Below are positions 1 through 34,086 of a stretch of DNA of 34,086 nt, one piece after another. Location: positions 1-34,086 of the forward strand of contig JAPWVK010000159.1 in NCBI GenBank assembly GCA_029241965.1. Reading direction: 5' to 3'. The notes under the pieces were generated by a model, which saw only the letters and a list, made by a program, of their open reading frames with translations, had not been told where the DNA came from and ran no database searches. The number at the start of each line of letters is the position of its first letter. Within the stretch, counting starts at the first letter, position 1. The stretch is from Candidatus Methanophagales archaeon. Lineage in GTDB: Archaea; Halobacteriota; Syntropharchaeia; Alkanophagales; Methanospirareceae. The position numbers and the translations under genes were made by a program.

Positions 1-2
1 AT

Positions 3-146
3 TTTGTTGGATTTTTCGCAGGAATATATGCAGGGTTGGTAGTATTACTTGCGGATAAAATCCTTCCATATTTATGTTGGTGGACTGTGTTGTATTTTCT
101 ATTATTTGTTCTGTTGACGTTTTTTATGGGTTTCTTTGCATCATGA
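3..146 (+). CDS. 3' end of a hydrophobic membrane protein gene that continues upstream of the window
   Basis: Frame 3 is open from the window edge to TGA at 144-146. It translates to FVGFFAGIYAGLVVLLADKILPYLCWWTVLYFLLFVLLTFFMGFFAS, which is TM-helix-like. No recognisable motif. Confidence 0.3.
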   Translation, partial: FVGFFAGIYAGLVVLLADKILPYLCWWTVLYFLLFVLLTFFMGFFAS

Positions 147-327
147 TTCTTAATTATATTTGCACTTTAAAGAGGAGATGATTAATTAATTACGACTTCT
201 GTTAATAATCAATTCAATATAAAAATCCCGACTCCTCTTTTGTTCACTTTAGGGAAACGAAAAATGGGGGGGGTAAGATATTGCTTCGCAAAAAAAAAAT
301 CAAAGGGTTCGAATCTATCTGGCAAAA

Positions 328-1197
328 TTAACAGAAATCTTCAGTTATATACACCTTGTCATCCCTTGAAATAGCCACACCAATACCTTCACTTTTCCAA
401 TAGGCTGTTAAAATGTTCTGTCTATGCCCGGGGCTATTCATCCAGCCTTGAACAGTGGATTCCGCAATTTCGTCCTGAGAGTTCCAATCATAAGAGGGAA
501 TTCCGCCATAGTATGTTACCGAACTGTATAAATTGTTCTGAAAAATATTTTCAGCACCCTTATAGATGTAGTTTCCCACACGTACATCACAATTAAAGCC
601 TTCTTGTTGGTATCTATAAGAAAAATCATGCCCTTCTGGATCGCTATGAGCAAAATAGTTTCTATTCGCCATATCTTGACTGTGCTTTCTCGCAATAACG
701 CTCAATTTGTCATTCCAAGCTAATGTCGGCAATCCTCGTTTTTCTCTTTCTTCGTTTATCAGGTCGTGGATTTGTTTTTCTAATTCTTGAATATTGATTT
801 CTGGTTTTGATGAAGTCACAGAAGGCGAATAATTGCCTGTTTCGTTCCACCAACTACCAACATCTTCACCTACACTTTGAAAAGATGATTGCATTCCATC
901 AGATTGGAAAGCAGGATATAAGAAATAACCAGCAACTGCTAAAATTGCTAGGGCAATTATAGCCTTTTTAATTTTCATTTCTCTTTCTTTTCTATATTTG
1001 TATCTCAGTTTTCTATAAGCAATAGTGCCTTGACCACCGAGATGTTCAATGTAATATCTGTAATGCTCCCCCGTAAGGTAAATGCCTTCCCAGCGACCAG
1101 TTTTATCTGCCATCTTGTATGCTCTTTTATAAACCCATTGGGGTATTTTCGTTTCGTCTATTTCTTCCCAACCGGTTAAATCAATTTTTCTTGGCAT
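328..1197 (-). CDS. CAP/SCP (PR-1-like, YkwD-type) domain protein with an N-terminal cytoplasmic segment and one TM helix
   Basis: 289-aa ORF. TM helix AIIALAILAVAGYFLY. The C-terminal half has CAP-family signatures: RGLPTLAWNDKLSVIARKHSQDMANRNYFAHSDPEG, GENIF, QGWMNSPGHRQNIL. Confidence 0.7.
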   Translation of the reverse strand: MPRKIDLTGWEEIDETKIPQWVYKRAYKMADKTGRWEGIYLTGEHYRYYIEHLGGQGTIAYRKLRYKYRKEREMKIKKAIIALAILAVAGYFLYPAFQSDGMQSSFQSVGEDVGSWWNETGNYSPSVTSSKPEINIQELEKQIHDLINEEREKRGLPTLAWNDKLSVIARKHSQDMANRNYFAHSDPEGHDFSYRYQQEGFNCDVRVGNYIYKGAENIFQNNLYSSVTYYGGIPSYDWNSQDEIAESTVQGWMNSPGHRQNILTAYWKSEGIGVAISRDDKVYITEDFC

Positions 1198-1226
1198 ATT
1201 TTATTCCCTTTTTCGGATACAATAAC

Positions 1227-1574
1227 CTATATTTTTTCCCATTCTTTACGAATTTTGTAGGAATCGTTTTCTCCGAATATTATCGTTCTTCTGAGCTTTT
1301 TCAAAGCTTCTACTCTTTTTTGAGTCTTCGGACGAACCCATAAAAGACGATATATAAGATATATAAGATATGAAAAAATGAAGATTGAGATGATAAGTAG
1401 AGAAAACCGTAAACCAGAAATGATGGAAGTGATGTTATTAGCTGGTAAATTAGTTGTTCCTGCTGCAAATATAAGGGCTGTAATTGAAAGTGCAACTGCT
1501 ACAAGCAGAGTGATAGTTGGGGTAGTACTATCTTGGCTATTTTGTATTCTCTGTCGAGTAGAGCTCATAGCCAT
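1227..1574 (-). CDS. small hypothetical membrane protein (two hydrophobic helices); start uncertain
   Basis: 115-aa ORF with two TM-like stretches. Its first 7 codons (both candidate ATGs) lie inside domain VI of the adjacent group II intron, so the real 5' end is unclear. Confidence 0.35.
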
Positions 1575-2206
1575 CTCCTCCCGGAAGCTACTATGAGCCC
1601 CCTCACAGAACCGGACTTGAGGTTTTCCCTCATCCAGCTCTTCGGAAGAACCTCCCTACCCTTTACCGGATAGGTTATGAGTCCAGTTTTGTTGCCACCC
1701 TTTACCAGCCTCTTTGTGCGGTGGATGTGTCCCTGACCCAACGGTTCAACCGCCAGCCCCTTCCCTCCACGGGCATTACCCCGCTTCTCCGGTACTATGA
1801 ACTGGTCCGACTCCCAGAGTGTCGTCTGCACTATCTTACCGTTTATATGTTTGATAGGACATACTCCGGTAAGGAGAACACCCCGGGTCTCCCGAGTTAA
1901 CATAATATCCATTTGATACCGTGCCACGGTCTCAGACCCCGTCGGGCTCGCATCGCATCGCCACGTCCTATTAAGACTATCGGCGATGAGAGTACTGCCT
2001 TCCGCCAACCAAACAGCGTCGGCCACCGACACAATAAGAATTTCGTGGCTGAATCCCTTCACTTGCGTTGCAGCCCAGTATCCCATTCCCCTAGCTTCAC
2101 CACAGCCTGTTACCAGGCTGGATGCAAGGTTCAGTTCTGAGGTGGCGGCTAACCTTTCCTCAGGTTGGATTTCCACCAACTGGATATTATGAACTTTGCT
2201 CGGCAC
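1553..2206 (-). mobile_element. ORF-less group II intron, copy A (~654 nt)
   Basis: Domain V is on the minus strand at 1608-1640 (GAGCTGGATGAGGGAAAACCTCAAGTCCGGTTC, with the AGC triad). Domain VI follows, with a GGGA tetraloop, a GCTCATAG/CTATGAGC stem and a bulged A in CTCT-A-CTCGAC. The 3' end is ...GAC (AY rule) at 1553. The 5' end is GTGCC at 2206. No RT ORF is present; the 218-aa ORF 1565..2221 is a translation of structured RNA. Confidence 0.75.
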
Positions 2207-2292
2207 TCCCCCCCCAAACATCTCCAGAACTCTGTACGAACACTAAATCCCTTTACCTGTAACTACGATACTCTGATATACGATACAACCGT

Positions 2293-4026
2293 TCACACAT
2301 CCAACCTGAATATCTTCACCTCTTTGCTCTGATAAAACGGCATGTAACCCTCGATAGAGGGGTTAGTCCATAACCGGTAATAGTTAGTCCGATTTGTGAG
2401 CTCGTTCCGCCCGACCAATCGCCCGTTATCATCAAAATACATCCTGATTGACTCATTACTGGGTGTCAGACTGTAACCCGTGGCATAACCCATTATAGGT
2501 GTCAGATAAGCATCGTACTGAAAAAGCATCAGGTACACTTCCGAGCTATTATGCTTCTGTTTGAGTGTTCGCGCAATCTGCAAGCCTTTGTCCGGGTCCG
2601 TTGCCACGATGACCGCAGAAACCGCTTTTACTGTCTCATCAGGAATGTACATCTGGTCAATTACAGGCCTACGTTTCGCGAAATACGCCAATGAATTGCC
2701 GTGGTCCCACCAGTTGATAAATAGCGAATCTGCGGCTGTGTTGTTCTGGATGTACAAAAATGCTGCTTTCTTTTCTGGTTGGATGATATATCCGCCTGGA
2801 TAGCGCACTTCATTTACGGAACAAATGACAGGATTTACGAATGCGATGACTATGATTACGATAACAGCCACACTCGCAAGCTTTTTCCATACCGATTTTT
2901 GCCGTTCCTGCCCCTGTATTCTTTCTAATATGAACGAGGCACCGATGCCAAGCGAGATGTACACGAACATCGAGAACATATCCATGAAATGGTACGCCCG
3001 AACTGCCGGCATCATGGTAGCGAGCAGTGCGGCAAGGAGATACAAACCACTTCTTCCATCGCGTTTGTAAAGGCCATACACACCAACTGCGGTCATGACA
3101 AGCCCAACCAGCAGAAATGTCCCGAAAAGCGATTCAAAACTTTCTATGCGCGGCGGCATAAGGTCGCTTGTGAATTTATAGACCAAAGGACCTTCTGCAA
3201 ATCCCAGCATCTGTGCCGCTCTCAAGATTTCCACGGGTCCACGCACCGGATAGAGAATCAGCGCTATTATAGTGCCAAAGAACAGCGAGGAACAGATGAG
3301 CACCCACGTTTTCGGCAGATAACTCTTATATTGTTTCATAGAATCACGCTTGACCAAAACGGAAGTGGTTAAAAGGAGTGCATAAAAGATCAGTATCGCA
3401 TGAATGATGAAATATCCACCCCACGTGAAACCTGTGATGCCAATAAGAGCTGCGGGAGTGAGTATAGAAGCCAAATAGATAGCTCGATCCTTGAATCCCC
3501 TCGGAAACGGATTATCAACAGTTTTTAGTGCGTACCAAAAAGCGACAACCGTTAATAAGATTAGAAACAGAGAAAGAGCGTCGTGGAAGACGAACCCTTT
3601 CATGGTGCGTAAGATCAGAATATGAGAGAATGACGCGAGCACACCCGCAATGATTCCCGCAGACTTATTAAATAGGCTCGTTGCAAACCAGTATATAACC
3701 AGCACGGTAGCAGCACCGAGTAAGGGCGGCACCAGACCCTCAGCGATAATCATGCTTGGTTGCGAGAATTTGTAAGGAATGAGATCAATCAACCAGCCCA
3801 CGAAGGCAAGAAGATAAGCCATACCGGGCTGATATAACGGCGCTGAACTGAACGGGTCAGGAACTGCAGGATGTCCAAACGAATAGATATATTCTGCCTG
3901 TCTTGCCATATAAGCATCGTTATCCCATTTTGTCTCCCAAGTACCACCTAAAAAGCGTATGGCGAATGCTAAAATAAAGAGCAAGATAAAAGGAAACAGC
4001 TCTTCTATCTTCTTTCTTGCACTCAT
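2293..4026 (-). CDS. aglB: archaeal oligosaccharyltransferase AglB (STT3 family), short form
   Basis: 577-aa polytopic membrane protein. It has an N-terminal acidic loop motif (TKWDNDAYMARQ) and the diagnostic WWDxG motif (INWWDHGNSLAY) before a C-terminal soluble domain. Confidence 0.75.
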   Translation of the reverse strand: MSARKKIEELFPFILLFILAFAIRFLGGTWETKWDNDAYMARQAEYIYSFGHPAVPDPFSSAPLYQPGMAYLLAFVGWLIDLIPYKFSQPSMIIAEGLVPPLLGAATVLVIYWFATSLFNKSAGIIAGVLASFSHILILRTMKGFVFHDALSLFLILLTVVAFWYALKTVDNPFPRGFKDRAIYLASILTPAALIGITGFTWGGYFIIHAILIFYALLLTTSVLVKRDSMKQYKSYLPKTWVLICSSLFFGTIIALILYPVRGPVEILRAAQMLGFAEGPLVYKFTSDLMPPRIESFESLFGTFLLVGLVMTAVGVYGLYKRDGRSGLYLLAALLATMMPAVRAYHFMDMFSMFVYISLGIGASFILERIQGQERQKSVWKKLASVAVIVIIVIAFVNPVICSVNEVRYPGGYIIQPEKKAAFLYIQNNTAADSLFINWWDHGNSLAYFAKRRPVIDQMYIPDETVKAVSAVIVATDPDKGLQIARTLKQKHNSSEVYLMLFQYDAYLTPIMGYATGYSLTPSNESIRMYFDDNGRLVGRNELTNRTNYYRLWTNPSIEGYMPFYQSKEVKIFRLDV

Positions 4027-4063
4027 GGCTTTACACCATTTTTTCTGTGTCTTTTCAAATGAG

Positions 4064-5977
<1,914 letters not shown>

Positions 5978-6024
5978 CTATCTATTTATGTGAGATACAT
6001 TTAAATAAATCAGCATTAAAATTG

Positions 6025-6184
6025 CTGTATTTGTATAGCAAATTTTTAAAACCACGAGATTCCACAAGATCAACACAAGAAATAGGGATTAATGTGGGAT
6101 AATGTGGCCTATGGTATACTAAAATCTGGTTACTGCCCTTCTATTCTCGTGGAAATCGGTAAAATCTTGTGGTTAACTAAACAA
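6025..6184 (+). repeat. MITE-like intergenic repeat, copy R1
   Basis: Shares its ends with copies at 12310-12450, 13971-14125 (inverted) and 33831-34006. The ends are CTGTATTTGTATAGCAAATTTTTAAAACCACGAGATTCCACAAGAT ... TTCTCGTGGAAATCGGTAAAATCTTGTGGTTAACTAAACAA. The terminal segments are inverted relative to each other (ACCACGAGAT / ATCTTGTGGT). Confidence 0.7.
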
Positions 6185-6444
6185 TCACAAATTGCTCTCC
6201 ACCATCTATATTTTATCGTATAACCAAGCGGACAGTTTGATCTCGAAAGATGATGTTGGGCAAGTCACGAAGTATAAATAGAGGAAATAAAAATTAAAAT
6301 AGTGATTTGAAATGGAAGAGAGGTTTTGATATGTGATAAATGTTGATAGAAAGTTGGTTTGGGAATGAAGGAATCCGAGACAAAATCAGGGAAAAGAGAT
6401 AGTGATAGCGTGGCGAACAAAAGAAAAGATTCTGGTGTGTTGAA

Positions 6445-6696
6445 ATGGAGATAGAATTTCCATATGTGGAAGAGGAAAGCAGTGTGTTGGAGACAGTAAA
6501 GAGGCCCCGCATCAAGAGGGATGCTCTTTCGGAACTGGTAAGCGATTGGGTTACTATAGATGAGGTTTTGGTGGATACCGGTGCTGATTTCTGTGTGCTG
6601 CCAAAGTATATCGGTGAGACACTGGTTAAGGACATAACAACCGGCAATTTACCTCTTACGAAAATACCCCTTTCAGCCCAGTACTGTCCACCATGA
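6445..6696 (+). pseudogene. truncated retropepsin-like (clan AA) aspartic protease homolog
   Basis: 83 aa with the DTGA active-site motif (VLVDTGADFCVLPKYIGETLVKDITTG). It is paralogous to 21699..22136 but lacks the C-terminal half and overlaps the 3' end of the convergent gene 6656..7603. Confidence 0.45.
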
Positions 6697-7603
6697 TCAT
6701 ATTCAACCGTACCACTAACGCGAAAGAGAGCCCGAGGACCTCCCCGTTTGGTATGCCAAGCAGGAGGAACATCACCGCCGTTGTGCCTTCCATTAGCCCC
6801 AATCCCGACACTGTTACAGGCACGAACCTGAGAAGGGTAATCAAAGGATGCAGAAGGAAATAAGTCAAAAAGCTTAATTCGGTGATGCCCAGCGATAAAC
6901 CAATGAGCTGCCATTGAAGCGCCAGAAGTATCCAGCAGATGAAATATATAATGAGGATAACAGGAAGGCTATCCCGAATCGAAAGACTCTTATCCTTCAT
7001 ATTCTGAAAATCGTCCTTGAATTTCTTGATGTATGGTATCTTAGCGAGTAGATTGCTCGATAACGATTCATCTGTCCACAATATCCAGAGCATAACCACA
7101 CCCAAGCCACCAAAAATACAGCCGCCTATACACAATGATACCAGCACATTTGTGCTTATATTCACAGAAACCGCAGTGATAAAGAATATTAAGCCGAGGA
7201 AGCCGCCTACGACTTTCAAAACGAACTCTATACCCTGCGGTGCCAGAATTGCTGCCATACCGTGGGAAATACTGCAATTTGTACGATTCTTCAAGAAATA
7301 CGGTACAAGAAAAAACCCAGACCTGCCTGGCGTAACATCCGAGGCTATCATACCAGCAATGTGTGCAAAGAACGAATGCGTGAAACTAACCTTATTGCCC
7401 ATCGTACCCAGCAGGTAGTAAAGACGATACGCCATAATGAGGTTGTAGCAGAGATAGGAAATAGCTGCGGCTACGAATAATAAAATGTTTACACCTCTTA
7501 TCGCTGCTAACACCTCATGGATGTCTATCTTATAAAACAGAAGTGCGAGTATCGTTATTCCTATAAATACCTGGACGAATCTTCTTTTATTGTTCATAAA
7601 CAT
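6656..7603 (-). CDS. polytopic membrane protein, flippase-like / UPF0104 (lysyl-PG synthase TM-region) family
   Basis: 315 aa with about 8 hydrophobic helices. The N-terminal pattern KRRFVQVFIGITILALLFYKIDIHEVLAAI is typical of this family. The family assignment is from memory of the architecture only. Confidence 0.55.
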   Translation of the reverse strand: MFMNNKRRFVQVFIGITILALLFYKIDIHEVLAAIRGVNILLFVAAAISYLCYNLIMAYRLYYLLGTMGNKVSFTHSFFAHIAGMIASDVTPGRSGFFLVPYFLKNRTNCSISHGMAAILAPQGIEFVLKVVGGFLGLIFFITAVSVNISTNVLVSLCIGGCIFGGLGVVMLWILWTDESLSSNLLAKIPYIKKFKDDFQNMKDKSLSIRDSLPVILIIYFICWILLALQWQLIGLSLGITELSFLTYFLLHPLITLLRFVPVTVSGLGLMEGTTAVMFLLLGIPNGEVLGLSFALVVRLNMIMVDSTGLKGVFS

Positions 7604-7640
7604 TTATTTAAAAAGAAAGCTTTACCAAAGAAATAAAATT

Positions 7641-7685
7641 TTTTCTTTTAGTGCAGGTTTTCTTTTTATAAAAAGAAAAAGTGCA
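7641..7685 (+). promoter_or_regulatory. AT-rich palindromic module (candidate bidirectional promoter/TATA element) in the divergent intergenic region
   Basis: TTTTCTTTTAGTGCAGGTTTTCTTTTTATAAAAAGAAAAAGTGCA contains the perfect palindrome TTTCTTTTTATAAAAAGAAA. It lies between the divergent gene start at 7603 and tRNA-Leu. Near-copies occur at 14126-14176 and 33880-33932. Confidence 0.35.
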
Positions 7686-7686
7686 T

Positions 7687-7769
7687 GCGGAGGTCGCCGA
7701 GTGGACAAAGGCGTGAGGTTCAGGGCCTCATCCCGTAGGGGTTCGGGAGTTCGAATCTCCCCCTCCGCA
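7687..7769 (+). tRNA. tRNA-Leu (anticodon CAG), class II with long variable arm
   Basis: Cloverleaf folded by hand. The acceptor GCGGAGG pairs with CCTCCGC, followed by discriminator A. The anticodon stem TGAGG/CCTCA carries loop TTCAGGG. The variable arm is TCCCGTAGGGGTTC. The T-arm is GGGAG-TTCGAAT-CTCCC. No CCA is encoded. Confidence 0.93.
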
Positions 7770-7804
7770 TCAAAGAACATAACAGAGCCTTAGAAAAGGA
7801 AGAA

Positions 7805-8776
7805 ATGAAAGATAGCGAACCGATGGCGATATTGGAAAGGAACGTAGAGGAGATAGTAACGAGCGCAGATTTGAAAGAGGCTCTGGCATCACTGCCTGAC
7901 TCTAAAGATAAACTAAGAGCGTATGTGGGCTTTGAACCAAGCGGCGTAGTGCACATTGGGCATTTACCCCTAATAAACAAGTTGCGGGAGCTGCAACGCA
8001 TTGGCTTTCATGTAATCGTGCTGCTTGCCGATATGCACGCGTACCTGAACGAAAAAGGTACTTTCGAAGCAATAAGAGATACTGCGGAATACAATAAGAA
8101 ATGTTTTGCAGCGGCGGGCTTGAGTGACGAGACCGAATTTATCTTCGGAGCTTCTTTTCAGATGCAAGAAGACTATATGCTGAACGTATTAAAGCTTGCA
8201 ACGGTGACAACCGAGAAGCGAGCGCGGCGGAGCATGGATGAACTTTCGCGTAGCAAGGAAGATCGGAAAGTATCGCAACTGATATATCCATTGATGCAAG
8301 CCGTAGACATTGCAGCCCTTGATATAGATGTAGCAGTGGGCGGCATAGACCAGCGGAAAATACACATGCTTGCAAGAGAGAACCTCCCAAAATTAGGCTT
8401 TAAAGCACCTATTTGTATTCATACCCCGCTGTTAATCGGGTTGGATGGCGAGAAGATGTCCTCTTCATTGGGTAATTTTATTTCCGTGCATGAGCTGGTG
8501 GAAGACGTGGAGACCAAGATAAAAGCTGCTTTTTGCCCTCCTGAAATAGCAGACGGCAATCCTGTACTGCAAATCTACAAGCACACTATATTCCCGGTTG
8601 TGGAAGAAGTGCGGATTGAACGGCCGGCAAAATATGGCGGTGACGTAAATTATAATCGGTACGCGGATTTAGAACGTGATTATACCGGGGGAAAATTGCA
8701 CCCGCTGGATGTGAAAACAACTGCTGCGAGGTATCTGAATGAGATACTGGCGCCTATCAGGAATAGATTGCAATAG
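7805..8776 (+). CDS. tyrS: tyrosyl-tRNA synthetase (archaeal type)
   Basis: 323 aa. Class I HIGH motif (GFEPSGVVHIGH) and KMSKS-type motif (GEKMSSSLGNFI). Size and layout match archaeal TyrRS. Confidence 0.93.
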   Translation: MKDSEPMAILERNVEEIVTSADLKEALASLPDSKDKLRAYVGFEPSGVVHIGHLPLINKLRELQRIGFHVIVLLADMHAYLNEKGTFEAIRDTAEYNKKCFAAAGLSDETEFIFGASFQMQEDYMLNVLKLATVTTEKRARRSMDELSRSKEDRKVSQLIYPLMQAVDIAALDIDVAVGGIDQRKIHMLARENLPKLGFKAPICIHTPLLIGLDGEKMSSSLGNFISVHELVEDVETKIKAAFCPPEIADGNPVLQIYKHTIFPVVEEVRIERPAKYGGDVNYNRYADLERDYTGGKLHPLDVKTTAARYLNEILAPIRNRLQ

Positions 8777-8871
8777 CAAATTTGGGAAAGAAAGCTTTAC
8801 TAAAGAAAAAGAAAGGGTAATATAAAAGTGTACATTGAAACCGCGGTAAAGGAGAATAGGAGGGATAGGGA

Positions 8872-10191
8872 ATGGTAGCAGCTATCATAGCCTTCGTTGT
8901 GTTTATAATCGGGGCAGGTCTATCATGGGAAATATGGCAAGGAATCAAAAAAGCAGAAGAACCTATTGAGAATCAAGAAAAAGCATTTAAGGAAAAACGT
9001 GAAGAGCTTAGAGTCTTATATTCAGAATTAGGGGTAATCCCTATGGATGAAAGAGATACAAAACGAAAAGAAATCCAGAACAAGCGTAATGAACTTCGGA
9101 CGGAAAGAGAGAAATTAACTAAAAAAGTAGAAACAGAGCAAGTAGGAAATTACTTAAAGCTCATATCCACTATAGTTGGAACGTTTTATCTAATGATACT
9201 TATTCTGATAACGGGAGCAGAGAAAGGATTGGGGCTTTTTTCGTGGATGATGATTTGGGCTCTACCAATAGTGATTGCATTCTATATTCTATCAAGTATT
9301 AAAACGGTAGGCGCAGACGAAAAGGGATTAAAGCTTTTCATGGATTTACCTTATCAAGAAGCAAAAAGTGGTCCAAATTTTGTTCCCCTTCAGTTGGTTC
9401 AACTGCTAAAATTACCGACTACCGTTAATTATTTGAAATTTGAGGAAGATACAGTAATGCTTACAGGACCAGAATCACAGCCATTACGACTTAATTTTTC
9501 TTTAAAATGGAATATAAAACAACTATTTGATGCCGTGACCACCCTTGGAATGAGTATGGATAAAATCAGCGGCAAGCTTGAAGGACCACCAGAAGGAAGT
9601 GGGGAAAAAGGAATATTAAGAGACAGAGTGGCTGAGATAAGCCGTTCTTTCTTTGCTAAATTAACAGGAAAAGATGCTCTTGATAAGGCATTAGGAAGCC
9701 GTGAAGAACTCGTAGGAGCGCTAAACGAGCAACTCAGGGATATGCTAGAATACCACGGAATTGAATGTGATGTGATAGTTGGTGATATAAATCCCGCAGA
9801 TGAAATGGTCAAAGCCCGGCTCGATAAGACTACGACTAAAGTGGAAGTGGAAACTGCGAAAGAAAAGCGTAAAGTGAAATTTGAAGAAGGGGCAGCGAAG
9901 ATAGATGTTATCAAACATCTTAAACAAGAAATACCGGAAGCTGAAAGAATAGTTCCCTTGATCTCAGTAATGATGCTTGGTGAAGATGCGATTGGAAAAT
10001 TGATGGAGGGTGCGGGGAAATTGAATATTTATTTAGCGCCGGCGTTACAAGAACTCTTTGCCGCTCTTAAAGGCGGTTCTACACCAGAAATTAATGAATC
10101 AACGCAAAAACTATTAGAATTTTCGGAAGATGAAATAAGAAGTCTAATAGAGTTTGCAAAGACTTTATCAGGCAAAGATGAGAAAAAATGA
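8872..10191 (+). CDS. membrane protein with coiled-coil and SPFH/band-7-like region
   Basis: 439 aa. It has an N-terminal TM helix, a K/E-rich coiled coil and two further TM helices. A segment GADEKGLKLFMDLPYQEAKSGPNFVPLQLVQLLKLPTT resembles the start of SPFH domains. The function call is weak. Confidence 0.5.
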   Translation: MVAAIIAFVVFIIGAGLSWEIWQGIKKAEEPIENQEKAFKEKREELRVLYSELGVIPMDERDTKRKEIQNKRNELRTEREKLTKKVETEQVGNYLKLISTIVGTFYLMILILITGAEKGLGLFSWMMIWALPIVIAFYILSSIKTVGADEKGLKLFMDLPYQEAKSGPNFVPLQLVQLLKLPTTVNYLKFEEDTVMLTGPESQPLRLNFSLKWNIKQLFDAVTTLGMSMDKISGKLEGPPEGSGEKGILRDRVAEISRSFFAKLTGKDALDKALGSREELVGALNEQLRDMLEYHGIECDVIVGDINPADEMVKARLDKTTTKVEVETAKEKRKVKFEEGAAKIDVIKHLKQEIPEAERIVPLISVMMLGEDAIGKLMEGAGKLNIYLAPALQELFAALKGGSTPEINESTQKLLEFSEDEIRSLIEFAKTLSGKDEKK

Positions 10192-10847
10192 CTGAAGCAC
10201 TTCTGGCGCTGGTAGTTGATCTCAGTATAGCAGGTGTAATTTTCTTAATCTGGTACTTCTATAAGGACTCAAAAGCGCCGAAAACAGAAGGAAAAACAAA
10301 AACCGCCGAAGCGCCGACAACACCAGCTCCAGAGAAAGAATTTCCTTGGGGACTAATTATTGGAGGAATAATATTGATAATAGCAATAATAGCAATTGCT
10401 TCTGTTGTCAGTAACTTGGACAGCCAGCCAGCTCCTAAGAAAACAACTAAAACAGAAGAAATAGTAACAGTCAGAGTATACGCTAACGGCTATACTTGCG
10501 CTGTAACTCCCTTTTTTGAAAAAGGACAAACAATCGTAATTACAGCCACTGGAAACATTTTAGATTCGACAAATCAAAACAGAATTGGTCCTGAAGGATA
10601 TCAGTCAGACCCGATAAATATTCAAGGGTATAAAAAATGCATGAGTAATATCAGATATAGAGCATTGATCGGATATTTTGAAGGAGACTCTGGGCATTGT
10701 TTCCATATTGGAACAAGTATGAGCATTGAAGCAGAAAGATCAGGAATACAAACAATCTGTTTTACTACTAATAAAGTCAACGAGCTACGCAATAACTACG
10801 AAAATGACAGCGGATATTACACAGTGACAATCAGAGTAGTCGATTAG
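10188..10847 (+). CDS. single-pass membrane protein with a C-terminal beta-rich (PA-IL/LecA-lectin-like) domain
   Basis: 219 aa. Its start overlaps the upstream stop (ATGA), suggesting translational coupling. It has two TM helices. The C-terminal pattern GQTIVITATGN...IGPEGY...ALIGYFEG...FHIG...DSGYYTVTIRV resembles the LecA fold family (low certainty). Confidence 0.5.
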   Translation: MTEALLALVVDLSIAGVIFLIWYFYKDSKAPKTEGKTKTAEAPTTPAPEKEFPWGLIIGGIILIIAIIAIASVVSNLDSQPAPKKTTKTEEIVTVRVYANGYTCAVTPFFEKGQTIVITATGNILDSTNQNRIGPEGYQSDPINIQGYKKCMSNIRYRALIGYFEGDSGHCFHIGTSMSIEAERSGIQTICFTTNKVNELRNNYENDSGYYTVTIRVVD

Positions 10848-11325
10848 AGCAAAATCAACAAATCAAATCCCCAAAAAACAAAAAAATGAAAAATGGACAG
10901 AAATTTGAAATTTCAATCAAATTGATTTCAAAAATCTGTCCTCTTTTTTTTATCAAAATTTTATGGTATTCTAAATGCTATTATGGCAGAAATTAGCGTT
11001 AGTAATTGACCTTTGTATAATATAGAAGCATTTTTCTGAAAAGGTTAAAGACCACCGAAAGCAATCACCAGAACCATAGAAAAAAACCAGGTAAGGACTG
11101 CTGTCGGTATAATAGCATTGATAATAGTGATAACAGCAATTGCCCTTCTTGCCACCAATTCCAGTGATAATTCCCGTAAAATCCCTGCAAAATTCACCAA
11201 AACGGTCAGTCCATATCAAGTCACACAAAACCCAGACGGATCAGTAACTTTGACAGCAGACGCAAAAGAAAAAACATTTACTCCTTCTCAGCGCTCTCGG
11301 TGATCTAAGCGGTAAACAAATAGGA

Positions 11326-12240
11326 TTATAACATGCCATTCAACCTTTGTATCTCTTCGCATATCCTCAGATTGTTCAGCGCCTGCACAGGTGTAATCGG
11401 GAAAACCTTGCCTTTCTGCACACACGCAATAAACGTCTTCAATTCCTCCTTTAACGGCTCTACCTTATTAACCAGCACCTTCTCTATGATATTCTCCTGT
11501 GTATACCGCTCTGCTTCTATATCATATCGCTCTGGCTTTCTATACACGTAAATCTCCTGGTTCATAAAATCACCCTCAATGGTGAACTCCTCTTCCTCTA
11601 TATAAACCGCCCTGATCTTCTTTGACGCCTTTCTACTTGCGGACAACGCCACAACAGAAGAGCCAAATTTTAGTATTACTTTGCTCAGGTCTTCATTGCC
11701 CGCGCTGTATAGTTCATAAGCGCCGCTAAACAAGACGTTGAATACAATGTCTATGTCGTGAATCATCAAATCTTCGACGACCGTGCTGTCCGTAATCCGT
11801 GCAGATGCCGGATTGTGCCTTCGTATCGCAACATAAAGCGGGTTCTTTACTATCTTCGCTATTTCACCTACTATTGGATTAAACCGCTCGATGTGCCCAA
11901 CGCCGACAATTACCGCCTTAGCTTCTATTAAATTCAGTAATTCCTCGCCCTCTTTTGTGGTTGATGTGATTGGCTTCTCTATAATGCAATGAACGCCGTT
12001 TTCAACGGCAGTCTTAGCAATATCAAGATGATATTTCGTCGGAGCACAAATGCTAACTACATCTACACGCTCCAGAAGCTCTTCCATAGAATCAGAGACG
12101 ATAGCACCATACTCCTTCACACTTTTTACATTCACCTTATCAACATCAAATGCGTAAACCTCGTCAACATCCTTGAGTTCTGAATAGATTCTCACATGGT
12201 TCTTCCCCATTGTTCCCGTGCCTATAACACCCGCTTTCAT
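11326..12240 (-). CDS. Gfo/Idh/MocA-family NAD(P)-dependent oxidoreductase (sugar dehydrogenase-like)
   Basis: 304 aa. N-terminal Rossmann motif MKAGVIGTGTMGKNH, the EKP motif (CIIEKPIT), and a GHIERFNP segment typical of the family. Confidence 0.85.
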   Translation of the reverse strand: MKAGVIGTGTMGKNHVRIYSELKDVDEVYAFDVDKVNVKSVKEYGAIVSDSMEELLERVDVVSICAPTKYHLDIAKTAVENGVHCIIEKPITSTTKEGEELLNLIEAKAVIVGVGHIERFNPIVGEIAKIVKNPLYVAIRRHNPASARITDSTVVEDLMIHDIDIVFNVLFSGAYELYSAGNEDLSKVILKFGSSVVALSASRKASKKIRAVYIEEEEFTIEGDFMNQEIYVYRKPERYDIEAERYTQENIIEKVLVNKVEPLKEELKTFIACVQKGKVFPITPVQALNNLRICEEIQRLNGML

Positions 12241-12309
12241 TTTTACTGCCTCAAAAGGAATAAAGTTTTTGAGTACATATTAAATTAACCGTGTTTGTAA
12301 AGTCGGGGT

Positions 12310-12450
12310 AAAAAACCACGAGATTTCACGAGAACCCCACAAGATTTTTGGATTAACCGGGGATGAAAGAGCCATTAAAGTACTTAAGCCGGAACCATTT
12401 TATCGTTTTTCTTGTGTGAATCTGCGTAATCTTGTGGTTAACTAAACAAA
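12310..12450 (+). repeat. MITE-like intergenic repeat, copy R2
   Basis: AAAAACCACGAGATTTCACGAGAACCCCACAAGAT ... CTTGTGTGAATCTGCGTAATCTTGTGGTTAACTAAACAA. Same termini as R1. Confidence 0.65.
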
Positions 12451-12490
12451 TGCAATTAAACCACTCCACAAACCTACACAAAAAGTTGCC

Positions 12491-13903
12491 TTAAAGTATC
12501 GCTGTTTTCATCAGTCCCCGTATATACAACCGAGCCCATGAGTATGCTACTGTCACACCAATAATGTTTGCTACAACCAGGCCCCACCAGATGCCCACTA
12601 AGCCCAATCCAAGGTTGAACGCGAATACGGCTGCAAATAACGGAGTTAGAATGACTGTTCGTAAAACGGTGACAAGCAGTGCGGGAATCGCTCTGCCCGT
12701 TCCTTGAAAGACAGAAGAAGAGAGCATACCAAATGATATTGCAGGGTAGAATAGAGCGATTATCCGGAGAAAAATTGTCAAATCCGATGTTATATGTGCT
12801 GCACCCTCTGCTTGTGTAAATACCGCGGCGATCTGCGGTGCGAAAATGAAGGTTGCCGCTGCTATCGCTATCTCTATCATGATACCAATCTTTATTGCAT
12901 AGAGGTGCGCGATACTTATTTTCAAAAAGGCGCGTGCGCCAAAAGCAGCTCCGGTTACCGTAACAACGGCAGTAGCGATACCCATTGACGGCAGGACCGC
13001 TATACTTGCTACCCGCCAGCCGGTAGAATAGATTGCCACTCCATCGGTGCCGCCCACCATTACTATTAGGACGTTCAGGATAAGCATAGTGAACGACATA
13101 GAGAGCTGCATCACTGCAGATGGCAGACCAACTCTAAAAATATCCTTAACAATGCTTTTATCGTATTTGAAGTCGCGGAATGTGAATAATACATAGGTGT
13201 CCTTTTTGAATAGGAACCAGTTTAACATGATGATGGATGTAACGCCCAGCGATATGAGTGTAGCCCAGGCTGCACCGGCAATACCCAAACCAAGCGTGTA
13301 GATAAAAATAGGGTCTAATACGATATTCAGACCGGCACCCAATGCCATTGCATACATGGCTCGTTTGGCGTCGCCTTCACCCCGCAGTATTGCATTCGCT
13401 ACGCTAGTGAAAAATATGAAAATACTGCCGGCAAAGATAACCCTACCGTAGGCTACTGCCATAGCTAAGGTTCCACCCGCACCTATCAGAGCGAATATCT
13501 CCGCTGCAAAGGCGAAAAGCGGTATGGTGAAAGCAACTGCGACTATCACCGTTATAATGAGTGTATGAACTGCTACGTTATCTGCACCTACCTTATCCCG
13601 CGCACCGATCCTACGGGATATAGCCGACCCTGCTCCTACGCCCAATCCGTTGGACAGAGCCATAGCCATAAAGAAAAATGGGAAGACGAAACCAATGGCA
13701 GCGAGTGCGTCTGCACCGAGACCCGACACCCAAACGGCATCAACAAGATTATAGATGGTCTGCATGGACATAGCCGCAATCATAGGCAATGCAAGTTTGA
13801 TAATGCCTTTTTTCGGGTCGCCAAGTAAAGTCTCTACGCCTTTCGTTCTCTTGTTCTGTGATGACTCCGCAGAAATGTCTTTTCCTGATAATTTAGTATT
13901 CAT
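12491..13903 (-). CDS. MATE-family multidrug/toxin efflux transporter
   Basis: 470 aa with about 12 TM helices. The N-terminal signature LALPMIAAMSMQTIYNLVDAVWVSGLG and the internal duplication are typical of MATE (NorM/DinF-like) proteins. Confidence 0.88.
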   Translation of the reverse strand: MNTKLSGKDISAESSQNKRTKGVETLLGDPKKGIIKLALPMIAAMSMQTIYNLVDAVWVSGLGADALAAIGFVFPFFFMAMALSNGLGVGAGSAISRRIGARDKVGADNVAVHTLIITVIVAVAFTIPLFAFAAEIFALIGAGGTLAMAVAYGRVIFAGSIFIFFTSVANAILRGEGDAKRAMYAMALGAGLNIVLDPIFIYTLGLGIAGAAWATLISLGVTSIIMLNWFLFKKDTYVLFTFRDFKYDKSIVKDIFRVGLPSAVMQLSMSFTMLILNVLIVMVGGTDGVAIYSTGWRVASIAVLPSMGIATAVVTVTGAAFGARAFLKISIAHLYAIKIGIMIEIAIAAATFIFAPQIAAVFTQAEGAAHITSDLTIFLRIIALFYPAISFGMLSSSVFQGTGRAIPALLVTVLRTVILTPLFAAVFAFNLGLGLVGIWWGLVVANIIGVTVAYSWARLYIRGLMKTAIL

Positions 13904-13970
13904 GTGCAGCCTCTGTATTTAATTAATACACAAGCCCTGTTTAAGCACCACAAAAAAAATCAAGTCGTAA

Positions 13971-14125
13971 TTGTTTGACTAACCACAGATTACACAGATT
14001 TCCACGAGAAAATATAACGCTGTAAGGTATAAGATGCAAATCTAACCGATATCCTGCGTCCCGTACAATCTTCTTGTGCTAATCTCGTGGAATCTCGTGG
14101 TTTTAAAAATTCGCTATACAAATAC
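13971..14125 (-). repeat. MITE-like intergenic repeat, copy R3 (inverted orientation)
   Basis: The reverse complement reads GTATTTGTATAGCGAATTTTTAAAACCACGAGATTCCACGAGATTAGCACAAGAA ... TTCTCGTGGAAATCTGTGTAATCTGTGGTTAGTCAAACA, collinear with R1. Confidence 0.65.
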
Positions 14126-14176
14126 GTTTTTCTTTTAGCACATGTTTTCTTTTTTCTAAAAAGAAAAAGTGTTGTG
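14126..14176 (+). promoter_or_regulatory. AT-rich palindromic module (copy 2), pointing into group II intron B
   Basis: TTTTTCTTTTAGCACATGTTTTCTTTTTTCTAAAAAGAAAAAGTGTTGTG is a near-copy of 7641-7685 and of the reverse complement of 33880-33932. Confidence 0.3.
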
Positions 14177-14211
14177 TTAAGTATTGTGTAATATCGTGGT
14201 CTGTCGACATG

Positions 14212-14530
14212 GAAGCTGCATCGCAGATTGCCCGTGCGGCTACCCCCGCCATTCGGGGTAATCCTACTGCGGAACACGTCGGGGGTAACGCTTGCGTGGT
14301 AAGCTCGCAGGACAACGTGGAAAATCAGAAAGTCCGATTTGGATCAACTGCCAGGATAAGAACGCTATTTGTTGACAAGAAGTTGCATCACCGATTGCCT
14401 AACCGGGTACCCCCGCCATTCGGGGTAATCCTACCGCGGAATGCGCGGATGGGAACGTCCACGTAGTAAGCCCGCGGAACAACGTGTAAAATCTGAAAGT
14501 CCGGTTTAGATCAACTGCAAGGATAAAAAC
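14212..14530 (+). repeat. tandem duplication (2 x ~167 nt) covering the 5' exon-intron junction and 5' part of group II intron B
   Basis: Unit 1 (14212-14378) is GAAGCTGCATCGCAGATTGCCCGTGCGGCTACCCCCGCCATTCGGGGTAATCCTAC.... Unit 2 (14379-14530) is GAAGTTGCATCACCGATTGCCTAACCGGGTACCCCCGCCATTCGGGGTAATCCTAC.... The GTGCG 5' splice motif is present only in unit 1. Confidence 0.75.
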
Positions 14531-15155
14531 ACCATGAAGAGCGTAAAGCGAACCATTGTAAGAGTCGTCACGTATAATAAGCGAAAACGGACTGTTACGC
14601 TTGGACCAAAAGGTACGGAATTTGGCCATAATGGCTACCATAACGTTATGGTGGGTGGACATACGATTCCCGGCTTACAGGCGGCTTCTAAGGTGTTCAT
14701 AAATATCTGTGATGTAGAACGTGGTAAGCCCTATATGCTCCCGGAATCACAGGGTAGGGACCTCGTAAGGGTAAACGATGGCTTAGAGGGTAGAGGATTT
14801 GGTAAAAAGCGAATGGCATCTTGTAATGAAAGGTATAGGGGTTCGAAATTTGCCCTAACCCGAAAGGGTGCTGACTTACCAAATTGGTGTTCCATTGTAT
14901 GCTTGGAGGCAGAATGTAAGTAGTTCAATTACGCCTGTAATAGGCGAGCGACTTACAGACATTCAACCAAAACGCCGATATCATATGGAAAGAGGTTGAA
15001 GAACTTGTTAACAGGTTGCAAACCTGAATTACAAAAGCAGTTAACTGCTGCCCGATACAGAAAGGGTTATGAAATGCTTGAGCGGTATGAAGGGAAACTT
15101 TCACGTACCGTTCTGAGACGAGGAGGGGCGAGCAATCGCCCCATCCTTAGTCTGC
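14234..15155 (+). mobile_element. ORF-less group II intron, copy B (~0.9 kb including the internal duplication)
   Basis: The 5' end is GTGCG at 14234. Domain V is a canonical 34 nt at 15080-15113 (GAGCGGTATGAAGGGAAACTTTCACGTACCGTTC), with the AGC triad, a GAAA loop and a 2-nt CG bulge. Domain VI has a GCAA tetraloop (GGGGCGA-GCAA-TCGCCCC) and a bulged A at 15149. The 3' boundary is only approximate (+/-10 nt). There is no RT/maturase ORF. Confidence 0.8.
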
Positions 15156-15171
15156 TAGCTAAACAAATAAT

Positions 15172-16419
15172 TCAAAATGACTTCGTCAATTCCTCTACTA
15201 TCGCGTTGGCTATCAACTTCTTCGCGCCTTTCACATGCTTTATATCCACCGCACCTGCGCTTAAAATGAACACATCGTTATCTTCGGTTCCTATTCCACC
15301 CTTGCCAACGTCATTTGCAACTACCATCGCAAGGTTGTAGCTCTCCATCTTTTCCCGCGCTCTTTCTATCAGTTCATCATCAGAAACGTGCGTCTCCGCT
15401 TTGAATCCCACGATAACGAGTTTCGGGAATTCTTTACGTACTTCTTCTATCAGTTTCGGAGTGGGGACAAGAGTCAGATGGAGCTCGCCTCCTGATGGGA
15501 TTTTCGTATCTACCGAATTACCGGTAAAATCGGCGATCGCCGCTGAGGATATAAGCGCATCGTATTCTTTACCGTTCTTTTTACCCTCACGTAGTTCATT
15601 AACGCAAGCATCAATCATTTCTTGCGCTGTTTCCACCCGGATTTCTTTTATCCCTGTTAAATCCAGTGCTCTGCTGTGTACGAGTGTGACTTCGGCTCCC
15701 TGCGTGTATGCCGCCCTTGCGAGTTCTACACCTGTTCGTCCAGAGCTTCGGTTTGTTAAAATCCTTATCGGATCTATCGGCTCAATGGTCGCACCTCCTG
15801 TAATGATGATGCGTCTTCCCAGAAGATTCTTTGGCGAGAGTACACGCTCAATGGTAAGAACCATATTCTCGATTGATACGATCTTAGCAAGCCCTTCCTC
15901 TATTTTCGGCCCTATGACGGTTACACCGAGCCTTTTCAGCTTATTGAGGTTCTCTATCAGAACAGGACTCTTATATATAGTCTCGTGCATCGCCGGCACC
16001 ACAATAATTGGTATTTCAGAGCCGAAGGCAGTGGTTGCAAATGCAGTCACCGTGGTGTCCGACACGCCCGTAGCGATTTTATTTAACGTGTTTGCAGTGC
16101 ATGGTGCGACGATAAACAGGTCTGCGAAACCTTCCATACCCAAGAACTCTACATGCTCTATATTACCCATTAGTTTCGTTATCACTTCGTGACCCGTGGC
16201 GTAATGAAGCGTATAAGGGTGAATTATTTCGGTTGCCGCTTCACTCATCACGCCGTACACATCTGCACCATGCCGTACTAGTTCGCGTGCGAGTTCAACA
16301 GTTCTTACTGCTGCGATAGAGCCCGTAACACCCAGAACTATCTTCTTATCTAACAGAGACTGGCTTTTTGTTCCTTTGATGCGCAGGGTCGGATGCGGCC
16401 CCCTATCTCTTTTTGTCAT
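15172..16419 (-). CDS. coaBC: bifunctional phosphopantothenoylcysteine decarboxylase / phosphopantothenate-cysteine ligase (CoaBC, Dfp)
   Basis: The N-terminal flavoprotein half has KKIVLGVTGSIAAVRTVELARELVRHGADV and a PCTANTLNKIA-type motif (APCTANTLNKIATG). The C-terminal ligase half has ITGGATIEPIDPIRILTNRSSGRTG and AAIADF. The start is placed at the Met at 16419 because the longer ORF (to 16479) overlaps tRNA-Ala. Confidence 0.9.
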   Translation of the reverse strand: MTKRDRGPHPTLRIKGTKSQSLLDKKIVLGVTGSIAAVRTVELARELVRHGADVYGVMSEAATEIIHPYTLHYATGHEVITKLMGNIEHVEFLGMEGFADLFIVAPCTANTLNKIATGVSDTTVTAFATTAFGSEIPIIVVPAMHETIYKSPVLIENLNKLKRLGVTVIGPKIEEGLAKIVSIENMVLTIERVLSPKNLLGRRIIITGGATIEPIDPIRILTNRSSGRTGVELARAAYTQGAEVTLVHSRALDLTGIKEIRVETAQEMIDACVNELREGKKNGKEYDALISSAAIADFTGNSVDTKIPSGGELHLTLVPTPKLIEEVRKEFPKLVIVGFKAETHVSDDELIERAREKMESYNLAMVVANDVGKGGIGTEDNDVFILSAGAVDIKHVKGAKKLIANAIVEELTKSF

Positions 16420-16421
16420 AA

Positions 16422-16494
16422 TGGACTGGTCGGGATTTGAACCCGAGGCCTCTCGCACGCCAAGCGAGTGATCTTCCAACTGATCTACCAGCCC
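16422..16494 (-). tRNA. tRNA-Ala (anticodon GGC)
   Basis: The 73-nt cloverleaf was folded by hand. The acceptor GGGCTGG pairs with CCAGTCC and includes the G3:U70 alanine identity pair. The anticodon stem CTCGC/GCGAG carries loop TTGGCGT. The T-arm is TCGGG-TTCAAAT-CCCGA. The discriminator is A and no CCA is encoded. Confidence 0.93.
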
Positions 16495-16979
16495 TTACTA
16501 CTTCTTTCTTAATATACCATAATCTATTAATATAATATATAACACAAAACATTACATTTTTAGATATTCGGCAGATATAACAAGAAAGCATAATATCCAC
16601 CCAAAATTAAATATTGACACCGATTAACGCTGATTTACACAGAAGAAATTAAATCCTTGTGAATCTGCGTAAATAGGTAGAAGTTATACGTTATATATAA
16701 AAATAGAGGTGAAAAAAGCTAATGTCACAAGTAAAATTCTTGAAGAGTTCCAGAAAGTTACTGCTACAGAGCGCTTTGCTATCATTCAGGTTGCTTTACA
16801 TTTGATCCGTGAAGACCGTCAGCAAATATAACAACCACCAAATCGAGAAGAGAGAAAACGGCAAGTTACCGAAGCGGCTGAGGCTTTATTGCAGGATTAC
16901 AAGTCGGGCAGCAGTGAACTGACTATTTTCTCCGTTCTTAACTAAACCTTTATTCCCTTTATCACACCCAGAATCAAGC

Positions 16980-17783
16980 CTATTTCCTCTTTACGTAGTA
17001 ATAAAAACCTACAATGCCAATTATAACCAAAGCGACAATTAGAATGATTAAGAGTTTGTACGTTTGTTTTGGCGACACAGGCGCAGGAGTAATTGTTACC
17101 GTGGGTGCAGGTGTTGCAGTTATTGTTTGTTTAGTCAATGCAGGAGTTACTGCGGGCGCATCAGAACCAGGATAGGAATGTTGGTCATTCGGATCGGTTC
17201 CTACAAACGTCTCATCTATGTCGCGATAACCGTCTCCATCTGCGTCCGTTTCTCCGCCCGCGCCACTCCGATTATATGGTGGTGTGGTAGTCACTACGTA
17301 TAACAGCCCATTTCTTGCGGCTGACGTTCCGAAATTGCCCTCGGGATCCGACAATTCGATATCACTCAGCGTCATATGGCTATAATTTATCGAATCAGAT
17401 GTTCTTTCCACGCTAAAGTTGAGCAAAGCAATTGAACCACTTGACCCATTTGATATGGCATATGCAAAAGGACCAGCGAGTGAAACACGAGTCCCCCCCT
17501 CAAAATCGTTGTTAAACCCTAAAACATTCCATTCCAACGTTAGTTCCCCTCTTAAAACGTTTGTAACGTTTATGACTCGCTTGTCATAAGCTATATTAAA
17601 TACAATAGCTTGAACCGGCCCGTTTTTTACTGTTGTTATATTTACTGGCACGATTACATGTGTTCCCTGCACTCCACTTGCATCTACCAGACCAAAACCA
17701 TCGGCACTTGGCTGTGCAGATACGGGTATCAGTGCTATTACCAAACACATGCCTATTCCATACGCTAACGTTTTAATATTCAT
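16980..17783 (-). CDS. cohesin-domain surface protein with Ca-binding TSP3-like repeat, Thr/Pro linker and C-terminal TM anchor
   Basis: The signal peptide is MNIKTLAYGIGMCLVIALIPVSA; the start is set at 17783 rather than 17822. The cohesin-like domain has GTHVIVPVNITTVKNGPVQAIVFNIAYDKRVINVTNV...GSIALLNFSV...LSDIELSDPEGN. It also has a DADGDGYRDIDETFVGTDPND repeat. The C-terminal anchor is LLIILIVALVIIGIVGFYYYVKRK. Confidence 0.75.
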   Translation of the reverse strand: MNIKTLAYGIGMCLVIALIPVSAQPSADGFGLVDASGVQGTHVIVPVNITTVKNGPVQAIVFNIAYDKRVINVTNVLRGELTLEWNVLGFNNDFEGGTRVSLAGPFAYAISNGSSGSIALLNFSVERTSDSINYSHMTLSDIELSDPEGNFGTSAARNGLLYVVTTTPPYNRSGAGGETDADGDGYRDIDETFVGTDPNDQHSYPGSDAPAVTPALTKQTITATPAPTVTITPAPVSPKQTYKLLIILIVALVIIGIVGFYYYVKRK

Positions 17784-17794
17784 TTCTTTCTCCG

Positions 17795-18661
17795 TTATAC
17801 AACCCTTATTGCAGGAACCCAATCATCGTATATCTCCCCGTTTGCGTCCGTGAATTTGGTGCAGGTAATTTCTCCGCCTGTTACGTTTATTCTATGTTCG
17901 TGTACTATCTGCGGATATGATCCTGTTTTTATTGTATAGTTGTACTTTTTACCTTCTCTTAATTTAAATGTATTCGTGAAATTTATGTTTTGATACTCGT
18001 CATTGTAACCGTTCCATGAGGCACTTTCATTCACGCCATGCCCCTGAATCCAAACGTATTCGGTATGCCCGCCTGTGCCTTCACAGGAATACGTATAGAG
18101 TGTATGCACGGTAATATCAGCATTCGGCGTAATCGTTCCTATGTGTATGCCGGAGATGGAGGGATAGGTGCCTGGGCCCGTATGGAATATTGTTTTTTCG
18201 AGCACATTTACTGAGATCGGAATCCTAAGGCCAGAATATTCATTTCCACCAATATTTGTATCCTGAAATTGAATATACATCCTTCTCTCATCGGAATGCC
18301 CTACTTCGCATGCGCTTCCCGACGTTGCGCCATATAATCCTGGTTCGGCATTCTTTGGTATCTTGATTGTAACAGTAAAAGTTTTTATTTCTCCACTCTT
18401 GATCGTGTACTTCTCTGGTTCGACTCTGATCCATGATGTAATGTTAATCAATTCTTCATCATCTTTCTCTACATGCTCGTAATATACGGACCAATATCCA
18501 GTTCTCTCAGTAGGTATTGTCCCCACTAGTGTGATATTTTGATTTAATGTATCACCCGGACAGCCTTCCCAGTTGCACATAGAGCGGCAATCAACCGATG
18601 TCGCGGATGCCGCCGGAACGCACAACAGTGCAATCAACATTATCAGTATTATTTTCTTCAT
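17795..18661 (-). CDS. secreted surface protein: N-terminal Ig-like domain (paralog of 30464..31722 proteins) fused to a conserved C-terminal beta domain shared with 18800..19729
   Basis: 288 aa with a signal peptide. The N-terminal half aligns with 30464..31066 and 31063..31722 (CxxEGxxGD...TSWIxVxPExYTIKxGE...PGLYGATS...GHSxERRxYI). The C-terminal ~130 aa (YPSISGIHIGTITPNADITVHTLYTYSCEGTGGHTEYVWIQGHG...) is near-identical to the C-terminus of 18800..19729. Confidence 0.75.
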   Translation of the reverse strand: MKKIILIMLIALLCVPAASATSVDCRSMCNWEGCPGDTLNQNITLVGTIPTERTGYWSVYYEHVEKDDEELINITSWIRVEPEKYTIKSGEIKTFTVTIKIPKNAEPGLYGATSGSACEVGHSDERRMYIQFQDTNIGGNEYSGLRIPISVNVLEKTIFHTGPGTYPSISGIHIGTITPNADITVHTLYTYSCEGTGGHTEYVWIQGHGVNESASWNGYNDEYQNINFTNTFKLREGKKYNYTIKTGSYPQIVHEHRINVTGGEITCTKFTDANGEIYDDWVPAIRVV

Positions 18662-18799
18662 AATTACCTGTACTATTTTCGTATTAAAAGTACTTTATTA
18701 ATTTCATGCTCTTTGGTGTTTCCTTTGGCGCTATTACCAAACACAGCGCACTAATGCTTAATCCATACGCTAACGTTTTAATATTCATTTCTTTCTCCG

Positions 18800-19729
18800 T
18801 TATACAAACCTTATTGCAGGAACCCAATCATCGTATATCTCCCCGTTTGCGTCCGTGAATTTGGTGCAGGTGATTTCTCCGCCTGTTACGTTTTTGCTAT
18901 GTTCGTGTACTATCTGCGGATATGATCCTGTTTTTATTGTATAGTTGTACTTTTTACCTTCTACTAATATAAATGTATTCTCGAATTCTATGTTTTGATA
19001 ATCGTCATTGTAACCGTCCCATGAGGCACTTTCATTCACGCCATGCCCCTGAATCCAGACGTATTTGGTATGCCCGCCTGTGCCTTCACAGGAATACGTA
19101 TAGAGTGTATGCACGGTAATATCAGCATTCGGCGTAATCGTTCCAATGTGTATGCCGGAGATAGAGGGATAGGAGCCCTGACCCGTATCGAATAAAGTTC
19201 CGGTAGTATAAAACGTCCCGTTCTTCACTGGTGCTGGTCCTTCGTTACCAGACGGATCCGACAATTGAATATCACTCAGGTTCATGTCAGTTTTATATGG
19301 TGCACCGCCTATGACGCGGAAGTTAAGAAGGACGACAGAACCACTTGAGCCATTCAGTATGGCATGAGCGGATGGTCCTGAGAGTAAAACACGGGTACCC
19401 CATGCAAAGTTGTTGTTAAAGCCTAAATTGCCCCAATTAGACGTTAGAGTACCTCTTGAAACGCCTGTAACGTTTATAACCGTCTTGTCATACGCTATGT
19501 TGAATACAATGCCTAAAATCGGACCGCTGCTTGTATTTGTAATGTTTACCGGCACGGTTACATAAGTCCCTATAAGCCCATTGGCATCGTCAACACCGAA
19601 ATTATCTGCGGTGGGCGCCGCCAGAGCCGTTAACTCAAATATAGCAAATACCGTTAACAACCCGAATATAGCTAAACCCCCTCTCAGTCCTATTAAGCCT
19701 CTTCGTTTCCTCGATGCGGTTTTTTTCAT
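18800..19729 (-). CDS. cohesin-domain surface protein fused to the shared C-terminal beta domain
   Basis: 309 aa. It has a signal/TM segment and a cohesin-like domain (GTYVTVPVNITNTSSGPILGIVFNIAYDKTVINVTGV...GSVVLLNFRV...LSDIQLSDPSGN). The EGTGGHTKYVWIQGHG domain follows. Confidence 0.75.
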   Translation of the reverse strand: MKKTASRKRRGLIGLRGGLAIFGLLTVFAIFELTALAAPTADNFGVDDANGLIGTYVTVPVNITNTSSGPILGIVFNIAYDKTVINVTGVSRGTLTSNWGNLGFNNNFAWGTRVLLSGPSAHAILNGSSGSVVLLNFRVIGGAPYKTDMNLSDIQLSDPSGNEGPAPVKNGTFYTTGTLFDTGQGSYPSISGIHIGTITPNADITVHTLYTYSCEGTGGHTKYVWIQGHGVNESASWDGYNDDYQNIEFENTFILVEGKKYNYTIKTGSYPQIVHEHSKNVTGGEITCTKFTDANGEIYDDWVPAIRFV

Positions 19730-19760
19730 TGTAGTATAATATTTCTTTGGTAAAGCTTTT

Positions 19761-20810
19761 TCATTTCTTCTTTCGCAACCAAAGGTATCCCATGAGTACG
19801 AGCAATCCTCCAGAAACGAGGGTCATTGTACTCCATTCAGGAATCGGGTAGCCCGGGTCCGTTCCGGGTGATGATATGTAGCTCCATGCCATACCGGTCT
19901 GCACCTTGTAGTCATAGCTCGTATTGTTGTTTGTCAGATTGAGTGCTAAAAACTTTCCTGCCGGCACAGTAAACGCTGCTGCGGTTGTTTCAAACGAGAA
20001 GACGCTTTTGCTGCCGTTTCCAGTCAGTGTTGCCTGTGGTCCTCCGGCAGTAAAATTGGTGCCACCCGAAGAATTACCTATCTCAACCTTGAATGTATCT
20101 CCGTCTGCCGGTGCCGCGACAAACGTTATCTGCCCTGTCCAATTGTTGCCATTCACTGGAAAGGTAACGTCTGTCTGCGCCGCTGAATCCGCAACCCAGA
20201 TATGAGAGTCGCTGTGGTTTATGGTAATATTACCCTGTGGTTTGGTCTGGTTTCCCTTGTACATCTCGCTGTCGTTGTGCAGATACCAGGACTGTGTGCC
20301 GCTGACAGTAAAAGTCCCATTCTTTGGGGGGGCAGATCCTATTCTATAACCGCTTACATCTGAGAAGCTTATATTTACATACGTAAAGTTCATAGTACTT
20401 GTTTCACCCCGAGTTCCAATAACGCTGAAGTTGAGTAGAGCGACAGAACCACTTGACCCATTTGATATGTTATATTCGGCAGCTCCCGTCATGTAAACAC
20501 GAGTACCCCATGTAACGCTGTTGTTATAGTCGAAATTATTCCAACTAGACGTTAAATTACCTTTTAAAACGTCTGTAACGTTTATGACATTTTTGTCATA
20601 CACAATATTAAATATTATTCCCAAAAGTGGACCGTTGCTAACATTTGTAATGTTCACCGGCACAATCACCGAAGTCCCATGTGCGCCACTCGCATCGTCC
20701 ACACCAAAACTTTCCGCAGTAGGATCTTGTGCTGAAACAGGCATCGCCATTACAAGTACTGACAACAGCACGATTGCACTTAGTCCATGCACCCATCTAT
20801 TTCTATTCAT
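19761..20810 (-). CDS. cohesin-domain surface protein with a second beta domain and a C-terminal sorting/anchor signal
   Basis: 349 aa with a signal peptide. The cohesin-like domain has GTSVIVPVNITNVSNGPLLGIIFNIVYDKNVINVTDV...GSVALLNFSV. The C-terminus is PIPEWSTMTLVSGGLLVLMGYLWLRKKK: a motif, a TM helix and a basic tail, resembling PEF/PGF-CTERM archaeosortase-type signals (inference). Confidence 0.75.
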   Translation of the reverse strand: MNRNRWVHGLSAIVLLSVLVMAMPVSAQDPTAESFGVDDASGAHGTSVIVPVNITNVSNGPLLGIIFNIVYDKNVINVTDVLKGNLTSSWNNFDYNNSVTWGTRVYMTGAAEYNISNGSSGSVALLNFSVIGTRGETSTMNFTYVNISFSDVSGYRIGSAPPKNGTFTVSGTQSWYLHNDSEMYKGNQTKPQGNITINHSDSHIWVADSAAQTDVTFPVNGNNWTGQITFVAAPADGDTFKVEIGNSSGGTNFTAGGPQATLTGNGSKSVFSFETTAAAFTVPAGKFLALNLTNNNTSYDYKVQTGMAWSYISSPGTDPGYPIPEWSTMTLVSGGLLVLMGYLWLRKKK

Positions 20811-21084
20811 TTTTCTGGCTTCGGGGCAAAAATATATCTTTCCCCCCCTTTTTTCTAACCGCTTATCCCTTTCGCTTTTATTCTATATGCACTGTACCAT
20901 ATATAAAGTTGTATGTGGAGTGTTCCCTATATAAAGCTATACCTATGTGGAAACTATGGTGTGTGAACAGGCAGAAGCACAGGAGAATATGCGAATACGC
21001 TCTTTCGGTTGCAATAAAGTCCAATTTGGGTAATCTGTGCGATCCGTAGTTGACTATTATCCAGAGCACATTCGTCTCGCTTCA

Positions 21085-21714
21085 TCATGTCAATATGATT
21101 TCGCCCAATACCGCCCGGTTCATCAACACTAAATCGCCGGCATCTGCTATCCTATCGTTATGGTTCAAGTCCCACCGCCAATCTCCCGGTATTTCCCATA
21201 ACACCGCTCGGTTCATCAACACTAAATCGCCGGCATCTGCTGACTTCCCCTCATTGTTCAAATCGCCTACCAGCCAAAGCGATAGATTCGTGGTCTCATT
21301 GGCAGTTGCATTTACTTCAGTTGAGTTATCCCAATACCTTGTTTTCGAGGCGTTTACGTAATAATCGCCGGCATTAACGTTTGTAAAGTTGTAATAGCCC
21401 GTTCCGTTCGTGTGTGTTGAACTTACGACATTCATAGTGGTCGCGTTCGTCAAATTTACCGATACATTTGGCATCCCGATAGTAGTATTATTACTATATG
21501 TTATCTGCCCTGTTATAATTACGGGTGCGGGCAGCACCGTTACGTACTGTACTGCAGCAAACACGAGTGAGGGAAGCAGCGCTAATACCACTAAAATCAA
21601 TATGATCATCTCCTTCTTTCTATTACTCTGTTCCATCTTTTTAAATGCTCTTTTTTTGTTAGAATTTGCTTCAAAATCCAAAGCCGCACTAATCGCATTC
21701 ATTCTTCCCAGCAT
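21085..21714 (-). CDS. dockerin-containing secreted protein with a CarboxypepD_reg-like beta-sandwich domain
   Basis: The C-terminus carries a duplicated dockerin segment: GDLNNEGKSADAGDLVLMNRAVLWEI and WDLNHNDRIADAGDLVLMNRAVLGEI. The DNA duplication is visible at 21100-21250. The middle region GQITYSNNT...TNGTGYYNFTNVNAGDYYVNASK resembles a carboxypeptidase-regulatory-like fold. The internal Met at 21636 gives a cleaner signal peptide (MEQSNRKKEMIILILVVLALLPSLVFA). Confidence 0.75.
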   Translation of the reverse strand: MLGRMNAISAALDFEANSNKKRAFKKMEQSNRKKEMIILILVVLALLPSLVFAAVQYVTVLPAPVIITGQITYSNNTTIGMPNVSVNLTNATTMNVVSSTHTNGTGYYNFTNVNAGDYYVNASKTRYWDNSTEVNATANETTNLSLWLVGDLNNEGKSADAGDLVLMNRAVLWEIPGDWRWDLNHNDRIADAGDLVLMNRAVLGEIILT

Positions 21715-22136
21715 AGTTTAACCTTCTCCCCCTTTAAAAAGTTAGCATCGAAGAGGTCTAAACCATTGACCCTGCCTAAGATTGGCGGAACATCATTTGA
21801 ATCTGAAATTGCCACTGGTAACTCGAATTCTTTACCGTTGAGTCTAAATTTGAGTTGGTGAATGTAAACGATTAGTTTTGCGTACGGAACAATCCCTCTT
21901 GTGACATCTTCAATTAATAAGTCGCCGACATCTCTTGGTAGGACCGATATATCAGCACCAGTATCTGCTAATGCATTCTCTATTTTTATCCATTCTAAAG
22001 TATCGCCTTTTATTTCAACTTCAATCAGAGGTCTTAATACCTTCCCAAAAATTCCACTTTCTTTTTCCGTGTACTCAAAAACTTTCTCGGGCATTTGAAC
22101 ACCTAAGCTATTAAAATTCCTGCTGGTGGCTCCCAT
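21699..22136 (-). CDS. retropepsin-like (clan AA) aspartic protease
   Basis: 145 aa with an ALADTGADISVLP active-site motif and a C-terminal ILGRVNGLD flap/dimer-type segment. It is a full-length paralog of the truncated 6445..6696. Confidence 0.65.
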   Translation of the reverse strand: MGATSRNFNSLGVQMPEKVFEYTEKESGIFGKVLRPLIEVEIKGDTLEWIKIENALADTGADISVLPRDVGDLLIEDVTRGIVPYAKLIVYIHQLKFRLNGKEFELPVAISDSNDVPPILGRVNGLDLFDANFLKGEKVKLCWEE

Positions 22137-22258
22137 CTAATAGATAATTTTTTGTTGGGATATTTCACCTTTGCTCGTTTCCACATCTCTTTTAAATTCC
22201 TACCTTCTAAAATTGGTTTTCCATCAGCCAATACAAAGTATTCATACATTTTTTCCAT
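22103..22258 (-). CDS. small (51 aa) ORF upstream of and overlapping the retropepsin-like gene (DUF5678-like pattern)
   Basis: Hand translation gives MEKMYEYFVLADGKPILEGRNLKEMWKRAKVKYPNKKLSIRWEPPAGILIA, with ATG at 22258 and TAG at 22103-22105. It is below the 60-aa cutoff of the ORF track. It overlaps the downstream start by 34 nt. The family assignment is from memory. Confidence 0.35.
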   Translation of the reverse strand: MEKMYEYFVLADGKPILEGRNLKEMWKRAKVKYPNKKLSIRWEPPAGILIA

Positions 22259-22343
22259 TTTTCATCACCCCATAATTTATTTCTTCTTTATTCTTTTTAT
22301 AATTTTCACTATTCTTCTTCTCGCTCAATCAAGCGTTATATTG

Positions 22344-23801
22344 TTATACCGCTTCTCCCAACACCGACACCGTGGATGTGTCCGTTCCCGACCCTTTCAG
22401 CTCGTATGCCAGATACAAGTCATTGTAAGTTCCTACGGATACTGTTACCCCTGTATCTTTATAGCTACCCCATGACTTTAGAGTAGTCCAGCTACTGACC
22501 GCCCAGGGGCTCGTGTCATCTACGGTTACATTACAGAAATGAACCGGATAACTCTCTATGGCTGAAGACGTATTTGCATCCCTGACGAAGCATGCTAGCG
22601 TTATTGTCTCCCCTACGGTGTAACTATTTTCGTCAGGAGGCAAATCCCATGTTACGTTTGACCAGCCCCACTTAACCACCGACTCATTCTGATAAGAGCT
22701 GTTAGAATTAGATGCATTGTCATAAGTTGTTTCGGTAATATTGTATTCTCCGTCCTCAGGGACGGACAAAGTAACGACAAAAGTTCCATTTGTGGCGTTT
22801 GTAGTTGAATTGACTATCTTTCCTTCGTAAGGCACTTTGTCTATTTTCTTGATGATTACAGGTTTATTATTCTCATCAAGGGCGACCAAAATTCTTCCAT
22901 CCGAAATCTTCTGGTAGATGTTTTCTATCCTTATAAGAGAGAATTTATTTATATACCCGTTGCCAATATTATCAGTGGTGGTAGAAATGTCGGAAGTCGA
23001 AATCAGGTTTAAAGTTCCCACGGGATTGAAGGAAGAGATGGAAGAGCTTCCGGGAATGGAAGAGATGGTTGTAGAATTCATAAGGCTGAAGATTTTCGAG
23101 CATGAATTGAAGAAGTCTAAGGAATTACAGAGGTTCATATTTGAGTCGTTGTCCGCAAAGAGCAAATTGACGCTGGCAGATGCTATTGAACTTGGGGCGA
23201 AAATGAAGGAAGGAATGCTTGAAGAGCTCAAAGAGAAGGGATTACTGTAGATGAGACTGGTTGTGGATGCAAATGAGCTGTTCGCGGGGATAATCGCTAA
23301 AGGTAAGGAATTACAGAGTTGGACGCTGGACATATTATTTTCAGATGAAGTTGAATTGTTCGCACCTTTCATATTGCTTGCCGAATTGGAGAAGAACAGG
23401 GATGAGATAAGGGAAAAGTCAGGATTTTCCCTGAGGGATTTTGATGTGTTCGTTGGCATCCTCAAGTTAAGAGTCGGATTTATCCCTCTGGAGCGGTTTT
23501 TAGCTAAGATTCCGGAGGCTAAGGAGTTGGCACCGCATTTAAAAGATGTCGAATATTTCGCATAAGCATTGAAACTTGATTGCCCAATCTGGACGCAAGA
23601 AAAAGCGTTCAAAAAACAATCTGTAGTCAAGGTGTTCTCAACTCTTGATTTGTTTTCGTTTTTATCCGAGACAGGCCCATAGCCCGCTAAAGAGGTTGAA
23701 GGATATTTTGGATTGACTGAAGTGTAAACCTTATGCTCTGGCGAAAACGTCAGAACTGTTTCGTATCTACTCAAATCCATAAATCTTATTTTTTGCTTCA
23801 T
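22344..23801 (-). CDS. orphan 3' fragment: decayed Hint unit (no Cys1, truncated block F/G) fused to a shortened copy of the giant protein's C-terminal domain; probably a remnant or silent cassette
   Basis: Its ATG overlaps the giant gene's stop (ATGA at 23798-23801). The N-terminus KQKIRFMDLSRYETVLTFSPEHKVY aligns with QKPIKYLEYDY...LLVSPEHKVY. The middle ~230 aa is a Ser-rich translation antisense to TA cassette c. The C-terminal ~190 aa aligns with the giant protein's C-terminus. The last ~100 nt are about 90% identical by eye to 23798-23895. Confidence 0.55.
   Translation of the reverse strand: MKQKIRFMDLSRYETVLTFSPEHKVYTSVNPKYPSTSLAGYGPVSDKNENKSRVENTLTTDCFLNAFSCVQIGQSSFNAYAKYSTSFKCGANSLASGILAKNRSRGINPTLNLRMPTNTSKSLRENPDFSLISSLFFSNSASNMKGANNSTSSENNMSSVQLCNSLPLAIIPANSSFASTTSLIYSNPFSLSSSSIPSFIFAPSSIASASVNLLFADNDSNMNLCNSLDFFNSCSKIFSLMNSTTISSIPGSSSISSFNPVGTLNLISTSDISTTTDNIGNGYINKFSLIRIENIYQKISDGRILVALDENNKPVIIKKIDKVPYEGKIVNSTTNATNGTFVVTLSVPEDGEYNITETTYDNASNSNSSYQNESVVKWGWSNVTWDLPPDENSYTVGETITLACFVRDANTSSAIESYPVHFCNVTVDDTSPWAVSSWTTLKSWGSYKDTGVTVSVGTYNDLYLAYELKGSGTDTSTVSVLGEAV
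22987..23250 (+). CDS. small antitoxin-like protein, cassette c (antisense inside 22344..23801)
   Basis: Starts MSEVEIRFKVPTGLKEEMEEL and ends ...GAKMKEGMLEELKEKGLL. Layout and length match the antitoxins of cassettes a and b. Its stop abuts the PIN start (TAG-ATG). An AT-rich TATA-like ATTTATTTATATA lies about 35-45 nt upstream. Confidence 0.6.
   Translation: MSEVEIRFKVPTGLKEEMEELPGMEEMVVEFIRLKIFEHELKKSKELQRFIFESLSAKSKLTLADAIELGAKMKEGMLEELKEKGLL
23251..23682 (+). pseudogene. PIN-domain (VapC-like) toxin, cassette c, interrupted by an in-frame TAA at 23563-23565
   Basis: Starts MRLVVDANELFAGII.... It reads ...APHLKDVEYFA-stop-ALKLDCPIWTQEKAF...SETGP, compared with cassette b ...SPDPNDVDFFALALKLNCPLWSEDKLL...SLISP. 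The stop replaces a Leu (TTA to TAA). Homology continues in frame to TAG at 23680-23682. Confidence 0.6.
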
Positions 23802-26800
23802 ACCGCTTCTCCCAACACCGACACCGTGGATGTGCCCGTTCCCGACCCTTTCAGCTCGTATGCCAGATACAAGTCTTTGTGTGTTCCTTTGGATACTCTT
23901 ACCCCTGTATCTTTATAGCTACCCCAAGATTTTAGACTAATCCAGCTACCAACAGCCCCGGGGCTCGTGTCATTTGCGGTTACGTTAAACTTCTCGTCAT
24001 TTATTATTGTTGACCAACCGTTCACCTCTTCTACCTTCAGCCAGATCTTGTATTCAGTCGAAGAAGAAGGATTGTAAATTGTAACTACTGGTGAGTTACT
24101 GGTCACATTTTGCGGGTTGCCGCTGCCGTCCGCATTATTGTGTGGGTCAACTACTGTGGCACCAGTTGCACCCGAGAAGTTAATGGAACTGATACTCTGC
24201 GAAGCAGTTTGATTTCTGATTTCAAGTGTCGTTGCGTATGACAACTCTATGGATGTATTGGCTTCATCATCCGCAGTGACGTTATAAAACAGCGTGGCAT
24301 TATCCGTGATATTACATTTTGGATAGTACCATCCTACTGCCACGCCTGATGTATCCCAATCCAGGACGGCATATCCGCTGCTATTCGTGTAATTCAGACC
24401 AAGGTATGTCACGGTAGAGTCAGTCTTGTTATAAAAACGAACCGGATAATTCTCTATGCCCGATGAGGTATTGACATCGCGGACAAGGCATGTTAGCGTT
24501 ATTATCGCACCTGATTCGTAACTACTTCCGCCGGAAGGCGAGCCCCACGTTACGTTTGACCAACCCATCTTAAACACCGATTGATTTTGATACGAGATAT
24601 TATAATTCGATGCGTTATCATACATCTCTACCGACACGTTGTATTTCCCCTTAGCAGCACTTGAATTTAGATAAAAACTCGCATTTACATACGAATTTGG
24701 TGTGTAAGCAGTATCCGACGACGAATTGATGGTCGCAGTAGCGTTGTATATCGTGACCGTGTAGTTCTTTGGATTATCCTCCGTGTACGAGAAGTTGACA
24801 TAAAACTGCTCGCCGCCCTTCTTGTAGATTGGAACGGAAGTTGTAGGCACGTCTATCGTGATAGTCGGTGATTGCGAATCTATGGTGAAGTTCGTACCGA
24901 GCCACGTCTCTGACGTCTCGCCCTCATCGTCTGTTGCCACGCAATGCAACGTATAGAGTCCGGGACTATAATTGGATGCGTTGAACGCTATATCGGCAAT
25001 CCCGCCAGCGGCATCCGCTTCGGTAAAAGTATTGTTTACTATCGAAATAAATGTCTGGTTCGGATAGCACAAAGTCAGATTATGAACCACTGTGCCGCCG
25101 TCCGGATCGGTCGCAACCCCAACACCAATATCGAATATACCGTCATAGCTACCATTCATATCATAGTCCTTTACACCACTGATATTGAAATACCTAATGT
25201 GCGGGACGGTAGGTGGATAGTGCACCAATCTGATGTCGTTTGTAAGCAGCGTTGAATTGCTCCAACTACCCGATGCGTTTGCTGCATACAGCTTCATCTG
25301 GTGCTGCATACCACTTTTAGAGTAGTCGAAAAATAACTTCGGCGTCCATGCCGCCTGCAAAAATGACGAGCCATCATTGGTACTCGTCCATGCAACGTTT
25401 GTTTGCGCAAACGATATGTTCATACCGCTCGTACCATCTACATACGCCAGGCGGTACTCATTGCTTGTAGCTGTCGGAGATCGGAAGTATATGTATCCAT
25501 GCGGTGTTGTGTTTACGTCAGAACCTATAACCCTGCTATTGTTCACACCAATCGTAAAGGTCACGAACGAACTGTTGTACGGCTCGTACGTGTAATCATC
25601 TACTGTTGTGCCAGTGTACGAAGTCAAGTAAGTATAATATGGACTTTCGAGTGGCTTACCGCCAGTGATGTTATACGAGTCGTTTAGGTAGTAAATATCA
25701 AGATTGTTCGATGCTCCCAGATCGGTTGCCTCGAAAGCGATATGTATTTTATAGTCCGAAGAACCTTTAATTGCTTCAGTGTCCCAGAACTTGACCAGAG
25801 CAGCACGGTATCCTGTTGAGCCCTGTTTATAGATGTCATAATATTTGCTAATCTCTTTCTGCATCCGCGTCCTATCTAAGTAATACATGTTCTCAAATAC
25901 AGTATTCTCAACCGTGCCATTCCAGTGCACATACGAGTGCGTGTCATTTACCTTTTGGATAGTAAGCCGGGAAGTGTTTTCATCCGCGCCCGCCCATTTC
26001 CAGACGTTGCCCTCTGTGATGGTGGCATTATCCTCAAAGTTCAAGCGCTGTATTGTAGCATTCCGGTTATCGGCACGTAGAATCTGCTCGTTGCATAAAG
26101 CCCATACCGCAGATTTGTTGTTGCTCGGAACACGGAGTGACCAGTTATAACTATCGAGCACCGAGTCCCAGAGCGTCCAGACGAGCGATACGCTGCTGTT
26201 ATTGAGTGTATGTGTAGCATCCGTAGTAACCAACCAGGTTACGTTGAATGCACCGGTCGAGTTCTCGTAAATCGTAGCCGGCTCCTGCGAGATGAGTTCA
26301 AATGTCGGACAGCCCGCCTGATTGTATGCATAATCGACGTCACCACCAAATCGAAACTCTAATGCGTGTTTGCCCGAAGTTAAAACCTTACTTGTTTCGT
26401 AGCTGGTTTCGTTACAGGAATAATTGTGTATGAATAAGGAATTGTTTCGCCATTGATAATCCAGTGTGCGATTGCCGCATTTCAGGGCAAGCAATTGCAG
26501 GTCATAGTTTGAGTTGCCGCACCAGACAGGCGTTGAGTTTTTACGCCGTATTAAAAGTATGCGGTTCGGGACGGTAACAGAGTAAATCTTGCCGTTATAA
26601 GGGACTTCTTCGATTTTTTTTACTGCTACGGGATTCTGTTCGGAATCGAGGAATACTAACTGTTTGTCGGGTAGCTCGTGGAGTTCCGAGATTTTTAGCA
26701 ATGAATAGGTATTTAAACCGTTCGGATTTATAGTATTAGTGATGACGGTTTCTTTTTCATTCACGGTCACAGGCATCGAGAAGTTATTTAAATACAGCAA

Positions 26801-29800
26801 GTTAGTTTTATTATTGGTGAGAGAAATGGCCGAAATAGTTGTTAAGGTTCCAGAGGATATTGGTATAGAGCTTGGTAGGGTTTCAGAAGAGAATTGGCAA
26901 TTGTTATTCTCAAGATTCCTGAGAAGAGAGCTGGAAGAAATAAGAGGGATCGAAGCGATAGTATCTAAATCAAAACTAACAGAGGAGCAAGCCAAAGAAT
27001 TAGCAGATGAAGTAAGTTTAGCGATAGCTAAAAGACTTCTTGAGAAGTGATTCGAGATGTTATTGGTAGTTGACGCTAATGTCGTATTCTCAGCACTAAT
27101 AAGAAGAGGCAAGCCATTAAGGGTATTTGAGTTGAACAAGCTTCTCATGAAATTTGAATTTATTGCACCAGAGTTCCTGTTCTTTGAGGTGGGTAAAAGA
27201 ATGGATAAAATACTCAAGCTCACAGATTTATCTAAAGAAGAGTTCATAACGGTTTTTTCATTCATTAAGAATGAACTCGAGCTAATTCCTCTTGAAACAT
27301 TTGAAGATAAAGTTGATGAAGCCAAGGAGAGATCACCACACTTGAAGGATATGCCATATGTTGCTTTATCCCTCAAATTCGATTGTAAGATTCTGTCTGG
27401 AGATAAAGGAATAAAGGAATGCTTGCCTGGTAGAGTCATCATACCATCTAAAGCCTTAAGAATTCTATTTGGGAGGACTGCACCATAAACCTTATGCTCA
27501 GGCGAAACCAGCAGTTGACTGCCATCTTCCAGAGTAAGCTCGAACATCGCATCCGAATAGTCGTATTCCAGATATTTAATCGGTTTCTGATTGCAAAAAA
27601 GTTTTGTGTGTTCTTTTGTAATTTGTGGTTTCCTTGTGGTTTCGTTATGCCGTTTCACCAGCACGATGTCGTTCGGGACGTCAACGTCATAAATCTTGCC
27701 GGTATAAGGGACTTCTTCGATTTTTTTTACTGCTACGGGATTCAGCTCGGAGTCAAGGAATACTAACTGTTTGTCTGATAGCTTGTCATAGAGTTCCGAT
27801 ATTTTTAGCAATGAATAAGTATTTAAATACAGCAAGCCAGTCTTATAATTAGGGGCGATAGAAATGTCAGAGTTAGTTGTTGAGGTTCCAGGATTGCTTA
27901 GAGGAGAGGTTGGTAAGCTAGAGCGAGAGATAGAGGAGCTAATATCGTGGGAGGAGAAGCGTAAATTACTCTCTCTGTTCATGGATGAGGTTATGAAAGA
28001 TGCTAAACAGTTGAGCGAAGACGAACTGGTTACACTTGGAAGAGAGATTAAGAAAGGCAGGTTTGAAAAGCTCAAGCAAAGGGGGTTTGTATGAGTGCGG
28101 TTAGTTGCTGACACAACCGAACTCTTCTCGTTCTTCAACGCTCGGTCAAAGGCAAGGGAGTTATCCATAATCCCTGAATTGGAATTACATTCCCCCTCCT
28201 TTTCTTTATATGAACTCAAAGAACATAAATCCAAGATTCTTACGAGTTTCTCGTTGACCGAGACACAGTTTCTATTGATAATGAAGTTGCTTAAGACCGT
28301 TGTAAAAGTTGCTAAAGAGGAAGAATACTCGGATTTTCTATCGGAGGCTAAGGAAATATCTCCAGACCCTAACGATGTAGATTTCTTTGCGTTGGCTCTG
28401 AAACTGAACTGTCCGCTTTGGTCAGAGGATAAGCTGCTAAAGGGGCAGTCTAAGGTTAAGGTACTCTCTACAAAAGATTTACTTGAACTTTTATCTCTCA
28501 TCAGCCCATAAACCTTATGCTCAGGCGAAACCAGCAGTTTACTGCCATCCGCCAGAGTAAGCTTGAACATCGCATCCGAATAGTCGTATTCCAGATATTT
28601 AATCGGTTTCTGCCATTCCTGCTCTCCCGTCTCCTGGTTTAAAGTCAGAACTTCTTCTTCTGGTTCTAAATCTTTGAACAGTTTCCAGCCTTCTTTTGTT
28701 AGAACCTCGGTTTCTTCGTCGTAACATTCGTACGGTTGGTTAGTCCAGGTCGTCCCGTTAACCGCGGTTATAGTCAAATCCGCAGTTCCTTCCGTCTCGA
28801 ACTTGACAGACCAGTTTCCACCTACTGCTGGATAAGACTGGACATTAATTATACTAATCGGATCAACAGCAACATACCAGGGTCTTGCCTCTGTAAATGT
28901 TTCTGAATCATAACTAATTTCCGCAGTACCTAAAGCGTACAAATAAGGCCACACAGGAGGAACTGCGTAAGAATAACTGACAGATGTTTTCTTGCCAATT
29001 AAATCTTTATTCCAGGTTATTGTCTTTGTATCGTCTTCCTGCATAACCGTAGCGGCATCCGTTGAATACACATCGAACTCAGCAGGCACAAATTCTTTTA
29101 ACGTTACGGATTCCGCATCAGTAAAGCATTCTACGTCAATCCTGACCTCAAACCTGTCCTGCAGTGTGGGGTCTATCTTGCTTTGTGTCGTTCTTATGAT
29201 GTCGAATTCATACTCCGGCTGAACCCGGAAATACGTATTGAAGAATACTTCAACGTTGTCAATTAAACCCGTGACTGAGATCGAGTGATTACCCTCTATT
29301 TCCGTTGGGTAATCCAGGTTATAAATGCCAGATTCGCTACTTGCGGTAATCGTGCCATCAGCGGTGGAATAAATCGTTTCCTCGTTATCGGGATTGTTTA
29401 CGGTTAAATAAAGATCGGCATTGCTGACTGAGTGCCCTGCTTTATCCAGGACAACGATAACGAATTCCACGGTTTCACCGGGTTTGTAGATGCTTTTTTT
29501 GGTGTTTACGGAAACAAGGCCCCACGGGAATTCGGATTCTAAAACGTAAACGTGCTCGTCCTTCACTAACTCCACACTTAATGTATATACGCCCACTCGG
29601 AATGCTCGTTCCTTAGGCAATTTAATTGCGAATTTGCCTTCGCCTTTTTTCGCTATTTCGGGCGCGATGTCTGTTAGTGCACCCGAAGAATCATAAACAA
29701 AAGTCTCTATCGTTTCGTTTTCTGTCACCCAGCGTTTCAATGCTTTTTGGGGTGCGCCAATAGCAGCTTCCTCACTTACAGTGCTAAGCATTTCCCGCGA

Positions 29801-30460
29801 TGCGTTTTCGGTAACATTTTCATTAAAAGTTTTCTGCGAAGCGTTTTTGATAAAACTTTTATTAAAAGTTTTATATTCAAACGAAAAAGTCGGTTCCTCA
29901 TCCAGGGAATAAGACTCTTTGTTTGCAATTAGTTTTGGCGGTTCAATCACGGATTCCGTAACATTAATATTACGTGATTCACCTGTTGATTCGTTAATCG
30001 TATAATTCAAACCGATGACGGAGGTATTATCAGTTGCATTTTCCGGTGTTTGTATCGTAACGCCCGAGGCATTACCTGTTGTATTATCCGTTGTATTTTC
30101 CGGTGTTTGTAACGTAACGCCCGAGGCATTACCTGTTGTACTATTATTAGTTGCAGTTTCAGGTGTTTGTATCGTAATGCCCGTGGCATTATCAGTTGTG
30201 TTATCAGTTACATTATCAGGTGATAGTATCGGATTTATCGGTGCCGTTACGTCCGTAATATTTTCTGACGGGGTATCATTAAGGTTAGTTACGTATGATG
30301 TAATGTTTTCAGGCAGCGTTGTGTTCTCGTTTTGTGTTGCACCAAAAGCGATTAAAGGCACGATAAGCAAAGCTATGACAATTGTAATGCGTGCGCTCTT
30401 CCAGTTTGTTTTTGCTCTTAGCATCTTTTCGCAGGTCAAGCTTCCTTTTCTATCATACAT
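23798..30460 (-). CDS. giant (2220 aa) secreted, sequon-rich surface protein interrupted by a composite Hint/intein region
   Basis: Single uninterrupted ORF. The N-terminal hydrophobic signal/anchor is ARITIVIALLIVPLIAFGA. It has three tandem ~19-aa repeats (GNASGVTxQTPENxTDNT) and very many N-x-S/T sequons. It is beta-rich throughout. The intein blocks lie at aa 579-1308. It is tightly packed with upstream genes: 3-nt gap, then an ATGA overlap. Confidence 0.85.
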   Translation of the reverse strand: MYDRKGSLTCEKMLRAKTNWKSARITIVIALLIVPLIAFGATQNENTTLPENITSYVTNLNDTPSENITDVTAPINPILSPDNVTDNTTDNATGITIQTPETATNNSTTGNASGVTLQTPENTTDNTTGNASGVTIQTPENATDNTSVIGLNYTINESTGESRNINVTESVIEPPKLIANKESYSLDEEPTFSFEYKTFNKSFIKNASQKTFNENVTENASREMLSTVSEEAAIGAPQKALKRWVTENETIETFVYDSSGALTDIAPEIAKKGEGKFAIKLPKERAFRVGVYTLSVELVKDEHVYVLESEFPWGLVSVNTKKSIYKPGETVEFVIVVLDKAGHSVSNADLYLTVNNPDNEETIYSTADGTITASSESGIYNLDYPTEIEGNHSISVTGLIDNVEVFFNTYFRVQPEYEFDIIRTTQSKIDPTLQDRFEVRIDVECFTDAESVTLKEFVPAEFDVYSTDAATVMQEDDTKTITWNKDLIGKKTSVSYSYAVPPVWPYLYALGTAEISYDSETFTEARPWYVAVDPISIINVQSYPAVGGNWSVKFETEGTADLTITAVNGTTWTNQPYECYDEETEVLTKEGWKLFKDLEPEEEVLTLNQETGEQEWQKPIKYLEYDYSDAMFKLTLADGSKLLVSPEHKVYGLMRDKSSSKSFVESTLTLDCPFSSLSSDQSGQFSFRANAKKSTSLGSGDISLASDRKSEYSSSLATFTTVLSNFIINRNCVSVNEKLVRILDLCSLSSYKEKEGECNSNSGIMDNSLAFDRALKNEKSSVVSATNRTHTNPLCLSFSNLPFLISLPSVTSSSSLNCLASFITSSMNRESNLRFSSHDISSSISRSSLPTSPLSNPGTSTTNSDISIAPNYKTGLLYLNTYSLLKISELYDKLSDKQLVFLDSELNPVAVKKIEEVPYTGKIYDVDVPNDIVLVKRHNETTRKPQITKEHTKLFCNQKPIKYLEYDYSDAMFELTLEDGSQLLVSPEHKVYGAVLPNRILKALDGMMTLPGKHSFIPLSPDRILQSNLRDKATYGISFKCGDLSLASSTLSSNVSRGISSSSFLMNEKTVMNSSLDKSVSLSILSILLPTSKNRNSGAINSNFMRSLFNSNTLNGLPLLISAENTTLASTTNNISNHFSRSLLAIAKLTSSANSLACSSVSFDLDTIASIPLISSSSLLRNLENNNCQFSSETLPSSIPISSGTLTTISAISLTNNKTNLLYLNNFSMPVTVNEKETVITNTINPNGLNTYSLLKISELHELPDKQLVFLDSEQNPVAVKKIEEVPYNGKIYSVTVPNRILLIRRKNSTPVWCGNSNYDLQLLALKCGNRTLDYQWRNNSLFIHNYSCNETSYETSKVLTSGKHALEFRFGGDVDYAYNQAGCPTFELISQEPATIYENSTGAFNVTWLVTTDATHTLNNSSVSLVWTLWDSVLDSYNWSLRVPSNNKSAVWALCNEQILRADNRNATIQRLNFEDNATITEGNVWKWAGADENTSRLTIQKVNDTHSYVHWNGTVENTVFENMYYLDRTRMQKEISKYYDIYKQGSTGYRAALVKFWDTEAIKGSSDYKIHIAFEATDLGASNNLDIYYLNDSYNITGGKPLESPYYTYLTSYTGTTVDDYTYEPYNSSFVTFTIGVNNSRVIGSDVNTTPHGYIYFRSPTATSNEYRLAYVDGTSGMNISFAQTNVAWTSTNDGSSFLQAAWTPKLFFDYSKSGMQHQMKLYAANASGSWSNSTLLTNDIRLVHYPPTVPHIRYFNISGVKDYDMNGSYDGIFDIGVGVATDPDGGTVVHNLTLCYPNQTFISIVNNTFTEADAAGGIADIAFNASNYSPGLYTLHCVATDDEGETSETWLGTNFTIDSQSPTITIDVPTTSVPIYKKGGEQFYVNFSYTEDNPKNYTVTIYNATATINSSSDTAYTPNSYVNASFYLNSSAAKGKYNVSVEMYDNASNYNISYQNQSVFKMGWSNVTWGSPSGGSSYESGAIITLTCLVRDVNTSSGIENYPVRFYNKTDSTVTYLGLNYTNSSGYAVLDWDTSGVAVGWYYPKCNITDNATLFYNVTADDEANTSIELSYATTLEIRNQTASQSISSINFSGATGATVVDPHNNADGSGNPQNVTSNSPVVTIYNPSSSTEYKIWLKVEEVNGWSTIINDEKFNVTANDTSPGAVGSWISLKSWGSYKDTGVRVSKGTHKDLYLAYELKGSGTGTSTVSVLGEAV
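26826..27050 (+). CDS. small antitoxin-like protein, cassette a (antisense inside the giant ORF)
   Basis: Starts MAEIVVKVPEDIGIELGRV and ends ...SKSKLTEEQAKELADEVSLAIAKRLLEK. The start is set at the internal Met (26826) by analogy with cassettes b and c. TATTTAAATA at 26785-26794 and a GGTGA SD-like motif precede it. It ends 6 nt before the PIN start. Confidence 0.65.
   Translation: MAEIVVKVPEDIGIELGRVSEENWQLLFSRFLRRELEEIRGIEAIVSKSKLTEEQAKELADEVSLAIAKRLLEK
27057..27488 (+). CDS. PIN-domain (VapC-like) toxin, cassette a
   Basis: 143 aa with a PIN acidic quartet layout: LLVVDANVVFSAL (Asp), FFEVGKR (Glu), SPHLKDMPYVALSL (Asp), KILSGDKGI (Asp). Its last codons overlap, antisense, the HKVYG block-B codons of Hint unit 2. 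Confidence 0.8.
   Translation: MLLVVDANVVFSALIRRGKPLRVFELNKLLMKFEFIAPEFLFFEVGKRMDKILKLTDLSKEEFITVFSFIKNELELIPLETFEDKVDEAKERSPHLKDMPYVALSLKFDCKILSGDKGIKECLPGRVIIPSKALRILFGRTAP
27864..28094 (+). CDS. small antitoxin-like protein, cassette b (antisense inside the giant ORF)
   Basis: Starts MSELVVEVPGLLRGEVGKLEREIEEL and ends ...QLSEDELVTLGREIKKGRFEKLKQRGFV. TATTTAAATA lies at 27820-27829, about 35 nt upstream. Its stop TGA directly abuts the GTG start of the PIN gene. Confidence 0.65.
   Translation: MSELVVEVPGLLRGEVGKLEREIEELISWEEKRKLLSLFMDEVMKDAKQLSEDELVTLGREIKKGRFEKLKQRGFV
28095..28511 (+). CDS. PIN-domain (VapC-like) toxin, cassette b (GTG start)
   Basis: 138 aa: RLVADTTELFSFF (Asp), SLYELKEHK (Glu), SPDPNDVDFFALAL (Asp), PLWSEDKLL (Asp). 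The layout matches cassette a although the sequence is divergent. Its 3' end overlaps, antisense, the HKVYG codons of Hint unit 1. Confidence 0.75.
   Translation: MRLVADTTELFSFFNARSKARELSIIPELELHSPSFSLYELKEHKSKILTSFSLTETQFLLIMKLLKTVVKVAKEEEYSDFLSEAKEISPDPNDVDFFALALKLNCPLWSEDKLLKGQSKVKVLSTKDLLELLSLISP
30039..30215 (-). repeat. three tandem 57-60-nt coding repeats in the giant protein N-terminus
   Basis: The plus-strand unit is TTTTCCGGTGTTTGTATCGTAACGCCCGAGGCATTACCTGTTGTATTATCCGTTGTA, repeated at about 30039, 30096 and 30156. It encodes T(D/G)NxxG(I/V)TxQTPExxTxNx(T/S) repeats rich in sequons. Confidence 0.8.
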
Positions 30461-30463
30461 ACA

Positions 30464-31066
30464 TTATCTTTTCCTTCTCAACCACACCACAATCAATATA
30501 ATTACGATTGCCACGAGCGCAACAAGATGATTATTCTCCTTTAGTTCCCTTGTAATAAGGGTAAACGGATTTTGCACTGCTAAAACGTTTACTGATGCAG
30601 GTATCAGGAGCCCCGTATAAACTGTAGAGTCACCTGCACCTGCTGCTGCCGCCGAAGCATCCTCAAACAAGATGTATGTCCTTCTTTCACCGGAATGCCC
30701 TTCCATGCCTGCATCTTCAGAAGTGGCACCATACAATCCAGGTTTTGCATCTTTCGGTATGCTTATCCGCACTGAAAACTCCTTTTCTTCCCCTGCTTTA
30801 AGTGTGTAATCCTCAGGAATTACCTCTAGCCAGCTCGTTATGTTTGCCTTCGCCGAATCACCTTCCACCGTTTTATAAAAAGTGCGCCAGTGCCCTATCC
30901 TTTCCACTGATGTGCACTCCAGCGTGACTGGTATAGTAAGCACATCGCCTGCATATCCTTCGTTATTGCAGATGGATAACCGATTTACCGCGGTTGCTGC
31001 TACAGATGCGATAGTTACTACGAAGATGAGAACCAATATTGTTAGTGCTATTGGTATCTGCCTCAT
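30464..31066 (-). CDS. anchored surface protein (signal peptide, Ig-like/CARDB-NEW3-like domain, C-terminal TM plus RRKR tail)
   Basis: 200 aa and a paralog of 31063..31722. The shared pattern is CNxEGYAGD...TSWLEVIPEDYTLKAGEEKEF...PGLYGATSEDAGMEGHSGERRTYI...YTGLLIPASVNVL. The fold name is a guess. Confidence 0.7.
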   Translation of the reverse strand: MRQIPIALTILVLIFVVTIASVAATAVNRLSICNNEGYAGDVLTIPVTLECTSVERIGHWRTFYKTVEGDSAKANITSWLEVIPEDYTLKAGEEKEFSVRISIPKDAKPGLYGATSEDAGMEGHSGERRTYILFEDASAAAAGAGDSTVYTGLLIPASVNVLAVQNPFTLITRELKENNHLVALVAIVIILIVVWLRRKR

Positions 31067-31722
31067 GTTTTCCTGCGCCTGAGCAGTATTACCAGAAGCA
31101 CAACGATTACCGCTAACATAGCGATAGATAGGATATTCGATTTTAGCGTGTCTGTAATGCCTTCGAATGGCGACGGTTTTTCGGGTGTTCCTAAAACGTT
31201 AACTGAGACTGGTATTCTAATCCCTGTGTATGTGGTAGAGCCCGCACCTTGCACAACAGCTTCTGCATCAGCATCCTTGAATTCTATGTAGGTTCTTCTT
31301 TGGGCTGCATGCCCCGCTATCCCTGCATCTTCTGATGTCGCACCCCATAGTCCAAGGGAAGCATCCGAAGGCACGTTTATTATCAACATAAAATGCTTTG
31401 CTTCTCCGGTTTTTATTGTATAGTCCTTTGGTTTCACTTCTATCCAGGAAGTTATGTCCATCTTCTCCGAATCGCCTTCTATTTGCTTATAAAAAATTCG
31501 CCAGCTTCCTGTCCTATCTGGAAGGTCACCATACAGCGTCATGTCTTCCGTTATTGTATCGCCCGGATAAGCATTGAGATTGCAGAATATTACTCTCTCC
31601 GCAGTTGTTGCAGATGCTATTTGTATTGGGACTTGGACAGTAGCCGAGAGTACCAAGACTAATAACCCGAACGCTAGAATTGTTGCTATGTTCTTCGCGG
31701 TATCCGCCTTTTCGTTTCGCAT
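31063..31722 (-). CDS. anchored surface protein, paralog of 30464..31066
   Basis: 219 aa with the same domain pattern and a C-terminal TM helix plus RRRKT tail. Its stop overlaps the downstream start (ATGA at 31063-31066). Confidence 0.7.
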   Translation of the reverse strand: MRNEKADTAKNIATILAFGLLVLVLSATVQVPIQIASATTAERVIFCNLNAYPGDTITEDMTLYGDLPDRTGSWRIFYKQIEGDSEKMDITSWIEVKPKDYTIKTGEAKHFMLIINVPSDASLGLWGATSEDAGIAGHAAQRRTYIEFKDADAEAVVQGAGSTTYTGIRIPVSVNVLGTPEKPSPFEGITDTLKSNILSIAMLAVIVVLLVILLRRRKT

Positions 31723-31855
31723 GTCTTTCTTTTACTCCTGTTTATTTTAAATGTTTTTGTTTCGTGTAATGCCCTTTTTTAAAAAAAAAAGTGGGGCGAA
31801 AACGCCCCGTTCTTTATACTCCTATGCCCCCGTTCCTATTCTTAGCTACATTGTT

Positions 31856-32419
31856 TTACAGCTCGCAAGTCACGTTAAACGTTGATGTTGCCGATCCACC
31901 TTGGTTTAACGCTGCTTTTAGCCAAAGCGACCAGTTTCCATTCGCAGAGAGTGTGGTATTAGGTGCATTTGAAATATTAAGCGGTACCTCAACGTCATCA
32001 GCGAATACTGTCCAACCAGCGGGCTTTGTGCCATCAGAAACATTCCAGGATTCTGATGATATCACATTGTCACCAGTCCATGCGCCTGCGGTTATGTAAA
32101 CAGTCATAGCTGCGGCGGTGTTCGTGTTGTTCAGGCATGCTACGGCTGTTTGATTAGTAGTTATAACTTGTGTTTGACCCGCTGAATTCGCGGGATCAGC
32201 TACAGTTGCGCCAGACTGACCTGAGAAGTTCCAGTGGGTGACTGCAGGAGTTGCTGCGCCAGATTGACCTACGATTTTAACCGCCGTAATGTTCTTCGTC
32301 ACAGTTGCGTTCTGCACCGATTCGGAACCACTTACCGGTAAAGAAGCAGAGAACACCAGCATCGCCACAACAACTGCAAGGATTAGTGACAAACCTATAG
32401 TTGTTTTATCTATTCCCAT
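31856..32419 (-). CDS. small secreted protein related to the C-terminal domain of the giant protein
   Basis: 187 aa with an N-terminal hydrophobic segment GLSLILAVVVAMLVFSA. The motif NFSGQSGATVADPANSAG matches NFSGATGATVVDPHNNADG near the C-terminus of the giant protein. Confidence 0.6.
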   Translation of the reverse strand: MGIDKTTIGLSLILAVVVAMLVFSASLPVSGSESVQNATVTKNITAVKIVGQSGAATPAVTHWNFSGQSGATVADPANSAGQTQVITTNQTAVACLNNTNTAAAMTVYITAGAWTGDNVISSESWNVSDGTKPAGWTVFADDVEVPLNISNAPNTTLSANGNWSLWLKAALNQGGSATSTFNVTCEL

Positions 32420-32949
32420 TTTTTATTTATCACCCCCTAATTTTTTATAAAAGATTTTACAATCGTCCCTTCTTCTTTGATGTCCATTGCCTGGGTATAA
32501 CACCACAGCCGAAACATATTTACGCTCATCGTTTTTCAGGTTATCTATTGTGGGACATAGCCATATTTTTGGTAGCTTCTTACCACTACCAAAAAATTAA
32601 TAAGGGAACGACAGTTAAATTGATTTGCGGTAGCTGCAAAAAAAATTGTGGATGTTGTAATTTTTTTTAGGAACATGTAGTACGGAGTTTGTACAGATGT
32701 TAGTGTCTCTTGAAGTAGTCAGAGGAATGATTAAATCTGGACGAAATAGAAGAAGAATTTAACGCAGTTGGCTGTGTTACTCACGGAAGCGAAGAGGTCT
32801 ATATGTAAAAAGCAGTAATTGAAGCGATGCAGCGCGGGATAGAAGAAAAGAGGCAGGGAAAAAACGCGAATATTGAGCTAAAACGATTAGAGAAGGGATT
32901 TGACTTTGGGAAGAGATTGTATAAGACGAGAGATGTTACCAACTACCAT

Positions 32950-33735
32950 TCATACTTTACAAACCTTATCAAATATCTCTTTCACTGCGACAACCGCTTT
33001 AGAATCCTCCGGTAGCTCTAATATTGGCGTACCAACTAAATCAAACGCTCTTATGTTCTCATCCTCAGGAACCGTTCCTACAAGCGTAAGCCTGCTATCC
33101 TTTACCAGCCCCGCAAGGGCAGCCTTCACTTTCTCGTCTTCCGTCATCTTGTTCAGCACCAGATATATCTGCCCGAAGTCAATATGCAGCTTTTCCGCAA
33201 TGTTCTTTATCGTGGATGCCGTGTCTATACCTCGTTTTGTGGGATCGCTAACTACGAGCATTGTATCCACGTCCCGAGTCGTTCTGCGGCTCAGATGCTC
33301 CAACCCGGCTTCGCAATCTATCAGGATTGTGCAAAACCGCGAAGACAGCTTATCAATGAAATGCCGCAGCATATCGTTTATCAGGCAGTAGCAGCCCGGA
33401 CCTTCAGAACGACCCATGACTAATACCGAGAACCGTGCGGTATTCACCAATATCTCGTCTATTTTGTACTCAATCAGCATGTCGGTGGGCATGTCTTCGG
33501 AGAAGAAGACTCCGCTTGGCGATGCTATCTCTTCTCGCACATCACCTAAGGTCTTATTCACTTTCACACCTAACGTGCTTGGTAAGCTCGACGCGGGATC
33601 GGCATCTATTGCAAGCACTCTCCCGCCTGTTCCGTTCTCGGCCAGGAATTTTAGTAGTAACGAGGCTATCACTGTCTTACCCGTACCACCTTTTCCTGCT
33701 ACTGCGATAATATGCGCTCCGTTTCTATGCGACAT
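32950..33735 (-). CDS. cooC: CooC-type Ni-insertion ATPase (CODH/ACS maturation factor, MinD/ParA family)
   Basis: It has a deviant Walker A motif (IIAVAGKGGTGKT), a DADP segment, and the CxC metal motif GPGCYCLIN typical of CooC/AcsF. The start is placed at the Met at 33735; the ORF is open to 33759. Confidence 0.85.
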   Translation of the reverse strand: MSHRNGAHIIAVAGKGGTGKTVIASLLLKFLAENGTGGRVLAIDADPASSLPSTLGVKVNKTLGDVREEIASPSGVFFSEDMPTDMLIEYKIDEILVNTARFSVLVMGRSEGPGCYCLINDMLRHFIDKLSSRFCTILIDCEAGLEHLSRRTTRDVDTMLVVSDPTKRGIDTASTIKNIAEKLHIDFGQIYLVLNKMTEDEKVKAALAGLVKDSRLTLVGTVPEDENIRAFDLVGTPILELPEDSKAVVAVKEIFDKVCKV

Positions 33736-33830
33736 GGTTTTTAGATTGTAACTCCACACATCTAATAACAGCTATGTATGATATAGTTGTTCTCTGCACG
33801 GAAAAAATGATATGGAAAGCAATATCAAAT

Positions 33831-34006
33831 ATTTGTTTGTACAGCAAATCTACGAAACCACGAGATTCCACGAGATTAGCACAACACTTTTTCTTTTTCA
33901 GAAAAAGAAAACCTGTGCTAAAAGAAAACACGTTTGTTCTTTTGGTAAAGCTTTTCTTTCAAAGAAAAGGTTTCTCGTGGAAATCTATGGTTCGCTAAAC
34001 AAACAT
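33831..34006 (+). repeat. MITE-like intergenic repeat, copy R4, with the AT-rich palindromic module nested inside
   Basis: The sequence is TTTGTACAGCAAATCTACGAAACCACGAGATTCCACGAGATTAGCACAACA, then [module 33880-33932], then GGTTTCTCGTGGAAATCTATGGTTCGCTAAACAAACA. The module is the reverse complement of 14126-14176 and points toward cooC. Confidence 0.6.
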
Positions 34007-34086
34007 TAAACATCTATTGAGCCTCTGGAAGCAGACCTATCCTATCCCCATTAATAAATCAATTTACTATTTTTATCCCTTTTTCA

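Follow-up and report, generated by a model that had tools for sequence, protein, structure and literature searches.

[quoted passage not shown] Bacterial IEPs lie wholly in intron loops and have their own ribosome-binding sites; in yeast and other organellar introns (aI1, aI2), an ORF that begins in the 5' exon continues across domains I-III into domain IV, and its translation, as a fusion, relies on exon signals (PMC3073962). The IEPs known from complete archaeal genomes are of types aCL1A, aCL1B, aC and aD (PMC8919778). In group IIC-attC introns, signals on the 3' side of the intron (Pout) restore the expression of the severed downstream gene (PMC3001079). We found nothing in the literature on group II introns of ANME/Methanophagales or on start-codon insertion in archaea. 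The element described here is a non-autonomous copy in an ANME-1 (Methanophagales) genome, belonging to a family that matches the Rfam D1-D4 type-6 ribozyme. This family is widespread in methane-oxidising archaea and anaerobic bacteria, inserts directly after start codons, and keeps one frame of the ribozyme free of stops throughout.

The window, a stretch of 34,086 nt, carries on its minus strand, from 2208 to 1553, a self-splicing-type (group II) intron without an RT gene (Table 1). Such an intron had been proposed in a sequence-only reading, and the Rfam/Infernal scan recovered it with a full-length match to RF02005 group-II-D1D4-6 (1927-2173, model positions 1-225 of 225, 112.5 bits, E 2.6e-31) and a match to the DV+DVI model RF00029 (1553-1642, 49.9 bits; gathering score 40). 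No mapping of RF02005 to a structural or IEP class was found in the literature. Domain V of a group II intron is a hairpin of 34 nt that has the catalytic AGC and a loop of GNRA type and precedes domain VI, and the group II branch point is an A bulged in domain VI, 7-8 nt from the 3' end; the window intron has both. Domain V, previously placed near 1608-1640, was found at 1607-1641. The bulged A, also predicted before, is at 1559, where it is followed by CUCGAC and is the 7th nucleotide from the 3' end; in the consensus structure its column (763) is unpaired between the pairs 702-762 and 701-764. The domain I-IV architecture is likewise present, as judged by the RF02005 match and the consensus pairs. 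Of the 192 pairs in the RNAalifold consensus, 61 show compensatory double changes, and 7 are not formed in the window copy (family range 3-9). The proposed 3' end at 1553 is identical in more than 50 relatives (...CTACTCGAC/, where a slash marks a splice or insertion site), and similarity to intron-less loci begins precisely at 1552.

The 5' end had to be moved. As seen in 55 relatives, the six exon nucleotides to which the EBS1 loop pairs end 2 nt before G[U/C]GCCGAG: all six pairs form in 26 copies and five in 19, so that 45 of the 55 have at least 5/6, with many covariations. In this register the intron starts with G[U/A/C]G[U/C]G, close to the canonical GUGYG. The first intron nucleotide is therefore G2208, the last G of the G8 run, and the 5' splice site falls between 2209 and 2208. 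The GTGCC at 2206, which had been taken for the 5' end, is 2 nt further downstream. With this shift the length becomes 656 instead of ~654 nt, and the spacer after aglB is 84 and not 87 nt. The G8 run (2208-2215) is real, being found in three assemblies, but the 5' exon ends in seven Gs, not eight. The window copy begins with GAGUG, with U2 changed to A relative to GUGYG, as do about 20 relatives, in which exon pairing stops just before GA (e.g., ACGCAG/GA in L030 and GCACAG/GA in L038). The predicted ligated junction is ...GUUUGGGGGGG/AGAGAAUAC; the one proposed for RT-PCR, GGGGGGGA/AGAGAAUAC, was 2 nt off, and the correction alters which upstream frame joins the downstream ORF. Another candidate for EBS1, a CUCCUU hairpin at about intron position 340, was dropped, as its loop does not covary with the exons.

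Table 1. Features of the intron locus (positions in the window).
Feature	Position	Strand	Basis or remark
RT-less (ORF-less) group II intron, 656 nt	1553..2208	-	Rfam matches and family alignment of >50 copies
Intron 5' end GAGUGCCGAGC	2198..2208	-	EBS1-IBS1 register in 55 relatives
Domain I core	1927..2173	-	RF02005 covariance-model match
EBS1 loop GUUUGGUU of hairpin 2003-2018	2007..2014	-	Homologous to loops covarying with the 5' exon
Domain IV remnant hairpin CCUAUCC-GGUAAA-GGGUAGG, 20 nt	1655..1674	-	Alignment to full-length L017, L012
Domain V, catalytic hairpin with GAAA loop	1607..1641	-	RF00029, 14 conserved pairs
Domain VI	1556..1604 (about)	-	Consensus structure
Shine-Dalgarno-like GGGAGGAG	1575..1582	-	Distal 3' strand of domain VI, conserved in relatives
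218-aa stop-free frame	1565..2221	-	Start ATG 2219-2221 in 5' flank, end TGA 1565-1567
Membrane-protein ORF, 113 aa	1227..1568	-	Called as gene in NCBI and ENA assemblies (P0121)
Block of 463 nt	1090..1552	-	blastn, 94.8% identical to intron-less L084-L088
5' flank, aglB trailer, 84 nt, ending in G7	2209..2292	-	Identical in L001, L002, L003

The full-length relatives are introns of ~1.95 kb from ANME-1 and other anaerobes. In nhmmer searches, positions 1-~535 and ~528-654 of the window copy flank an insert of ~1.26 kb in many loci. The insert encodes an RVT_1 domain (aa 267-496 of 652) with the group II RTs 7uim and 6ar1 as the best PDB matches, and the full-length members code for an En-less RT/maturase. 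The window copy is a deletion derivative: its 20-nt hairpin stands where the En-less RT gene was, which bears out the earlier description as ORF-less, and no RT gene is present in the window. Any splicing or mobility of this copy would need an RT supplied by a full-length relative. The second intron of the window (14244-15155) has no detectable similarity to the one at 1553-2208 and matches a different Rfam D1-D4 model, in agreement with the proposal that the two belong to different lineages.

The 3' exon is a 5'-truncated membrane-protein gene, whose homologues (P0122-P0125, 140-153 aa) have about 35 additional N-terminal residues. As had been noticed before, its ATG comes from inside domain VI: that of the 113-aa version (1566-1568) overlaps the TGA of the 218-aa frame in an AUGA, and the alternative 115-aa version starts at 1574 (ATG 1572-1574). 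An exact look-up returned a record for the 113-aa version and none for the 115-aa one. A comparison with intron-less alleles had been suggested, and it succeeded on one side. For the 3' exon an intron-less allele was found (L084-L088); the empty site reads GGGGAAATTTATAATGA/AGAGAATAC, the intron-less homologues carry AATGA/A at this place, and the shared 463-nt block ends sharply at the 3' splice site and at 1090. No 5'-side empty-site allele was found among four aglB relatives (82-88% nucleotide identity): they lose homology 9-17 nt past the stop codon and all differ downstream, the window's 5' flank beyond about 2276-2284 not being common to them. The ANME-1 GoMg2 contig with a near-identical aglB stops inside this gene, and an exact metagenome search for the 5' flank with GTTCGTACAGAGTTCTGGAG gave 0 matches. 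The similarity between the 5' flank and the part of the intron-less homologues that encodes their N-terminus is not significant (Smith-Waterman shuffle p about 0.6); a forced alignment that looked conservative in amino acids was rejected by the same shuffle test.

The window copy, for its part, does not sit at a start codon. Its EBS1 loop has the same sequence as in L011 and L012, copies that target ACCAA, and is no partner for the G7 exon: against GGGGGG, the EBS1 UUGGUU can form only G-U pairs with two mismatches, and the EBS1-IBS1 pairing expected of a group II intron is not seen. The site is not a normal homing site, as the 3' exon fits the cognate AATGA/A and the 5' exon (aglB trailer and G7) does not. 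Owing to a +1 indel in the 3' exon, what is left of the ORF shares its frame with the domain VI AUG. The unrelated 5' exon, the cognate 3' exon and the indel together indicate that the copy most likely lies at a rearranged junction, with poor splicing or none. It is doubtful that any splicing there is productive, and the truncated membrane-protein gene probably starts at the domain VI AUG. Transduction of the 463-nt block together with the intron was set aside, as there was no evidence for it and no plausible splice-site mechanism. The explanation that we consider moderately probable, taken as a whole, is an RT-less non-autonomous copy at a rearranged junction, which provides the start of the downstream gene from its domain VI and stems from a family whose stop-free, non-protein frame would carry ribosomes from the captured host start to the RT and whose domain VI SD and AUG would allow host protein to be made from unspliced RNA.

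The same mosaic would result from an assembly chimera, in which two copies of the multi-copy intron were collapsed and the junctions seen in the window come from different elements. The copy after aglB would then be known for its first ~163 nt, and the membrane-gene copy from ~254 on. Intron positions 164-253, including EBS1, are bridged by a single MEGAHIT contig, and an independent SPAdes assembly breaks exactly there; therefore the EBS1 mismatch, the mosaic pattern and the linkage of aglB to the membrane-protein gene may be assembly artefacts. In ENA ERZ4220366, the locus is split into L002, ending at intron 163, and L101, starting at intron 254; L003 likewise ends within the intron, the bridging segment is 100% identical to copies of other genomes, and L097 and L098 have a common 5' flank but different 3' exons. 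Still, both parts of the split locus are covered equally (23.6x and 23.8x), they are only about 90 nt apart, and it was a k=141 assembly that produced the window contig. The indel also speaks against a chimera: it would put the gene out of frame if spliced to a 5' exon like that of the homologues, which fits a gene independent of its original 5' exon. We regard a chimera as possible but unlikely.

In the family at large, the full-length relatives are placed between nucleotides 4 and 5 of host ORFs, directly after AUGA (IBS1 = AUGA). Among the copies with a UCAU loop, 12 of 13 have ATG, GTG or TTG at -4..-2. Where the frame begins at the host gene's own AUG, it does so because an EBS1 of UCAUNN selects an IBS1 of NNAUGA. 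The spliced host proteins have native-looking N-termini (a Tat signal, signal peptides, a RAMP domain from residue 4, MTHFR from residue 8). Starts of the frame in full-length copies are at the host AUG, at an AUG 13-18 nt into the intron, or at an AUG in the domain I expansion loop (subfamily 3 has a loop expansion of ~55 nt in domain I). By copy, the AUG for the stop-free frame is in the exon only in 22, in the intron only in 13, in both in 2, and in neither in 36; the latter form a subfamily with a standard SD and AUG in domain IV, where the preceding open frame ends in an overlapping AUGA.

At the other end of the intron, domain VI closes with SD-AUG-N13/ and reads into the 3' exon in the frame of the spliced mRNA. 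The SD is kept as GGAGGUG in relatives. Subfamily 3 has it in the canonical form AAGGAGGU, with domain VI reading AAGGAGGTTaAgATGTCTACTCGAC/, and it is here that gene callers start the host genes. Twelve of 18 long 3'-exon ORFs are in the frame of the domain VI AUG, an enrichment explained equally well by insertion after AUGA. The AUG lies within the conserved basal helix and GGAGG pairs with CCUCC/CUUCC; since both are base-paired, their conservation could be structural alone.

Between these two ends, the three frames of the window element contain 1, 15 and 12 stops. Of 15 complete RT-less copies, 8 can be read without a stop over their whole length. Polymorphic stop sites are confined to the two other frames (20 and 23), with 0 in the ORF frame. 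Over the final ~100 nt (DV-DVI), near-invariance of the sequence is enough to explain why two frames out of three lack stops. Full-length relatives continue this frame into the RT ORF without a break: L017, L020 and L025 each have a single ORF (651-666 aa) that extends from the exon as far as domain VI, and about 100 of the best 120 protein clusters for the fused ORF are 570-661 aa long (87-100% coverage, down to 55% identity). The ribozyme frame stayed open while synonymous sites of the RT neared saturation.

A reading that would join these observations, and which we hold tentatively at somewhat less than even confidence, is that the D1-D4 type 6 clade is a start-site specialist, targeting nucleotides 4/5 through EBS1 UCAUNN. 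Ribosomes starting at the captured host start, or at an AUG near the intron 5' end, would translate domains I-III through the unconstrained stop-free frame, so that the RT is made. The domain VI SD and AUG would re-initiate translation of the host ORF, with host protein then coming from unspliced as well as spliced RNA; on the former, termination and reinitiation where the frames overlap in AUGA may be the mechanism. In this view the window copy is a relic, with the domain VI start as the truncated gene's only start. We infer translation through the ribozyme only from stop avoidance and ORF architecture, and the RT could start instead at an internal GTG in domain IV. The clade, so understood, is large and common in ANME-1 and other anaerobic archaea and bacteria.

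Such an internal start is part of a different explanation, by which the frame is kept free of stops not for the RT but so that ribosomes coat the long intron RNA, averting premature transcription termination or the decay of untranslated RNA (Rho in bacteria; FttA/aCPSF1-type in archaea). Stop avoidance without amino-acid constraint, the openness of RT-less copies as well, and the possible GTG at the standard domain IV position are all consistent with it. However, subfamilies 1 and 3 have a weakened standard SD and a GTG in place of the ATG, and they have lost the in-frame stop ahead of this GTG, so that the frames are fused; moreover, an open frame goes together with the placing of an AUG at the 5' end, which has come about in three independent ways. 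This makes ribosome cover as the sole purpose rather improbable.

We give still less credence to the model of the sequence-only reading, in which an intact intron is spliced and the junction GGGGGGGGA/AGAGAAUAC restores an ORF whose GTG start lies 13 codons upstream. Given this junction, 13 upstream codons are indeed open and in frame with the downstream ORF, and the ribozyme core appears intact. Yet the extension depends on the wrong splice site, which family covariation puts 2 nt upstream; GUGCC lacks the conserved G5, and G-N-G-Y-G fits all copies. In addition, the 5' flank is not recognizably that of the homologues by the shuffle test, their N-terminal residues are absent here, the G7 exon pairs with no EBS1 known in the family, and the window lacks an RT. 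Of the suggestion that the intron interrupts or remodels the small gene's 5' end, the effect on the 5' end stands and the spliced extension is unsupported.

It had also been stated that a conserved protein in the 218-aa ORF would count against the intron. Homologues do exist in number (281, many of them 208-230 aa at 98% coverage, down to 58% identity), so the ORF is conserved in the literal sense, but the tests show no conserved protein. Differences are spread over the codon positions without three-base periodicity (.157/.170/.152), and pN/pS is.82 against.85 and.75 in the control frames. The RT part, as a positive control, shows strong constraint (.114/.086/.328, pN/pS.16), and a replicate in another subfamily agrees in finding no amino-acid-level selection in the ribozyme frame. 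The AF2 model has pLDDT 32.6 and pTM 0.12, there is no match to Pfam, and the C-terminal third is read in another frame in other RT-less copies. The ORF thus fails as a protein gene on amino-acid purifying selection, a foldable product and family membership; judged by substitution patterns and the structure model, it is a conserved open frame over conserved RNA, not a protein gene. True dual coding, with a functional protein overlapping the ribozyme, has in its favour the many homologues and a frame open where the other two hold 12-15 stops, but is hardly credible given control-like substitution by a test that flags the RT part, the frame switch, the poor model and the lack of a Pfam family.

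The family contradicts the textbook view of a prokaryotic IEP wholly in domain IV with its own ribosome-binding site, as its frame starts at the 5' splice site, often at the host start codon, and runs through the catalytic RNA. This bears on how ribozyme folding is reconciled with translation in cells that lack a nucleus, on how mobile introns limit damage to host genes, and on their access to protein-coding genes, where a simple base-pairing rule explains start-codon targeting. In public databases, translated ribozyme sequence appears as hundreds of "hypothetical proteins" of ~215-225 aa and as "RT/maturase" entries of 600-660 aa.

Like the ORF-less derivatives in Methanosarcina acetivorans and the dnaN introns of Trichodesmium, the window element is a ribozyme-only derivative of an RT-encoding intron; the Methanosarcina copies differ from it in that they reportedly nest within other introns. 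None of the known ORF-less introns has been reported to have a stop-free frame over the whole ribozyme, as the present family does. As far as can be tested, the family falls outside aCL1A, aCL1B, aC and aD. The proteobacterial IIB1 lineage (Avi.groEL, EcKTE56.groEL) inserts at initiation and termination codons, while the present relatives insert after AUGA; this codon preference is unexplained in IIB1 and explained here by EBS1 = UCAUNN. The defining traits of the proteobacterial lineage are a basal domain I insertion of 300-700 nt and a CL1-type RT. By contrast, the window element, 656 nt in all, has no large basal insertion in domain I, the stem closing at columns 6-10/370-374, and the family has an En-less RT with its frame fused to the host AUG. 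The RT ORF is in frame with the upstream exon as in aI1 and aI2, but those are organellar IIA/ML introns with En-containing, proteolytically processed proteins, whereas here the RT is En-less and the fused exon part comprises only the start codon and one nucleotide. Finally, the IIC-attC signal is a transcriptional promoter, while the one in domain VI is a putative translation initiation region, consisting of an SD and an AUG.

A covariance-model scan of the window, called for by the sequence-only reading of an intron here, yielded two Rfam matches on the minus strand: RF02005 (group-II-D1D4-6) at 1927-2173 over the full model (112.5 bits, E 2.6e-31) and RF00029 (domains V and VI) at 1553-1642 (49.9 bits, gathering score 40). 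Using the translated ORF as a probe and one genome per species, we collected 80 loci of the family. A search with the window intron (nhmmer) revealed sharp ends in all copies, with CTACTCGAC closing the 3' side and the 5' end near G[T/C]GCCGAG. A domain I hairpin loop (EBS1, window 2007-2014) covaries with the end of the 5' exon (IBS1) in family copies, the loop/exon pairs being UCAUGU-ACAUGA, UCAUUU-AAAUGA, CUGUGU-ACACAG, CUGCGU-ACGCAG, CCGUGU-GCACGG, UCGUGU-GCACGA, UUGGUU-ACCAA, and GGCUUU-AAAGUU; the pairing is 6/6 in 26 of 55 copies and 5/6 in a further 19. In every case the paired exon stretch stops 2 nt short of G[U/C]GCCGAG. Therefore, the intron starts with G-[U/A/C]-G-[U/C]-G, which is canonical GUGYG except that the second base varies. 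The window copy begins at G2208 (GAGUG) and is 656 nt long: an intron does abut the G8 tract, but by the EBS1-exon register the earlier 5' end (2206) was 2 nt off, and the last G of the tract is an intron base. The 3' end at 1553 was called correctly, as homology to intron-less loci starts exactly at 1552. Of the 192 pairs in a consensus structure built from 13 RT-less copies, 61 show compensatory double changes. The structure contains domain V (1607-1641) and the bulged A (1559), and the window copy shows 7 non-pairs against it (family range 3-9).

Many loci match the window sequence in two stretches (1-~535 and ~528-654) with a ~1.26-kb insertion between them. This insertion codes for a group II RT/maturase with RVT_1 at residues 267-496 of a 652-aa ORF, whose best solved relatives are 7uim and 6ar1; no endonuclease domain was found in this ORF of the relatives. 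The window (1655-1674) and 14 other complete copies have a short hairpin in place of the insertion, which makes the window element an RT-less derivative; the 34-kb window contains no RT gene. The original description, an ORF-less group II intron of another lineage, was right if ORF-less means RT-less: the second intron of the window matches a different D1-D4 model and has no sequence similarity to the 1553-2208 intron. It also lacks an RT ORF, and lies between the MatE and coaBC/dfp genes on the strand opposite to both. The family of the 1553-2208 intron was also seen on contigs binned to Dehalococcoidia, Bacteroidota, Deltaproteobacteria, Elusimicrobia (bacterial MAG loci L010, L021, L027, L032, L072) and one thaumarchaeon (L005, a Nitrosotalea MAG), a scatter reflecting either cross-domain spread or binning errors.

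A 218-aa minus-strand frame (1565..2221) crosses the whole ribozyme without an internal stop, while the other two frames carry 15 and 12 stops. Its conservation as a protein would have spoken against the intron; it does have 281 homologues, but no protein-level constraint. In eight intact RT-less copies (74-92% nucleotide identity), the three codon positions share the differences evenly (.157/.170/.152), and pN/pS is.82 in the ORF frame against.85 and.75 in shifted control frames. By the same method, full-length relatives gave.114/.086/.328 and pN/pS.16 for the RT part, and.106/.140/.108 and.95 for the ribozyme part; replicates within and between other subfamilies had the same outcome. The ORF has no match in Pfam, and AlphaFold2 with 20 homologues yielded pLDDT 32.6 and pTM 0.12. 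Still, polymorphic stop sites number 0 in the ORF frame versus 20 and 23 in the other two. The 218-aa ORF is thus not a protein gene, yet stops are avoided. In two database proteins, P0004 and P0101, upstream host domains (PF01663, PF01314) are fused with the ribozyme-encoded frame; at these loci the open frame runs on from the host gene into the intron.

In the close full-length relatives L017, L020, and L025, a single ORF (655, 666, and 651 aa, respectively) leads from the 5' exon up to a TGA that lies 12 nt short of the 3' splice site, and in L012 and L013 the fused ORF reaches to just before domain V. Fusions of this kind are frequent: about 100 of the best 120 protein clusters matched by the L017 ORF are of 570-661 aa, with coverage of 87-100% and identity down to 55%; several are annotated as group II RT/maturase. 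The AUG of the frame comes from the exon at -4..-2 in 22 copies, because IBS1 is NNAUGA; from 13-18 nt inside the intron in 13 copies whose exon has no AUG; and, in L095-L099, from within the first domain I hairpin, which is expanded by ~55 nt. In a fourth group (36 copies) stops occur early, and the RT is a standard one of 443 aa with its own SD GAGGUG and AUG in domain IV; the UGA of an upstream open frame of 136-149 codons overlaps this AUG. Such an architecture suggests that ribosomes would translate across domains I-III, either to get to the RT or to make it.

In 12 of 13 UCAU-loop copies, ATG, GTG or TTG plus A directly precedes the intron, often with an SD 5-9 nt upstream. When ATGA is joined to the 3' exon, the resulting N-termini look native, such as MSLERREFLKTVGAGALAA (Tat signal) and MKKRILTLLLVLFLG (beta-lactamase family); in others a RAMP domain starts at residue 4 or MTHFR at residue 8. 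Eighteen copies have a 3'-exon ORF of 60 codons or more, and in 12 of them it is in this frame. An AUG in domain VI, 16 nt before the 3' splice site, opens the frame as well; it is preceded by GGAGGUG or, in subfamily 3, by canonical AAGGAGGU. Gene callers place host gene starts at this AUG, and in the window it overlaps the stop codon that ends the 218-aa frame (AUGA, 1565-1568). As the AUG and GGAGG also belong to domain VI helices, we infer only a putative initiation region.

Features of the window around the two introns
Feature	Coordinates	Strand	Remark
CAP-domain gene		-	neighbour, same strand as 1553-2208 intron
113/115-aa membrane ORF	1227-1568/1574	-	neighbour, same strand
STT3/AglB gene	2293-4026	-	neighbour, same strand
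gyrB	4064-5974	-	neighbour, same strand
MatE gene	12491-13903	-
Second group II intron	14244-15155	+	two adjacent RF02012 (D1D4-7) matches, one RF00029
coaBC/dfp (435-aa ORF)	15172-16479	-	listed start TTG
tRNA	16422-16494	-	64.3 bits
Three cohesin-domain proteins	16980-20810
2220-aa ORF	23798-30460	-	MG2 domain

The AglB 90% cluster includes a protein of 'ANME-1 cluster archaeon GoMg2', which makes the host an ANME-1/Methanophagales archaeon; the contig is recorded as JAUWNM010000011.1 (assembly GCA_030612635.1). Homologues of the membrane ORF are 140-153 aa long, with ~35 extra N-terminal residues, and their loci (L084-L088) lack the intron, matching the window from 1552 to 1090 (463 nt, 94.8%). 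At the junction they read GGGGAAATTTATAATGA followed directly by AGAGAATAC, a cognate family target. Upstream of it the window has nothing in common with them (p about 0.6), which leaves unsupported the earlier model of a 13-codon extension into the 5' exon with a GTG start. The idea of a remodelled gene holds in another form: the gene is truncated and now probably begins inside domain VI. One extra A in the window 3' exon (ACAAAAT) puts the remaining ORF in the domain VI AUG frame and not in the one that splicing to a homologue-like 5' exon would be expected to give. Four aglB relatives, diverging 9-17 nt past the stop codon, have no intron or G tract there. The other end of the 463-nt block, 1090, is also sharp, and the block looks like a cassette-like mosaic. 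It breaks off 36 codons into the next ORF (MPRKIDL...GRW), whose homologues end after 40 aa; past 1090 the window runs in frame into a CAP-domain protein with a second Met and signal peptide.

The window intron itself looks, from its sequence, like a mosaic: positions 1-94 are 98% identical to L019/L020, 142-282 (EBS1 included) 100% identical to L011/L012, and 424-470 closest to L004/L005. In an independent assembly the locus is broken at intron 163/254, giving two equally covered contigs; the contiguity of the element, its mosaic pattern, and the mismatch of EBS1 to the exon therefore depend on one k=141 contig. The window copy is an ordinary non-autonomous intron at an odd junction, and is probably decaying.

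Elsewhere in the family, copies with the CUGUGU EBS1 (L036, L038, L046, L047, L057, L078, L079, and others) lie between inverted short-repeat arrays, CACAGAG.. upstream and CTCTGTG.. downstream; judging by these flanks, they seem to target a long hairpin or repeat element, not a gene start. Domain VI contains AUGAG, like the family's own IBS1, and we therefore propose mutual homing: family introns seem to home into each other. The cases are L005 4681-4700, L059 5536-5560, and L037 5431-5444: after some copies comes a domain VI tail from another copy (GCTCTACTCGAC), and others lie 12 nt from a second intron. L097 and L098 are identical in 5' flank and intron, yet their 3' exons differ, one belonging to a beta-lactamase-family gene and the other to a HEAT-repeat-like lipoprotein; either intron copies have recombined, or the metagenome assemblies are chimeric at the repeat.

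Among other genes of the window, the 2220-aa ORF carries an intein splicing domain at residues 596-930 and adjoins the cohesin-domain proteins. The tRNA overlaps the listed coaBC start, and the real start must therefore be further downstream.

The literature searched appears to contain no description of the stop-free ribozyme frame fused to the RT, of the start-codon capture by IBS1, or of the putative domain VI start site. Bacterial IEPs are described as lying within loops of the intron and having ribosome-binding sites of their own, and fusion of the IEP to the 5' exon as an organellar trait (PMC3073962). As precedents for the family traits, three come nearest: the proteobacterial IIB1 lineage at start/stop codons (PMC12584367), the exon-fused IEPs of organelles (PMC3073962), and IIC-attC introns with their outward promoters (PMC3001079).

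Follow-up and report, generated by a model that had tools for sequence, protein, structure and literature searches.

We describe here an intergenic group II intron in a 34,086-nt stretch of DNA (the window) from a Candidatus Methanophagales archaeon, which, from comparison with its siblings, is probably a collapsed twintron of two ORF-less introns, one having homed into domain I of the other before a recombinational deletion (our estimate is about three chances in four). The outcome would be a composite of nt 1-168 of a resident intron (fragment A), nt 1 to ~250 of an invading sibling (B) and an A-type remainder (nt ~250-787), which can be read as a 167-nt tandem duplication of the intron front end. 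This revises the anatomy proposed in an earlier note on the same DNA: the start of the intron moves 32 nt upstream, the duplicated stretch includes no exon, and what looks like a repeat would be a scar of homing and recombination. The parts of the locus are as follows.

14179-14200, + strand: 5' exon and target, a partial copy of the 3' arm of a dispersed hairpin repeat (AAGTATTGTGTAATATCGTGGT)
14183-14187, + strand: possible IBS2 TGTGT, weak (5 bp including 2 wobbles, unusual spacing; direct reading)
14195-14200, + strand: IBS1 CGTGGT; EBS1 ACCAUA pairs with CGUGGU at 5 of 6 positions, offset as in sibling copies
14201-14368, + strand: fragment A, nt 1-168 of the putative resident intron, with the 5' end CUGUCGACAUGGAAG, the 5' strand of the domain I basal helix and the first subdomains
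14356-14368, + strand: putative homing site within domain I of fragment A, with IBS2-like ATAAG (14356-14360) and IBS1-like CGCTAT (14363-14368)
14369-14620, + strand: B-derived segment, nt 1 to ~250 of the putative invading sibling, with the 5' end UUGUUGACAAGAAG, the EBS2 region CACGUAU (14569-14575) and an RF02012 match (14410-14541)
~14621-15155, + strand: 3' part of the ribozyme, of a different, apparently resident-type lineage (end of domain I, domains II-III, domain IV remnant, D5, D6)
14624-14655, + strand: EBS1 hairpin, with EBS1 ACCAUA at 14637-14642
14705-14717, + strand: domain I closing strand, from the consensus fold
14986-15050, + strand: remnant of the RT-frame N-terminus (..W.EVEE.VNRLQ.RITKAV) and closed domain IV hairpin, aligned to ORF-carrying relatives
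15080-15113, + strand: domain V, 34 nt
15116-15155, + strand: domain VI, with a GCAA tetraloop, the bulged branch-point A at 15149 and the intron terminus ...GUCUGC at 15155

Identity of the ribozyme

The hallmarks of group II introns are a domain V hairpin, a bulged A in domain VI, EBS/IBS pairing, a 5' GUGYG and a six-domain layout. By its sequence, the element is a group II intron without an RT/maturase ORF, as the earlier note had recognized. The Rfam domain V/VI model RF00029 matched 15078-15155 on the + strand with 60 bits, against a gathering score of 40, and the D5-only model RF04357 matched exactly the 15080-15113 originally assigned to domain V; the hairpin is 34 nt long, with the conserved AGC triad and a 2-nt bulge. 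The D6 helix (15116-15153) has the GCAA loop and bulged A that had been attributed to it, the unpaired A lying 6 nt before the 3' end. That end had also been placed correctly: in the 43 copies compared, homology stops directly after the terminal C, and siblings with unrelated flanks align as far as ...CTTAGTCTGC. The covariance search that had been suggested located domain I upstream of domain V, with two RF02012 (group-II-D1D4-7) matches over the 5' part of D1, one of 37.8 bits at 14244-14385 and one of 45.3 bits at 14410-14541 (gathering score 34). An RNAalifold consensus fold of seven ORF-less copies gave a D1-D6 layout with 218 pairs, 63 of them showing compensatory changes.

There is no RT ORF within the intron, nor the RT/maturase ORF in domain IV that characterizes a mobile retroelement. 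The sole sizeable ORF (14534-14923, 129 aa) was considered as an intron-borne gene, the protein-coding alternative to the ribozyme, and rejected: Pfam gave no match, and stops or frameshifts interrupt the reading frame in the relatives L069, L114, L028, L018_1, L016, L017 and L006. Domain IV retains ~60 nt of RT N-terminal coding sequence before the closed hairpin (AGCAGUU/AACUGCU, 15037-15050), and L114, L028 and L108 align on either side of a ~1.3-1.4 kb insert exactly at this remnant. These three relatives and L017 encode RT/maturases of 449-519 aa, with RVT_N, RVT_1 and GIIM domains in the domain IV ORFs (confirmed for L114). An RT-encoding sibling copy was not found on contig JAPWVK010000159.1, to which the search extended. 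The same 961 nt are present at 99.6% identity in an independent ENA assembly (L002), so that the arrangement is no assembly artefact.

The element is intergenic, interrupts no gene and is antisense to both flanking genes. It does lie close to coaBC, as had been remarked, with 16 nt between 15155 and the stop codon at 15172-15174; no effect on host genes is evident.

Intron boundaries and the repeated segment

Tandem Repeats Finder reported a period of 167 over 14212-14530 (1.9 copies, 81% matches, score 433), bearing out the ~167-nt repeat of the earlier note, and a pairwise alignment of the two units gave 86% mean column identity. The note had placed the 5' splice site at GTGCG (14234) and proposed that the splice motif was altered in the second copy. 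The motif is indeed present at 14234-14238, with TAACCGGG at the matching place of copy 2. We set the 5' boundaries by aligning the locus with more than 12 sibling introns whose flanking DNA differs from copy to copy. Sibling homology begins at (Y)TGTYGACAAGAAG despite the unrelated upstream DNA, giving 5' ends at 14201 and 14369, the first ~32 nt upstream of the GTGCG, and bacterial relatives with the same D5 have a canonical GTGCGACAAGAAG at the position homologous to this start. Where the locus copy reads CGTGC, other copies read TAACC or CTTGT. On this alignment the GTGCG is a chance match, not a 5' splice site, and the second copy never had a splice motif at that place.

The repeated "GAAGCTGCATCGCAGATTGCC", interpreted earlier as ~22 nt of upstream exon, corresponds to intron nt ~12-32, and CTGCATCGCAGAT (14216-14228), within the repeated stretch, is the 5' strand of the domain I basal helix, with compensatory changes. 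Since the supposed exon of the repeated unit is intron nt 1-32, no exon, exon-intron junction or target is duplicated. A partial copy thus does abut a full-length one, as had been suggested, but not at a duplicated target sequence. GAAGYTGCATC, the proposed EBS/IBS partner, was rejected as an exon IBS; it lies inside the intron, at nt ~12-22, where it shares positions with the 5' strand of the same basal helix.

Neither 5' end conforms to GUGYG, the homologous positions being CUGUC (14201-14205) and UUGUU (14369-14373); the consensus is found at the 5' terminus of the siblings L016, L108, L052 and L131B and of the bacterial relatives. Within the family the two termini covary, G1 occurring with ...AC and Y1 with ...GC, where G replaces the penultimate A. 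Given this covariation, the non-GUGYG start looks like a lineage variant, not a reason for exclusion.

Sister loci and probable homing into domain I

In fragment A, homology to siblings ends at ...GGATAAGAACGCTAT, so that the fragment has no EBS2, no EBS1 and nothing downstream of them. The same junction of GGATAAGAACGCTAT with an intron 5' end gave 20 metagenome matches, ~18 of them real, and one more in a Methanosarcinales MAG (L018). At these sites the outer fragments are of different lineages and have different upstream flanks. The inner introns of L122, L124, L125, L126, L128 and L133 have an EBS1 (AUGGUG or AUAGUG) that pairs at all six positions with CGCUAU and an EBS2 (CACUUAU) that pairs with AUAAG; their EBS1/EBS2 are therefore complementary to nt ~156-168 of the outer intron, as are those of L131. 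Family-wide, EBS1 pairs 6/6 with the copy's own upstream sequence in 16 of 21 copies, versus 11.6% of mismatched controls. The predicted B-type target sequence in sibling introns is AUAAGAACGCUAU, and the form carrying the homing site is GGAUAAGAACGCUAU/GAAG, the slash marking the insertion point after nt 168.

An intact nested form exists in L131, whose inner intron of 757 nt separates outer nt 1-166 from 167-471, otherwise contiguous. The outer-type intron L017 matches the last 82 nt of L018 at 96% identity. No remainder of an outer intron was found downstream, either after 15155 in the locus or in L018. Outer sequence on both sides of an inner intron, the mark of an intact twintron, is thus seen in L131 and not in the locus, which for want of that remainder would be a collapsed derivative. 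The upstream flank of the sister composites L124, L128 and L133 is itself a dispersed repeat, and these composites may be orthologous or independent.

The repeat units stand exactly head-to-tail with nothing between them, as would be expected had slippage or unequal crossing-over duplicated the front ~167 nt of a single intron on the spot, upstream exon included or not, before the copies diverged. In essence this is how the earlier note saw the repeat. We consider such a local tandem duplication very unlikely, and sequence comparison already contradicts it. The copies are only 79-81% identical, whereas copy 2 and the junction are 95-100% identical to other metagenome sequences; copy 1 groups with a different sub-lineage; and at many unrelated sites fragments of different lineages are followed by this same junction. 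Nor would local duplication account for inner copies with an EBS1/EBS2 matching the site, for the intact nest of L131, or for a repeated 5' 32 nt that is intron and not exon.

Two lineages and a breakpoint

Judged by sequence identity, the two repeat copies come from separate intron sub-lineages, fragment A being 79% identical to copy B and 88-89% identical to L114/L028, and copy B 89% identical to L046/L018_1. From 14341 to ~14620 the locus is 95-100% identical to the sister composites or inner introns L128, L133 and L124, after which identity falls abruptly to 70-85%, placing a breakpoint between 14604 and 14622. Beyond it, nt 340-420 are 92-95% identical to L114/L028/L069 versus 78-88% to B-type copies, and for the 3' end (nt 640-787) the closest copies are L046/L039, not L114. 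The assignment of the 3' part to the resident lineage is putative, the sequence being L114-like at nt 340-420. With nt 640-787 nearest to L046/L039, the copy would be a multi-way mosaic, and more than one gene-conversion event may apply rather than a single deletion.

The locus EBS2 differs by 1 nt from that of the inner introns, and the locus EBS1 is unmatched to the homing site in fragment A. ACCAUA forms five of six pairs with the exon upstream of fragment A, against three of six with the sequence immediately preceding the full copy. An initial idea, that B had entered A here while retaining its own EBS, was rejected on the EBS1 mismatch, which led to the breakpoint analysis; a breakpoint at ~14620 would explain this mismatch and the 1-nt difference in EBS2.

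A proposed route to the composite

The collapsed twintron could have arisen in three steps. A resident of lineage A would first have entered the 3' arm of a dispersed intergenic hairpin repeat, just downstream of CGUGGU (14195-14200), a target that its EBS1 (ACCAUA) fits; flanks like ...GTGTAAT(N)TCGTGGT also stand upstream of the siblings L046, L124, L128 and L130. A sibling of lineage B, retargeted to AUAAG-AA-CGCUAU at nt ~156-168 of its relatives' domain I, as is seen directly in the sister loci, would then have reverse-spliced into the resident after nt 168, presumably mobilized in trans by the RT/maturase of an ORF-carrying family member elsewhere. Finally, homologous recombination between the like-oriented B and A at ~nt 250 would have deleted the 3' two-thirds of B together with A nt 169 to ~250; here the breakpoint is observed and the recombination is the mechanism we infer from it.

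The junction itself might suggest a different route, in which the RT, on reaching the 5' end of B RNA, jumped to the 3' end of a truncated nt 1-168 transcript of another intron. End-to-end template switching is a known ability of group II RTs, and one or two variable nucleotides (C, T, CA) stand at the junction. In single copies at ordinary targets, however, UGUUGAC is likewise preceded by the junction nucleotide, which is therefore nt 1 of the intron rather than an untemplated addition. Template switching would also leave unexplained the EBS1/EBS2 complementarity to the site, the intact L131 nest and the breakpoint at ~14620, and we regard it as extremely improbable.

It is also conceivable, though unlikely, that fragment A and B together are a functional mobile unit with a 168-nt 5' extension, spliced from the outer site and spreading as one piece. 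By analogy, and with the same low expectation, such a unit might be likened to a "zombie" twintron with a fossilised inner intron; zombie twintrons of plant mitochondria with a domain I insert still splice (PMC7049729). The present EBS1 fits the exon upstream of fragment A (5/6), the fragment A strand 14216-14228 can, on direct reading, pair with 14705-14717 at 13 of 13 positions versus 12 of 13 for B's own strand, and composites are present at many sites. Against this, the outer fragments differ in lineage from site to site while the inner introns are near-identical and site-matched, as one would expect had B inserted again and again into dispersed copies of A; the like has been argued for T. 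elongatus (PMC2882425). In fragment A, moreover, the otherwise invariant GACAAGAAG is interrupted by one extra nucleotide, a change also found in L124, and an element antisense to both neighbouring genes is under no selection for splicing.

On the collapsed-twintron reading, the element is in all likelihood an immobile relic in decay. Pairing of the present EBS1 with the inner 5' junction is not possible, and any surviving splicing would use the outer site, between 14200 and 14201, where the fit is limited to an EBS1-IBS1 pairing of 5/6 rather than 6/6 and a weak IBS2 match.

Relation to known introns

Class IIC introns lack EBS2-IBS2 pairing, have an EBS1 of 3-4 bp and insert after terminator or attC hairpins. 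Members of the present family likewise lie at or after the 3' arm of hairpin repeats, with a T-run next in several targets. In contrast to class IIC, they have EBS2-IBS2 pairing, a 6-bp EBS1-IBS1 and a 34-nt D5, which are IIB-like features. An assignment to IIC was rejected, given EBS2 pairings in L046, L016 and the inner B copies and EBS1 pairings of 6 bp; only the hairpin-adjacent location fits. The sibling RTs are 50% identical to those of HNH-bearing gammaproteobacterial (Pseudoalteromonas/Alteromonas) introns, which share D5 and the GTGCGACAAGAAG start with the family. Ps.tu.I1 is an example of a class E reference IEP. The ANME-1 introns UA.I6-8 are similar to class E IEPs (PMC7923331). 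By sequence similarity, an affiliation of the family with bacterial class E (IIB-like) introns is a lead only.

Nested group II intron arrays of Methanosarcina acetivorans were reportedly described by Dai and Zimmerly in 2003, and the link to nested and fragmentary archaeal introns drawn in the earlier note is apt. As far as the later reviews through which we compare them describe these arrays, they are trimmed by homologous recombination, leaving fragments, and resemble the present case in their archaeal host, their intergenic position without coding exons, the coexistence of ORF-less and RT-encoding siblings, and site-specific homing into related group II introns (PMC4424553, PMC2882425). 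By this analogy, the behaviour of the locus is already known from Methanosarcina. The homing site differs, being in ribozyme domain I after nt ~168 here and, in the arrays those reviews cover, in intron ORFs of domain IV (PMC4424553, PMC2882425). The host here is an ANME-1 (Methanophagales) MAG, and the locus copy, unlike the arrays as reviewed, is collapsed and has no outer 3' remainder.

In Thermosynechococcus elongatus, where TeI3 inserts into TeI4 (Mohr et al. 2010, PMC2882425), an ORF-less lineage was likewise retargeted to a conserved site in its siblings and mobilized in trans, and inner copies are near-identical while outer copies have diverged. There, however, the host is bacterial, the site lies between two ATGs of the domain IV ORF and the nests are intact, whereas the locus is collapsed. 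The zombie twintrons and self-invading intron of plant mitochondria (Zumkeller et al. 2020, PMC7049729) also show own-family invasion, in one case within domain I, with a fossilised inner intron. Unlike the locus they are organellar and lie within genes, outer-intron splicing, hypothetical here, was shown there, and no recombinational collapse was reported for them.

Implications

The findings extend to the ANME-1/ANME-2 methanotrophs the Methanosarcina pattern in which group II introns serve as each other's perpetual homing sites, and extend homing to a target inside ribozyme domain I. The intact, collapsed and mosaic forms provide a natural series for studying array turnover. For the ribozyme, the points of interest are the covariation of the termini (G1/...AC, Y1/...GC) and the targeting of dispersed hairpin repeats even though the EBS2/EBS1 pairing is IIB-like. 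For annotation, Rfam D1-D4 double matches and contig breaks in ANME MAGs can stem from such nests.

More tentatively, and at somewhat less than even odds, the sequences may represent an ANME/Methanosarcinales lineage of mostly ORF-less introns that is a parasite of its own family, homing to nt ~156-168 of its siblings' domain I, with non-canonical termini (Y at nt 1, penultimate G) and continual turnover of nested and collapsed forms by recombination. If so, each insertion would disable the host ribozyme unless the invader were spliced out first, and the locus copy would be one of the products of collapse. Were this collapsed form still able to splice from the outer site, we would be dealing with a "zombie" twintron of archaea in which a 168-nt segment of domain I is duplicated.

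Locus and setting

A spacer of 1268 nt separates the start of a MATE transporter gene from the coaBC stop, and the intron feature takes up most of it. Both flanking genes are on the minus strand, so the plus-strand feature is antisense to them; no gene is disrupted:

12491-13903, minus strand, MATE transporter gene
15172-16419, minus strand, coaBC (Pfam)

The layout is not an assembly artefact: L002, assembled independently (ENA), shows the same arrangement, with 99.6% identity over 961 nt. The MATE locus of ANME-1 cluster archaeon GoMg2 (L046, 1700-4500) is orthologous, with 96% DNA identity between the MATE genes in an alignment broken by ~224 nt of extra sequence. The MATE identity makes a Methanophagales (ANME-1) host almost certain. 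In L046 the site is empty where the window holds the intron, and the opposite end of the MATE gene carries a sibling ORF-less intron beside an inverted copy of a hairpin repeat. The longest coaBC ORF, which starts with a TTG at 16479, runs at its 5' end into a tRNA gene (64 bits; 16422-16494, minus). Translation of coaBC probably begins instead at the ATG at 16419, although none of the public gene calls has exactly the product that begins there.

Intron boundaries

The earlier note had described an ORF-less group II intron at 14212-15155 with a tandemly duplicated 5' exon-intron junction. Its observations stood: Rfam places domain V/VI (RF00029, 60 bits) at 15078-15155, with a GCAA tetraloop and an unpaired A at 15149 in domain VI; no RT ORF is present; the domain I model RF02012 matches twice (14244-14385 and 14410-14541); and Tandem Repeats Finder returns a repeat of period 167 over 14212-14530 (1.9 copies, 81% matches). 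Its interpretation held only in part; comparison of copies points to a collapsed intron-in-intron as the true anatomy of the locus.

A scan of species-representative genomes for the domain V variant (GAGCGGTATG....GAAA....CACGTACCGTTC) yielded at least 115 matching DNA stretches, many in ANME-1, ANME-2, Methanoperedens and other Methanosarcinales MAGs, and others bacterial. Among the matches listed, ~20 show homology to the window intron well beyond domain V (blastn). On the 3' side, 43 copies align up to ...CTTAGTCTGC, ...CTTAATCGGC or ...CTTAGTCTAC and diverge at once thereafter, which confirms 15155 as the 3' end. On the 5' side, copies with wholly unrelated upstream DNA align from (Y)TGTYGACAAGAAGTTGCATC..., which corresponds to 14201/14202 in the first unit (fragment A, 14201-14368) and 14369/14370 in the second (B). 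At exactly that position the bacterial relatives with the same domain V (Psychromonas, Alteromonas, Pseudoalteromonas, Budvicia) and the archaeal copies L016, L052 and L108 have a canonical GTGCGACAAGAAG or GTGTGACAAGAAG, so that GACAAGAAG represents intron nt 5-13 in canonical copies. The GTGCG at 14234, previously taken as the 5' end, does exist, with TAACCGGG at the equivalent place in the second unit, but it lies ~32 nt inside the intron. It is found in the window copy only, siblings having TAACC or CTTGT there, and is a chance match. Likewise, the repeated "upstream exon" GAAGCTGCATCGCAGATTGCC is really intron nt ~12-32. In an RNAalifold consensus of seven ORF-less copies, which contains 218 pairs, 63 of them with compensatory changes, part of it (14216-14228) pairs with 14705-14717 as the 5' side of the helix that closes domain I.

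Exon-binding sites and termini

The terminal loop ggcuNNNNNNacg (14637-14642, ACCAUA) differs from copy to copy and is complementary to the six nt before each copy's own 5' end, with 6/6 pairs in 16 of 21 copies; paired with the flanks of other copies, loops reach 6/6 in 11.6%. This behaviour identifies the loop as EBS1. A second variable stretch (14569-14575) behaves like EBS2 in L046, L016 and the inner copies of composites. By EBS1 pairing, the 5' splice site immediately precedes GUGYGAC where a copy is canonical, and in most archaeal copies falls one nt further upstream, before YUGUUGAC; by this offset the window units begin at C14201 and T14369.

Contact between nt 1 and the penultimate nucleotide is a known feature of group II introns. 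Family-wide, these termini (window 14201/14369 and 15154) covary: a canonical G start (GUGYGAC in L016, L052, L108, the L131 inner intron and bacterial relatives) goes with an ...AC end, and a Y start (YUGUUGAC, CUGUGAC) or the CAAGUCGAC start of L018 with ...GC. This covariation, uncorrected for phylogenetic non-independence, suggests that the contact is maintained as a Y-G pair.

Probable homing into domain I

Over their first 167 nt, A and B are 79% identical, as against 88-89% between A and L114/L028 and 89% between B and either L046 or the inner copy of L018. These values, together with compensatory helix changes among the A/B differences, rule out a local duplication. The two units instead belong to different lineages. 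The same layout occurs at an unrelated site in L018, a Guaymas Methanosarcinales MAG, where a 167-nt fragment 95% identical to intron L017 is directly followed by a full sibling intron. Searching metagenomes for the junction (GGATAARAAYRCYAT, 4-10 nt, GACAAGAAG) gave 20 matches, ~18 of them genuine, with outer fragments from several lineages and many different upstream flanks. Wherever the sequence is long enough, the EBS1 of the inner intron is AUGGUG or AUAGUG (6/6 with CGCUAU) and its EBS2 is CACUUAU (pairing with AUAAG), which match the final 13 nt of the outer fragment. One contig, L131, keeps the nest entire. Its inner intron measures 757 nt, has the canonical ends GUGUGAC...UUGAC and an EBS1, CAUAGU, complementary to GCUAUG, and is flanked by outer nt 1-166 and 167-471, which join without a gap when compared with L006. 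The recurrent junctions, matching EBS1/EBS2 and the L131 nest thus argue that one sub-lineage homes site-specifically into domain I of sibling introns.

Probable collapse of the nest

Only 16 nt separate the intron end at 15155 from the coaBC stop, and no 3' remainder of an outer intron is present. The window EBS1 makes 3/6 pairs with the inner site and 5/6 with CGUGGU (14195-14200), directly upstream of fragment A and at the siblings' offset. Identity to the sister composites L128, L133 and L124 is 95-100% from 14341 to ~14620 and then drops abruptly to 70-85%, placing a breakpoint within 14604-14622, immediately 5' of the EBS1 hairpin. Nt 340-420 of the window copy are 92-95% identical to the L114/L028/L069 group, also the nearest to fragment A, and the final 82 nt of L018 match the outer-type intron L017 at 96% identity. 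The simplest account would be that B inserted after nt 168 of the resident intron A, after which B and A recombined through homologous stretches in the same orientation, with loss of all sequence between the crossovers, giving A(1-168) + B(1 to ~250) + A-type (~250-787). The window copy is a mosaic, because its 3' end is closest to another group, L046/L039, and more than one exchange may lie behind it.

ORFs and derivatives

Siblings L114, L028, L108 and L017 encode proteins of 449-519 aa. The L114 protein has RVT_N, RVT_1 and GIIM domains and no HNH domain in Pfam, and shares 50% identity with the RT of gammaproteobacterial relatives, which does bear HNH. The window copy retains ~60 nt of RT N-terminal coding sequence before a closed domain IV hairpin (15037-15050), and is for this reason an ORF-deletion derivative. 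A 129-aa ORF overlapping domains I-III (14534-14923) was rejected as a gene, its frame being broken in close relatives and Pfam giving no match; the note's alternative ground for refutation, a conserved protein-coding gene over the region in relatives, hence does not apply. Elsewhere in the family, L089 is a mini-intron of ~420 nt (~100 nt of 5' sequence fused to D5/D6), and tandem or partial arrays occur in L052 and L107, the former also with an ORF extending from domain I into the RT.

Neighbouring repeats and a second intron

The window's 34 kb hold two ORF-less introns, unrelated to each other. The second, of a different structural class (1553-2210, minus), has the AglB/STT3 stop (2293) on one side and, on the other, a small membrane-protein ORF (1227-1574) whose only ATG is within the intron's domain VI:

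1553-1642, minus strand, second intron domain V/VI (RF00029)
1927-2173, minus strand, second intron D1-D4 (RF02005 D1-D4-6, 112 bits)
6048-6177, 12313-12440, 13975-14100 and 33856-33990, dispersed intergenic hairpin repeats of ~125 nt

The hairpin repeats have the form AACCACGAGATT... // ...TCTCGTGGAAATC..GTGGTT, often with a T-run after it. In ANME-1 copies of the intron family the 5' exon (IBS2-IBS1) is supplied by the 3' arm of the repeat (...GTAATCTCGTGGT), and Methanosarcinales copies are positioned after an analogous CTCTGTGCTCTCTGT hairpin arm; such targeting is IIC-like in a family with IIB-like EBS2/EBS1. The AT-rich palindromic module at 14126-14176, earlier termed promoter-like, is a dispersed repeat (also 7640-7683 and 33885-33925) that adjoins introns in other ANME-1 contigs (L046, L005, L032, L128).

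Function and significance

The host gains or loses little from an element that lies antisense to both neighbours and leaves genes intact. Splicing from the inner 5' junction is unlikely, since EBS1 is mismatched to it. Use of the outer junction is favoured by the 5/6 IBS1-EBS1 match and by the 13/13 pairing available between the 5' strand of fragment A and the strand that closes domain I; against it stand a 1-nt insertion in fragment A's otherwise invariant GACAAGAAG and 168 extra nt within domain I. Judged from sequence, the element is most likely a decaying relic (probability roughly three in four), with a small chance of residual splicing at the outer site.

According to a review of group II evolution, Methanosarcina acetivorans twintrons are nested arrays produced by repeated site-specific homing into other group II introns (summarised in PMC4424553 and PMC2882425). 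Here, in contrast, the host clade differs, the target is within domain I rather than the intron ORF, and the window copy is collapsed. Thermosynechococcus ORF-less introns were likewise retargeted to sibling introns (PMC2882425), and plant mitochondrial 'zombie' twintrons include a domain I insertion, as here (PMC7049729). ANME-1 introns are already in the Zimmerly database (PMC7923331); in the literature covered on group II introns together with ANME, no such arrangement is described. The main interest lies in the recurrent homing site in domain I and in the family's unusual covarying termini.

Follow-up and report, generated by a model that had tools for sequence, protein, structure and literature searches.

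The window analysed here is a stretch of 34,086 nucleotides from Candidatus Methanophagales archaeon (GCA_029241965.1, JAPWVK010000159.1:1-34086), an ANME-1 (Methanophagaceae) organism, and on the chromosome of this methane-oxidising archaeon it carries a genuine cohesin–dockerin gene cluster. Open reading frames are present at 21085..21714, 19761..20810, 18800..19729 and 16980..17783, all on the minus strand, and on the coding strand the dockerin gene comes first and the cohesin genes follow, which reverses the order given in an earlier sequence-only reading of this DNA. That reading had also described the three cohesin genes as consecutive and placed a giant-protein operon just downstream; here a 288-aa non-cohesin gene (17795..18661, minus strand) separates the second and third cohesin genes, and the cluster is preceded on its upstream side by the giant-protein gene (30460..23798). 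Between the dockerin and cohesin genes is an intergenic gap of 274 nt (20811..21084), in which two TTTATATA-like boxes can be read at approximately 20935 and 20905 of the minus strand. These TATA-like boxes may give the cohesin genes an archaeal promoter of their own, and because of the gap that holds them the dockerin and cohesin genes may not be co-transcribed.

At the head of the cluster, two NEW3/CARDB-like paralogues of 200 and 219 aa (30464..31722, minus strand; 46% identical to each other) end in putative TM and RRKR anchors. The giant surface-protein gene (23798..30460, minus strand) encodes 2220 aa with a signal/anchor helix, an MG2 domain (Pfam, 47.7 bits) and an intein of about 754 aa (Intein_splicing, 37.1 bits). 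Within the intein, PIN-domain gene cassettes lie on the opposite strand.

The three cohesin genes encode paralogous, putatively secreted proteins with one N-terminal cohesin each. Cohesin protein 1 (349 aa; 19761..20810, minus strand) comprises a signal peptide, the cohesin (20301-20720), a beta-rich middle domain (19866-20300) and a C-terminal tail; cohesin protein 2 (309 aa; 18800..19729, minus strand) a signal peptide and the cohesin (19202-19612), followed by a C-terminal domain, hereafter CTD (18803-19195); and cohesin protein 3 (16980..17783, minus strand) a signal peptide and the cohesin (17292-17708). The last is 267 aa long when read from its ATG, while its longest ORF begins at TTG 17822. 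The N-terminal cohesin-like domains recognised in the sequence-only reading are borne out: they are 54–59% identical in pairwise alignments, the same three copies emerge at 70–75% identity from a DNA repeat search (family D1), and all share the pattern GTxVxVPVNIT..GP...I.FNI.YDK.VINVT.V, GS..LLNF.V, LSDI.LSDP.GN, the last motif of which is degenerate in the 349-aa protein. Searching with Pfam Cohesin (PF00963), a check proposed with that reading, gave 49.5, 42.2 and 33 bits for the 349-, 309- and 280-aa proteins, respectively (the last figure being for protein 3). As all three scores exceed the gathering cut-off of 24.1 bits, the similarity is far beyond chance. A search of the PDB with the cohesin profile (A6) returned 21 matches, all of them cohesins, the best being 4uyp_A (6.5e-11), and the best single-sequence PDB match of the 349-aa protein is 2xdh, a cohesin of A. 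fulgidus (E 0.0016). The proteins had been called putative scaffolds; each bears a single cohesin, and none is a multi-cohesin scaffold.

Each cohesin protein ends in a different way. Protein 1 has a tail of PIPEW, a TM helix and RKKK (19764-19853, minus strand), much as the sequence-only reading had it, and this tail is kept in relatives, with PEW in L086 and PEY in L001, another species. The tail gave no match at E ≤ 10 to the NCBIfam PEF-CTERM model TIGR03024, and its sole NCBIfam match was the generic LPXTG_anchor, near threshold at 15.1 versus 15.9 bits; in its tripartite arrangement of PE[W/Y], TM helix and basic residues, it resembles a sortase/archaeosortase-type signal. Protein 3 carries a TSP3-like Ca-binding repeat (17184-17246; TSP3_bac, 19.9 bits, below the cut-off of 25), a Pro/Thr linker (17058-17165) and a TM helix with KRK (16983-17057), all on the minus strand, the TM anchor having already been noted; orthologues in L001, L004 and L086 have an identical layout. 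Protein 2 had been thought to have no anchor, but it ends in the CTD, which is highly conserved and promiscuous. The same three tail types, PE[WY] tail, CTD and TSP3–TM, recur in relatives.

The CTD is an all-beta sandwich of about 130 aa, and a second copy (17798-18190, minus strand) ends the 288-aa protein. The latter has a signal peptide and a NEW3/CARDB-like domain (18200-18601) and gave no match to Pfam Cohesin; its N-terminal domain and the TM-anchored 200-aa protein at 30464..31066 share 49% identity. The 288-aa and 309-aa genes match at 95% DNA identity over the CTD and 46 nt of flank on its 3' side (repeat family D2). The NEW3-like domain and the cohesin are each found with either a TM anchor or a CTD. 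Beyond the window, the CTD occurs in about 1,100 clusters (50% identity) of otherwise unrelated secreted proteins and gives 488 matches in GTDB species genomes, with many per ANME-1 genome. It makes up the very C-terminal end of 106 of 111 proteins, a few carrying it internally, and it is joined to its hosts through Pro/Thr linkers, sometimes as a tandem of two. The top 150 matches to it differ unusually little in score (about 212–226 bits), and two Cys, a GTGGH motif and an SYP motif are invariant. No Pfam or NCBIfam model matches the CTD, and a Foldseek structure search gave nothing at E ≤ 1e-3. The PHR domain (MYCBP2/BTBD2; PDB 3gbw, 3no8, 3hwj), with which we compared it, is only about 10% identical to the CTD and is found inside eukaryotic cells. 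Possible functional analogues include SLH domains, CBMs and T9SS C-terminal domains.

Judging from its sequence and distribution, the CTD is probably an anchoring module. The more specific proposal that it is an undescribed, lineage-specific envelope-anchoring or docking module, and that the cluster is a dedicated anchoring kit for the giant surface protein, is one we put forward tentatively, at somewhat less than even odds. Rather unlikely, in our assessment, is that the CTD is not an envelope anchor and instead serves as a tag for secretion or sorting that an export or processing machine recognises and possibly removes, by analogy with the C-terminal domain of the bacterial T9SS, or as a second docking module with its own receptor. 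Such a role would suit a C-terminal placement on so many unrelated secreted proteins, the invariant residues, and the uniform scores, which imply a single conserved interaction. However, tandem and internal copies are unusual for a cleaved tag, and this analysis identified no candidate machinery or receptor.

The dockerin protein gene (21085..21714, minus strand) has a longest ORF of 209 aa, but homologues begin at M27, so the ATG at 21636 is the most likely start, giving 183 aa with a signal peptide at 21556-21636. Orthologues in ANME-1/Methanophagaceae are 68-92% identical. The protein consists of an Ig-like beta-sandwich of the CarboxypepD_reg type (21271..21522, minus strand; PF13620, 44.4 bits versus a cut-off of 32.3) and a dockerin module (21088..21270, minus strand), without a cargo domain. 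The module comprises two loop-helix repeats (21190-21267 and 21097-21174; aa 150-175 and 181-206 of the 209-aa ORF) with 16 of 17 helix residues identical, and the segment ADAGDLVLMNRAVL[W/G]EI occurs twice (aa 159–175 and 190–206), in agreement with the duplicated segment reported in the sequence-only reading. The duplication is also visible in the DNA as a 74-nt direct repeat, 81% identical (family D3).

The identification of the module as a dockerin draws on several comparisons, not all of which agree. The Pfam search proposed for it did not reach threshold: Dockerin_1 (PF00404) scored 12 bits (E 0.25), where 22.9 would be needed, a result that goes with low identity to the clostridial modules. 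Dockerin_1 is nevertheless the sole Pfam match of the module, with an alignment from end to end (3-55 versus 2-56 of 57). When the family profile (A1) was searched against the PDB, the top eight matches were all solved dockerins with both repeats covered (E 0.007-0.12), and hhalign against the CelS/XynY dockerins gave a probability of 89.8% over 57 columns. In alignments to solved dockerins, D or N occupies loop positions 1, 3, 5, 9 and 12, with E at position 5 of the first repeat, and each Ca loop has a one-residue insertion relative to canonical dockerins. An AlphaFold model of the protein (pLDDT 85.7) predicts helices at 135-145 and 166-176 with pLDDT of about 90-95. The top Foldseek matches of this model are clostridial type II X-module–dockerin (X-Doc) chains (E 1.2e-7), and the sandwich and dockerin align together over some 158 columns to 5k39_B, 4u3s_B, 5m0y_B and 2b59_B, suggesting that the sandwich resembles an X-module-like partner of the dockerin. 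The dockerin is a mobile module: the sandwich–dockerin dyad also occurs in P0017-P0019, P0059 and a 678-aa protein of L001, and the same dockerin is C-terminal on unrelated hosts, namely Big_1, fn3, NosD+cohesin and CAP proteins. The dockerin of the cluster keeps an 'LMNRAVL' helix signature across species, whereas those on other hosts read 'LMKRASIGEI'.

The 183-aa protein as a whole is thus matched best in structure by chains of the clostridial type II system, in which the X-module–dockerin of CipA/ScaA binds type II cohesins of the SLH-anchored SdbA/OlpB/Orf2p (2b59, 5k39, 4u3s, 5m0y). Both systems share an Ig-like module directly before the dockerin, the symmetry of a duplicated-segment dockerin, and cohesins on envelope-anchored proteins, which here is a prediction. 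They differ in that the cluster has no glycoside hydrolases, CBM-scaffoldin or SLH domains, that each protein has one cohesin, that the X-Doc protein is free-standing and without cargo, and that the putative anchors are a TM helix, PE[WY] tail or CTD; the dockerins also differ by the extra residue per Ca loop and low sequence identity. A cellulosome in the strict sense was considered and rejected, as each window protein has one cohesin, the window's only dockerin is without an enzyme, and a Pfam search found no GH or CBM families in the cluster.

It could also be argued that the cohesin-like domains are adhesive or carbohydrate-binding Ig-like sandwiches for contact between ANME and a partner or the matrix, and that the dockerin-like repeats are only Ca-binding stabilisers. 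Non-cellulosomal cohesin- and dockerin-like modules are mostly without demonstrated partners (Peer et al. 2009, cited in PMC9012536 and PMC5244752), the Pfam score for Dockerin_1 is sub-threshold, and adhesion is what Timmers 2017 (PMC5244752) proposes. Yet the module has the full two-repeat dockerin architecture with acidic or amide residues at canonical loop positions, the strict co-occurrence of cohesins and dockerin in one cluster is what is expected of receptor and ligand, and the cohesin–dockerin pair of A. fulgidus binds specifically (Haimovitz 2008, cited in PMC9012536). We consider this reading highly improbable. The A. fulgidus proteins AF2375/AF2376 (cohesin 2xdh) are likewise archaeal and non-cellulosomal, but there one protein holds both cohesin and dockerin, and copies per genome are few, in contrast to the dedicated multi-gene cluster described here, in a type of genome for which about 80 cohesins are reported.

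The gene order is conserved. A giant surface protein, a dockerin protein and then two to four cohesin proteins recur in other ANME-1 genomes (L001, L004/L005, L086/L087) with proteins 68–92% identical; a giant gene stands ahead of the dockerin gene in L001, L004, L005 and L087, and the dockerin gene adjoins cohesin genes in all loci examined. The close relatives L086 and L087 lack the 288-aa gene, and their three cohesin genes directly follow one another. The L001 cluster has an additional protein with two cohesins and a dockerin of a different helix signature, and dockerin and cohesin(s) lie on one protein elsewhere among relatives (P0018, P0021, P0059 and the L001 678-aa protein).

That the dockerin of the cluster pairs with its cohesins is suggested by two observations, their co-location and the distinctive helix signature. 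The modules might instead be genuine without being mutual partners, the cohesins binding dockerins encoded elsewhere and the X-Doc protein docking on another cohesin, in a scaffoldin-like protein or on another cell. In cellulosomes, binding between a cohesin and a dockerin carried by one protein is unusual. The L001 protein with its different signature and the possible separate promoter between dockerin and cohesin genes fit non-partnership, as does the wide choice of partners: ANME-1 genomes have about 80 cohesin and 112–149 dockerin domains according to the available text of Timmers 2017 (PMC5244752). Against it stand the adjoining of dockerin and cohesin genes in every locus and the conservation across species of a signature private to the operon dockerin, and we regard non-partnership as unlikely.

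Taken together, we moderately favour a conserved ANME-1 envelope cluster in which envelope-bound cohesins capture dockerin-bearing secreted proteins and so organise a structure around the giant protein. The cohesins would be receptors at different positions of the envelope, to which three C-terminal devices would fix them: the PE[W/Y] tail, the CTD, and the TSP3 repeat with Pro/Thr spacer and TM helix. Capture would be Ca-dependent; the co-encoded dockerin, with its own 'LMNRAVL' signature, would be the first ligand to consider, and some of the more than 100 dockerin proteins reported for ANME-1 genomes are further candidates. Since the set always comes after a giant surface-protein gene, its probable role is to fasten or organise an extracellular structure with that protein at its core. 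The cell-surface assembly system suggested from the sequence alone fits this conserved synteny and the proposals in the ANME literature.

The abundance of cohesin and dockerin domains in ANME-1 was already known (Timmers 2017, PMC5244752; Chadwick 2022, PMC9012536), and both studies put forward a role at the surface or in adhesion. As far as their available text goes, these studies give genome-wide domain counts and general trends, whereas here one conserved cluster is described; the cluster, the private dockerin signature and the CTD do not appear in the available main text of either. If the CTD is indeed an envelope-anchoring module, ANME-1 and related alkane-oxidising archaea would have in it a third 'glue' system in addition to cohesin and dockerin. 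Within the cluster described here it would be interchangeable with membrane anchors, and more widely it would fix some 1,000 secreted proteins, among them proteases, beta-helix proteins, adhesin-like repeats, ABC substrate-binding proteins and cohesins, to the envelope, sheath or matrix.

The sequence-only reading had recognised a shared cohesin-like pattern at the N-termini of three proteins, here termed cohesin protein 1 (349 aa, 20810..19761), cohesin protein 2 (309 aa, 19729..18800) and cohesin protein 3 (267 aa from an ATG, 17783..16980; the longest ORF starts from a TTG at 17822), which are encoded on the minus strand, as is every gene of the cluster. The pattern is present in all three domains, which are 54–59% identical in pairwise comparison, and all three exceed the gathering score of the Pfam Cohesin model (49.5, 42.2, and 33 bits versus 24.1). 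Searching the PDB with a profile of the cluster cohesins and their relatives retrieved 21 distinct sequences, every one of them a cohesin (best E 6.5e-11), while the best solved relative in a single-sequence search was 2xdh, a non-cellulosomal cohesin from Archaeoglobus fulgidus. On these comparisons we regard the three N-terminal domains as genuine cohesins. The 288-aa protein encoded at 18661..17795 (minus strand) was considered as a fourth cohesin and rejected, as it matched neither the Pfam model nor a local cohesin HMM.

The dockerin had been proposed for the protein encoded at 21714..21085 (minus strand). When its 62-aa C-terminal module was scanned alone, Dockerin_1 was the sole Pfam match and aligned end to end, but its 12 bits (E 0.25) fall short of the 22.9-bit cut-off, so that the decisive Pfam check of the sequence-only reading fails for the dockerin; no dockerin was listed for the whole protein by Pfam or NCBIfam at default sensitivity, and phmmer against the PDB matched the beta-sandwich of this protein and not the dockerin. 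The proposed identity is upheld by four independent lines of evidence. The same dockerin is found C-terminally on otherwise unrelated Big_1, fn3, NosD-like plus cohesin, and CAP proteins, showing the module to be mobile. A profile of nine dockerin modules searched against the PDB returned solved dockerins as its best eight matches, with both repeats covered; the dockerins retrieved were CelS, XynY, 4dh2_B, 4fl4_A, 2y3n_B, and 2jnk. Profile–profile comparison with the CelS and XynY dockerins using hhalign gave a probability of 89.8% over 57 columns at 39% identity. Finally, an AlphaFold model of the protein (pLDDT 85.7, about 90–95 in the dockerin part) predicts two loop-helix units, and Foldseek with the whole model ranked first the type II X-module–dockerin chains from Clostridium thermocellum and its relatives, led by 5k39_B (E 1.2e-7) and followed by 4u3s_B, 5m0y_B, 2b59_B, 4wi0_B, 4fl4_C, and 3kcp_A, with about 158 columns aligned in every case. 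Alignment to solved dockerins places conserved D/N residues at Ca-loop positions 1, 3, 5, 9, and 12, with E at position 5 in the first repeat and one extra residue in each of the two loops. We conclude that the 62-aa module is a real dockerin of a divergent subtype.

The dockerin protein comprises a signal peptide, then a sandwich of the CarboxypepD_reg type (44.4 bits) and the dockerin, with nothing else, and is thus a free-standing X-Doc-like dyad that carries no cargo. The same dyad recurs in relatives' proteins (P0017–P0019 and P0059), in a 678-aa protein at the related locus L001, and in many fragments; a dockerin-profile search of a 5.8-billion-protein database returned short fragments throughout. 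Its two dockerin helices are nearly identical (ADAGDLVLMNRAVL[W/G]EI), and in clostridial type I dockerins such helix symmetry underlies a dual binding mode. The signature LMNRAVL is kept in the cluster dockerin at the loci of relatives with the same cluster (L001, L004/L005, and L086/L087), whereas the dockerins of other host proteins, such as P0017 and P0022, carry LMKRASIGEI instead. The K-to-N change falls at what we take to be the Lys-Arg position, which contributes to specificity in C. thermocellum dockerins, and a dedicated partner for the LMNRAVL dockerin is therefore plausible. The window holds this one dockerin, and no further dockerins or copies of the C-terminal domain described below were found in it beyond those listed here.

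In transcription order, the ORFs begin with that of a 2220-aa giant surface protein (30460..23798), followed by a 485-aa ORF (23801..22344), a 145-aa ORF (22136..21699), and the dockerin gene, and then, after a 274-nt gap, by cohesin genes 1 and 2, the 288-aa gene, and cohesin gene 3. The giant-protein gene, which had been placed downstream of the dockerin and cohesin genes, is thus transcribed ahead of them, and the cohesin genes, described as consecutive, are interrupted by the 288-aa gene between the second and third. TTTATATA-like boxes in the 274-nt gap suggest that the cohesin genes may have a separate promoter; a sigma-70 promoter and terminator scan, whose model is unsuited to archaea, did not rise above shuffled sequence (16 promoter-like sites versus 17.8 expected). 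The flanks of the cluster hold the housekeeping genes for GyrB, TyrRS, AglB/STT3, MatE, CoaBC, tRNA-Leu, and tRNA-Ala, and GyrB, TyrRS, AglB/STT3, CoaBC, and the tRNAs rule out a virus or mobile-element origin, so that the cluster is chromosomal DNA. Exact and near-exact homologues come from ANME-1/Candidatus Methanophagaceae assemblies.

Several neighbouring genes deserve mention. The 145-aa ORF has weak retropepsin-like/clan AA aspartic protease matches (RVP, E 0.003; TIGR03698, E 0.064) and has no counterpart at the same position in L001, L004, or L087. At the head of the cluster lie two paralogous NEW3/CARDB-like proteins with TM and RRKR anchors that are 46% identical (30464-31066 and 31063-31722, minus strand), and a 187-aa secreted protein (31856-32419, minus strand) whose weak similarity to the giant protein (31% over 88 aa) falls in the C-terminal region of the latter. 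A secreted CAP-domain protein (PF00188; 328-1197) and an STT3/AglB oligosaccharyltransferase (2293-4026) are encoded nearby on the minus strand; the window CAP protein lacks a dockerin, while relatives have a CAP-plus-dockerin protein, P0022. The cluster proteins are predicted to be secreted from their hydrophobic N-terminal segments and AxA-like sites read by eye. Their N-x-S/T sequons are dense, with as many as 6.6 per 100 aa, which, with the neighbouring AglB/STT3 gene, would fit glycosylated surface proteins.

The arrangement recurs in relatives. L001 (GCA_964400255.1), whose dockerin protein is 68% identical to that of the window, encodes small proteins, giant ORFs, the dockerin protein, a cohesin with a PEY tail, the 678-aa protein (two cohesins, a sandwich, and a dockerin), a cohesin–CTD protein, and a cohesin–TSP3–TM protein, where CTD denotes the C-terminal domain of about 130 aa discussed below. 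L004/L005 carry a 3010-aa giant protein with DUF2341 and LamG domains, the dockerin protein, cohesin–CTD, and cohesin–TM. In the close relatives L086/L087, the giant ORF, the dockerin protein, and three cohesin genes in succession are followed by CoaBC as in the window. As the 288-aa gene is missing from these close relatives, it is an insertion specific to the window genome. Its CTD and 46 nt of 3' flank share 95% DNA identity with those of cohesin gene 2, a relationship that includes a 300-nt direct repeat (17749-18048 versus 18754-19053, 95% identity) spanning the 3' part of the CTD and 46 nt past the stops. This identity indicates recent duplication or gene conversion. With the absence of the gene from L086/L087, it suggests that a NEW3-like N-terminal domain was lately joined to the CTD of the neighbouring gene, by insertion or by gene conversion.

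The giant ORF itself contains an insertion of about 754 aa (window ~26414-28675, in the minus-strand frame) with a Pfam Intein_splicing match over aa 596–930; the L004 orthologue lacks the insertion, its sequence continuing across the site. Within this intein-like insertion, two two-gene cassettes on the opposite strand (27849-28091 with 28095-28511, and 26709-27047 with 27057-27488, plus strand) each pair a small ORF with a PIN_2 protein (E 2.7e-20 and 8.4e-22); they occupy the place expected of a homing endonuclease, with degenerate, duplicated Hint pieces between them. The 485-aa ORF overlaps the stop of the giant ORF (ATGA). It opens with a Hint segment truncated at the N-terminus, harbours a third antisense PIN_2 cassette (22918-23250 and 23251-23565, plus strand), and closes with a second version of the C-terminal domain found in the giant protein. 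A 699-aa ORF at L001 (4488-6587) has the same layout with an intact 'VWSGN|S' intein end. The host frame has zero stops across every cassette, compared with 12–24 in each of the other two antisense frames. As synonymous resampling gave a probability of zero stops of 0.17–0.48 per cassette, amino-acid composition largely accounts for the open host frame. In 51 of 80 metagenomic relatives of the PIN_2 gene, an open antisense frame fully covers the PIN gene, reaching up to 1,496 codons and sometimes crossing tandem cassettes (for example L140:1-4488, L139:1-4257, and L162:3-3491). Only about 7 of the 80 loci have recognisable pieces of this Hint type, and L162 gives a weak Intein_splicing match. 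The cover may reflect nesting in inteins or a compositional property of the PIN_2 family. In the literature searched, no relevant account of inteins with toxin–antitoxin or PIN genes turned up.

The three cohesin proteins differ in their C-termini. Protein 1 bears the PEW-type tail noted previously, GYPIPEW followed by a hydrophobic helix and RKKK (PEW in the L086 orthologue, PEY in L001); its layout resembles a PEF-CTERM-like tripartite sorting signal, but no PEF-CTERM or PGF-CTERM model of NCBIfam matched it. Protein 3 ends, as also noted, in a TM helix with KRK, preceded by a TSP3-like Ca-binding repeat, sub-threshold in the window and recorded for the orthologues, and a Pro/Thr spacer. Protein 2 had been described as lacking an anchor; it ends instead in the CTD, a putative anchor equivalent. 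A search with the full protein returned 720 proteins, in many of which just the final 42% of the query aligned, at 55–66% identity. By precomputed Pfam annotation of the search results, the CTD is hosted by subtilase, beta-helix/NosD, Big_1, fn3, Kelch, PKD, FG-GAP, peptidase C25, CARDB, ABC substrate-binding, and dockerin and cohesin architectures. Of 111 proteins checked, 106 have the CTD at their extreme C-terminus; it often stands behind a Pro/Thr linker and is in tandem in some proteins. Against 1.84 billion cluster representatives, the CTD profile matched 1,100 clusters at E ≤ 1e-3, of which 855 reached E ≤ 1e-30, and among the best 150 of the 1,100 the domain is nearly always C-terminal with strikingly uniform scores. 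GTDB species genomes gave 488 matches with many copies per genome, mostly in Methanophagales/ANME-1, Syntrophoarchaeum, and Methanospirareceae, with few in Methanocellales. Two Cys, GTGGH, SYP, and several Trp/Tyr are among the positions that never vary; no Pfam or NCBIfam model matched the CTD, and Foldseek with its model found nothing significant in the PDB. Two substitutions argue that the CTD may be functionally equivalent to an anchor: the cohesin is joined to a TM helix, to a PE[WY] tail, or to the CTD, with the order unchanged from species to species, and a NEW3/CARDB-like domain comes with the CTD in the 288-aa protein or with TM and RRKR in the 200-aa protein at the cluster head, the two domains being 49% identical. 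The CTD may instead be a sorting tag or a second docking module.

ANME-1 archaea, which oxidise methane, have not been grown in pure culture and occur as chains and consortia, and to our knowledge their extracellular architecture is poorly understood. We propose that the cohesin proteins would act as envelope-bound receptors at different positions (in the membrane, possibly lipid- or sortase-processed, or via the CTD) that capture secreted dockerin-bearing proteins in a Ca-dependent manner. The co-encoded X-Doc protein would be the first candidate ligand, and, its gene always coming after that of the giant surface protein at the loci compared, it may be an adaptor or cap associated with that protein. 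The cluster is not a cellulosome: the window has no multi-cohesin scaffoldin, glycoside hydrolases, or CBM-scaffoldin, and the word scaffold used in the sequence-only reading is therefore misplaced. Its module identities stand, while its gene order, one anchor statement, and this term do not.

A survey of ANME-1 genomes put the cohesin domains at about 80 and the dockerin domains at 112–149, and proposed adhesion roles for them (Timmers et al. 2017, PMC5244752), and Chadwick et al. (2022, PMC9012536) treat the extensive dockerin/cohesin proteins of ANME in a section of their own, note scaffoldin-like proteins, and name experiments on which modules bind each other as the next step. Given these surveys, the abundance of the modules is already known, and the window cluster is a further case of a known phenomenon. 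The consulted text of the two papers makes no mention of the conserved cluster, the trio of tethers, a free-standing X-Doc-like protein with a private signature, or the CTD family, and a literature search for other ANME cohesin/dockerin work, and for the CTD by keyword, found nothing further. The value of the cluster lies in tractable candidate pairs and an undescribed CTD: one private-signature dockerin, three cohesins, and three different tethers form a small test set that is conserved in arrangement across species, and every module is small enough to be assayed for binding in recombinant form. The CTD of protein 2 is the most interesting element within 16980-21714. If it indeed serves for anchoring, much of the ANME-1 surface proteome would be defined by it, and it would offer a handle for envelope studies, for example as an affinity tag or localisation probe.

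Follow-up and report, generated by a model that had tools for sequence, protein, structure and literature searches.

Downstream of the cdiA and rhs genes, which encode large secreted or surface proteins, orphan toxin/immunity modules lie as fragments directly 3' of the main gene (Poole et al. 2011, PMC3150448). Such modules lack a proper 5' end and start with a piece homologous to a conserved part from the interior of the main gene, near-identical modules with sharp homology boundaries occur at other positions or in other contexts in further genomes, multi-unit arrays are seen, and exchange with the main gene has been proposed. In the type VI secretion system (T6SS) of Vibrio cholerae, sequential effector displacement leaves orphan immunity arrays (Kirchberger et al. 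2017, PMC5361080). There the incoming 3' module is set ahead of the old one, the protective gene stays downstream after its toxic partner is lost, and the mosaic arises by homologous recombination without specific sites. Mobile inteins with a homing endonuclease carry their cargo between blocks B and F, and the host ORF reads through this cargo. In type II toxin-antitoxin (TA) systems of the VapBC type, a small antitoxin gene abuts a PIN gene, the pair has its own promoter, and the toxin decays first while the antitoxin ORF persists. Chromosomal integron arrays hold small TA cassettes in tandem with repeats between them, and addiction has been proposed to stabilise the array.

The locus described here lies in a window of 34,086 nucleotides (the whole stretch of archaeal DNA that was analyzed) and resembles the first four systems in the respects just listed; the promoter of its TA operon is a putative one, and its near-identical copy is found in the metagenome contig L092. 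It consists of one open reading frame, ORF3, directly behind a giant surface-protein gene. Our analysis indicates that ORF3 is probably an inert relic, the displaced and decaying 3' end of a gene rather than a working gene.

In the cdiA and rhs orphans, a C-terminal toxin varies in the main frame and is followed by an immunity gene on the same strand, whereas ORF3 has a conserved structural domain as its in-frame C-terminal piece, what varies is an autonomous TA operon (RHH-like antitoxin, PIN toxin) encoded on the other strand, the handle is an intein remnant with no VENN or DPxGL, and the hosts are archaea. Retention in V. cholerae has been attributed to protection from kin, while here it may reflect intracellular addiction to a type II TA system, and the displaced piece takes in part of a structural gene together with an intein. 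Unlike mobile inteins, the cargo is an opposite-strand TA operon with its own promoter and no in-frame endonuclease, the hosts are variable surface proteins and not conserved replication or repair enzymes, and the Hint domain of ORF3 is without block A and blocks F/G. The PIN family differs from that of VapBC-type systems in being PIN_2 (PF10130), the toxin is a pseudogene, and the operon, including its promoter, has no stop in one of its antisense phases and is embedded in the host ORF. Unlike integron arrays, the repeats are coding pieces of about 310 nt (C-domain end plus Hint remnant) with no attC sites, and no integrase ORF was noticed in the loci that were read (L002 and the window).

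ORF3 spans 22344-23801 on the minus strand and comprises 485 codons (485 aa) that are free of stops through the whole module. The features of the locus, in the direction in which ORF3 is read, are as follows:

23801 to 23987, minus strand: giant-gene tail, the paralogue with which the ORF3 tail exchanged sequence
23798 to 23813, minus strand: junction; the giant gene's stop TGA and the ORF3 ATG share ATGA at 23798-23801
23789 to 23794, plus strand: T6 run CTTATTTTTTGCTT, whose antisense reading gives the KQKI codons of ORF3
23724 to 23792, minus strand: Hint N-terminal remnant IRFMDLSRYETVLTFSPEHKVY, with block B (SPEH) retained
23251 to 23682, plus strand: PIN_2 toxin pseudogene of cassette c (Pfam PF10130, E 2e-9 on the truncated product)
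22987 to 23250, plus strand: antitoxin gene, 87 aa, beginning MSEVEIRFKVP; a longer call starts from 22918
22948 to 22955, plus strand: TATA box TTTATATA, 39 nt 5' of the antitoxin ATG
22812 to 22946, minus strand: Hint C-terminal remnant NKFSLIRIENIYQK...KKIDKVPYEGKI, ending at the 81-nt deletion junction 22815/22816
22533 to 22811, minus strand: first part of an old C-terminal domain copy, 90% identical to L092 and 76% to giant 24429-24622
22347 to 22532, minus strand: ORF3 tail, the final 62 codons, 90.4% identical to the giant's tail

This anatomy and the homologies below agree with the layout given in the original prediction, a decayed Hint and TA unit with an orphan C-terminal domain copy behind it, and reading of both codon frames confirmed its 485-aa ORF starting in the ATGA overlap (giant ...GCG GTA TGA; ORF3 ATG AAG CAA). 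In the annotation GCA_030612635.1, ORF3 is absent as a single gene and the final 181 aa alone are called, which is why an exact look-up with the ORF3 protein returned no match. A Shine-Dalgarno-like GGGAG is located at 23809-23813, in the codons for the closing L-G-E of the C-domain. The ATGA junction is also present in L001 (GAGGTGGCATGAAG), L002 (GGAGGTGGTATGATG) and L172/L173, and the full pattern of C-domain stop, ATGA and MKQ(K/R)IRF recurs in the archaeal assemblies L001 and L172/L173. The T6 run CTTATTTTTTGCTT, which coincides with the left edge of a 97% identical block common to the window and L092, is probably the TA operon's archaeal oligo-T terminator. The N-terminal MKQ-I of ORF3 derives from the approximately 20-nt 3' flank of the C-domain, and the following RFMDL aligns to KLFKDL, which corresponds to intein residues ~15-20. 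The left edge joins a C-domain flank to Hint and is not a Hint/Hint join. The start inside Hint homology was thus predicted correctly, but it does not fall at the QK-I point of unit 2, as MKQKIRF differs from QKPIKY and P0001 has both. A search of 21000-31000 against Rfam gave nothing at gathering score. ORF3 terminates with a TAA codon, and recoding of TAA was rejected for this reason; a programmed -1 frameshift joining the giant gene and ORF3 was also considered, and nothing except the overlap speaks for it.

The N-terminal Hint remnant of ORF3 lacks block A and about 30 internal residues. It retains the predicted SPEHKVY (23744-23724), in which block B SPEH (23744-23733, TxxH motif) matches units 1 and 2 and L001/L002/L092, but the block A nucleophile (an N-terminal Cys/Ser) is missing, since the start aligns at about position 15 of unit 1 and CYDEETEVLTKEGW is absent. 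At the other end, the 81-nt deletion took out YDVTVPNHIIMVKRDGKVVWSGNSQSL, which constitutes Hint blocks F/G, leaving ORF3 without the terminal Asn and the +1 Ser/Thr/Cys; the break-off in block F at ...KKIDKVPYEGKI had likewise been foreseen. Orphans without the 81-nt deletion have R(D/E)GK in place of the RHN/RKN of units 1 and 2. The Pfam intein and Hint families (PF14890, PF01079) did not match ORF3, the L092 ORF, P0001 or an L002 unit, while Pfam Intein_splicing does match the giant protein (37.1 bits against a cutoff of 35.8), L030 and L059. These matches extend across the cargo (window giant 596-930, L030 1204-1600, L059 903-1970), which is positioned between Hint block B and block F. 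The Hint domain here is of the intein type and is not a pre-toxin peptidase, in contrast to the Hint-type pre-toxin domains with which the original prediction compared it.

ORF3 passes stop-free and antisense through the antitoxin and PIN genes of cassette c, as the ORFs and the PF10130 match confirm. The antitoxin stop at 23250 abuts the PIN ATG at 23251, and the antitoxin ORF is unbroken in all four assemblies compared (window, L092, L172, L173). Its assignment as RHH comes from a weak precomputed match to PF26688 (RHH_12), and the Pfam scan run here gave none. The TATA box TTTATATA reads in antisense as Y-I-N of ORF3; the corresponding element of cassettes a and b is TTTAAATA, at 42 and 39 nt, respectively. 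An in-frame TAA at 23563-23565 shortens the PIN product to 104 of 143 aa, and beyond it the frame runs on to a full-length PIN. At this site Leu is encoded in cassettes a and b, in the L001 cassette and in L092, L172 and L173. The TAA is seen in three independent assemblies and is therefore no read error. Alignment A1 shows no variation in the D6, E and D columns, and the fourth acidic position (TQEK) lies past the stop.

The position of this TAA and the Leu of cassette b had been reported correctly in the original prediction, but the codon proposed for the other strand, TTA (Leu), was wrong. The two frames are offset such that the low coordinate of every minus-strand codon is the third position of a plus-strand codon, and the T>A change makes ORF3 codon 80 TAT (Tyr), compared to AAT (Asn) in L092, L172 and unit 1. 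The conclusion drawn from it holds despite the codon: the TAA interrupts the toxin alone, and the ORF3 frame is unbroken.

Comparison with other assemblies places the module in several contexts. In L001, an intein-free 1025-aa surface protein ends ...VLGEVA*, followed by ATGA and by a 699-aa ORF (MKQRIRF...) that contains an intact antisense TA operon and a complete second C-domain. L002 (ANME-1) holds an array of at least six tandem units, in which scaffolds of ~310 nt are 82-92% identical and the TA cargos differ, and a 14-nt deletion there joins successive units in one frame without a break. The segment 1232-2218 of L092 is 97.1% identical to window 23801-22815 over 987 nt, starting from the ATG exactly, and the L092 module has a different upstream context, a PIN gene intact over 143 aa, blocks F/G and a complete C-domain. 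On this alignment, the window copy is best described as an L092-like full module minus 81 nt, minus a net 456 nt, and plus the Leu>stop change in the toxin. L172 and L173 are collinear with window 24826-22155 at 91% and have the junction and both deletions in common with it. Their PIN genes carry a 28-nt deletion and a 22-nt duplication, respectively, and the ORF3 equivalent is frameshifted in both. These two indels are located at one and the same spot, and they may be assembly artefacts. As to an intact PIN in relatives, which the original prediction had suggested looking for, L092 has one (143 aa), and L172 and L173 have frameshifts. ENA and Logan assemblies yielded contigs that match the window at 100% identity and end at a 188-nt repeat. 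The refuting case named in the original prediction, an independent and conserved full-length gene in relatives, is borne out by half: two diverged genomes have longer open orphans (678 and 699 aa), but these also start inside Hint and have no catalytic ends. Because the junction, the Hint truncation and the deletions are found in other assemblies, the module is inherited or exchanged and was not built in the window genome.

The C-domain copy in ORF3 corresponds approximately to giant aa 1938-2220 without aa 2014-2158; a shortened copy had been predicted correctly, but its extent as the last ~190 aa had not. The first part stops at an unequal junction (~22531-22533) with a net loss of 456 nt. 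Nucleotide homology to the giant gene is well beyond chance, as had been stipulated, with 76.3% identity between 22531-22724 and 24429-24622 (E 6e-37) and 90.4% between 22346-22533 and 23800-23987 (E 1e-71). The terminal domain measures ~145 aa, of which ORF3 has only the final 62 aa and is missing the first ~83. Its borders were taken from stand-alone or shuffled copies (L001 37-591, P0005); an AlphaFold2 model of the giant's last 321 aa, based on a 7-row alignment, had a pLDDT of 43 and was unusable for domain borders. Along the C-domain, the identity of ORF3 moves from L092 toward the giant, and over the final 120 nt the tail matches the giant's tail at 113/120 positions, compared to ~74% identity with the L092 orphan tail. 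Main and orphan tails are 90.4% identical inside one genome in the window and L172 and 80.2% in L001, while tails from different genomes are 60-67% (window vs L001) or 86-89% (window vs L172) identical. The alignments show that the ORF3 tail was patched from, or swapped with, the main gene.

This exchange is what would be expected if ORF3 were a silent donor, that is, an unexpressed alternative 3' end that is swapped into the giant gene by homologous recombination, by way of its Hint-derived or C-domain homology, and varies the surface protein, a role also proposed for orphan cdiA-CT/rhs-CT modules. The position of ORF3 directly 3' of the main gene, its opening fragment homologous to a conserved internal part of that gene, the 97%-identical module in the other context of L092, the 92% protein identity between its tail and that of the main gene in a related strain (P0002) and the similarity of the layout to the orphan modules of PMC3150448 are all in line with such a role. 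However, a swap would give an intein without blocks F/G and a terminal domain without its first ~83 of ~145 residues, and the product would be non-functional. The ORF is also frameshifted in L172/L173, and the L001 main gene has no Hint for recombination. The layout, the tail exchange and the L092 module thus fit the silent C-terminal cassette of the original prediction, but a variable C-terminal payload does not: what varies in the arrays is the antisense TA cargo, and the C-domain piece is the conserved scaffold. No recombinant was found in the identical contigs of other samples, all of which end at the 188-nt repeat and are uninformative on switching. Taken together, we consider a silent donor unlikely.

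The pattern of substitution bears on whether the open frame is maintained. The toxin is broken by three different lesions in the window, L172 and L173, and the frameshifts in the latter two mean that ORF continuity is not conserved. Between the window and L092 there are 29 differences, which amount to 5 synonymous and 24 nonsynonymous changes in the ORF3 frame, 4 and 10 in PIN, and 0 and 4 in the antitoxin. Between the window and L172, the PIN frame has 7 synonymous and 4 nonsynonymous changes and omega in the ORF3 frame is 0.2-0.4, the counts being small. It follows that the decay is recent and that the apparently neutral signal rests on few sites. The dN/dS ratio of ORF3 against P0001 is saturated over the antisense parts and ~0.56 over the Hint C-terminal part and C-domain, which is not decisive. 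Both deletions in the window are multiples of three, and together with the open longer orphans they could reflect some selection for an open frame. Antisense stops number zero in all six TA genes, and synonymous shuffles were stop-free in 16-100% of trials per gene. The frame is therefore intrinsically stop-poor, and the openness of a single cassette is weak evidence; stronger evidence comes from the bimodality seen over 80 loci and from the way in which the frame continues into the flanking domains.

If ORF3 were translated on purpose, coupling through ATGA and the SD-like LGE codons would avoid polarity into the cohesin/dockerin genes downstream, or the product itself would be useful. The ATGA and the SD-like sequence are kept in the window, L001, L002 and L172/L173, the genes around ORF3 are all surface-protein genes in the same direction, both deletions preserve the frame, and the 14-nt deletion of L002 fuses units into one frame. 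Against this, the frame is broken in L172/L173, the substitutions relative to L092 are largely nonsynonymous (5 to 24), ORF3 has no signal peptide, no intact domain and no Pfam match except a weak one to Big_13, and the SD-like motif is the conserved LGE(V/A) C-terminus, which is also present at terminal copies with no ORF behind them. Purposeful translation is accordingly still less probable than a silent donor. One-off local debris from an unequal crossover between Hint units of this genome, the other origin named in the original prediction, is very improbable and too local an account: three Hint units do lie within 7 kb, and units 1 and 2, whose Hint N pieces agree at 96% over 107 nt, would be good recombination substrates, but the junction, the N-terminal truncation and both deletions are common to assemblies that differ by 9-40% elsewhere (the shared features extending over L001, L002, L092 and L172/L173), the left edge is no Hint/Hint join, cassettes a and b match cassette c at only 28-38% identity, and unit 3 shares with units 1/2 a single ~43-nt stretch at the nucleotide level.

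The reading of ORF3 as an inert relic accommodates these observations. The window copy has lost block A, blocks F/G and the greater part of the terminal domain, and no working protein can come from it. In this reading, the displaced module has three parts: an intein-type Hint minus its first ~14 residues; a self-contained type II TA operon (TATA box, RHH-like antitoxin, PIN_2 toxin and oligo-T run) on the opposite strand, at the site usually occupied by the homing endonuclease of inteins; and an old copy of the surface protein's C-terminal domain. Placement of another copy of the C-domain end ahead of this module, together with the stop and ~20 nt of the 3' flank, would leave the module directly behind the stop of an expressed gene. 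The junction is compatible with a tandem duplication, with a tandem paralog that lost its 5' part, and with a circular intermediate that was inserted. The module may then have been retained by addiction, as loss of the TA operon would kill the cell, and death of the toxin, here and independently in sister populations, would have opened the way to decay. The minus frame may be open because the cassettes, having evolved within inteins that are translated, contain few stops in this antisense phase, and still open because the toxin was killed here by a substitution and not by an indel. The ATGA/SD layout would permit coupled translation, with no sign that a product is used.

More tentatively, and with somewhat less than even confidence, ORF3 may belong, as a dead copy, to an undescribed class of selfish modules. 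The members would be type II TA operons that are stop-free in antisense from promoter to terminator, reside in translated genes, are exchanged via Hint-derived flanks, and pile up as addiction-protected arrays behind stop codons. Their niches would be the position of the endonuclease in inteins and the linker regions of giant surface proteins in archaea, with the host gene left unbroken. Among 80 PIN_2 loci, 32 are antisense-open (ANME-1, Methanosarcinales, Thermoplasmatales and DPANN), all in one phase, and 26 of these 32 lie inside stop-free stretches of 230-2800 aa. The identity of the cargo (28% aa) is uncoupled from that of the scaffold (82-96% nt). Openly searchable full texts, a body that most subscription journals fall outside, contained no TA operons nested antisense in inteins or surface-protein genes, and this absence is no proof.

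Within such a class, ORF3 would illustrate the life cycle of a module: displacement behind the host stop, multiplication into arrays and toxin-first decay. If the pattern is real, it links two classes of selfish elements, with addiction possibly replacing homing in holding an intein in place, and it provides a natural case of long antisense co-coding under selection. It would also account for strings of Ser-rich 'hypothetical proteins' that annotations of archaeal metagenomes place on the wrong strand (P0004, P0007, P0008). For annotation, the pattern would mean that either the host ORF or the nested TA operon is routinely lost, as in the window, where ORF3 was cut to a 181-aa call.

ORF3 directly follows the giant surface-protein gene on the minus strand, and its frame runs antisense through toxin-antitoxin (TA) cassette c, the third of the locus. 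The features of the locus are as follows:

23798-30460, minus strand: giant surface-protein gene, 2220 aa, with an MG2 domain and a Pfam Intein_splicing match at aa 596-930
22344-23801, minus strand: ORF3, 485 codons, directly after the giant gene
22987-23250, plus strand: antitoxin gene, 87 aa, an ORF within the antisense region of ORF3
23251-23682, plus strand: PIN_2 gene (PF10130 match), with a TAA at 23563-23565
22948-22955, plus strand: TATA box TTTATATA, 39 nt before the antitoxin ATG of cassette c
26787-26794 and 27822-27829, plus strand: TATA boxes TTTAAATA of the other two cassettes, at a distance from the antitoxin ATG of 42 nt in cassette a and 39 nt in cassette b
23789-23794, plus strand: T6 run, at the left edge of the block shared with L092, a contig from another assembly

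The observation made in the original prediction was real and mostly accurate, and its interpretation was right in part. The predicted ATGA overlap is seen in the codons GCG GTA TGA, which end the giant gene, and ATG AAG CAA, which start ORF3. ORF3 keeps SPEHKVY (Hint block B), continues with roughly 245 Ser-rich codons antisense to the two plus-strand genes, and then enters NKFSLIRIENIYQK...KKIDKVPYEGKI, with which the Hint C half begins before breaking off in block F; the kept motif, the run through antitoxin and PIN and the break in block F were all found as described. Its last 156 residues are akin to the giant C-terminus. A shortened C-terminal copy is indeed present, but it is not the "last ~190 aa" of the giant protein; it corresponds to approximately giant aa 1938-2220 minus aa 2014-2158. 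Nucleotide homology to the giant gene, a test named beforehand, was far above chance, with 90.4% identity over the last 188 nt (E 1e-71); the 194 nt before these match a giant segment located 442 nt further upstream at 76.3%. The TAA in the PIN gene is present, and the frame resumes past it to complete a full-length PIN, but ORF3 does not read this triplet as TTA (Leu) because the plus and minus frames are one base out of register, alike in all three Hint units. The T>A change converts ORF3 codon 80 from AAT (Asn, as in L092, contig L172 and unit 1) to TAT (Tyr). An Rfam search of the region gave no match.

A protein search with ORF3 retrieved P0001 (699 aa, 41% identity, 91% coverage), encoded at L001, a locus of another assembly that is syntenic with the window in the same order: upstream 203-aa gene, surface protein N and C parts, orphan (the displaced module behind the stop of the main gene) and next gene. 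The L001 surface protein (1025 aa) is intein-free, and its end, STISVLGEVA and the stop, has an ATGA overlap with the MKQRIRF... ORF. This ORF is antisense to an intact antitoxin and PIN, keeps the Hint C half and carries a second, full C-terminal domain at its end; its junction (GGCATGAAGCAAAGAATAAGATTT) matches that of the window (GGTATGAAGCAAAAAATAAGATTT). The claim that ORF3 starts at the QKPIKY point of unit 2 is contradicted by P0001, which has MKQRIRF and, 18 residues later, EWQKPEKY. The RF(M/E)D(L/F) of the orphans aligns with KLFKDL of unit 1, and the MKQ-I codons are like the 3' flank after the C-terminal domain stop elsewhere. The ANME-1 contig L002 carries at least six such units in tandem. 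Its scaffold, the coding stretch of ~310 nt repeated between the antisense TA operons (cargos), comprises INNFSLL, the last ~55 codons of the C-terminal domain, the junction and a Hint N remnant. Among themselves the scaffolds share 82-92% identity, and the cargos between them are unrelated and on the opposite strand (several RHH+PIN_2 pairs, a DUF433-like + PIN-like pair and a RelE-like gene). Unit borders are VLGEVV and a stop with ATGA overlap, or frames fused by a 14-nt deletion. Judged by these sequences, the module is common to several assemblies and not local. The two non-PIN_2 cargos of L002 (1210-1762, DUF433-like + PIN-like, and 6497-6775, RelE-like; plus strand) are also stop-free in antisense and have the same scaffold flanks.

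A metagenome scan yielded L092, in which 1232-2218 corresponds to window 23801-22815 with 97.1% identity over 987 nt. The homology begins precisely at the ORF3 ATG, and the upstream context differs from that of the window, with another Hint+TA unit, a stop and a spacer. The L092 ORF (678 aa) has Hint blocks F/G (GKIYDVTVPNHIIMVKRDGKVVWSGNSQSL) and a complete C-terminal domain, and the intact PIN that had been looked for in relatives was found there (143 aa, with Leu at the TAA position). On this comparison, the window copy is an L092-type module with three lesions: an 81-nt in-frame deletion at 22815/22816, a net 456-nt deletion that joined ...HFYN to KFNVT... by microhomology, and the nonsense mutation in PIN. 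Window 24826-22155 has collinear counterparts (~91%) in contigs L172 and L173, which have the same junction and both deletions, with Leu in place of the TAA. Their PIN c is ruined at window ~23373-23400, by a 28-nt deletion in L172 and a 22-nt duplication in L173, and these indels also split the ORF3 frame into 134-aa and 225-aa calls. The indels (L172 ~5720-5760, L173 ~4640-4700) occur in contigs from one study that are otherwise near-identical, and their location at one spot reflects either a mutational hotspot or an assembly artefact. One toxin thus has three different lesions in three assemblies. The long minus-strand ORF, whose frame is broken in L172 and L173, is not conserved. The antitoxin ORF is intact in all four assemblies (window, L092, L172 and L173).

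The 29 substitutions between the window and L092 comprise 5 synonymous and 24 nonsynonymous changes in the ORF3 frame; the corresponding counts are 4 and 10 in PIN and 0 and 4 in the antitoxin, and none of these patterns points to purifying selection. The window and L172 PIN genes (7 synonymous, 4 nonsynonymous) have a more conservative look, in small counts, which suggests that the decay is recent. The Hint-remnant/TA block (window 23801-22815) is 97-98% identical to L092 and L172, whereas the adjacent main gene differs by ~13% between the window and L172 (dS 0.39 against 0.03-0.13 in the block). This contrast points to a recent lateral exchange of the module or to an allelic replacement of the main gene.

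The ORF3 Hint is without block A and without blocks F/G, and has no Pfam intein match; these are three of the four intein features examined in it. Even in the longer orphans, R(D/E)GK stands where units 1 and 2 have the RHN/RKN expected at the end of an intein. The terminal domain comprises ~145 aa (LEIRNQT...VLGE), with bounds taken from a copy that stands alone after a signal peptide (L001 37-591) and one that follows a LamG protein (P0005); ORF3 retains only the last 62 residues of it and half of the preceding Ig-like domain. Structure prediction did not confirm the domain borders (pLDDT 43), and ORF3 has no signal peptide. From its sequence, ORF3 cannot be a working protein. As a VapBC-like TA, cassette c appears to have the right parts, with a putative antitoxin and a dead toxin. 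ORF3 as an object is ordinary, and is probably the decaying relic of a displaced intein-TA-C-terminal-domain module.

TA operon c is the sole self-contained unit in the module. The TATA boxes of the cassettes have the archaeal consensus and read in antisense as a Y-(L/I)-N motif, which recurs where the Ser-rich stretches end in all host ORFs. Main and orphan tails within one genome are 90.4% identical in the window and L172 and 80.2% in L001, and tails between genomes are 60-67% (window vs L001) and 86-89% (window vs L172) identical. Along the C-terminal domain, the best match of ORF3 moves from L092 (95%) to the giant gene (113/120 nt). This pattern shows that the orphan tail exchanged sequence with the main gene tail. 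A copy of the C-terminal domain end with ~20 nt of flank would have landed ahead of an intein-bearing 3' end, and the junction may have originated through a tandem duplication, when a circular piece integrated, or when a tandem paralog lost its 5' part. TA addiction would have kept the displaced part in place, and the rest would erode upon loss of the toxin. Coupled translation would be possible given the ATGA overlap and the SD-like LGE codons; the LGE motif is also the conserved C-terminus of the domain.

A stop in the relevant antisense phase requires NNY|TAN or NNT|CAN on the TA strand. Because the TA proteins contain few Tyr, His and Gln residues, synonymous shuffles alone have zero antisense stops in 16-100% of trials, by gene. 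The 80 PIN_2 loci from archaeal genomes were bimodal: 32 had no antisense stop over the whole PIN, in one fixed phase, and 26 of these are part of stop-free stretches between 230 and more than 2800 aa long. Of the 44 loci in the other class, just one is open across the 330 nt upstream. The antisense-open loci include L030, L059, L003, L035, L012 and others among L002-L081. In the window giant, L030 (Nanoarchaeota) and L059 (Methanosarcinales), one Pfam Intein_splicing match extends across the cargo. These matches and the bimodal openness argue that the TA cassettes evolved inside presumably translated inteins. The ORF3 frame would have survived because a stop-free cassette was inherited and its toxin was lost by substitution; the sister copies lost the frame because their toxin was lost by indels.

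L030 has a canonical intein (C...TSNHP...AHN|T; full Pfam match) around one cassette and L059 a 1068-aa intein with several, and the cassettes of L003 (subtilase/DUF2341 protein) and L035 (LamG protein) are without a detectable surrounding intein. L035 has an intein-free homologue of the extein junction of the giant. Giant aa 586-1313 (window 26522-28705, minus strand) form a composite insertion. Unit 1 has its Hint N half complete, then TA a in antisense, then a Hint C half with the ending VLVKRHN; fused to it is unit 2, whose Hint N is 5'-truncated and present from QKPIKY on, followed by TA b in antisense and a Hint C half that ends LLIRRKN|STPVWCGN. Between the two units, the Hint N pieces share 96% identity over 107 nt, the PIN cargos only 28%. 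The metagenome proteins P0004, P0007 and P0008 (270-707 aa calls) are mostly Ser-rich antisense translation of TA cassettes, so that what is called "hypothetical proteins" here is nested TA operons read on the wrong strand or in the host frame.

Orphan cdiA-CT/rhs-CT modules (PMC3150448) and "sequential displacement" arrays of T6SS immunity genes (PMC5361080) have been described. ORF3 is similar to both in its position behind the main gene with a homologous 5' handle, and further in the near-identical modules in other contexts, the arrays and the retention of the protective gene. Unlike in these systems, toxin and antitoxin form a separate opposite-strand operon, and ORF3 lacks the defining feature because its in-frame C-terminal piece is not a toxin; the proposed likeness to orphan C-terminal cassettes holds for the layout. 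A full-text literature search of incomplete coverage did not find TA operons antisense in inteins, or post-stop arrays, which is absence of evidence only. The module type appears to be new, and ORF3 is informative because, read alongside L001, L002, L092 and L172/L173, it traces how such a module is born, spreads and then decays, starting with the toxin.

Pfam matches identify cohesin and CarboxypepD_reg-like proteins among the products of the gene cluster around ORF3, and a dockerin-like protein was recognized by eye in L001. Between ORF3 and the next surface-protein gene (21699-22258, minus strand), a 51-aa ORF with a weak precomputed DUF5678 match overlaps an ORF of 145 aa, which has a DTGA motif like that of aspartic proteases (RVP, E 0.003); L001, although syntenic, is missing this pair. 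The downstream cluster of surface-protein genes contains a 441-nt repeat (17749-18189 and 18754-19194) with 94.6% identity.

Follow-up and report, generated by a model that had tools for sequence, protein, structure and literature searches.

A giant archaeal surface-protein gene with a putative endonuclease-less intein that would house antisense toxin–antitoxin operons

Inteins are viewed as elements that parasitise conserved enzymes and maintain themselves through endonuclease-driven homing; typically, though not by definition, they are inserted at conserved motifs of enzymes of replication, repair or metabolism. The stretch of DNA analysed here (the window; 34,086 nucleotides, contig JAPWVK010000159.1 of a Candidatus Methanophagales archaeon) carries a Hint element in a host of another kind, i.e., a giant gene for a secreted-looking protein. 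The host gene, its surroundings and the parts of its product are:

30464..31722, minus strand: a pair of small paralogues of 200 and 219 aa, both secreted-looking, immediately upstream of the giant gene
23798..30460, minus strand: giant surface-protein gene, 2220 codons, a single continuous ORF
30338..30424, minus strand: signal-peptide/anchor-like N-terminus, aa 13–41 (MLRAKTNWKSARITIVIALLIVPLIAFGA), as read from the sequence
30024..30231, minus strand: 57-nt (19-aa) tandem repeat, 3.6 copies, sequon-rich (..GNASGVTIQTPENxTDNT..)
28727..30460, minus strand: N-extein, aa 1–578, ending in ...AVNGTTWTNQPYE; MG2 domain and first half of a beta-sandwich domain
26513..28726, minus strand: intein, 738 aa, Cys579..Asn1316, two partly duplicated units
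23798..26512, minus strand: C-extein, aa 1317–2220, starting with SNYDLQLLALKCGN; second half of the beta-sandwich, followed by sequon-rich beta-domains

The N-terminus of the host (KSAR followed by ITIVIALLIVPLIAFGA) resembles a signal peptide or anchor, and the public gene call (P0001) begins at Met13 of the host ORF. Over the 2220 aa, 90 N-x-S/T sequons were counted versus 40 expected from composition, and 81 of the 90 lie in the exteins. The N-extein and C-extein carry 4.5 and 6.1 sequons per 100 aa, respectively, compared with 1.2 for the intein and 0–1 for the cytoplasmic proteins of the window. Pfam matches on the host ORF were MG2 and, additionally, Intein_splicing, which only narrowly exceeded its threshold (PF14890; E 3.5e-9). 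The 904-aa C-extein, which ends with a conserved C-terminal tail (..YELKGSGTGTSTVSVLGEAV), had no match to a toxin family in Pfam, its sole match being a sub-threshold MG2. Length, sequon excess and 57-nt repeat bear out the reading made earlier from the sequence alone (the sequence-only reading) that the host is a giant secreted-looking surface protein and not a housekeeping enzyme; the best explanation is a giant, N-glycosylated surface protein of ANME-1, a methane-oxidising archaeon, with a predicted length of ~1482 aa once splicing removes the intein. The two upstream genes (31063–31722 and 30464–31066) overlap by 4 nt and are followed by a 3-nt gap to the giant gene, which in turn overlaps the downstream ORF by 4 nt. 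The tight packing of a surface-protein operon, as described earlier, was thus recovered; the cluster does not end with the giant gene, because secreted sequon-rich genes run on downstream to ~16980. Gene order, including the upstream pair, is identical at the orthologous locus on a related contig (L108), and the N-extein has a dN/dS of 0.50 versus this contig.

The 5′ insertion point lies between ...TTWTNQPYE and a Cys, as had been proposed before; the 3′ end had been left uncertain and is now placed at Asn1316/Ser1317 based on the intein-less homologues P0003 and P0026 and on a clade-wide C-terminal motif, so that the intein ends in WCGN and the C-extein starts with SNYDLQ.... An alternative C-terminal splice site at KN/ST was rejected, as this motif reads GG-KA in P0007 and both the empty alleles and the clade motif favour GN/S. 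A comparison with orthologues and a model of the Hint-deleted extein had been suggested as checks. P0003 and P0026 carry no Hint at the same point and run uninterrupted through the site (...TAWSDTNE-DNDLKFL...), with an Asp near the position of Ser1317. The Hint-deleted extein was modelled as a single beta-sandwich of 10 strands in which a loop (model residues 53–62) carries the junction, at a pLDDT of 68 and with only moderate confidence given that three sequences underlie the model; a fold search with this spliced domain returned generic Ig-like or GH2-type beta-sandwiches only (E > 1e-3). The predicted ligated junction is ..TTWTNQPYE-SNYDLQLLALK (junction peptide ..AVNGTTWTNQPYESNYDLQLLALK..). 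The opposite case named by the sequence-only reading, i.e., a Hint region present in all orthologues, with no empty sites and no catalytic residues, is not what was found: empty alleles exist, and so do the catalytic residues described below. The intein as the breakpoint of a mosaic host was also considered and discarded, since divergence from relatives begins ~70 aa past the junction, at the end of the domain.

Within the intein, the following Hint parts were delineated:

28505..28726, minus strand: Hint N-half of unit 1, from block A (CYDEETEVLT) to block B (LLVSPEHKVYG), HMM E 6.5e-42
27644..27823, minus strand: Hint C-half of unit 1 (NTYSLLKISEL..GKIYDVDVPNDIVLVKRHN), HMM positions 1–61, E 7e-29
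27587..27643, minus strand: junction between the units (ETTRKPQITKEHTKLFCNQ), with a direct repeat of GAAACCACAA
27482..27586, minus strand: second copy of the block B region (KPIKYLEYDYSDAMFELTLEDGSQLLVSPEHKVYG), block A absent
26513..26713, minus strand: complete Hint C-half of unit 2 with blocks F and G (..GKIYSVTVPNRILLIRRKNSTPVWCGN), HMM positions 1–67, E 1.3e-33, carrying the clade motif

The Hint element is thus a partial tandem duplication in the order A-B-[TA1]-F(truncated)-B-[TA2]-F-G, with TA1 and TA2 denoting the two inserts described below. The first C-half lacks the WCGN end and is followed directly by Glu (RHN/E), and this unit junction recurs in independent contigs (L106/L107); the window copy would derive from unequal recombination between two such inteins. 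The nucleophile Cys579 at position 1 is invariant in the alignment and in relatives, as is the His of block B (S-P-E-H at aa 645–648 and 986–989), in which Ser replaces Thr in the subfamily of the window (TPNH or TPDH in relatives). Position 4 of block F is Ser in the functional C-half as well as in other clade members, and the intein terminates in Asn1316 with Gly instead of His as the penultimate residue and Ser1317 at +1. The Hint halves have a dN/dS of 0.28–0.41, and a homing endonuclease was found in no frame of the intein ORF. Splicing would pair block A and a block B with the last F-G, and the redundant F half (RHN/E) and B half could misfold or give cleavage instead of splicing.

This context had suggested a closer kinship with bacterial intein-like (BIL) domains or with the Hint domains of polymorphic toxins. 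A cargo-free construct (A/B of unit 1 and F/G of unit 2) was predicted to adopt the HINT fold (pLDDT 88, pTM 0.83), with the gp41-1, NrdHF, DnaB and DnaE inteins as top Foldseek matches (E 1e-8 to 1e-6). The predicted fold fits inteins, BIL domains (2lwy, 6y75) and Hedgehog about equally and therefore cannot separate them, and identity in structural alignments (18–20% for most inteins, 13–14% for DnaB mini-intein entries, 10% for the Tetrahymena BIL2 domain, 18% for a Clostridium thermocellum BIL) does not tell inteins from BILs either. By sequence, the best matches among solved structures (PDB) are inteins without exception, and relatives of the N-half (35–60% identity) sit at canonical intein sites of MCM, helicase, PurD-like, ThyX and terminase proteins as well as of an NAD-dependent sugar epimerase/decarboxylase and a carbamoyltransferase. 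Among the 95 complete clade members, the C-terminus is ..GN in 91, SN in two and GQ in two (general form ..W(C/S)GN), and the +1 residue is S, C or T in all 95. Members residing in MCM and other essential hosts likewise end in GN, hence the penultimate His appears dispensable in this clade. BIL-A domains are incapable of ligation, and the C-terminal motif is missing from BIL-B domains (PMC7765530); here, Ser occupies +1 at the true end and HN/E occurs at the internal truncated F half only, and block G is complete with a terminal Asn. Relatives in canonical hosts, conserved +1 residue, empty alleles and PDB matches together lend no support to the suggested kinship and, on sequence grounds, point to a true class 1 intein. 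The placement expected from polymorphic toxins is not found either: downstream of the Hint, the reading frame encodes no toxin domain, and the next ORF is a remnant of intein and tail.

The slot between blocks B and F is occupied by genes on the opposite strand:

28095..28511, plus strand: PIN1, toxin gene, 138 aa, PIN_2 (Pfam PF10130, E 2.7e-20)
27864..28094, plus strand: AT1, 76-aa antitoxin-like gene directly upstream of PIN1
27820..27850, plus strand: promoter-like TATTTAAATA box before AT1, where the host strand reads ..LYLNT..
27057..27488, plus strand: PIN2, toxin gene, 143 aa, PIN_2 (Pfam E 8.4e-22)
26826..27050, plus strand: AT2, 74-aa antitoxin-like gene, dN/dS 0.23
26785..26815, plus strand: promoter-like GAGAAGTTATTTAAATA before AT2

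Each unit thus reads as a putative antitoxin plus PIN_2 toxin operon with its own TATA-like box. Antitoxin and toxin genes are spaced by 0 nt (AT1/PIN1) and 6 nt (AT2/PIN2), and in 6 loci most cassette start codons are preceded, at a distance of ~35 nt, by a TATA-like promoter motif. Pfam matches of cargo PIN_2 genes range from E 1e-20 to 1e-24, four cargo PINs all share D6, E44 and D98, and PIN2 is 95% identical to its copy in L108 at a dN/dS of 0.20. No Pfam family was matched by the window antitoxins AT1 and AT2; free homologous pairs in Geoglobus and Archaeoglobus carry an RHH_12 antitoxin. The stop codon of PIN1 overlaps the KVYG codons of the host, and the host-frame reading of the cargo is a Ser/Leu-rich polypeptide with no evident domain. 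In the literature searched, which covered few subscription-journal papers, no inteins with antisense or toxin–antitoxin (TA) cargo and none in ANME-1 surface proteins were described, in line with the earlier suggestion that an intein with TA cargo would be new.

Across the window cargo, the host frame contains 0 stops in 680 + 767 nt, versus 18–24 in every other antisense frame; for PIN1 by itself, these numbers are 0 versus 11–12. The host frame is the antisense frame aligned wobble on wobble and is naturally stop-poor, with only 2.5–4.4 stops expected over the four window genes, and codon shuffling and synonymous resampling of these four genes gave P values of 0.002–0.04. As the window genes alone were not decisive, further loci and free-standing controls were collected. 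Among the first 101 loci no free-standing PIN_2 genes were found; the control set comprised 10 free TA genes from Geoglobus and Archaeoglobus contigs. Over 135 at-risk codon pairs (29 genes, eight loci), 40 stops were expected and 0 observed (P ~1e-21), whereas the free-standing TA genes had 26 stops with 24 expected. All 31 intein-associated TA genes are stop-free in the host frame versus one of the 10 free TA genes (Fisher P 3e-8), and TTA, CTA and TCA are unused in five genes read codon-on-codon. These counts indicate that the open antisense frame is kept by selection. Orphan units that are unable to splice (no block A, no F/G) are likewise stop-free in this frame, hence splicing is not the only reason for its openness.

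One such orphan unit lies directly downstream of the giant gene:

22344..23801, minus strand: orphan unit, 485-aa ORF in which a decayed intein unit is joined to a duplicate of the giant-protein tail
22978..23250, plus strand: AT3, antitoxin-like gene in the orphan unit
23251..23667, plus strand: PIN3, PIN_2 gene in the orphan unit (Pfam E 2e-9)

It comprises a block B remnant, a third TA pair in antisense and a Hint C-half that breaks off within block F; the ORF closes with a copy of the last ~150 aa of the giant protein. PIN3 has one in-frame stop (23566–23568) across which the full-length PIN model aligns, and is a probable pseudogene. On an ANME-1-THS contig, seven cassettes occur in tandem, each flanked by what is left of block B and by a copy of the C-terminal tail of the surface protein; block A and F/G are absent from all of them, and all antisense frames are stop-free. 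The same kind of insert, Ser/Leu-rich in the host frame, was found in 43 of the best 147 cluster representatives, i.e., in at least 43 distinct protein clusters, and the hosts are mostly giant LamG-type surface proteins, besides FG-GAP or beta-helix giants. Cargo is DUF433/DUF5615 in L005 and L046, an RHH-like gene, a 100-aa ORF and a ParE/RelE-like gene in L001 and L026 (weak Pfam matches), PIN_2 in L025, L006 and L027, and PIN_2 plus a retropepsin-like gene in the orthologous L108. The kinds of cargo seen so far amount to three TA pair types and one retropepsin-like gene. In the window, L108, L001, L026, L025 and L005, the cargo lies within one long ORF between a complete set of splicing blocks, with the +1 nucleophile present. 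Broken relatives occur as well, with an in-frame stop (L003) or frameshifts (L106, L022, L023). In one relative (P0002), the site of the window intein is occupied by a mini-intein of 190 aa; it retains a fragment of the PIN2 antisense sequence and is a deletion derivative in which frame and all blocks are kept. In viral contigs, none of the 83 intein N/C pairs of the clade has antisense cargo; one viral Ser/Leu-rich candidate (L123) was rejected, being an ordinary LAGLIDADG intein.

Taken as a whole, these observations are probably, by our estimate, those of a surface-protein gene with an endonuclease-less intein that houses antisense TA operons. The slot between blocks B and F, the usual seat of the endonuclease, would hold independent operons in antisense, the sole orientation in which foreign stop codons cannot break the host frame. 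As translated in the host frame, the cargo would need to be stop-free only and would be discarded upon intein excision, which would join ...NQPYE to SNYDLQ.... The pay-off would be mutual, as the intein would spare the host protein any damage from the insertion and the TA pair would penalise loss of the element, replacing homing as the route to persistence. The shared Hint flanks would serve as recombination handles by which cargo is swapped, deleted or amplified, giving rise to mini-inteins, to tandem units and, downstream of the gene, to orphan units. The anatomy, clade membership, empty alleles, selection for the open frame and recurrence at other loci are shown by the data; splicing, TA activity, addiction role and recombination history are what we infer.

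The penultimate Gly, even if clade-wide, and the Ser at position 4 of block F count against this proposal, as do the redundant F and B halves, the stop-free frames of orphan units that are unable to splice, the broken related copies, the moderate confidence of the beta-sandwich model and the lack of a Pfam family for the window antitoxins. A further point concerns export: an intein of 738 aa, ~450 aa of which are probably disordered, would have to fold before or after export of its Sec-type precursor.

Other explanations were weighed against the same data. The Hint might be an autoproteolytic maturation module in the style of BIL domains or polymorphic toxins that cuts or releases pieces of the protein and does not ligate them, which we regard as quite unlikely. 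Such a module would suit a variable, secreted, mosaic host whose C-extein departs from its closest relatives ~70 aa past the junction, the predicted fold fits BIL domains as well as inteins, the inner F half with His-Asn followed by Glu is BIL-A-like and could allow C-terminal cleavage with no ligation, and the penultimate His is absent at the true intein end. However, a +1 Ser, Cys or Thr is retained in 95/95 clade members, the window copy among them, and BIL-A domains are unable to ligate (PMC7765530); the nearest sequence relatives are inteins of essential enzymes, which must splice; the insertion lies within what is predicted to be a single beta-sandwich, which cleavage would leave broken; and no toxin domain follows the Hint. 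Far less probable is that the giant ORF is a decaying pseudogene hit by TA insertions and open by chance. The naturally stop-poor frame (2.5–4.4 stops expected over the four window genes) and the broken state of some related copies would agree with decay, but the P value of ~1e-21 over 29 genes at eight loci with free-standing controls as expected, the limitation of sequon enrichment to the exteins, the conserved gene order and the extein dN/dS of 0.5 speak strongly against it.

The locus might also be mainly a TA cassette array that spreads and grows integron-like via Hint and tail repeats, with the intein irrelevant or dead and the frame open for another reason, for example because ribosome cover of a long operon mRNA prevents premature termination and thereby loss of downstream genes. 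This reading, which we regard as unlikely, has several points in its favour: seven stop-free cassettes on the ANME-1-THS contig are all devoid of block A and F/G, an orphan unit is present in the window, cargo varies between otherwise orthologous loci, and a promoter motif common to the cassettes lies inside a conserved flank. Against it, the full set of splicing blocks and the +1 nucleophile surround the cargo in six loci including the window, the Hint halves have a dN/dS of 0.28–0.41, the deletion derivative P0002 preserved the frame and every block, and the position of the cassettes exactly in the endonuclease slot of an intein would be left unexplained. Array growth and the intein with antisense TA operons may both be partly true.

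Compared with known systems, the element shares with class 1 inteins the HINT fold, Cys1, block B (S/T)xxH, block F, the terminal Asn and Ser at +1, as well as in-frame insertion, intein-less alleles and a large insert between blocks B and F. It differs from them in its surface glycoprotein-like host, in a site that is a beta-sandwich loop and not a conserved active site, and in the missing endonuclease, the opposite-strand coding insert, the clade-wide penultimate Gly and the duplicated B/F halves. With BIL domains it has in common a Hint in a variable secreted non-housekeeping protein and the fold fit to 2lwy and 6y75; unlike these, the clade keeps the +1 nucleophile and terminal Asn, has empty alleles, is archaeal and groups with inteins by sequence. 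In polymorphic toxin systems, the HINT domain precedes a C-terminal toxin domain and the immunity gene lies downstream (PMC3482391). A large secreted host, toxin and protector genes linked to a Hint, and tandem downstream orphan units with a copy of the C-terminal end of the main gene are features shared with these systems (PMC3482391), whereas the toxins of the window belong to intracellular type II TA pairs and are separate opposite-strand genes instead of C-terminal domains. Where split inteins and fractured genes are concerned, the host is divided into two ORFs with a homing endonuclease as cargo, mostly in phage enzymes of DNA synthesis and repair (PMC2677866); in contrast, the ORF is continuous in the window, L108, L001, L025, L026 and L005, surface proteins of archaea are the hosts, and TA operons in antisense make up the cargo. 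The cargo itself resembles VapBC-like type II TA systems (PIN_2 + RHH_12) in the small antitoxin gene upstream of PIN, the acidic residues, the formation of arrays and the homologous free-standing pairs in Geoglobus and Archaeoglobus, but every cargo codon overlaps a second selected frame on the opposite strand, and intein coding sequence contains both the promoter and the stop codon of the toxin gene.

We consider it about evenly balanced whether these loci represent widespread, so far unrecognised composite selfish elements of archaea, in which endonuclease-less inteins of surface proteins act as safe harbours for antisense cassettes. If so, the intein would remove the insertion from the host protein, the cargo would make the element stable and the Hint flanks would permit integron-like exchange and array growth, and complete antisense gene overlap would be held by selection over 0.6–1.8 kb. 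Gene finders annotated these loci with the giant ORF or with the TA genes but not with both; the loci are therefore a systematic blind spot of annotation, and they are a clear natural example of long antisense overlap under selection. A true intein lineage in exported, fast-evolving surface proteins would moreover turn the time and place of splicing relative to secretion and glycosylation into a question, and suggests a second route of intein persistence, by addiction and not by homing, as well as a new niche for TA systems.

The giant gene was confirmed as an open reading frame of 2220 codons on the minus strand (23798..30460), and its description in the sequence-only reading as a secreted, sequon-dense, repeat-bearing protein was supported, with secretion as a prediction. 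Read from sequence, the host N-terminus resembles a signal peptide or anchor, with 17 hydrophobic residues after a brief basic segment (KSAR-ITIVIALLIVPLIAFGA). N-x-S/T sequons number 90, compared to 40 expected from the protein's own composition, and a 57-nt tandem repeat is present in 3.6 copies (30024-30231). Per 100 aa, the two exteins have 4.5 and 6.1 sequons, the intein 1.2, and the window's cytoplasmic proteins 0-1. Pfam matches in the host were an MG2 domain and Intein_splicing, the latter just above its cut-off. The intein extends from Cys579 (nt 28726) to Asn1316 (nt 26513) on the minus strand, with the C-extein opening at Ser1317. Two homologues lacking the insertion, of the kind previously proposed for comparison, were found (P0003 and P0026); they read ...TAWSDTNE-DNDLKFL... 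continuously across the site and carry no Hint domain. The identical insertion site (...NQPYE before the first Cys, terminal GN before SNYDLQ) was detected in P0002, P0007, L026, and the orthologous locus L108. When the exteins were modelled with the Hint region deleted, a single continuous 10-strand beta-sandwich was predicted at moderate confidence (pLDDT 68, three sequences), with the junction in a loop.

Relatives of the Hint N-half (35–60% identity) occupy canonical intein sites in MCM, NAD-dependent sugar epimerase/decarboxylase, carbamoyltransferase, helicase, a PurD-like enzyme, ThyX, and terminase. All complete C-termini of the clade (95/95) end in ..W(C/S)GN (two in SN, two in GQ) and are followed by Ser, Cys or Thr; the absent penultimate His is thus normal for this clade, among whose members are inteins of essential proteins. 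Ser at position 4 of block F likewise occurs in other members. Solved-structure matches by sequence were inteins only. A cargo-free construct was predicted with high confidence to adopt the HINT fold, and its fold comparison, which cannot discriminate between the classes, matched inteins, BIL domains, and Hedgehog about equally. Set against the BIL definitions of PMC7765530, the element fits an intein better, as its +1 nucleophile is conserved and its terminal Asn is present. Together with the intein-only structure matches and the relatives in canonical sites, these residues speak against the suggestion that the Hint element is closer to BIL domains. Its proposed proximity to polymorphic-toxin HINT domains (PMC3482391) was not upheld either, as no toxin domain was found in frame after the Hint element.

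The element is a partial tandem duplication of about 1.0–1.1 kb. Blocks A and B come first, then insert 1 and a C-half whose last residues, ..VKRHN, precede a Glu; after a junction of 19 aa there is another block B, then insert 2 and finally the complete C-half (..PVWCGN). The junction between the two intein units recurs identically in the independent contigs L106 and L107 and is thus not an assembly artefact. At this junction (27590-27665), a direct repeat (GAAACCACAAG/GAAACCACAAA) was observed, and the reading continues from ..HN into ETTRKPQITKEHTKLFCNQ. Several unrelated contigs (P0029, P0033, P0035, P0037) have Hint C-halves that close with the peptide ETTRKPQITQDY.. and differ in sequence beyond it, which suggests a recurrent recombination or insertion end. 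Antisense to the host, both inserts encode a PIN_2 toxin with a small antitoxin-like ORF immediately 5' of it:

27864-28094, plus strand, unit 1, AT1 antitoxin-like ORF
28095-28511, plus strand, unit 1, PIN1 toxin (PIN_2, Pfam E 2.7e-20)
26826-27050, plus strand, unit 2, AT2 antitoxin-like ORF
27057-27488, plus strand, unit 2, PIN2 toxin (PIN_2, Pfam E 8.4e-22)
26785-26794 and 27820-27829, palindromic TATTTAAATA box, candidate TATA element

The toxin stop codon (CCATAA) reads as the antisense of the host V-Y-G codons ending block B, and the cassettes therefore fill exactly the homing endonuclease slot. Homing endonuclease domains are the normal occupants of this slot. About 35 nt 5' of most compared cassette start codons (window and five other loci) lies the motif GAGAAGTTATTTA(A/T)ATA, which on the host strand encodes the opening residues of the Hint C-half, ..LYLN(T/N)(Y/F)S.. 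Judged by its sequence, the TATTTAAATA box is likely the TATA element of the plus-strand toxin-antitoxin (TA) operon. On the minus strand the box encodes Tyr-Leu-Asn, in a frame that avoids its internal TAA. At each locus examined for public gene calls (window, L105, L108, L002), only one of the two, giant ORF or antisense TA genes, was annotated; the host ORF of L105 and L108 is absent or fragmented, and the PIN2 protein of the window's own record is missing from the protein collection. Such loci are a systematic annotation blind spot.

Across the inserts (680 and 767 nt), the host frame contains no stop codon, and the other two antisense frames contain 18–24 each. Since the host frame lies wobble on wobble relative to the TA genes and is naturally stop-poor, the window alone gives only P 0.002-0.04, and further loci were therefore collected. 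Zero host-frame stops were found in 31/31 intein-associated TA genes from six loci (2–19 in their other frames) and in only 1/10 free-standing TA genes on Geoglobus and Archaeoglobus contigs (Fisher P 3e-8). At-risk sites in this frame were defined as Tyr, His or Gln codons preceded by a codon with T in third position (for Tyr, T or C), and expected stops were computed from the genes' own wobble usage. For 29 cargo genes with 135 at-risk sites, 40 stops were expected and 0 observed (P about 1e-21); for free TA genes with 66 such sites, 24 were expected and 26 observed. In the five cargo genes lying codon on codon, TTA, CTA, and TCA were absent from 37 Leu and 24 Ser codons, compared to shares of 45% (Leu) and 29% (Ser) in other cargo genes. 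Cargo PIN proteins share only 28–47% identity, so the open-frame constraint was kept over a long divergence.

At E <= 1e-30, an exhaustive search with the 738-aa intein yielded 46 cluster representatives. In 43 of the 147 best-ranking representatives, a Ser/Leu-rich insert of 190–520 aa separates the Hint halves (S+L 0.26–0.35 vs 0.10–0.19 for ordinary endonuclease inserts in this list). The largest host has 7293 aa, and two or three inteins of this type occur in several hosts (P0180, P0182, P0184). Inteins of this subfamily always lie in one long ORF with antisense cargo, i.e., DUF433 + DUF5615 (L046 and L005, a Pacearchaeota protein of >2735 aa), PIN_2 pairs (L025, L046, L006, L027), a PIN_2 pair plus retropepsin-like gene (L108), or, at the NQPYE/SNYDLQ site of L001 and L026, an RHH-like gene, a 100-aa ORF, and a ParE/RelE-like gene (weak Pfam matches). 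Host domains include LamG, FG-GAP, and beta-helix. The L046 giant protein has a second, degenerate Hint start (..SGYCYDEETEILTLEEIDCSL..) in its N-extein (locus ~4400-4990), upstream of the TA-bearing intein. On viral contigs, 0/83 intein pairs were antisense-cargo inteins.

Decayed forms were also recovered. P0002 retains, at the unchanged site, a 190-aa mini-intein with a piece of PIN2 antisense sequence, by its sequence a frame-preserving deletion; broken relatives have an in-frame stop (L003) or frameshifts (L106, L022, L023). Intein-unit remnants with a TA pair (orphan units) lie outside the giant gene, and are listed here with the retropepsin-like genes:

22344-23801, minus strand, orphan unit, 485-aa ORF directly after the giant gene, overlapping its stop (ATGA)
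22978-23250, plus strand, AT3 antitoxin-like gene of the orphan unit
23251-23667, plus strand, PIN3 (PIN_2), one nonsense codon at 23566-23568, antisense frame still open
21699-22136 and 22103-22258, minus strand, retropepsin-like protein (D-T-G motif, weak RVP match) and 51-aa ORF
L108 965-1321, retropepsin-like gene, antisense cargo in the orthologous intein (PF13650/PF13975)
L105 (RXIE01000080.1) 1156-7993, ANME-1-THS array, seven TA cassettes on one strand, partial copy L104

In the window orphan unit, a block B remnant and the antisense of the third pair are accompanied by a Hint C-half that breaks off within block F; the unit also duplicates the final ~150 aa of the giant protein. The retropepsin-like gene in the window is free, on the host strand just past this unit, with the 51-aa ORF ahead. 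On the ANME-1-THS contig, a giant surface-protein gene is followed by seven consecutive orphan-type units, which comprise all three TA types and form antisense-strand ORFs of 962, 372, and 1016 codons; the run resembles a cassette array. Its cassettes are DUF433/DUF5615, five PIN_2 pairs (two with RHH_12-type antitoxin), and a 101-aa ORF with a ParE-like gene, each flanked on the other strand by a block B remnant and a surface-protein C-terminal tail copy; a CARDB gene also lies upstream.

The tightly packed surface-protein operon of the sequence-only reading was recovered as a tight row of secreted-looking genes around the giant gene, and L108 has the same order of three genes upstream. About nine genes with N-terminal hydrophobic segments flank it (16980-22136 and 30464-32419), several sequon-rich (max 6.3 per 100 aa), and the 200- and 219-aa proteins upstream are paralogues (~50% identity). 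The giant protein is a mosaic (23798-26300 compared with P0002, P0003, L108): identity to relatives is 69–89% in the N-extein and 64–73% in the last ~180–260 aa, and the mid C-extein, diverging from ~70 aa past the splice site, is unlike the DUF2341/LamG middle of the closest relatives. The product of 12491-13903 (housekeeping-type) clusters at >=90% identity with an 'ANME-1 cluster archaeon GoMg2' protein. Coordinates of two of the genes identified by similarity are:

21085-21714, CarboxypepD_reg / SdrD B-like domain gene of the flanking secreted-type run
4064-5974, GyrB-like housekeeping-type protein

Ordinary inteins, BIL domains, TA cassettes of mobile elements, and polymorphic-toxin HINT domains with orphan cassettes (PMC3482391) come closest among known arrangements, along with 'fractured genes', where the two halves of a split intein are separated by a free-standing endonuclease gene (PMC2677866). 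Unlike any of these, the window type unites an uninterrupted intein ORF with antisense cargo other than an endonuclease and with a host that is a surface protein, and no published description of such an intein was found in a literature search that covered few subscription-journal papers.

Values of dN/dS (window vs L108) were 0.50 for the N-extein, 0.41 for the Hint N-half, 0.28 for the Hint C-half, 0.23 for AT2, and 0.20 for PIN2. Splicing has two main rivals: the Hint element may cleave but not ligate, or the locus may be a cassette array to which the intein is incidental. The latter is favoured by the orphan units of the window and ANME-1-THS, which are unable to splice and nonetheless hold the frame open, and it may be partly true alongside splicing. 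In the best-supported reading, a true intein would splice itself out of the surface-protein precursor, and the antisense cargo would be translated as a disposable linker and removed together with it. The TA pairs, if their toxins are active, may replace homing by acting as addiction modules, and cargo exchange and array growth would be driven by the Hint flanks that the units share.

Follow-up and report, generated by a model that had tools for sequence, protein, structure and literature searches.

An archaeal intein with putative toxin–antitoxin operons on the strand opposite its reading frame

A composite intein in a giant surface protein gene

The window analysed here, a 34,086-nt stretch of a Candidatus Methanophagales archaeon contig (JAPWVK010000159.1), raises the question of how one reading frame can stay open across genes lying on the opposite strand. 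The frame belongs to a minus-strand ORF (Table 1) for a secreted or anchored surface protein with a hydrophobic segment at its N-terminus, numerous N-x-S/T sites and an MG2 domain. A preliminary description of the sequence had recognized intein blocks in this 2220-aa ORF, which was borne out by matches to Pfam Intein_splicing (E 3.5e-9, above the cut-off) and TIGR01445 intein_Nterm (E 2e-12). The Cys1 codon lies at 28724-28726, the terminal Asn codon at 26513-26515 and the +1 Ser codon at 26510-26512. The C-terminal junction had been placed at RRKN|S, which was mistaken; it is VWCGN|S, as in related LAGLIDADG inteins, and the element is therefore 26513..28726, not 26537..28726.

Unit 1 has a C-terminal part that stops at VLVKRHN and lacks VWxGN, so that both ‘units’ have one intact pair of splice termini between them. 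DNA identity is 96% between the Hint N repeats (27483-27589 vs 28506-28612) and 87-90% between the Hint C repeats (26559-26717 vs 27666-27827). The penultimate residue is atypical (Gly, not His), as is block B (Ser, not Thr). Cys at its N-terminus, S-x-x-H in its block B and a C-terminal Asn with Ser at +1 would make the element an intein of the ordinary type, probably sitting in a loop of a conserved domain within the giant archaeal surface protein. Intein-free homologues of this domain (P0137, P0138, P0140 and P0141) align over the junction with a matching loop length, and the intein occupies this position in host orthologues (L007, L009 and P0108) as well. The candidate ligated extein junction of the host protein is ...TWTNQPYESNYDLQLLALK, and the intein-free target junction DNA would, by type, be ...AACCAGCCGTATGAG|TCAAACTATGAC.... 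Host genes of this kind may decay, given that a single nonsense codon interrupts the Hint N part in each of the orthologues L009 and L012. A third, decayed unit, in which the host frame remains open, is joined to a second copy of the C-terminal end of the host gene.

Endonuclease domains of inteins are all found at one common insertion site (PMC6801210). In relatives of the same Hint family (P0114, P0117, P0120 and PF14528-bearing matches), an in-frame LAGLIDADG domain occupies exactly the position of the cargo, in agreement with the earlier placement of the cargo in the endonuclease slot; empty mini-inteins (L046 and P0111) also occur in this family. The antisense-coded parts had been described as looking like a disordered linker, and AlphaFold2 gave them a pLDDT of 27-31 and no secondary structure, against 75-87 for the Hint parts (Hint N 75-85; unit 1 Hint C 76-87). 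The ordered parts of the model matched solely intein, BIL and Hedgehog Hint structures. We read the antisense-coded stretch, on this model, as a disordered loop that would emerge from the Hint fold where endonucleases are usually inserted.

Table 1. Features of the host gene, the composite intein, its cargo and the decayed third unit.
Feature	Position	Strand	Basis
Host gene, 2220 aa, secreted or anchored surface protein	23798..30460	-	ORF and profile matches
Composite intein, 738 aa	26513..28726	-	Pfam and TIGRFAM matches, junction, intein-free homologues
Hint N-terminal part, blocks A and B (CYDEETEV...LLVSPEHKVYG), complete	28505..28726	-	HintN positions 1-74, E 1.9e-40
Unit 1 Hint C-terminal part, block F and truncated block G	27641..27829	-	HintC positions 8-71 of 77
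Degenerate internal junction and partial second Hint N part, no Cys1	27482..27640	-	HintN positions 37-74 only
Unit 2 Hint C-terminal part, blocks F and G, complete (…GKIYSVTVPNRILLIRRKNSTPVWCGN)	26513..26722	-	HintC positions 7-77, E 9e-24
TATA-box-like TATTTAAATA, 32-41 nt upstream of A1 start	26785..26794	+	direct reading; repeat family D7
GGTGA before A1	26816-26820	+	direct reading
Antitoxin-like A1, 74 aa, ATG at 26826	26826..27050	+	gene callers, upstream motifs
Toxin T1, PIN_2, 143 aa	27057..27488	+	PF10130, E 8.4e-22
TATA-box-like TATTTAAATA, about 35-45 nt upstream of A2 start	27820..27829	+	direct reading
Ribosome-binding-like AGGGG before A2	27851-27855	+	direct reading
Antitoxin-like A2, 76 aa, abuts T2	27864..28094	+	antitoxin cluster membership
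Toxin T2, PIN_2, 138 aa, GTG start	28095..28511	+	PF10130, E 2.7e-20
Decayed third unit, fused to duplicate of host C-terminus	22344..23801	-	profile, repeat and frame analysis
Third-unit remnant, Hint block B	about 23707-23753	-	
Third-unit remnant, Hint block F	22803-22961	-	
A3, antisense antitoxin-like ORF, up to 87 aa	22987..23250	+	
T3, truncated PIN_2 copy	23251..23565	+	PIN_2 profile, E 2e-9

Cargo operons on the plus strand

The two-gene operons proposed for the plus strand were recovered: both larger ORFs are PIN_2 proteins and each is preceded by an antitoxin-like ORF. The expected PIN acidic quartet also held, with D6, E44 and D98 invariant or near-invariant and D/E at the fourth position in most sequences. 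Structure matches of the PIN_2 profile were 2fe1, HARP and VapC6, its closest solved relatives being a PIN-domain protein of unknown function, a VapC toxin and an RNA-free RNase P. T1 has 95% identical proteins in two related archaeal assemblies. The identity between T1 and T2 is only 30%, although the flanking DNA is 87-96% identical. The ORF listed from 26739 is an upstream extension of A1, whose counterparts in L007, L008 and L009 are 74-77 aa long according to gene callers. A2, for which the Pfam search returned no match, belongs to an antitoxin cluster common to PIN_2 and RelE cassettes; family and structure searches with the antitoxin gave no significant match. At its 3' end, T2 runs into the end of Hint block B, which lies on the opposite strand, and the TATA-like box of A2 reads as the host codons L-Y-L-N. 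Many related loci have a similar motif at a similar distance from the antitoxin start. Doubly synonymous changes in the cassette amount to 15/302 vs 16/1258 for doubly nonsynonymous ones, and the cassette is under purifying selection.

Across loci, the slot holds PIN_2, RelE/ParE-like, DUF5615/DUF433 and other cargo, a few loci having single genes with no toxin–antitoxin signature (an aspartyl protease; a small hydrophobic protein). The RelE/ParE-like and DUF5615/DUF433 pairs are toxin–antitoxin modules. RelE is an RNase, and none of these families is known to be a site-specific DNase. Arrays at the single insertion site differ: PIN_2 and PIN_2 in the window, PIN_2 and an aspartyl protease in L007, and PIN_2, RelE and DUF5615/DUF433 in L009. 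Whether homologous Hint flanks always carry antisense toxin–antitoxin cargo had been put forward as a question, and the range of cargo proved wider than first described. Among 80 genome loci fetched via the Hint N-terminus alone, antisense cargo was found in about 35, with an open Cys1-to-xGN|S frame in 32; the family also includes non-toxin–antitoxin single genes, LAGLIDADG domains and empty mini-inteins.

The open antisense frame

Across the six plus-strand cargo ORFs, the host frame has 0 stops, as had been described, and the remaining two antisense frames have 5-13. The phase sets wobble opposite wobble, and a host stop can arise only where a certain wobble base is followed by a codon for Tyr, His or Gln. 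When the cargo proteins were kept fixed and recoded synonymously, 30-53% of the recodings were stop-free for each embedded cassette and 17-25% for the decayed third, so that openness is not significant on the window alone. The chance near 1e-5 given previously rested on the wrong null, and the three occurrences it counted as separate events are homologous copies. That description had also taken a stop-free share above 5% as evidence against itself, and the window on its own gives such a share. The case for co-constraint of the strands rests on comparative data, not on the window alone.

Exactly one antisense frame lacks stops in 141/141 cargo genes, and the open phase follows the family: wobble-to-wobble in PIN_2, antitoxin and DUF5615 genes and codon-aligned in RelE and DUF433 genes. 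Resampling synonymous codons with local usage predicted ~143 host-frame stops over 115 non-redundant cargo genes (69.7 and 73.3 in two sets), against 0 observed in either set; joint probabilities are approximate because the cargo loci share descent. Once relatives are counted, openness is thus far beyond chance, and the comparison shows strong selection for a stop-free host frame, as had been proposed. As an internal control, PIN_2 genes contain 5-30 TTA/CTA/TCA codons and the RelE and DUF433 genes of the same loci contain none. As an external control, 82 PIN_2 genes were fetched by PIN similarity alone, of which 47 had 0 stops and 35, distant homologues, had 1-7. Tyr, His and Gln are depleted in the open-frame PIN_2 proteins (together 4.3% vs 7.1%, p = 2e-9). 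In 56 cluster representatives, some of them proteins of 1259-3994 aa, the antisense-coded peptide lies internally. No Hint flank was recognizable around the open-frame cassettes of L001, L093, L098 and L131; openness outside such flanks makes it a property of the cassette lineage and not strictly of intein residence.

These data contradict an artefact of chance or composition, in which an intein-bearing pseudogene was disrupted by cargo and its frame is open simply because the proteins are poor in Tyr, His and Gln. Such a reading could draw on the window-only recodings and on the nonsense codons of the two orthologues. It is nevertheless hardly tenable given the missing stops, codon avoidance that matches the phase occupied by each gene, the contrast among PIN-retrieved homologues, whose open group is the one poorer in these residues, and the internal position of the peptide in the cluster representatives.

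A proposed explanation, its alternatives and related systems

The explanation we favour, at a probability of roughly 60%, is an intein whose homing endonuclease gave way to antisense, independently transcribed gene cassettes. The cargo here would be two type II toxin–antitoxin operons, each with a small ribbon-helix-helix-like antitoxin and a PIN_2 ribonuclease toxin. The host ribosome would translate straight across the reverse complement of each cassette, which is workable because the antisense orientation turns cargo stop codons into Leu/Ser codons, and selection would purge cargo codons and amino acids that correspond to host-strand stops. Each cassette would thus yield a Ser/Leu/Asn-rich product of ~220 aa. 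We infer both splicing of the composite element and an addiction role of the cargo. Protein splicing would excise the whole 738-aa element via Cys1 of unit 1 and VWCGN|S of unit 2, the only intact termini, and each cassette would be driven by its own TATA box, set in the host codons L-Y-L-N. The toxin–antitoxin pair may penalize loss of the carrier DNA, so that an endonuclease-less intein would be shielded from deletion or from an intein-free allele. Homologous recombination via the conserved Hint-coding flanks could swap cassettes between intein copies and yield variable arrays at a single insertion site.

Alternatively, the cassettes may be selfish, mobile or defence units with an open antisense frame suited to lodging in translated sequence, the intein gaining nothing from them; inteins would suit them best as landing sites, since splicing removes the insertion from the protein. 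We consider this rather unlikely, though it overlaps with the favoured explanation and differs mainly in the beneficiary. It fits the occurrence of PIN_2 cassettes in a second, unrelated intein family (L114, Intein_splicing E 5e-23, ending in ...IIAHN|T), the open-frame cassettes outside recognizable inteins and the mixed cargo, which ranges from unrelated toxin–antitoxin families to the aspartyl protease and the small hydrophobic protein. However, neither a transposase or integrase nor terminal repeats belonging to the cassettes were seen in their surroundings, the bordering repeats are Hint-coding sequence, and the long ORFs containing them are mostly Hint-bearing LamG surface proteins.

It is improbable that the composite element no longer splices, being either a permanent disordered insertion or a BIL-like Hint that only cleaves, with the open frame serving merely translation of the host C-terminal part. 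The single pair of intact termini, the degenerate internal junction and the missing penultimate His are compatible with this, as is AlphaFold2 confidence, which is highest for the N part and the truncated first C part that lacks the terminal Asn; surface proteins possibly tolerate disordered inserts. Nevertheless, this element and about 30 relatives have all kept Cys1, S-x-x-H, the terminal Asn and the +1 Ser. Single units with complete termini are the commonest form, and the insertion interrupts a compact, conserved domain that intein-free homologues have in one piece. Still less credible is that PIN_2 (or RelE) is the intein's homing nuclease and the small partner its DNA-binding subunit, with no toxin–antitoxin pair. 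PIN domains are nucleases, the cargo occupies the endonuclease slot, and free-standing or out-of-frame endonuclease genes within inteins have precedents (PMC2677866; bioRxiv 10.64898/2026.09.14.751524). Against it stand the interchangeable cargo families, including the RelE/ParE-like and DUF5615/DUF433 pairs, the solved structures closest to the PIN_2 profile and a search of the cargo that detected no known homing-endonuclease domains.

A full-text literature search found no description of an intein with antisense toxin–antitoxin cargo, in line with the preliminary description; two independent toxin–antitoxin operons opposite one intein, with the host frame under selection, are thus an arrangement for which we found no description. 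LAGLIDADG inteins of the same Hint family share N-terminal blocks (40-50% identical), the C-terminal ...VRRxGxxVW[SC]GN|[SC] and extra material at a conserved point between blocks B and F. Here, in contrast, the cargo is on the opposite strand, unfused, with its own predicted promoter and its own stop codons, and comprises toxin–antitoxin operons instead of a DNA endonuclease, and in-frame translation gives a low-complexity linker in place of a folded domain. In inteins overlapped by a +2-frame gene, one DNA stretch is likewise read in two frames and the intein frame is weakly constrained beyond staying open, but the cargo is a same-strand LAGLIDADG gene, as opposed to one to three antisense two-gene operons with no homing enzyme. 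The ‘ShiLan domain’, a phage methylase insertion with a hidden out-of-frame HNH endonuclease (PMC11855218), is similar in its stop-free host frame, its independent gene in another frame and the predicted looping-out of its host-frame product; unlike here, there is no splicing domain and the endonuclease cargo is on the same strand. Fractured genes, with a free-standing endonuclease gene between split-intein halves (PMC2677866), also have an independent gene mid-intein in an interrupted host gene, but their host ORF is broken in two and trans-spliced, whereas here it is one continuous ORF.

Two further comparisons concern the cargo and the Hint domain themselves. Toxin–antitoxin cassettes stabilize integron arrays, plasmids and genomic islands, presumably by guarding against their loss. 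As in integrons, the modules form variable arrays, here differing among close relatives at one site, but a translated gene encloses the array, Hint-coding repeats delimit the cassettes, and neither an integrase nor attC was seen. The pre-toxin Hint domains of polymorphic toxin systems, like BIL domains in surface proteins, resemble the present case in that a Hint domain lies within large, secreted, variable proteins, the truncated downstream copy (22344-23801) recalling the orphan modules of such loci. PMC3113570 makes mention of Hint domains in toxin systems. In the present case, by contrast, the toxins are separate, of cytoplasmic type and on the opposite strand instead of forming C-terminal tips; homologous extein on either side of the Hint and the presence of the +1 nucleophile point to a splicing-type rather than a release-type element.

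The composite intein and its cargo

The cargo occupies the endonuclease slot of an intein in the giant 2220-aa surface-protein gene. Host residues 579–1316 matched the profiles Pfam Intein_splicing at E 3.5e-9, which passes the curated cut-off, and TIGR01445 at E 2e-12. The N-terminus is that of a class 1 intein, with Cys1 and a block B reading LLVSPEHKVY (Ser for Thr, His kept), and block G reads VWCGN|S, the penultimate intein residue being Gly, not His. The terminal Asn and +1 Ser were placed as listed in the table because the LAGLIDADG-bearing related inteins P0114, P0117 and P0120 share the VW[SC]GN|[SC] ending, all terminating in ...VRRNGxxVW[SC]GN|[SC]; the C-terminus of the window intein is ...LLIRRKNSTPVWCGN|SNYDL. 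The preliminary description had called an intein carrying plus-strand operons with PIN toxins. Both the intein and the operons are confirmed, and the PIN identity is borne out by the PF10130 matches of T1 and T2, while the C-terminal boundary has been corrected to VWCGN|S.

Positions of the intein parts, antitoxin-like (A) and toxin (T) genes and host-gene features in the window
Feature	Position	Strand	Remarks
Host ORF, 2220 aa	23798..30460	-	N-terminal hydrophobic segment, many N-x-S/T sites, MG2 domain
Cys1	28724-28726	-	
Hint N part, complete	28505-28726	-	Hint-half profile search
Hint C part without last six positions	27641-27829	-	Hint-half profile search
Hint N part, partial	27482-27595	-	Hint-half profile search; profile positions 37-74 only
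Hint C part, complete	26513-26722	-	Hint-half profile search
Block G, VWCGN|S	26510-26527	-	
Terminal Asn	26513-26515	-	
+1 Ser	26510-26512	-	
TATA-like box of A1	26785-26794	+	32-41 nt before the ATG
A1	26826..27050	+	abutting T1
T1, PIN_2	27057..27488	+	Pfam PF10130, E 8.4e-22
TATA-like box of A2	27820-27829	+	35-44 nt before the ATG
A2	27864..28094	+	abutting T2
T2, PIN_2	28095..28511	+	Pfam PF10130, E 2.7e-20
485-aa ORF	22344..23801	-	decayed intein unit with antisense A3 and a truncated T3, joined to a copy of the giant-gene C-terminus; directly downstream of the giant gene
A3	22987..23250	+	decayed copy, inside ORF 22344..23801
T3, truncated	23251..23565	+	decayed copy, inside ORF 22344..23801
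Three adjacent cohesin-domain protein genes	16980-20810	-	E 8e-8 to 6.5e-13; adjoin the surface-protein locus

Given the order of the Hint halves on the minus strand, the 738-aa element is a head-to-tail composite with one intact pair of splice termini; its internal junction is degenerate. An AlphaFold2 model gave pLDDT values of 75–87 for the Hint parts and 27–31 for the two antisense-coded stretches, which lack secondary structure; being built from a 16-sequence alignment and having a mean pLDDT of 42, it is not decisive on which Hint halves pair. In a Foldseek search against the PDB, the ordered parts of the model matched only inteins, BIL domains and Hedgehog Hint domains; the scores are weak (E about 1e-3, probability 1.0), as disorder takes up 75% of the model. 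The host frame across the cargo reads, for example, ...SSLSSDQSGQFSFR...

Homologues of the host domain without an intein (P0137, P0138, P0140 and P0141) read ...AVNGTT, followed by 7–8 residues and DL[KQL][FL]L..KCG... In the predicted ligation product, ...AVNGTTWTNQPYE|SNYDLQLLALKCG..., the loop is of matching length, and the ligated exteins would have the junction peptide ...AVNGTTWTNQPYESNYDLQLLALK. These comparisons show an in-frame insertion into a conserved host protein, whose domain is contiguous in intein-free relatives. A reading of the Hint domain as a BIL or pre-toxin domain of a polymorphic toxin was rejected because homologous extein flanks it on both sides and a +1 Ser is present. 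No known homing-endonuclease domain (LAGLIDADG, HNH, GIY-YIG and others) was found in the products of either strand of the window; intein relatives bearing PF14528 exist and form a branch separate from the window intein.

In the PIN_2 toxins, the acidic residues D6 and D98 are invariant, E44 is kept in 90% or more of the sequences, and most have D or E at the fourth position. Solved PIN proteins matched by the PIN_2 profile are 2fe1, RNA-free RNase P (HARP) and VapC6. In every case, a gene encoding 74–100 aa lies upstream of the toxin. The small upstream proteins of the PIN_2 and RelE cassettes form one family, with the N-terminal motif MxxITLSVPEELK and a ribbon-helix-helix-like look. No match to them was retrieved in the Pfam copy searched or in a PDB profile search, nor did NCBIfam identify them; a precomputed PF26688 RHH_12 tag and a weak VapB match (E 0.008) tentatively suggest that they are putative antitoxins. 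An extra small ORF precedes the antitoxin gene in many cassettes (e.g. 7797-7955 of locus L027, 6831-7037 of L013 and 6891-7061 of L037); it ends in ...RGEL or RGVI, and its stop shares bases with the antitoxin start (TAAATG). Such an ORF could encode a third component or be what is left of a further antitoxin.

Other cargo of related loci comprises ParE/RelE-like toxins (Pfam E 1.6e-4 and 3.4e-3, slightly under the curated cut-off) and DUF5615 with DUF433 (E 1.5e-14 and 3.2e-21). The second slot of the giant-gene orthologue L007 (959-1321, plus strand) holds a lone antisense gene for a 120-aa retropepsin-like aspartyl protease (Asp_protease_2, E 3e-11), which has no partner gene and across which the host frame is open. 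An antisense ORF of another type, 150 aa and PIN-domain-like by eye, lies in the codon-aligned phase in L032 (6226-6678), and antisense genes for a small hydrophobic protein of 72–89 aa with an apparent membrane-spanning segment were found in L019 (474-743) and L022 (1486-1704).

Both window cassettes carry a TATA-like TATTTAAATA before the antitoxin ATG, with GGTGA or AGGGG after it, and the host strand reads the box as L-Y-L-N. Similar boxes, TTTAAATA or TTTATATA, occur at comparable distances in many related loci. The boxes were identified by eye and by simple motif listing, not with a sigma-70 scanner, the organism being archaeal, and as motifs they are consistent with putative own promoters of the cassettes.

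The open antisense frame

Across all six plus-strand ORFs of the window, the host frame contains no stop, as the preliminary description had correctly noted, and each of the other two antisense frames contains 5–13. Every cargo gene of the window has the same phase with respect to the host frame, wobble opposite wobble, in which a host stop needs a Tyr codon after a codon ending in T or C, or a His or Gln codon after one ending in T. T1 has only two Tyr, His or Gln residues and T2 six. When codons were permuted synonymously, or resampled from window or uniform usage, the two embedded cassettes each stayed stop-free in 31–53% of trials and the decayed third cassette in 17–25%, so the chance of about 1e-5 originally put on such a frame is not valid. 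The shuffling check proposed with that estimate took more than 5% stop-free recodings as speaking against selection; now that it has been run, the window alone does not establish selection, and we reject the window-only shuffle as a test because the wobble-to-wobble constraint acts mostly on amino acids. A per-strand substitution analysis of three close orthologues showed purifying selection, but with synonymous sites shared by the frames it discriminates only weakly (11/390 vs 7/528).

Relatives decide the matter. The comparative evidence comes from a scan of one genome per species with the Hint N-terminus alignment, blind to downstream content, which yielded 80 loci. About 35 carried antisense cargo, 32 of them with the frame unbroken from Cys1 to the xGN|S junction. 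The cargo-bearing loci belong to assemblies labelled Woese-, Pace-, Nano- and Aenigmatarchaeota, Altiarchaeota, Methanosarcinales and Methanobacteriota, together with a few labelled bacteria. When every ORF of every locus was searched with profiles, 141 cargo genes were retrieved, each with exactly one stop-free antisense frame, the other two containing 1–30 stops. The wobble-to-wobble phase is used by PIN_2, antitoxin and DUF5615 genes; RelE/ParE-like and DUF433 genes use the codon-aligned phase, to which they are shifted by an overlap with the partner gene of 4 nt (RelE) or roughly 40–250 nt (DUF433/DUF5615).

Openness in the codon-aligned phase requires total avoidance of TTA, CTA and TCA, which number 5–30 per PIN_2 gene and zero in the 21 RelE and DUF433 genes of the same loci. 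When genes were resampled synonymously with each locus's own usage, the expected host-frame stops came to 69.7 for 20 aligned-phase genes and 73.3 for 95 wobble-phase genes; neither set contained any, although joint probabilities are only indicative because the loci are related by descent. At 30–60% protein identity, synonymous sites are effectively randomised. An outside control was a metagenome scan by PIN similarity alone, for which a broad PIN alignment (alignment A3) was too diverse and a narrower one (alignment A4) was used. In the wobble phase, 47 of its 82 PIN_2 genes had no stops and 35 had 1–7 (mean 3.7). In these non-open genes, 134 of the 385 Tyr, His and Gln codons follow a dangerous wobble base; the three residues make up 4.3% of the open group vs 7.1% of the non-open group (p = 2e-9). 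One antisense phase is kept open through the choice of amino acids, the other through the choice of codons.

When 1.84 billion cluster representatives were queried with the antisense-coded peptide, 56 proteins were retrieved, several of which (1259–3994 aa) contain it internally. The translated intein frame and the antisense cargo genes are both under selection. Of the interpretation first offered for this locus, co-constraint of the two strands (no stops against 69.7 and 73.3 expected) and replacement of the endonuclease in its slot have held.

Cassette turnover, contexts and readings

Comparing the flanks of the two window cassettes gives 96% DNA identity over 107 nt (Hint block B) and 87–90% over about 160 nt (Hint block F and promoter); the T1 and T2 proteins are only 30% identical. 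Giant-gene orthologues have the intein at the same ...NQPYE|C site with differing arrays: PIN_2 and the aspartyl protease in L007; PIN_2, RelE and DUF5615/DUF433 in L009; RelE in P0108 (Altiarchaeota); and in P0100, judging by host-frame similarity to L009/P0099 only, an apparently RelE-type cargo followed by the remnant of a DUF433-type unit. These observations are in line with an exchange of cassettes in which the conserved Hint-coding arms serve for homologous recombination. Empty mini-inteins of the window's Hint family were found in L046 and P0111, and LAGLIDADG-bearing members of the family are in other host genes. In the protein sequences P0110 and P0111, Hint block A is itself interrupted by about 150 additional aa (CYDNETEILTR[...]EKCYREEWKLFKDL), a sign that there may be a second insertion site.

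Two close orthologues have a nonsense codon in the Hint N-terminal part with the remaining frame intact, TAG replacing Tyr in L009 (2212-2214) and TAA replacing Glu in L012 (2044-2046). Either recent pseudogenisation or assembly errors may account for them. Reading the in-frame TAG of L009 and L001 as pyrrolysine was dropped for want of support, L012 having TAA at the corresponding break. Viral contigs commonly contain the window's Hint family. No PIN_2 relative was found in the viral contigs searched and 80 viral loci with the Hint family contained no cargo, so nothing points to a viral vehicle.

The cassettes are not confined to one intein family. In L114 (1-3597, minus strand), a 1199-aa open ORF for a tail-fibre-like repeat protein has two antisense PIN_2 cassettes in an intein of a different, classical family (CVAEDSLITL ... 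TATHPYL ... VYDLAMEDNSNFIANDIIAHN|T; Intein_splicing E 5e-23), which ends in ...IIAHN|T. Cassettes with open antisense frames and no recognisable Hint flank were also found in L001–L006 between short signal-peptide ORFs, in L093 beside a short hydrophobic N-terminal segment of a gene, in L098, and in L131 upstream of and in frame with a gene resembling the AlbA_2/HATPase_c_4 family by eye. In L001–L006 (e.g. L001 3400-5700), the two PIN_2 cassette types of the window stand side by side without Hint sequence, downstream of a 1521-aa LamG protein. There they alternate with three short minus-strand ORFs composed of a signal peptide and AADPGHGAGVIGSADFxSGNYSF, and a single in-frame TAG parts one short ORF from the open antisense frame. 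Since cassettes without a recognisable Hint flank are open as well, openness belongs to the cassette lineage; inteins are its commonest identified host and not its sole context.

In the mechanism we propose, the element would be removed by protein splicing via Cys1 and the distal Asn and Ser, and the cargo would be transcribed from its own promoter. The toxin–antitoxin pairs would act as addiction modules guarding an endonuclease-less intein from loss, and the arrays would grow and change through recombination. Weak points of this mechanism are the degenerate internal junction, the lack of a penultimate His and the nonsense codons in the Hint N parts of L009 and L012. Complete genes that have stops of their own can be placed in one continuous host ORF only in antisense orientation, as reverse-complemented stops become Leu or Ser. 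Given its slot, the cargo could instead be read as the homing nuclease of the intein; this is unlikely because RelE/ParE-like and DUF5615/DUF433 pairs, which are not known to be site-specific DNases, are among the interchangeable cargo. A broader reading, to which we assign a probability of roughly 0.4, is that the antisense-open cassettes are a distinct class of gene cassette, with toxin–antitoxin operons and a few other small genes as members, that has evolved opposite-strand translatability and colonises translated DNA. Inteins of at least two unrelated families would then be protein-level splice-out platforms, the arrays turning over via Hint-coding flanks as an integron-like, addiction-stabilised array within one gene.

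Precedents and genomic neighbourhood

The three nearest precedents are the cyanobacterial DnaX intein with same-strand out-of-frame endonuclease genes (bioRxiv 10.64898/2026.09.14.751524), a phage methylase insertion with a hidden out-of-frame HNH gene (PMC11855218) and split-intein halves with free-standing endonuclease genes between them (PMC2677866). In the window, a second functional ORF overlaps the open intein frame in antisense, not on the same strand. The full-text literature searched, outside which subscription journals lie, contains no description of antisense toxin–antitoxin cargo in an intein. Judged by its sequence features, the element would be a non-canonical intein with overlapping cargo, the antisense overlap being seemingly undescribed in that literature.

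It would be the first natural case found of complete, independently promoted operons nested antisense in a translated intein, with about 650 nt per cassette read, and selected, on both strands. Addiction in place of homing would let an intein persist without a homing endonuclease, and mobile genes would have a way to occupy coding DNA with the host protein spared. The loci also extend inteins to secreted archaeal surface proteins (DPANN, Altiarchaeota and ANME/Methanosarcinales relatives), where they are not normally expected, and offer a clean natural test set for antisense dual-coding constraints. Gene callers currently give the giant ORF or the toxin–antitoxin genes, rarely both.

The closest relatives are in assemblies labelled Methanosarcinales and Methanophagaceae/Methanophagales. 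The chromosomal neighbours are of an ordinary kind: GyrB, an STT3-type oligosaccharyl transferase, a class I tRNA synthetase, CoaBC, MatE and the three cohesin-domain proteins. The 485-aa ORF partly duplicates the C-terminus of the giant gene (74–90% DNA identity to 23800-23987 and 24429-24645) and recalls the orphan modules of variable surface-protein loci. Two regions of the window, overlapped by short ORFs only and by none of reverse-transcriptase size, matched group II intron RNAs above the Rfam gathering thresholds: 1553-2173 on the minus strand (RF02005 at 112 bits and RF00029) and 14244-15155 on the plus strand (RF02012 twice and RF00029).

Follow-up and report, generated by a model that had tools for sequence, protein, structure and literature searches.

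The locus considered here raises a simple question: do the two Hint units that can be recognised in one long reading frame of a Candidatus Methanophagales archaeon represent two inteins, one intein or only the remains of them, and how did toxin-antitoxin (TA) genes come to lie on the opposite strand of the same DNA? The window analysed is the whole stretch of 34,086 nucleotides, to which all coordinates refer, with (+) and (-) denoting the strands and a slash marking a splice junction. We regard it as likely that the region is one composite intein (C579-N1316, with S1317 as the +1 residue) in a surface-protein gene, that it has two opposite-strand TA operons aboard, and that the tandem is derived from a crossover.

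The host ORF (23798..30460, (-)) encodes a secreted or surface protein of 2220 amino acids with a signal-like N-terminus and an MG2 domain, and its 2220 codons are free of interruption. As a Sec-type exported protein it also leaves the place of folding and splicing of a 738-residue intein to be explained, which is a point against the splicing reading. The closest relative of the host is P0024 from Ca. Methanophagaceae (ANME-1), with 93% identity across the N-extein, and the genes around it encode cohesin and CarboxypepD_reg surface proteins. An exact-protein look-up returned no database record for the 2220-aa ORF or for the two toxins encoded opposite to it, PIN1 and PIN2. Host homologues without an intein (P0026, P0031, P0035 and P0042) are collinear over the insertion site, with a length difference of 2 residues, and read TWSNDNEDNDLQL where the present host reads TWTNQPYE/SNYDLQL; the element is an in-frame insertion in a protein that has element-free homologues. 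In this ANME-1-like archaeon, a single composite intein of 738 residues interrupts the surface-protein gene.

The composite intein (738 aa; 26513..28726, (-)) was delimited by the family-wide end of the Hint domain, the intein-less homologues, an alignment with the KlbA intein and matches to Pfam and NCBIfam; it is directly followed by S1317 (26510-26512, (-)). N-terminal splicing half 1 (aa 579-652; 28505..28726, (-)) begins with C579 (codon 28724-28726, (-)), which is Cys1 of the intein, the extein residues before it varying between hosts. This half contains block A (CYDEETEVLT...) and a block B that reads S-P-E-H (aa 645-648), with Ser in place of the Thr of TxxH, and is modelled by AlphaFold (AF2) with a pLDDT of ~90. 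C-terminal half 1, referred to as type 1 (aa 877-939; 27644..27832, (-)), has block F but stops in the loop ...VKRHN, and is devoid of the terminal strand and of the catalytic Asn. The remnant of N-half 2 (aa 958-993; 27482..27589, (-)) corresponds to N-half residues 39-74 only, being found by tblastn from residue 39 onward only; it contains neither Cys1 nor block A, and its pLDDT is below 50. C-half 2, or type 2 (aa 1249-1316; 26513..26716, (-); pLDDT 53-79), provides the sole terminal strand, STPVWCGN, and the terminal Asn1316. The Pfam Intein_splicing match scores 37.1 bits (cut-off 35.8; aa 596-930), and NCBIfam intein_Nterm has a single match in the composite (47.9 bits, cut-off 24.5; aa 579-651).

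The Hint C-halves of more than 70 relatives, classical members included, end in W[CS]GN/[ST], as in the classical C-halves that precede ThyX-like exteins (GN/THELVRHR... and GN/SVIEHAVASF...). An Asn of the VKRHN type occupies in this family the loop position RR(N)G, with one more strand after it. The AF2 model of the homologue P0003 has a confident last strand (IWSG-N352) after the KRHN loop, and Foldseek matches to this model are exclusively inteins, Hint or BIL domains. This family-wide end, W[CS]GN/[ST], assigns N939 and N1308 to a loop and makes N1316 the terminal Asn, with S1317 at +1; an Asn followed by a nucleophile at the terminal strand is found at N1316/S1317 (VWCGN/S) and not at N939/E940, N1308/S1309 being the loop position. 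The strand STPVWCGN is identical in the orthologues P0009, P0014 and P0001 and has no counterpart in the intein-less host homologues P0026, P0031, P0035 and P0042. When the Mja KlbA intein (2jmz) is aligned, its GKNEGFAVSN/C pairs with RRKNSTPVWCGN/S. The preliminary description of this DNA had set both C-terminal junctions 8 residues too early. It had unit 1 end in a canonical VKRHN with Glu at +1; the string and E940 are present, but the Asn belongs to the loop and the terminal strand is missing. Its statement that only the outermost Cys and the final Asn/Ser are competent stands as far as the dead inner junction is concerned, but the final junction is N1316/S1317 and not N1308/S1309.

The inner junction (aa 940-957, ETTRKPQITKEHTKLFCN; 27590..27643, (-)) is a remnant of the pre-terminal loop. 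VKRHN939 is followed by E940 and the remainder of this stretch, homology picking up again at QKPIKY958, and the junction holds a tandem repeat (GAAACCACAAG and GAAACCACAAA; 27643-27622, (-)). The repeat had been reported as an 11-nt duplication and is indeed present, amounting to a 10-nt insertion relative to L084, a single unit at the same host site. L084 has a type-1 C-half with ~93% nucleotide identity up to the first repeat copy, past which it continues with its own loop and then AIWCGN/S. The observation that unit 2 has no Cys/Ser/Thr nucleophile was correct, as N-half 2 starts at residue 39 without block A, and the family alignment places no nucleophile at the boundary between the units. 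The candidate interpretation of ETTRKPQITKEHTKLF as a degenerate block A was rejected: L084 shows that HN-ETTR is native loop, homology ending at the first repeat copy, and the alignment of the junction stretch with block A is marginal, its score being reached by 11 of 1000 shuffles (p ~0.01). The stretch is better explained as the pre-terminal loop of a C-half plus a 10-nt duplication. A supposed deletion of ~20 residues in unit 2 gives way to the same account, N-half 2 simply starting at residue 39 after the loop stretch, although the resumption at QKPIKY958 is real.

The duplication matters for the reading frame, since its removal leads to a stop after 61 codons; with it, 2.0 kb of downstream intein and 2.7 kb of C-extein stay in frame. 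It is also found in L083, an independent metagenome contig with the same tandem and the same inner junction. With the terminal strand missing from unit 1 and unit 2 beginning only at residue 39 of an N-half, the two form one composite intein, C579-N1316, and as the inner junction is unable to splice, any splicing must take out both units together. The earlier proposal of a joint excision therefore holds if splicing occurs, with a size of 738 aa in place of ~730. From the arrangement of the halves we infer that these 738 residues would be excised from the precursor, N-half 1 most likely pairing with C-half 2.

That two independent inteins lie side by side and each splice might be read from the superficial appearance of two Hint units and from the HN motif in unit 1, but this is virtually ruled out: unit 1 has neither terminal strand nor catalytic Asn, the orthologous tandem L083 has Lys at position 939, unit 2 is without block A and nucleophile, and no extein residue lies between the units. 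The same excised element could also have another topology, in which N-half 1 pairs with C-half 1 and the far end gives only the last strand STPVWCGN, aa 940-1308 bulging out of the pre-terminal loop as an insertion of 369 residues. In relatives the loop between VLVRR and xxWSGN/S does accept in-frame insertions of ~30 to 434 residues, among them whole TA cassettes (L024_6874, L080_2734 and L027); C-half 1 would be translated first, and its pLDDT in AF2 (82-92) is above that of C-half 2 (53-79), whose terminal strand scores low, on an alignment that is, however, shallow and ambiguous. Against this topology, C-half 1 of L083 has lost conserved block F residues (GKIYDVDV changed to GTSYDVDA). With only 5-17 substitutions per segment, dN/dS between the window and L083 is 0.18 for PIN1, 0.26 for N-half 1, 0.53 for C-half 1 and 0.68 for the N-half 2 remnant, and all 5 differences at the junction are nonsynonymous (0 synonymous), again small counts. 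The contrast between 0.53 and 0.26 suggests relaxed constraint on C-half 1, and the values together suggest, within the limits of such small counts, that the inner parts may be under relaxed constraint relative to PIN1 and N-half 1. We consider the alternative topology rather unlikely and retain the pairing of N-half 1 with C-half 2 as the more probable one.

Both units harbor a TA operon on the (+) strand. In the first, antitoxin 1 (76 aa; 27864..28094, (+)), which belongs to no Pfam family and has 96.5% nucleotide identity to L083, is followed by PIN_2 toxin 1, or PIN1 (138 aa; 28095..28511, (+); Pfam PIN_2, E=2.7e-20), with the tetrad D6/E40/D94/D112. In the second, antitoxin 2 (74 aa; 26826..27050, (+)), with 55% amino acid identity to the cargo antitoxin of L009, precedes PIN_2 toxin 2, or PIN2 (143 aa; 27057..27488, (+); Pfam PIN_2, E=8.4e-22), with the tetrad D6/E44/D98/D116. 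This acidic tetrad is invariant across 25 cargo PINs. The putative antitoxins (74-76 aa) lie 0-6 nt from the toxins, after a TATA-like motif and an SD-like sequence, and belong to a cluster common to 38 cargo ORFs; they match no Pfam, NCBIfam or PADLOC family, and searches of the TA proteins against NCBIfam and PADLOC gave no matches. The TATA-box-like motif TTTAAATA is located 35-42 nt upstream of the antitoxin ATG in cassette 1 (27822..27829, (+)), where the Hint frame reads Y-L-N, and 32-39 nt upstream of the ATG at 26826 in cassette 2 (26787..26794, (+)). The TAA stops of toxin 1 (28509-28511, (+)) and toxin 2 (27486-27488, (+)) fall within Hint codons V650-Y651 and V991-Y992, respectively. 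A third, degenerate Hint-TA unit is found in a truncated paralogue (22344..23801, (-)): its N-half remnant ends in ...SPEHKVYT, its C-half is cut at ...YEGKI, and both Cys1 and the terminal Asn are absent. Its cargo consists of a TATA-like motif (22948-22955), antitoxin 3 (22987-23250, (+)) and PIN3 (23251-23565, (+)), which has a premature stop. In comparison with L083 the TA cargo is the best-conserved segment (97% nucleotide identity). The operons may be expressed and may stabilise the intein as addiction modules.

According to the proposed mechanism, translation of the Hint frame would run on across the antisense cargo and give a Ser/Leu-rich linker, predicted to be disordered by AlphaFold, and the cargo would supply its own TATA-like motif (within Y-L-N of the C-half) and stop codon (within the V-Y codons of the N-half). 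The linkers contain no Pfam domain, consist of Ser and Leu to 34-36% and have a pLDDT of ~30; a Pfam search of the linkers of this element found no in-frame LAGLIDADG or HNH endonuclease between the splicing halves. Across the family, with Hint units located at the DNA level independently of gene calls, 72 of 76 units (40/41 from genomes and 32/35 from metagenomes) have an open Hint frame, and synonymous resampling gives a joint P of ~1e-62 (log10 P ~ -62) for the 40 open genome units. At this one locus, the probability of an open frame given the TA protein sequences is ~0.19-0.37 per cassette. The open antisense frame is weak evidence when taken at this locus, and the strength of the argument therefore comes from the family. 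Cargo ORFs are in the register where their third codon positions match those of the Hint frame in 69 of 91 cases, the toxin stop lies at an identical Hint offset in 39 of 83 units, and a TATA-like motif with no more than 1 mismatch was found in 35 of 43 units. The open read-through frame is under selection.

How the tandem arose can be approached by comparing its two units. The flanks on the N-side (27483-27589 vs 28506-28612) are identical at 103 of 107 nucleotides (96%) and those on the C-side at 154 of 181 (85%), with sub-blocks at 87-90%. In contrast, PIN1 and PIN2 share 29% and the antitoxins 26% amino acid identity, and a nucleotide alignment of the two cargoes found no alignable similarity. 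Near-identical flanks around highly divergent cargo, as described earlier, are thus borne out, and flank and cargo divergence are not similar. PIN2 and antitoxin 2 are nearest to the cargo of L009 and L017 (49-55% amino acid identity) and PIN1 to that of L029 and L004 (43-44%), the two cargoes being of separate origin. Most likely, two alleles of the same site with different cargo would have undergone one illegitimate crossover, with breakpoints in the pre-terminal loop of allele A and at N-half residue 39 of allele B, the joint staying in frame through the 10-nt duplication. The asymmetry between 96% and 85% would then follow from a single crossover between an allele with a type-1 end and one with a type-2 end. 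Alleles with a type-2 C-half exist at the same host site (L086, P0009 and P0001). The crossover model is an argument from parsimony, most likely in our judgement, and among the alleles seen there is no parental allele with exactly these cargoes.

An old tandem duplication, in which ongoing gene conversion keeps the Hint flanks alike while the cargo diverged or was swapped, would also account for flanks of 96% and 85% identity around cargo beyond alignment. Mosaic patterns in the C-halves of relatives agree with it, and so does the dS of N-half 1 against L083 (0.32, other segments having 0.07-0.13), which hints at recombination. Nevertheless, PIN1 and PIN2 are separate lineages and did not diverge in place, because for each a closer match is cargo from other phyla; the counterparts of the two C-halves are two distinct allele types, each seen singly at this site (L084 versus L086 and P0009), and gene conversion leaves the near-identity of the N-side flank alone unexplained. 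We therefore judge it improbable. Of the earlier idea that the flanks were homogenised or duplicated while the cargo was swapped, separately derived cargoes remain, but gene conversion is unneeded where one crossover suffices. The dead inner junction has the look of a scar, left where two copies with different cargo crossed over.

It could further be argued that splicing has been lost, the host being a decaying pseudogene or an insertion-tolerant surface protein, the open frame a product of chance and only the TA operons alive. Decay is common in this lineage, since unit 1 of L083 is truncated upstream and has in-frame stops, L003 has a TAA within block A, and the neighbouring third unit is dead, with its PIN3 truncated; the chance of an open frame at this locus and the conservation of the cargo relative to L083, both given above, point the same way. 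Against this, Cys1, SPEH, N1316 and S1317 are all intact, the frame-keeping 10-nt duplication is common to L083 and the window, the host ORF is uninterrupted, N-half 1 retains its low dN/dS, and frame and catalytic residues are conserved family-wide, so that loss of splicing seems a poor explanation. An autoproteolytic Hint domain of the type found in bacterial intein-like (BIL) domains, which would cut the surface protein at one or both ends without ligating the exteins, appears quite unlikely. Secreted or variable surface-protein hosts are typical of BIL domains, and the hosts here are indeed such proteins (LamG, DUF2341, MG2); Foldseek also matches BIL domains (6y75, 2lwy), and the penultimate residue is Gly and not His. 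However, Ser or Thr at +1 is essentially invariant (WSGN/S in 36 of 41 TA-type units, Ser/Thr in classical members), ThyX and RNR-like enzymes, where ligation is needed, have Hint domains of the same clade, and the intein-less host homologues are collinear at the site. A composite intein that is excised as a whole remains our preferred reading.

The clade to which this intein belongs is found mainly in DPANN, Altiarchaeota and ANME-1. Its members are otherwise canonical inteins in which a type II TA operon on the other strand replaces the in-frame LAGLIDADG, classical relatives having LAGLIDADG_3 in the slot where TA-type units hold the operon. Cargo families according to Pfam include PIN_2, ParE/ParE-like, DUF5615/DUF433 and DUF2283. 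In TA-type units WSGN/S is reached in frame in 36 of 41, Cys1 is present in 31 of 31 and block B reads SxxH in 39 of 43. No TA-type unit was found on viral contigs, all 57 viral-contig units being classical. At three positions the clade tolerates in-frame inserts that run to hundreds of residues, a tolerance that makes it of practical interest to intein engineers. Some Hint ORFs also contain tRNA-like sequences. The notion that C-halves truncated after VLVRR are dead ends was rejected, as in-frame extension shows mostly loop insertions followed by WSGN/S. A published description of TA genes inside inteins was not found in a search that left subscription journals largely uncovered, and this is absence of evidence only. 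We see about an even chance that such "TA-inteins" are undescribed composite selfish elements, in which the homing endonuclease has been swapped for exchangeable opposite-strand TA operons and multi-cassette arrays are still spliced out whole. If so, a single stretch of DNA would encode an addiction module on one strand and, on the opposite one, an intein linker that can be translated; conserved Hint codons would contain the promoter and stop signals, and splicing of arrays as a unit would explain the persistence of frame-keeping changes such as the 10-nt duplication. The dead junction illustrates how multi-cargo arrays may form, and the key residues become C579, N1316 and S1317, not N939 or N1308.

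Inteins are thought to persist via homing endonucleases, whereas this whole clade appears to persist through addiction modules instead: through protein splicing the host would suffer no harm from the inserted TA genes, and through the TA it would pay a price for losing the element. With >70 units of ~200-500 codons each, the clade is a large natural case of antisense dual coding, and selection can be measured on each of the two strands. Gene prediction programs call the long Hint ORF and overlook the TA genes, none of the PIN proteins of the window being recorded as a called gene; counts of TA and defence systems in DPANN and ANME archaea are therefore probably too low.

Among known systems, the LAGLIDADG inteins of the same clade (in ThyX-like, RNR-like and other exteins; L038-L082 and the 57 viral-contig units) are built from the same Hint halves, with the shared motifs CYDEETEVLT...SPEH/TxxH and ...VRRNGKPxWCGN/S or T, 37-66% identity to the N-half of the window and the same main insertion slot after ...HKVY. 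They differ in having an in-frame LAGLIDADG_3 and conserved-enzyme hosts, where we find two antisense TA operons and a surface-protein host. The closest solved structure by sequence (E=0.0027), and also a Foldseek match, is the KlbA mini-intein of Methanocaldococcus jannaschii (2jmz/2jnq), whose C-terminal layout ...IAGKNEGFAVSN/C parallels ...IRRKNSTPVWCGN/S. KlbA is a compact mini-intein of 168 residues with Ala1; it has no endonuclease and no cargo, unlike the present element with 738 residues, Cys1 and two antisense operons. Type II VapBC-like modules likewise have a small upstream ORF that abuts a PIN toxin with a full D-E-D-D tetrad and, on mobile elements, are likewise tied to a selfish element and swapped as a cassette, but here the module lies wholly inside the intein and antisense to its frame, with its stop and TATA-like motif in conserved Hint codons. 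BIL and other Hint domains share with our element the Hint fold in large variable surface proteins, and BIL structures are among the fold matches. Such domains of secreted or polymorphic-toxin proteins are associated with toxin and immunity-type genes; BILs usually have no +1 nucleophile or perform no ligation, and their toxins form C-terminal domains encoded on the same strand. In the TA-type units, unlike BILs, the +1 Ser is conserved (36/41) and the toxins are separate genes on the opposite strand. Gene-carrying selfish elements include group I and II introns with ORFs and the "fractured genes" of split inteins, with a free-standing endonuclease gene between the halves. These likewise are self-removing elements that shelter an autonomous gene and make the insertion phenotypically silent. 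Since removal takes place here at the protein level, the cargo DNA must stay translatable on the other strand, a dual-coding constraint of the TA-carrying intein from which introns are free.

The host gene is a minus-strand ORF of 2220 codons without interruption (23798-30460); its product starts with a signal-like region, contains an MG2 domain and gives a single Pfam Intein_splicing match (aa 596-930). Its closest N-extein relative, with 93% identity, is a protein of Candidatus Methanophagaceae (ANME-1), and cohesin and CarboxypepD_reg surface-protein genes adjoin it. A 145-aa ORF between surface-protein genes (21699-22136, minus strand) weakly matches RVP, the retroviral-type aspartyl protease, below the cut-off (E=0.003).

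The residues on which the preliminary description based two tandem Hint units were all found in the host ORF, namely C579, ...VKRHN939 followed by E940, the string ETTRKPQITKEHTKLFCN, the resumption of homology at QKPIKY958 and ...RRKN1308-S1309, as was the direct repeat at the junction (GAAACCACAAG/GAAACCACAAA, 27643-27622, minus strand). Its placement of splice ends at KRHN939 and RRKN1308 has to be revised. We gathered relatives by protein search and by using the N-half to scan genomic, metagenomic and viral contigs at the DNA level, and the C-halves of more than 70 of them share the end ...V(R/K)R(N)G(K)x(V/I)W[CS]GN, with Ser or Thr as the next residue, which indicates that both asparagines lie in the loop preceding the last strand. 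In classical, LAGLIDADG-bearing members this GN end directly abuts ThyX-like exteins (GN/THELVRHR..., GN/SVIEHAVASF...; slashes mark splice junctions) or further conserved-looking extein sequences. Intein-less host homologues (P0026, P0031, P0035, P0042) contain nothing equivalent to STPVWCGN, and the end of the closest solved intein, Mja KlbA (...GKNEGFAVSN/C), aligns with ...RRKNSTPVWCGN/S. A single-unit homologue, P0003, was modelled with AF2; the model's fold neighbours are inteins, Hint or BIL domains only, and its KRHN loop leads into a confidently predicted strand, IWSG-N352, directly past which confidence drops sharply. The end motif, the intein-less homologues, the KlbA alignment and the P0003 model together place the intein at C579 to N1316 (26513-28726, 738 aa), with S1317 as the +1 residue. 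The earlier view that the inner junction is dead and that both units form one excisable element was upheld, and the junction is deader than first described: unit 1 lacks the terminal strand entirely, the NCBIfam N-terminal intein model matches only once across the composite, and tblastn detects a second N-half only from residue 39.

Unit 1 encloses AT1 (27864-28094) and PIN1 (28095-28511; PIN_2 E=2.7e-20), and unit 2 encloses AT2 (26826-27050) and PIN2 (27057-27488; E=8.4e-22), all on the plus strand, each putative antitoxin being a small ORF upstream of its PIN_2 gene. The reported contrast between near-identical flanks and divergent cargo was borne out, as the units match at 103/107 nt in their N-side flanks and 154/181 nt in their C-side flanks, whereas PIN1 and PIN2 share 29% and AT1 and AT2 26% amino acid identity, and nucleotide alignment of the two cargos found no alignable similarity. 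PIN2/AT2 are nearest to the cargo of loci L009 and L017 (49-55% aa), and PIN1 to that of L029 and L004 (43-44% aa). A third Hint-TA unit (22344-23801, minus strand) lies directly downstream of the host gene in a truncated paralogue, whose C-terminus repeats that of the host gene (...LYLAYELKGSGT.TSTVSVLGEAV). It looks like a decaying copy: its N-half is reduced to block B alone, its C-half breaks off at ...YEGKI and, of its plus-strand ORFs (antitoxin, 22987-23250; PIN3, 23251-23565), the second is terminated prematurely after codon 104.

The products of 27057-27488, 28095-28511 and 23798-30460 have no called-gene record in an index of 153 billion genes. In the related loci L001 and L002, gene callers chose the long Hint ORF and passed over the enclosed antisense TA genes, and such genes are therefore largely invisible to protein databases.

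The history of the junction is illuminated by two related contigs. At the same host site, L084 (a JGI contig) carries a single C-half of the unit 1 type, ending ...DVDVPNDIVLVRRHNETTRLHEINSETEDKNLVEICEICGYPTAIWCGN/SNYDLQ..., and its homology with the window (~93% nt) extends from the TATA motif and ceases exactly where the first repeat copy ends. There the window has 10 extra bases (GAAACCACAA), past which loop homology (ATTACA...) returns, most clearly in L083. The homology to L084 through the first repeat copy identifies 'ETTR' as native pre-terminal loop and led us to reject its reading as a decayed block A, for which the alignment is marginal (11 of 1000 shuffles reach its score). In-silico removal of the 10 bases causes a frameshift and a stop after 61 codons, so that the duplication maintains the reading frame for the N-half 2 remnant, for cassette 2 and C-half 2, and for the C-extein of 900 residues. 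L083, an independent marine-sediment contig, has the same tandem and junction (...VKQHKETTREPQITQDYTKLFCKQKPMKY...), with Lys at the position of Asn939 and a damaged block F in C-half 1 (GTSYDVDA). Between window and L083, nucleotide identity is 97.1% for PIN1, 96.5% for AT1, 93.5% for the N-half 2 remnant, 91.0% for C-half 1, 90.7% for the junction (0 synonymous, 5 nonsynonymous differences) and 88.4% for N-half 1; dN/dS, from small counts, is 0.18 for PIN1, 0.68 for the N-half 2 remnant, 0.53 for C-half 1 and 0.26 for N-half 1. P0009, P0014, P0001 and L086 are alleles of the same host site with the type-2 C-half end. The simplest history would be a single illegitimate crossover that joined two alleles of this insertion: one, with cargo 1 and a type-1 C-half, was broken within its loop, and the other supplied the whole portion that starts at N-half residue 39 (cargo 2, type-2 C-half and terminal strand), the 10-nt duplication marking the putative joint. 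The closest genome relative, L003 (Ca. Methanophagaceae; 2032-2253), has the block A sequence CYDA*TEILT, in which codon 5 is TAA instead of the GAA of its relatives; this copy is either pseudogenised or affected by a sequencing error.

Detected at the DNA level without dependence on gene calls, 41 TA-type units on genome contigs and 35 on metagenome contigs belong mostly to DPANN archaea, Altiarchaeota and ANME-1/Methanosarcinales, with a few in bins labelled bacterial. The stretch between their N-half and C-half is 23-36% Ser+Leu and carries an opposite-strand operon of two genes, which pairs an antitoxin with PIN_2 (25 units) or with a ParE/RelE-like protein (9), or consists of the PIN-like DUF5615 with DUF433 (8-11), DUF2283 with a PBECR3-like ORF (1) or two small membrane proteins (1). 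The Hint frame stays open through the cargo in 40/41 genome and 32/35 metagenome units. When synonymous codons were redrawn with the TA proteins fixed, a mean of 3.1 stops arose per unit, and the joint probability that all 40 genome units are open was ~1e-62. In 69/91 cargo ORFs the register is the one that aligns the third codon positions of the two strands, and the toxin stop codon falls at an identical Hint offset in 39/83 units; in the two cassettes of the window this stop lies within the V-Y codons (GTT TAT). A TTTAWATA motif, encoded in the Hint frame as Y-[LIK]-N or [LV]-[FY]-K-S-F, lies at the cargo/C-half border in 25/43 units (35/43 with at most one mismatch); the plus strand of 22301-28800 contains exactly three such motifs, each 32-42 nt upstream of an antitoxin ATG and followed by an SD-like sequence. 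Units retain Cys1 (31/31), SxxH (39/43) and WSGN/S (36/41), and the cargo PINs retain the D-E-D-D tetrad. Open frames, codon register, signal placement and kept residues thus point, at the sequence level, to selection acting on both strands.

In-frame inserts occur in the family at three sites, after CYDNETEILT, after ...HKVY and in the pre-last-strand loop, where they reach 434 residues and include whole cassettes. Whole antisense ParE-type cassettes lie after CYDNETEILT or in the pre-terminal loop (L011 2209-2980; L024 6874-7700; L080 2734-3600; L027 6238-7600), so that one intein can hold cargo at up to three positions. L001, L009, L022, L034, L028 and P0001 are also multi-cassette units with partial Hint remnants. 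One common insertion site (...TAVNGTTWTNQPYE/C ... GN/SNYDLQFLEIKCG...; L008, L012, L014, L016, L006, L003, L019) is shared by surface-protein orthologues from Altiarchaeota, Aenigmarchaeota, a Hydrothermota bin and uncultured archaea, and its differing cargo (ParE-like in L008 and L012, DUF5615/DUF433 in L016, two small membrane proteins in L014) shows that cassettes are exchanged at one fixed site in different phyla. In L002, the P0003 unit has ~3 N-extein residues before Cys1 and is flanked by genes for an IS200-type Y1 transposase (64-501) and an rve integrase (1979-2824); it may be a displaced or mobilised copy.

Some relatives contain tRNA-like sequences of 82-90 nt on the Hint strand, within the Hint reading frame, which runs through them without interruption (L024 2498-2584; L029 5884-5966; L034 5863-5952; L080 1731-1815, 5883-5967 and 9240-9323; L022 3794-3875, also in protein P0004). 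They sit in block A-splitting inserts (~140 aa between CYDNETEILT and KCYxxxWK[LY]F) or in the pre-terminal loop, ARAGORN reads them as Leu-CAA or Ile-GAT/AAT, and the Rfam tRNA model scores them at 31-54 bits (gathering score 29). Genuine tRNA genes, remnants of integration sites and RNA processing signals are all candidate explanations.

For the composite intein, we propose that translation of the host mRNA runs through both antisense cassettes and that N-half 1 and one C-half would assemble with the single terminal strand, with predicted excision of all 738 residues restoring ...TNQPYE-SNYDLQ.... In its AF2 model the linkers have pLDDT ~30 and the N-half ~90. Comparative data favour C-half 2 as the part that would complete the fold; AF2 confidence and the family's pre-terminal-loop insertions would allow C-half 1 in that role. 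Each operon is predicted to have its own promoter and to be transcribed in the direction opposite to the host gene, and as putative addiction modules the two would make loss of the element costly.

A full-text literature search of incomplete coverage returned no description of TA genes inside inteins. The classical relatives have an in-frame LAGLIDADG_3 domain where TA-type units hold their cargo, and all 57 classifiable units on viral contigs are of this classical type. There is a substantial chance that the TA-type family merits a category of its own.
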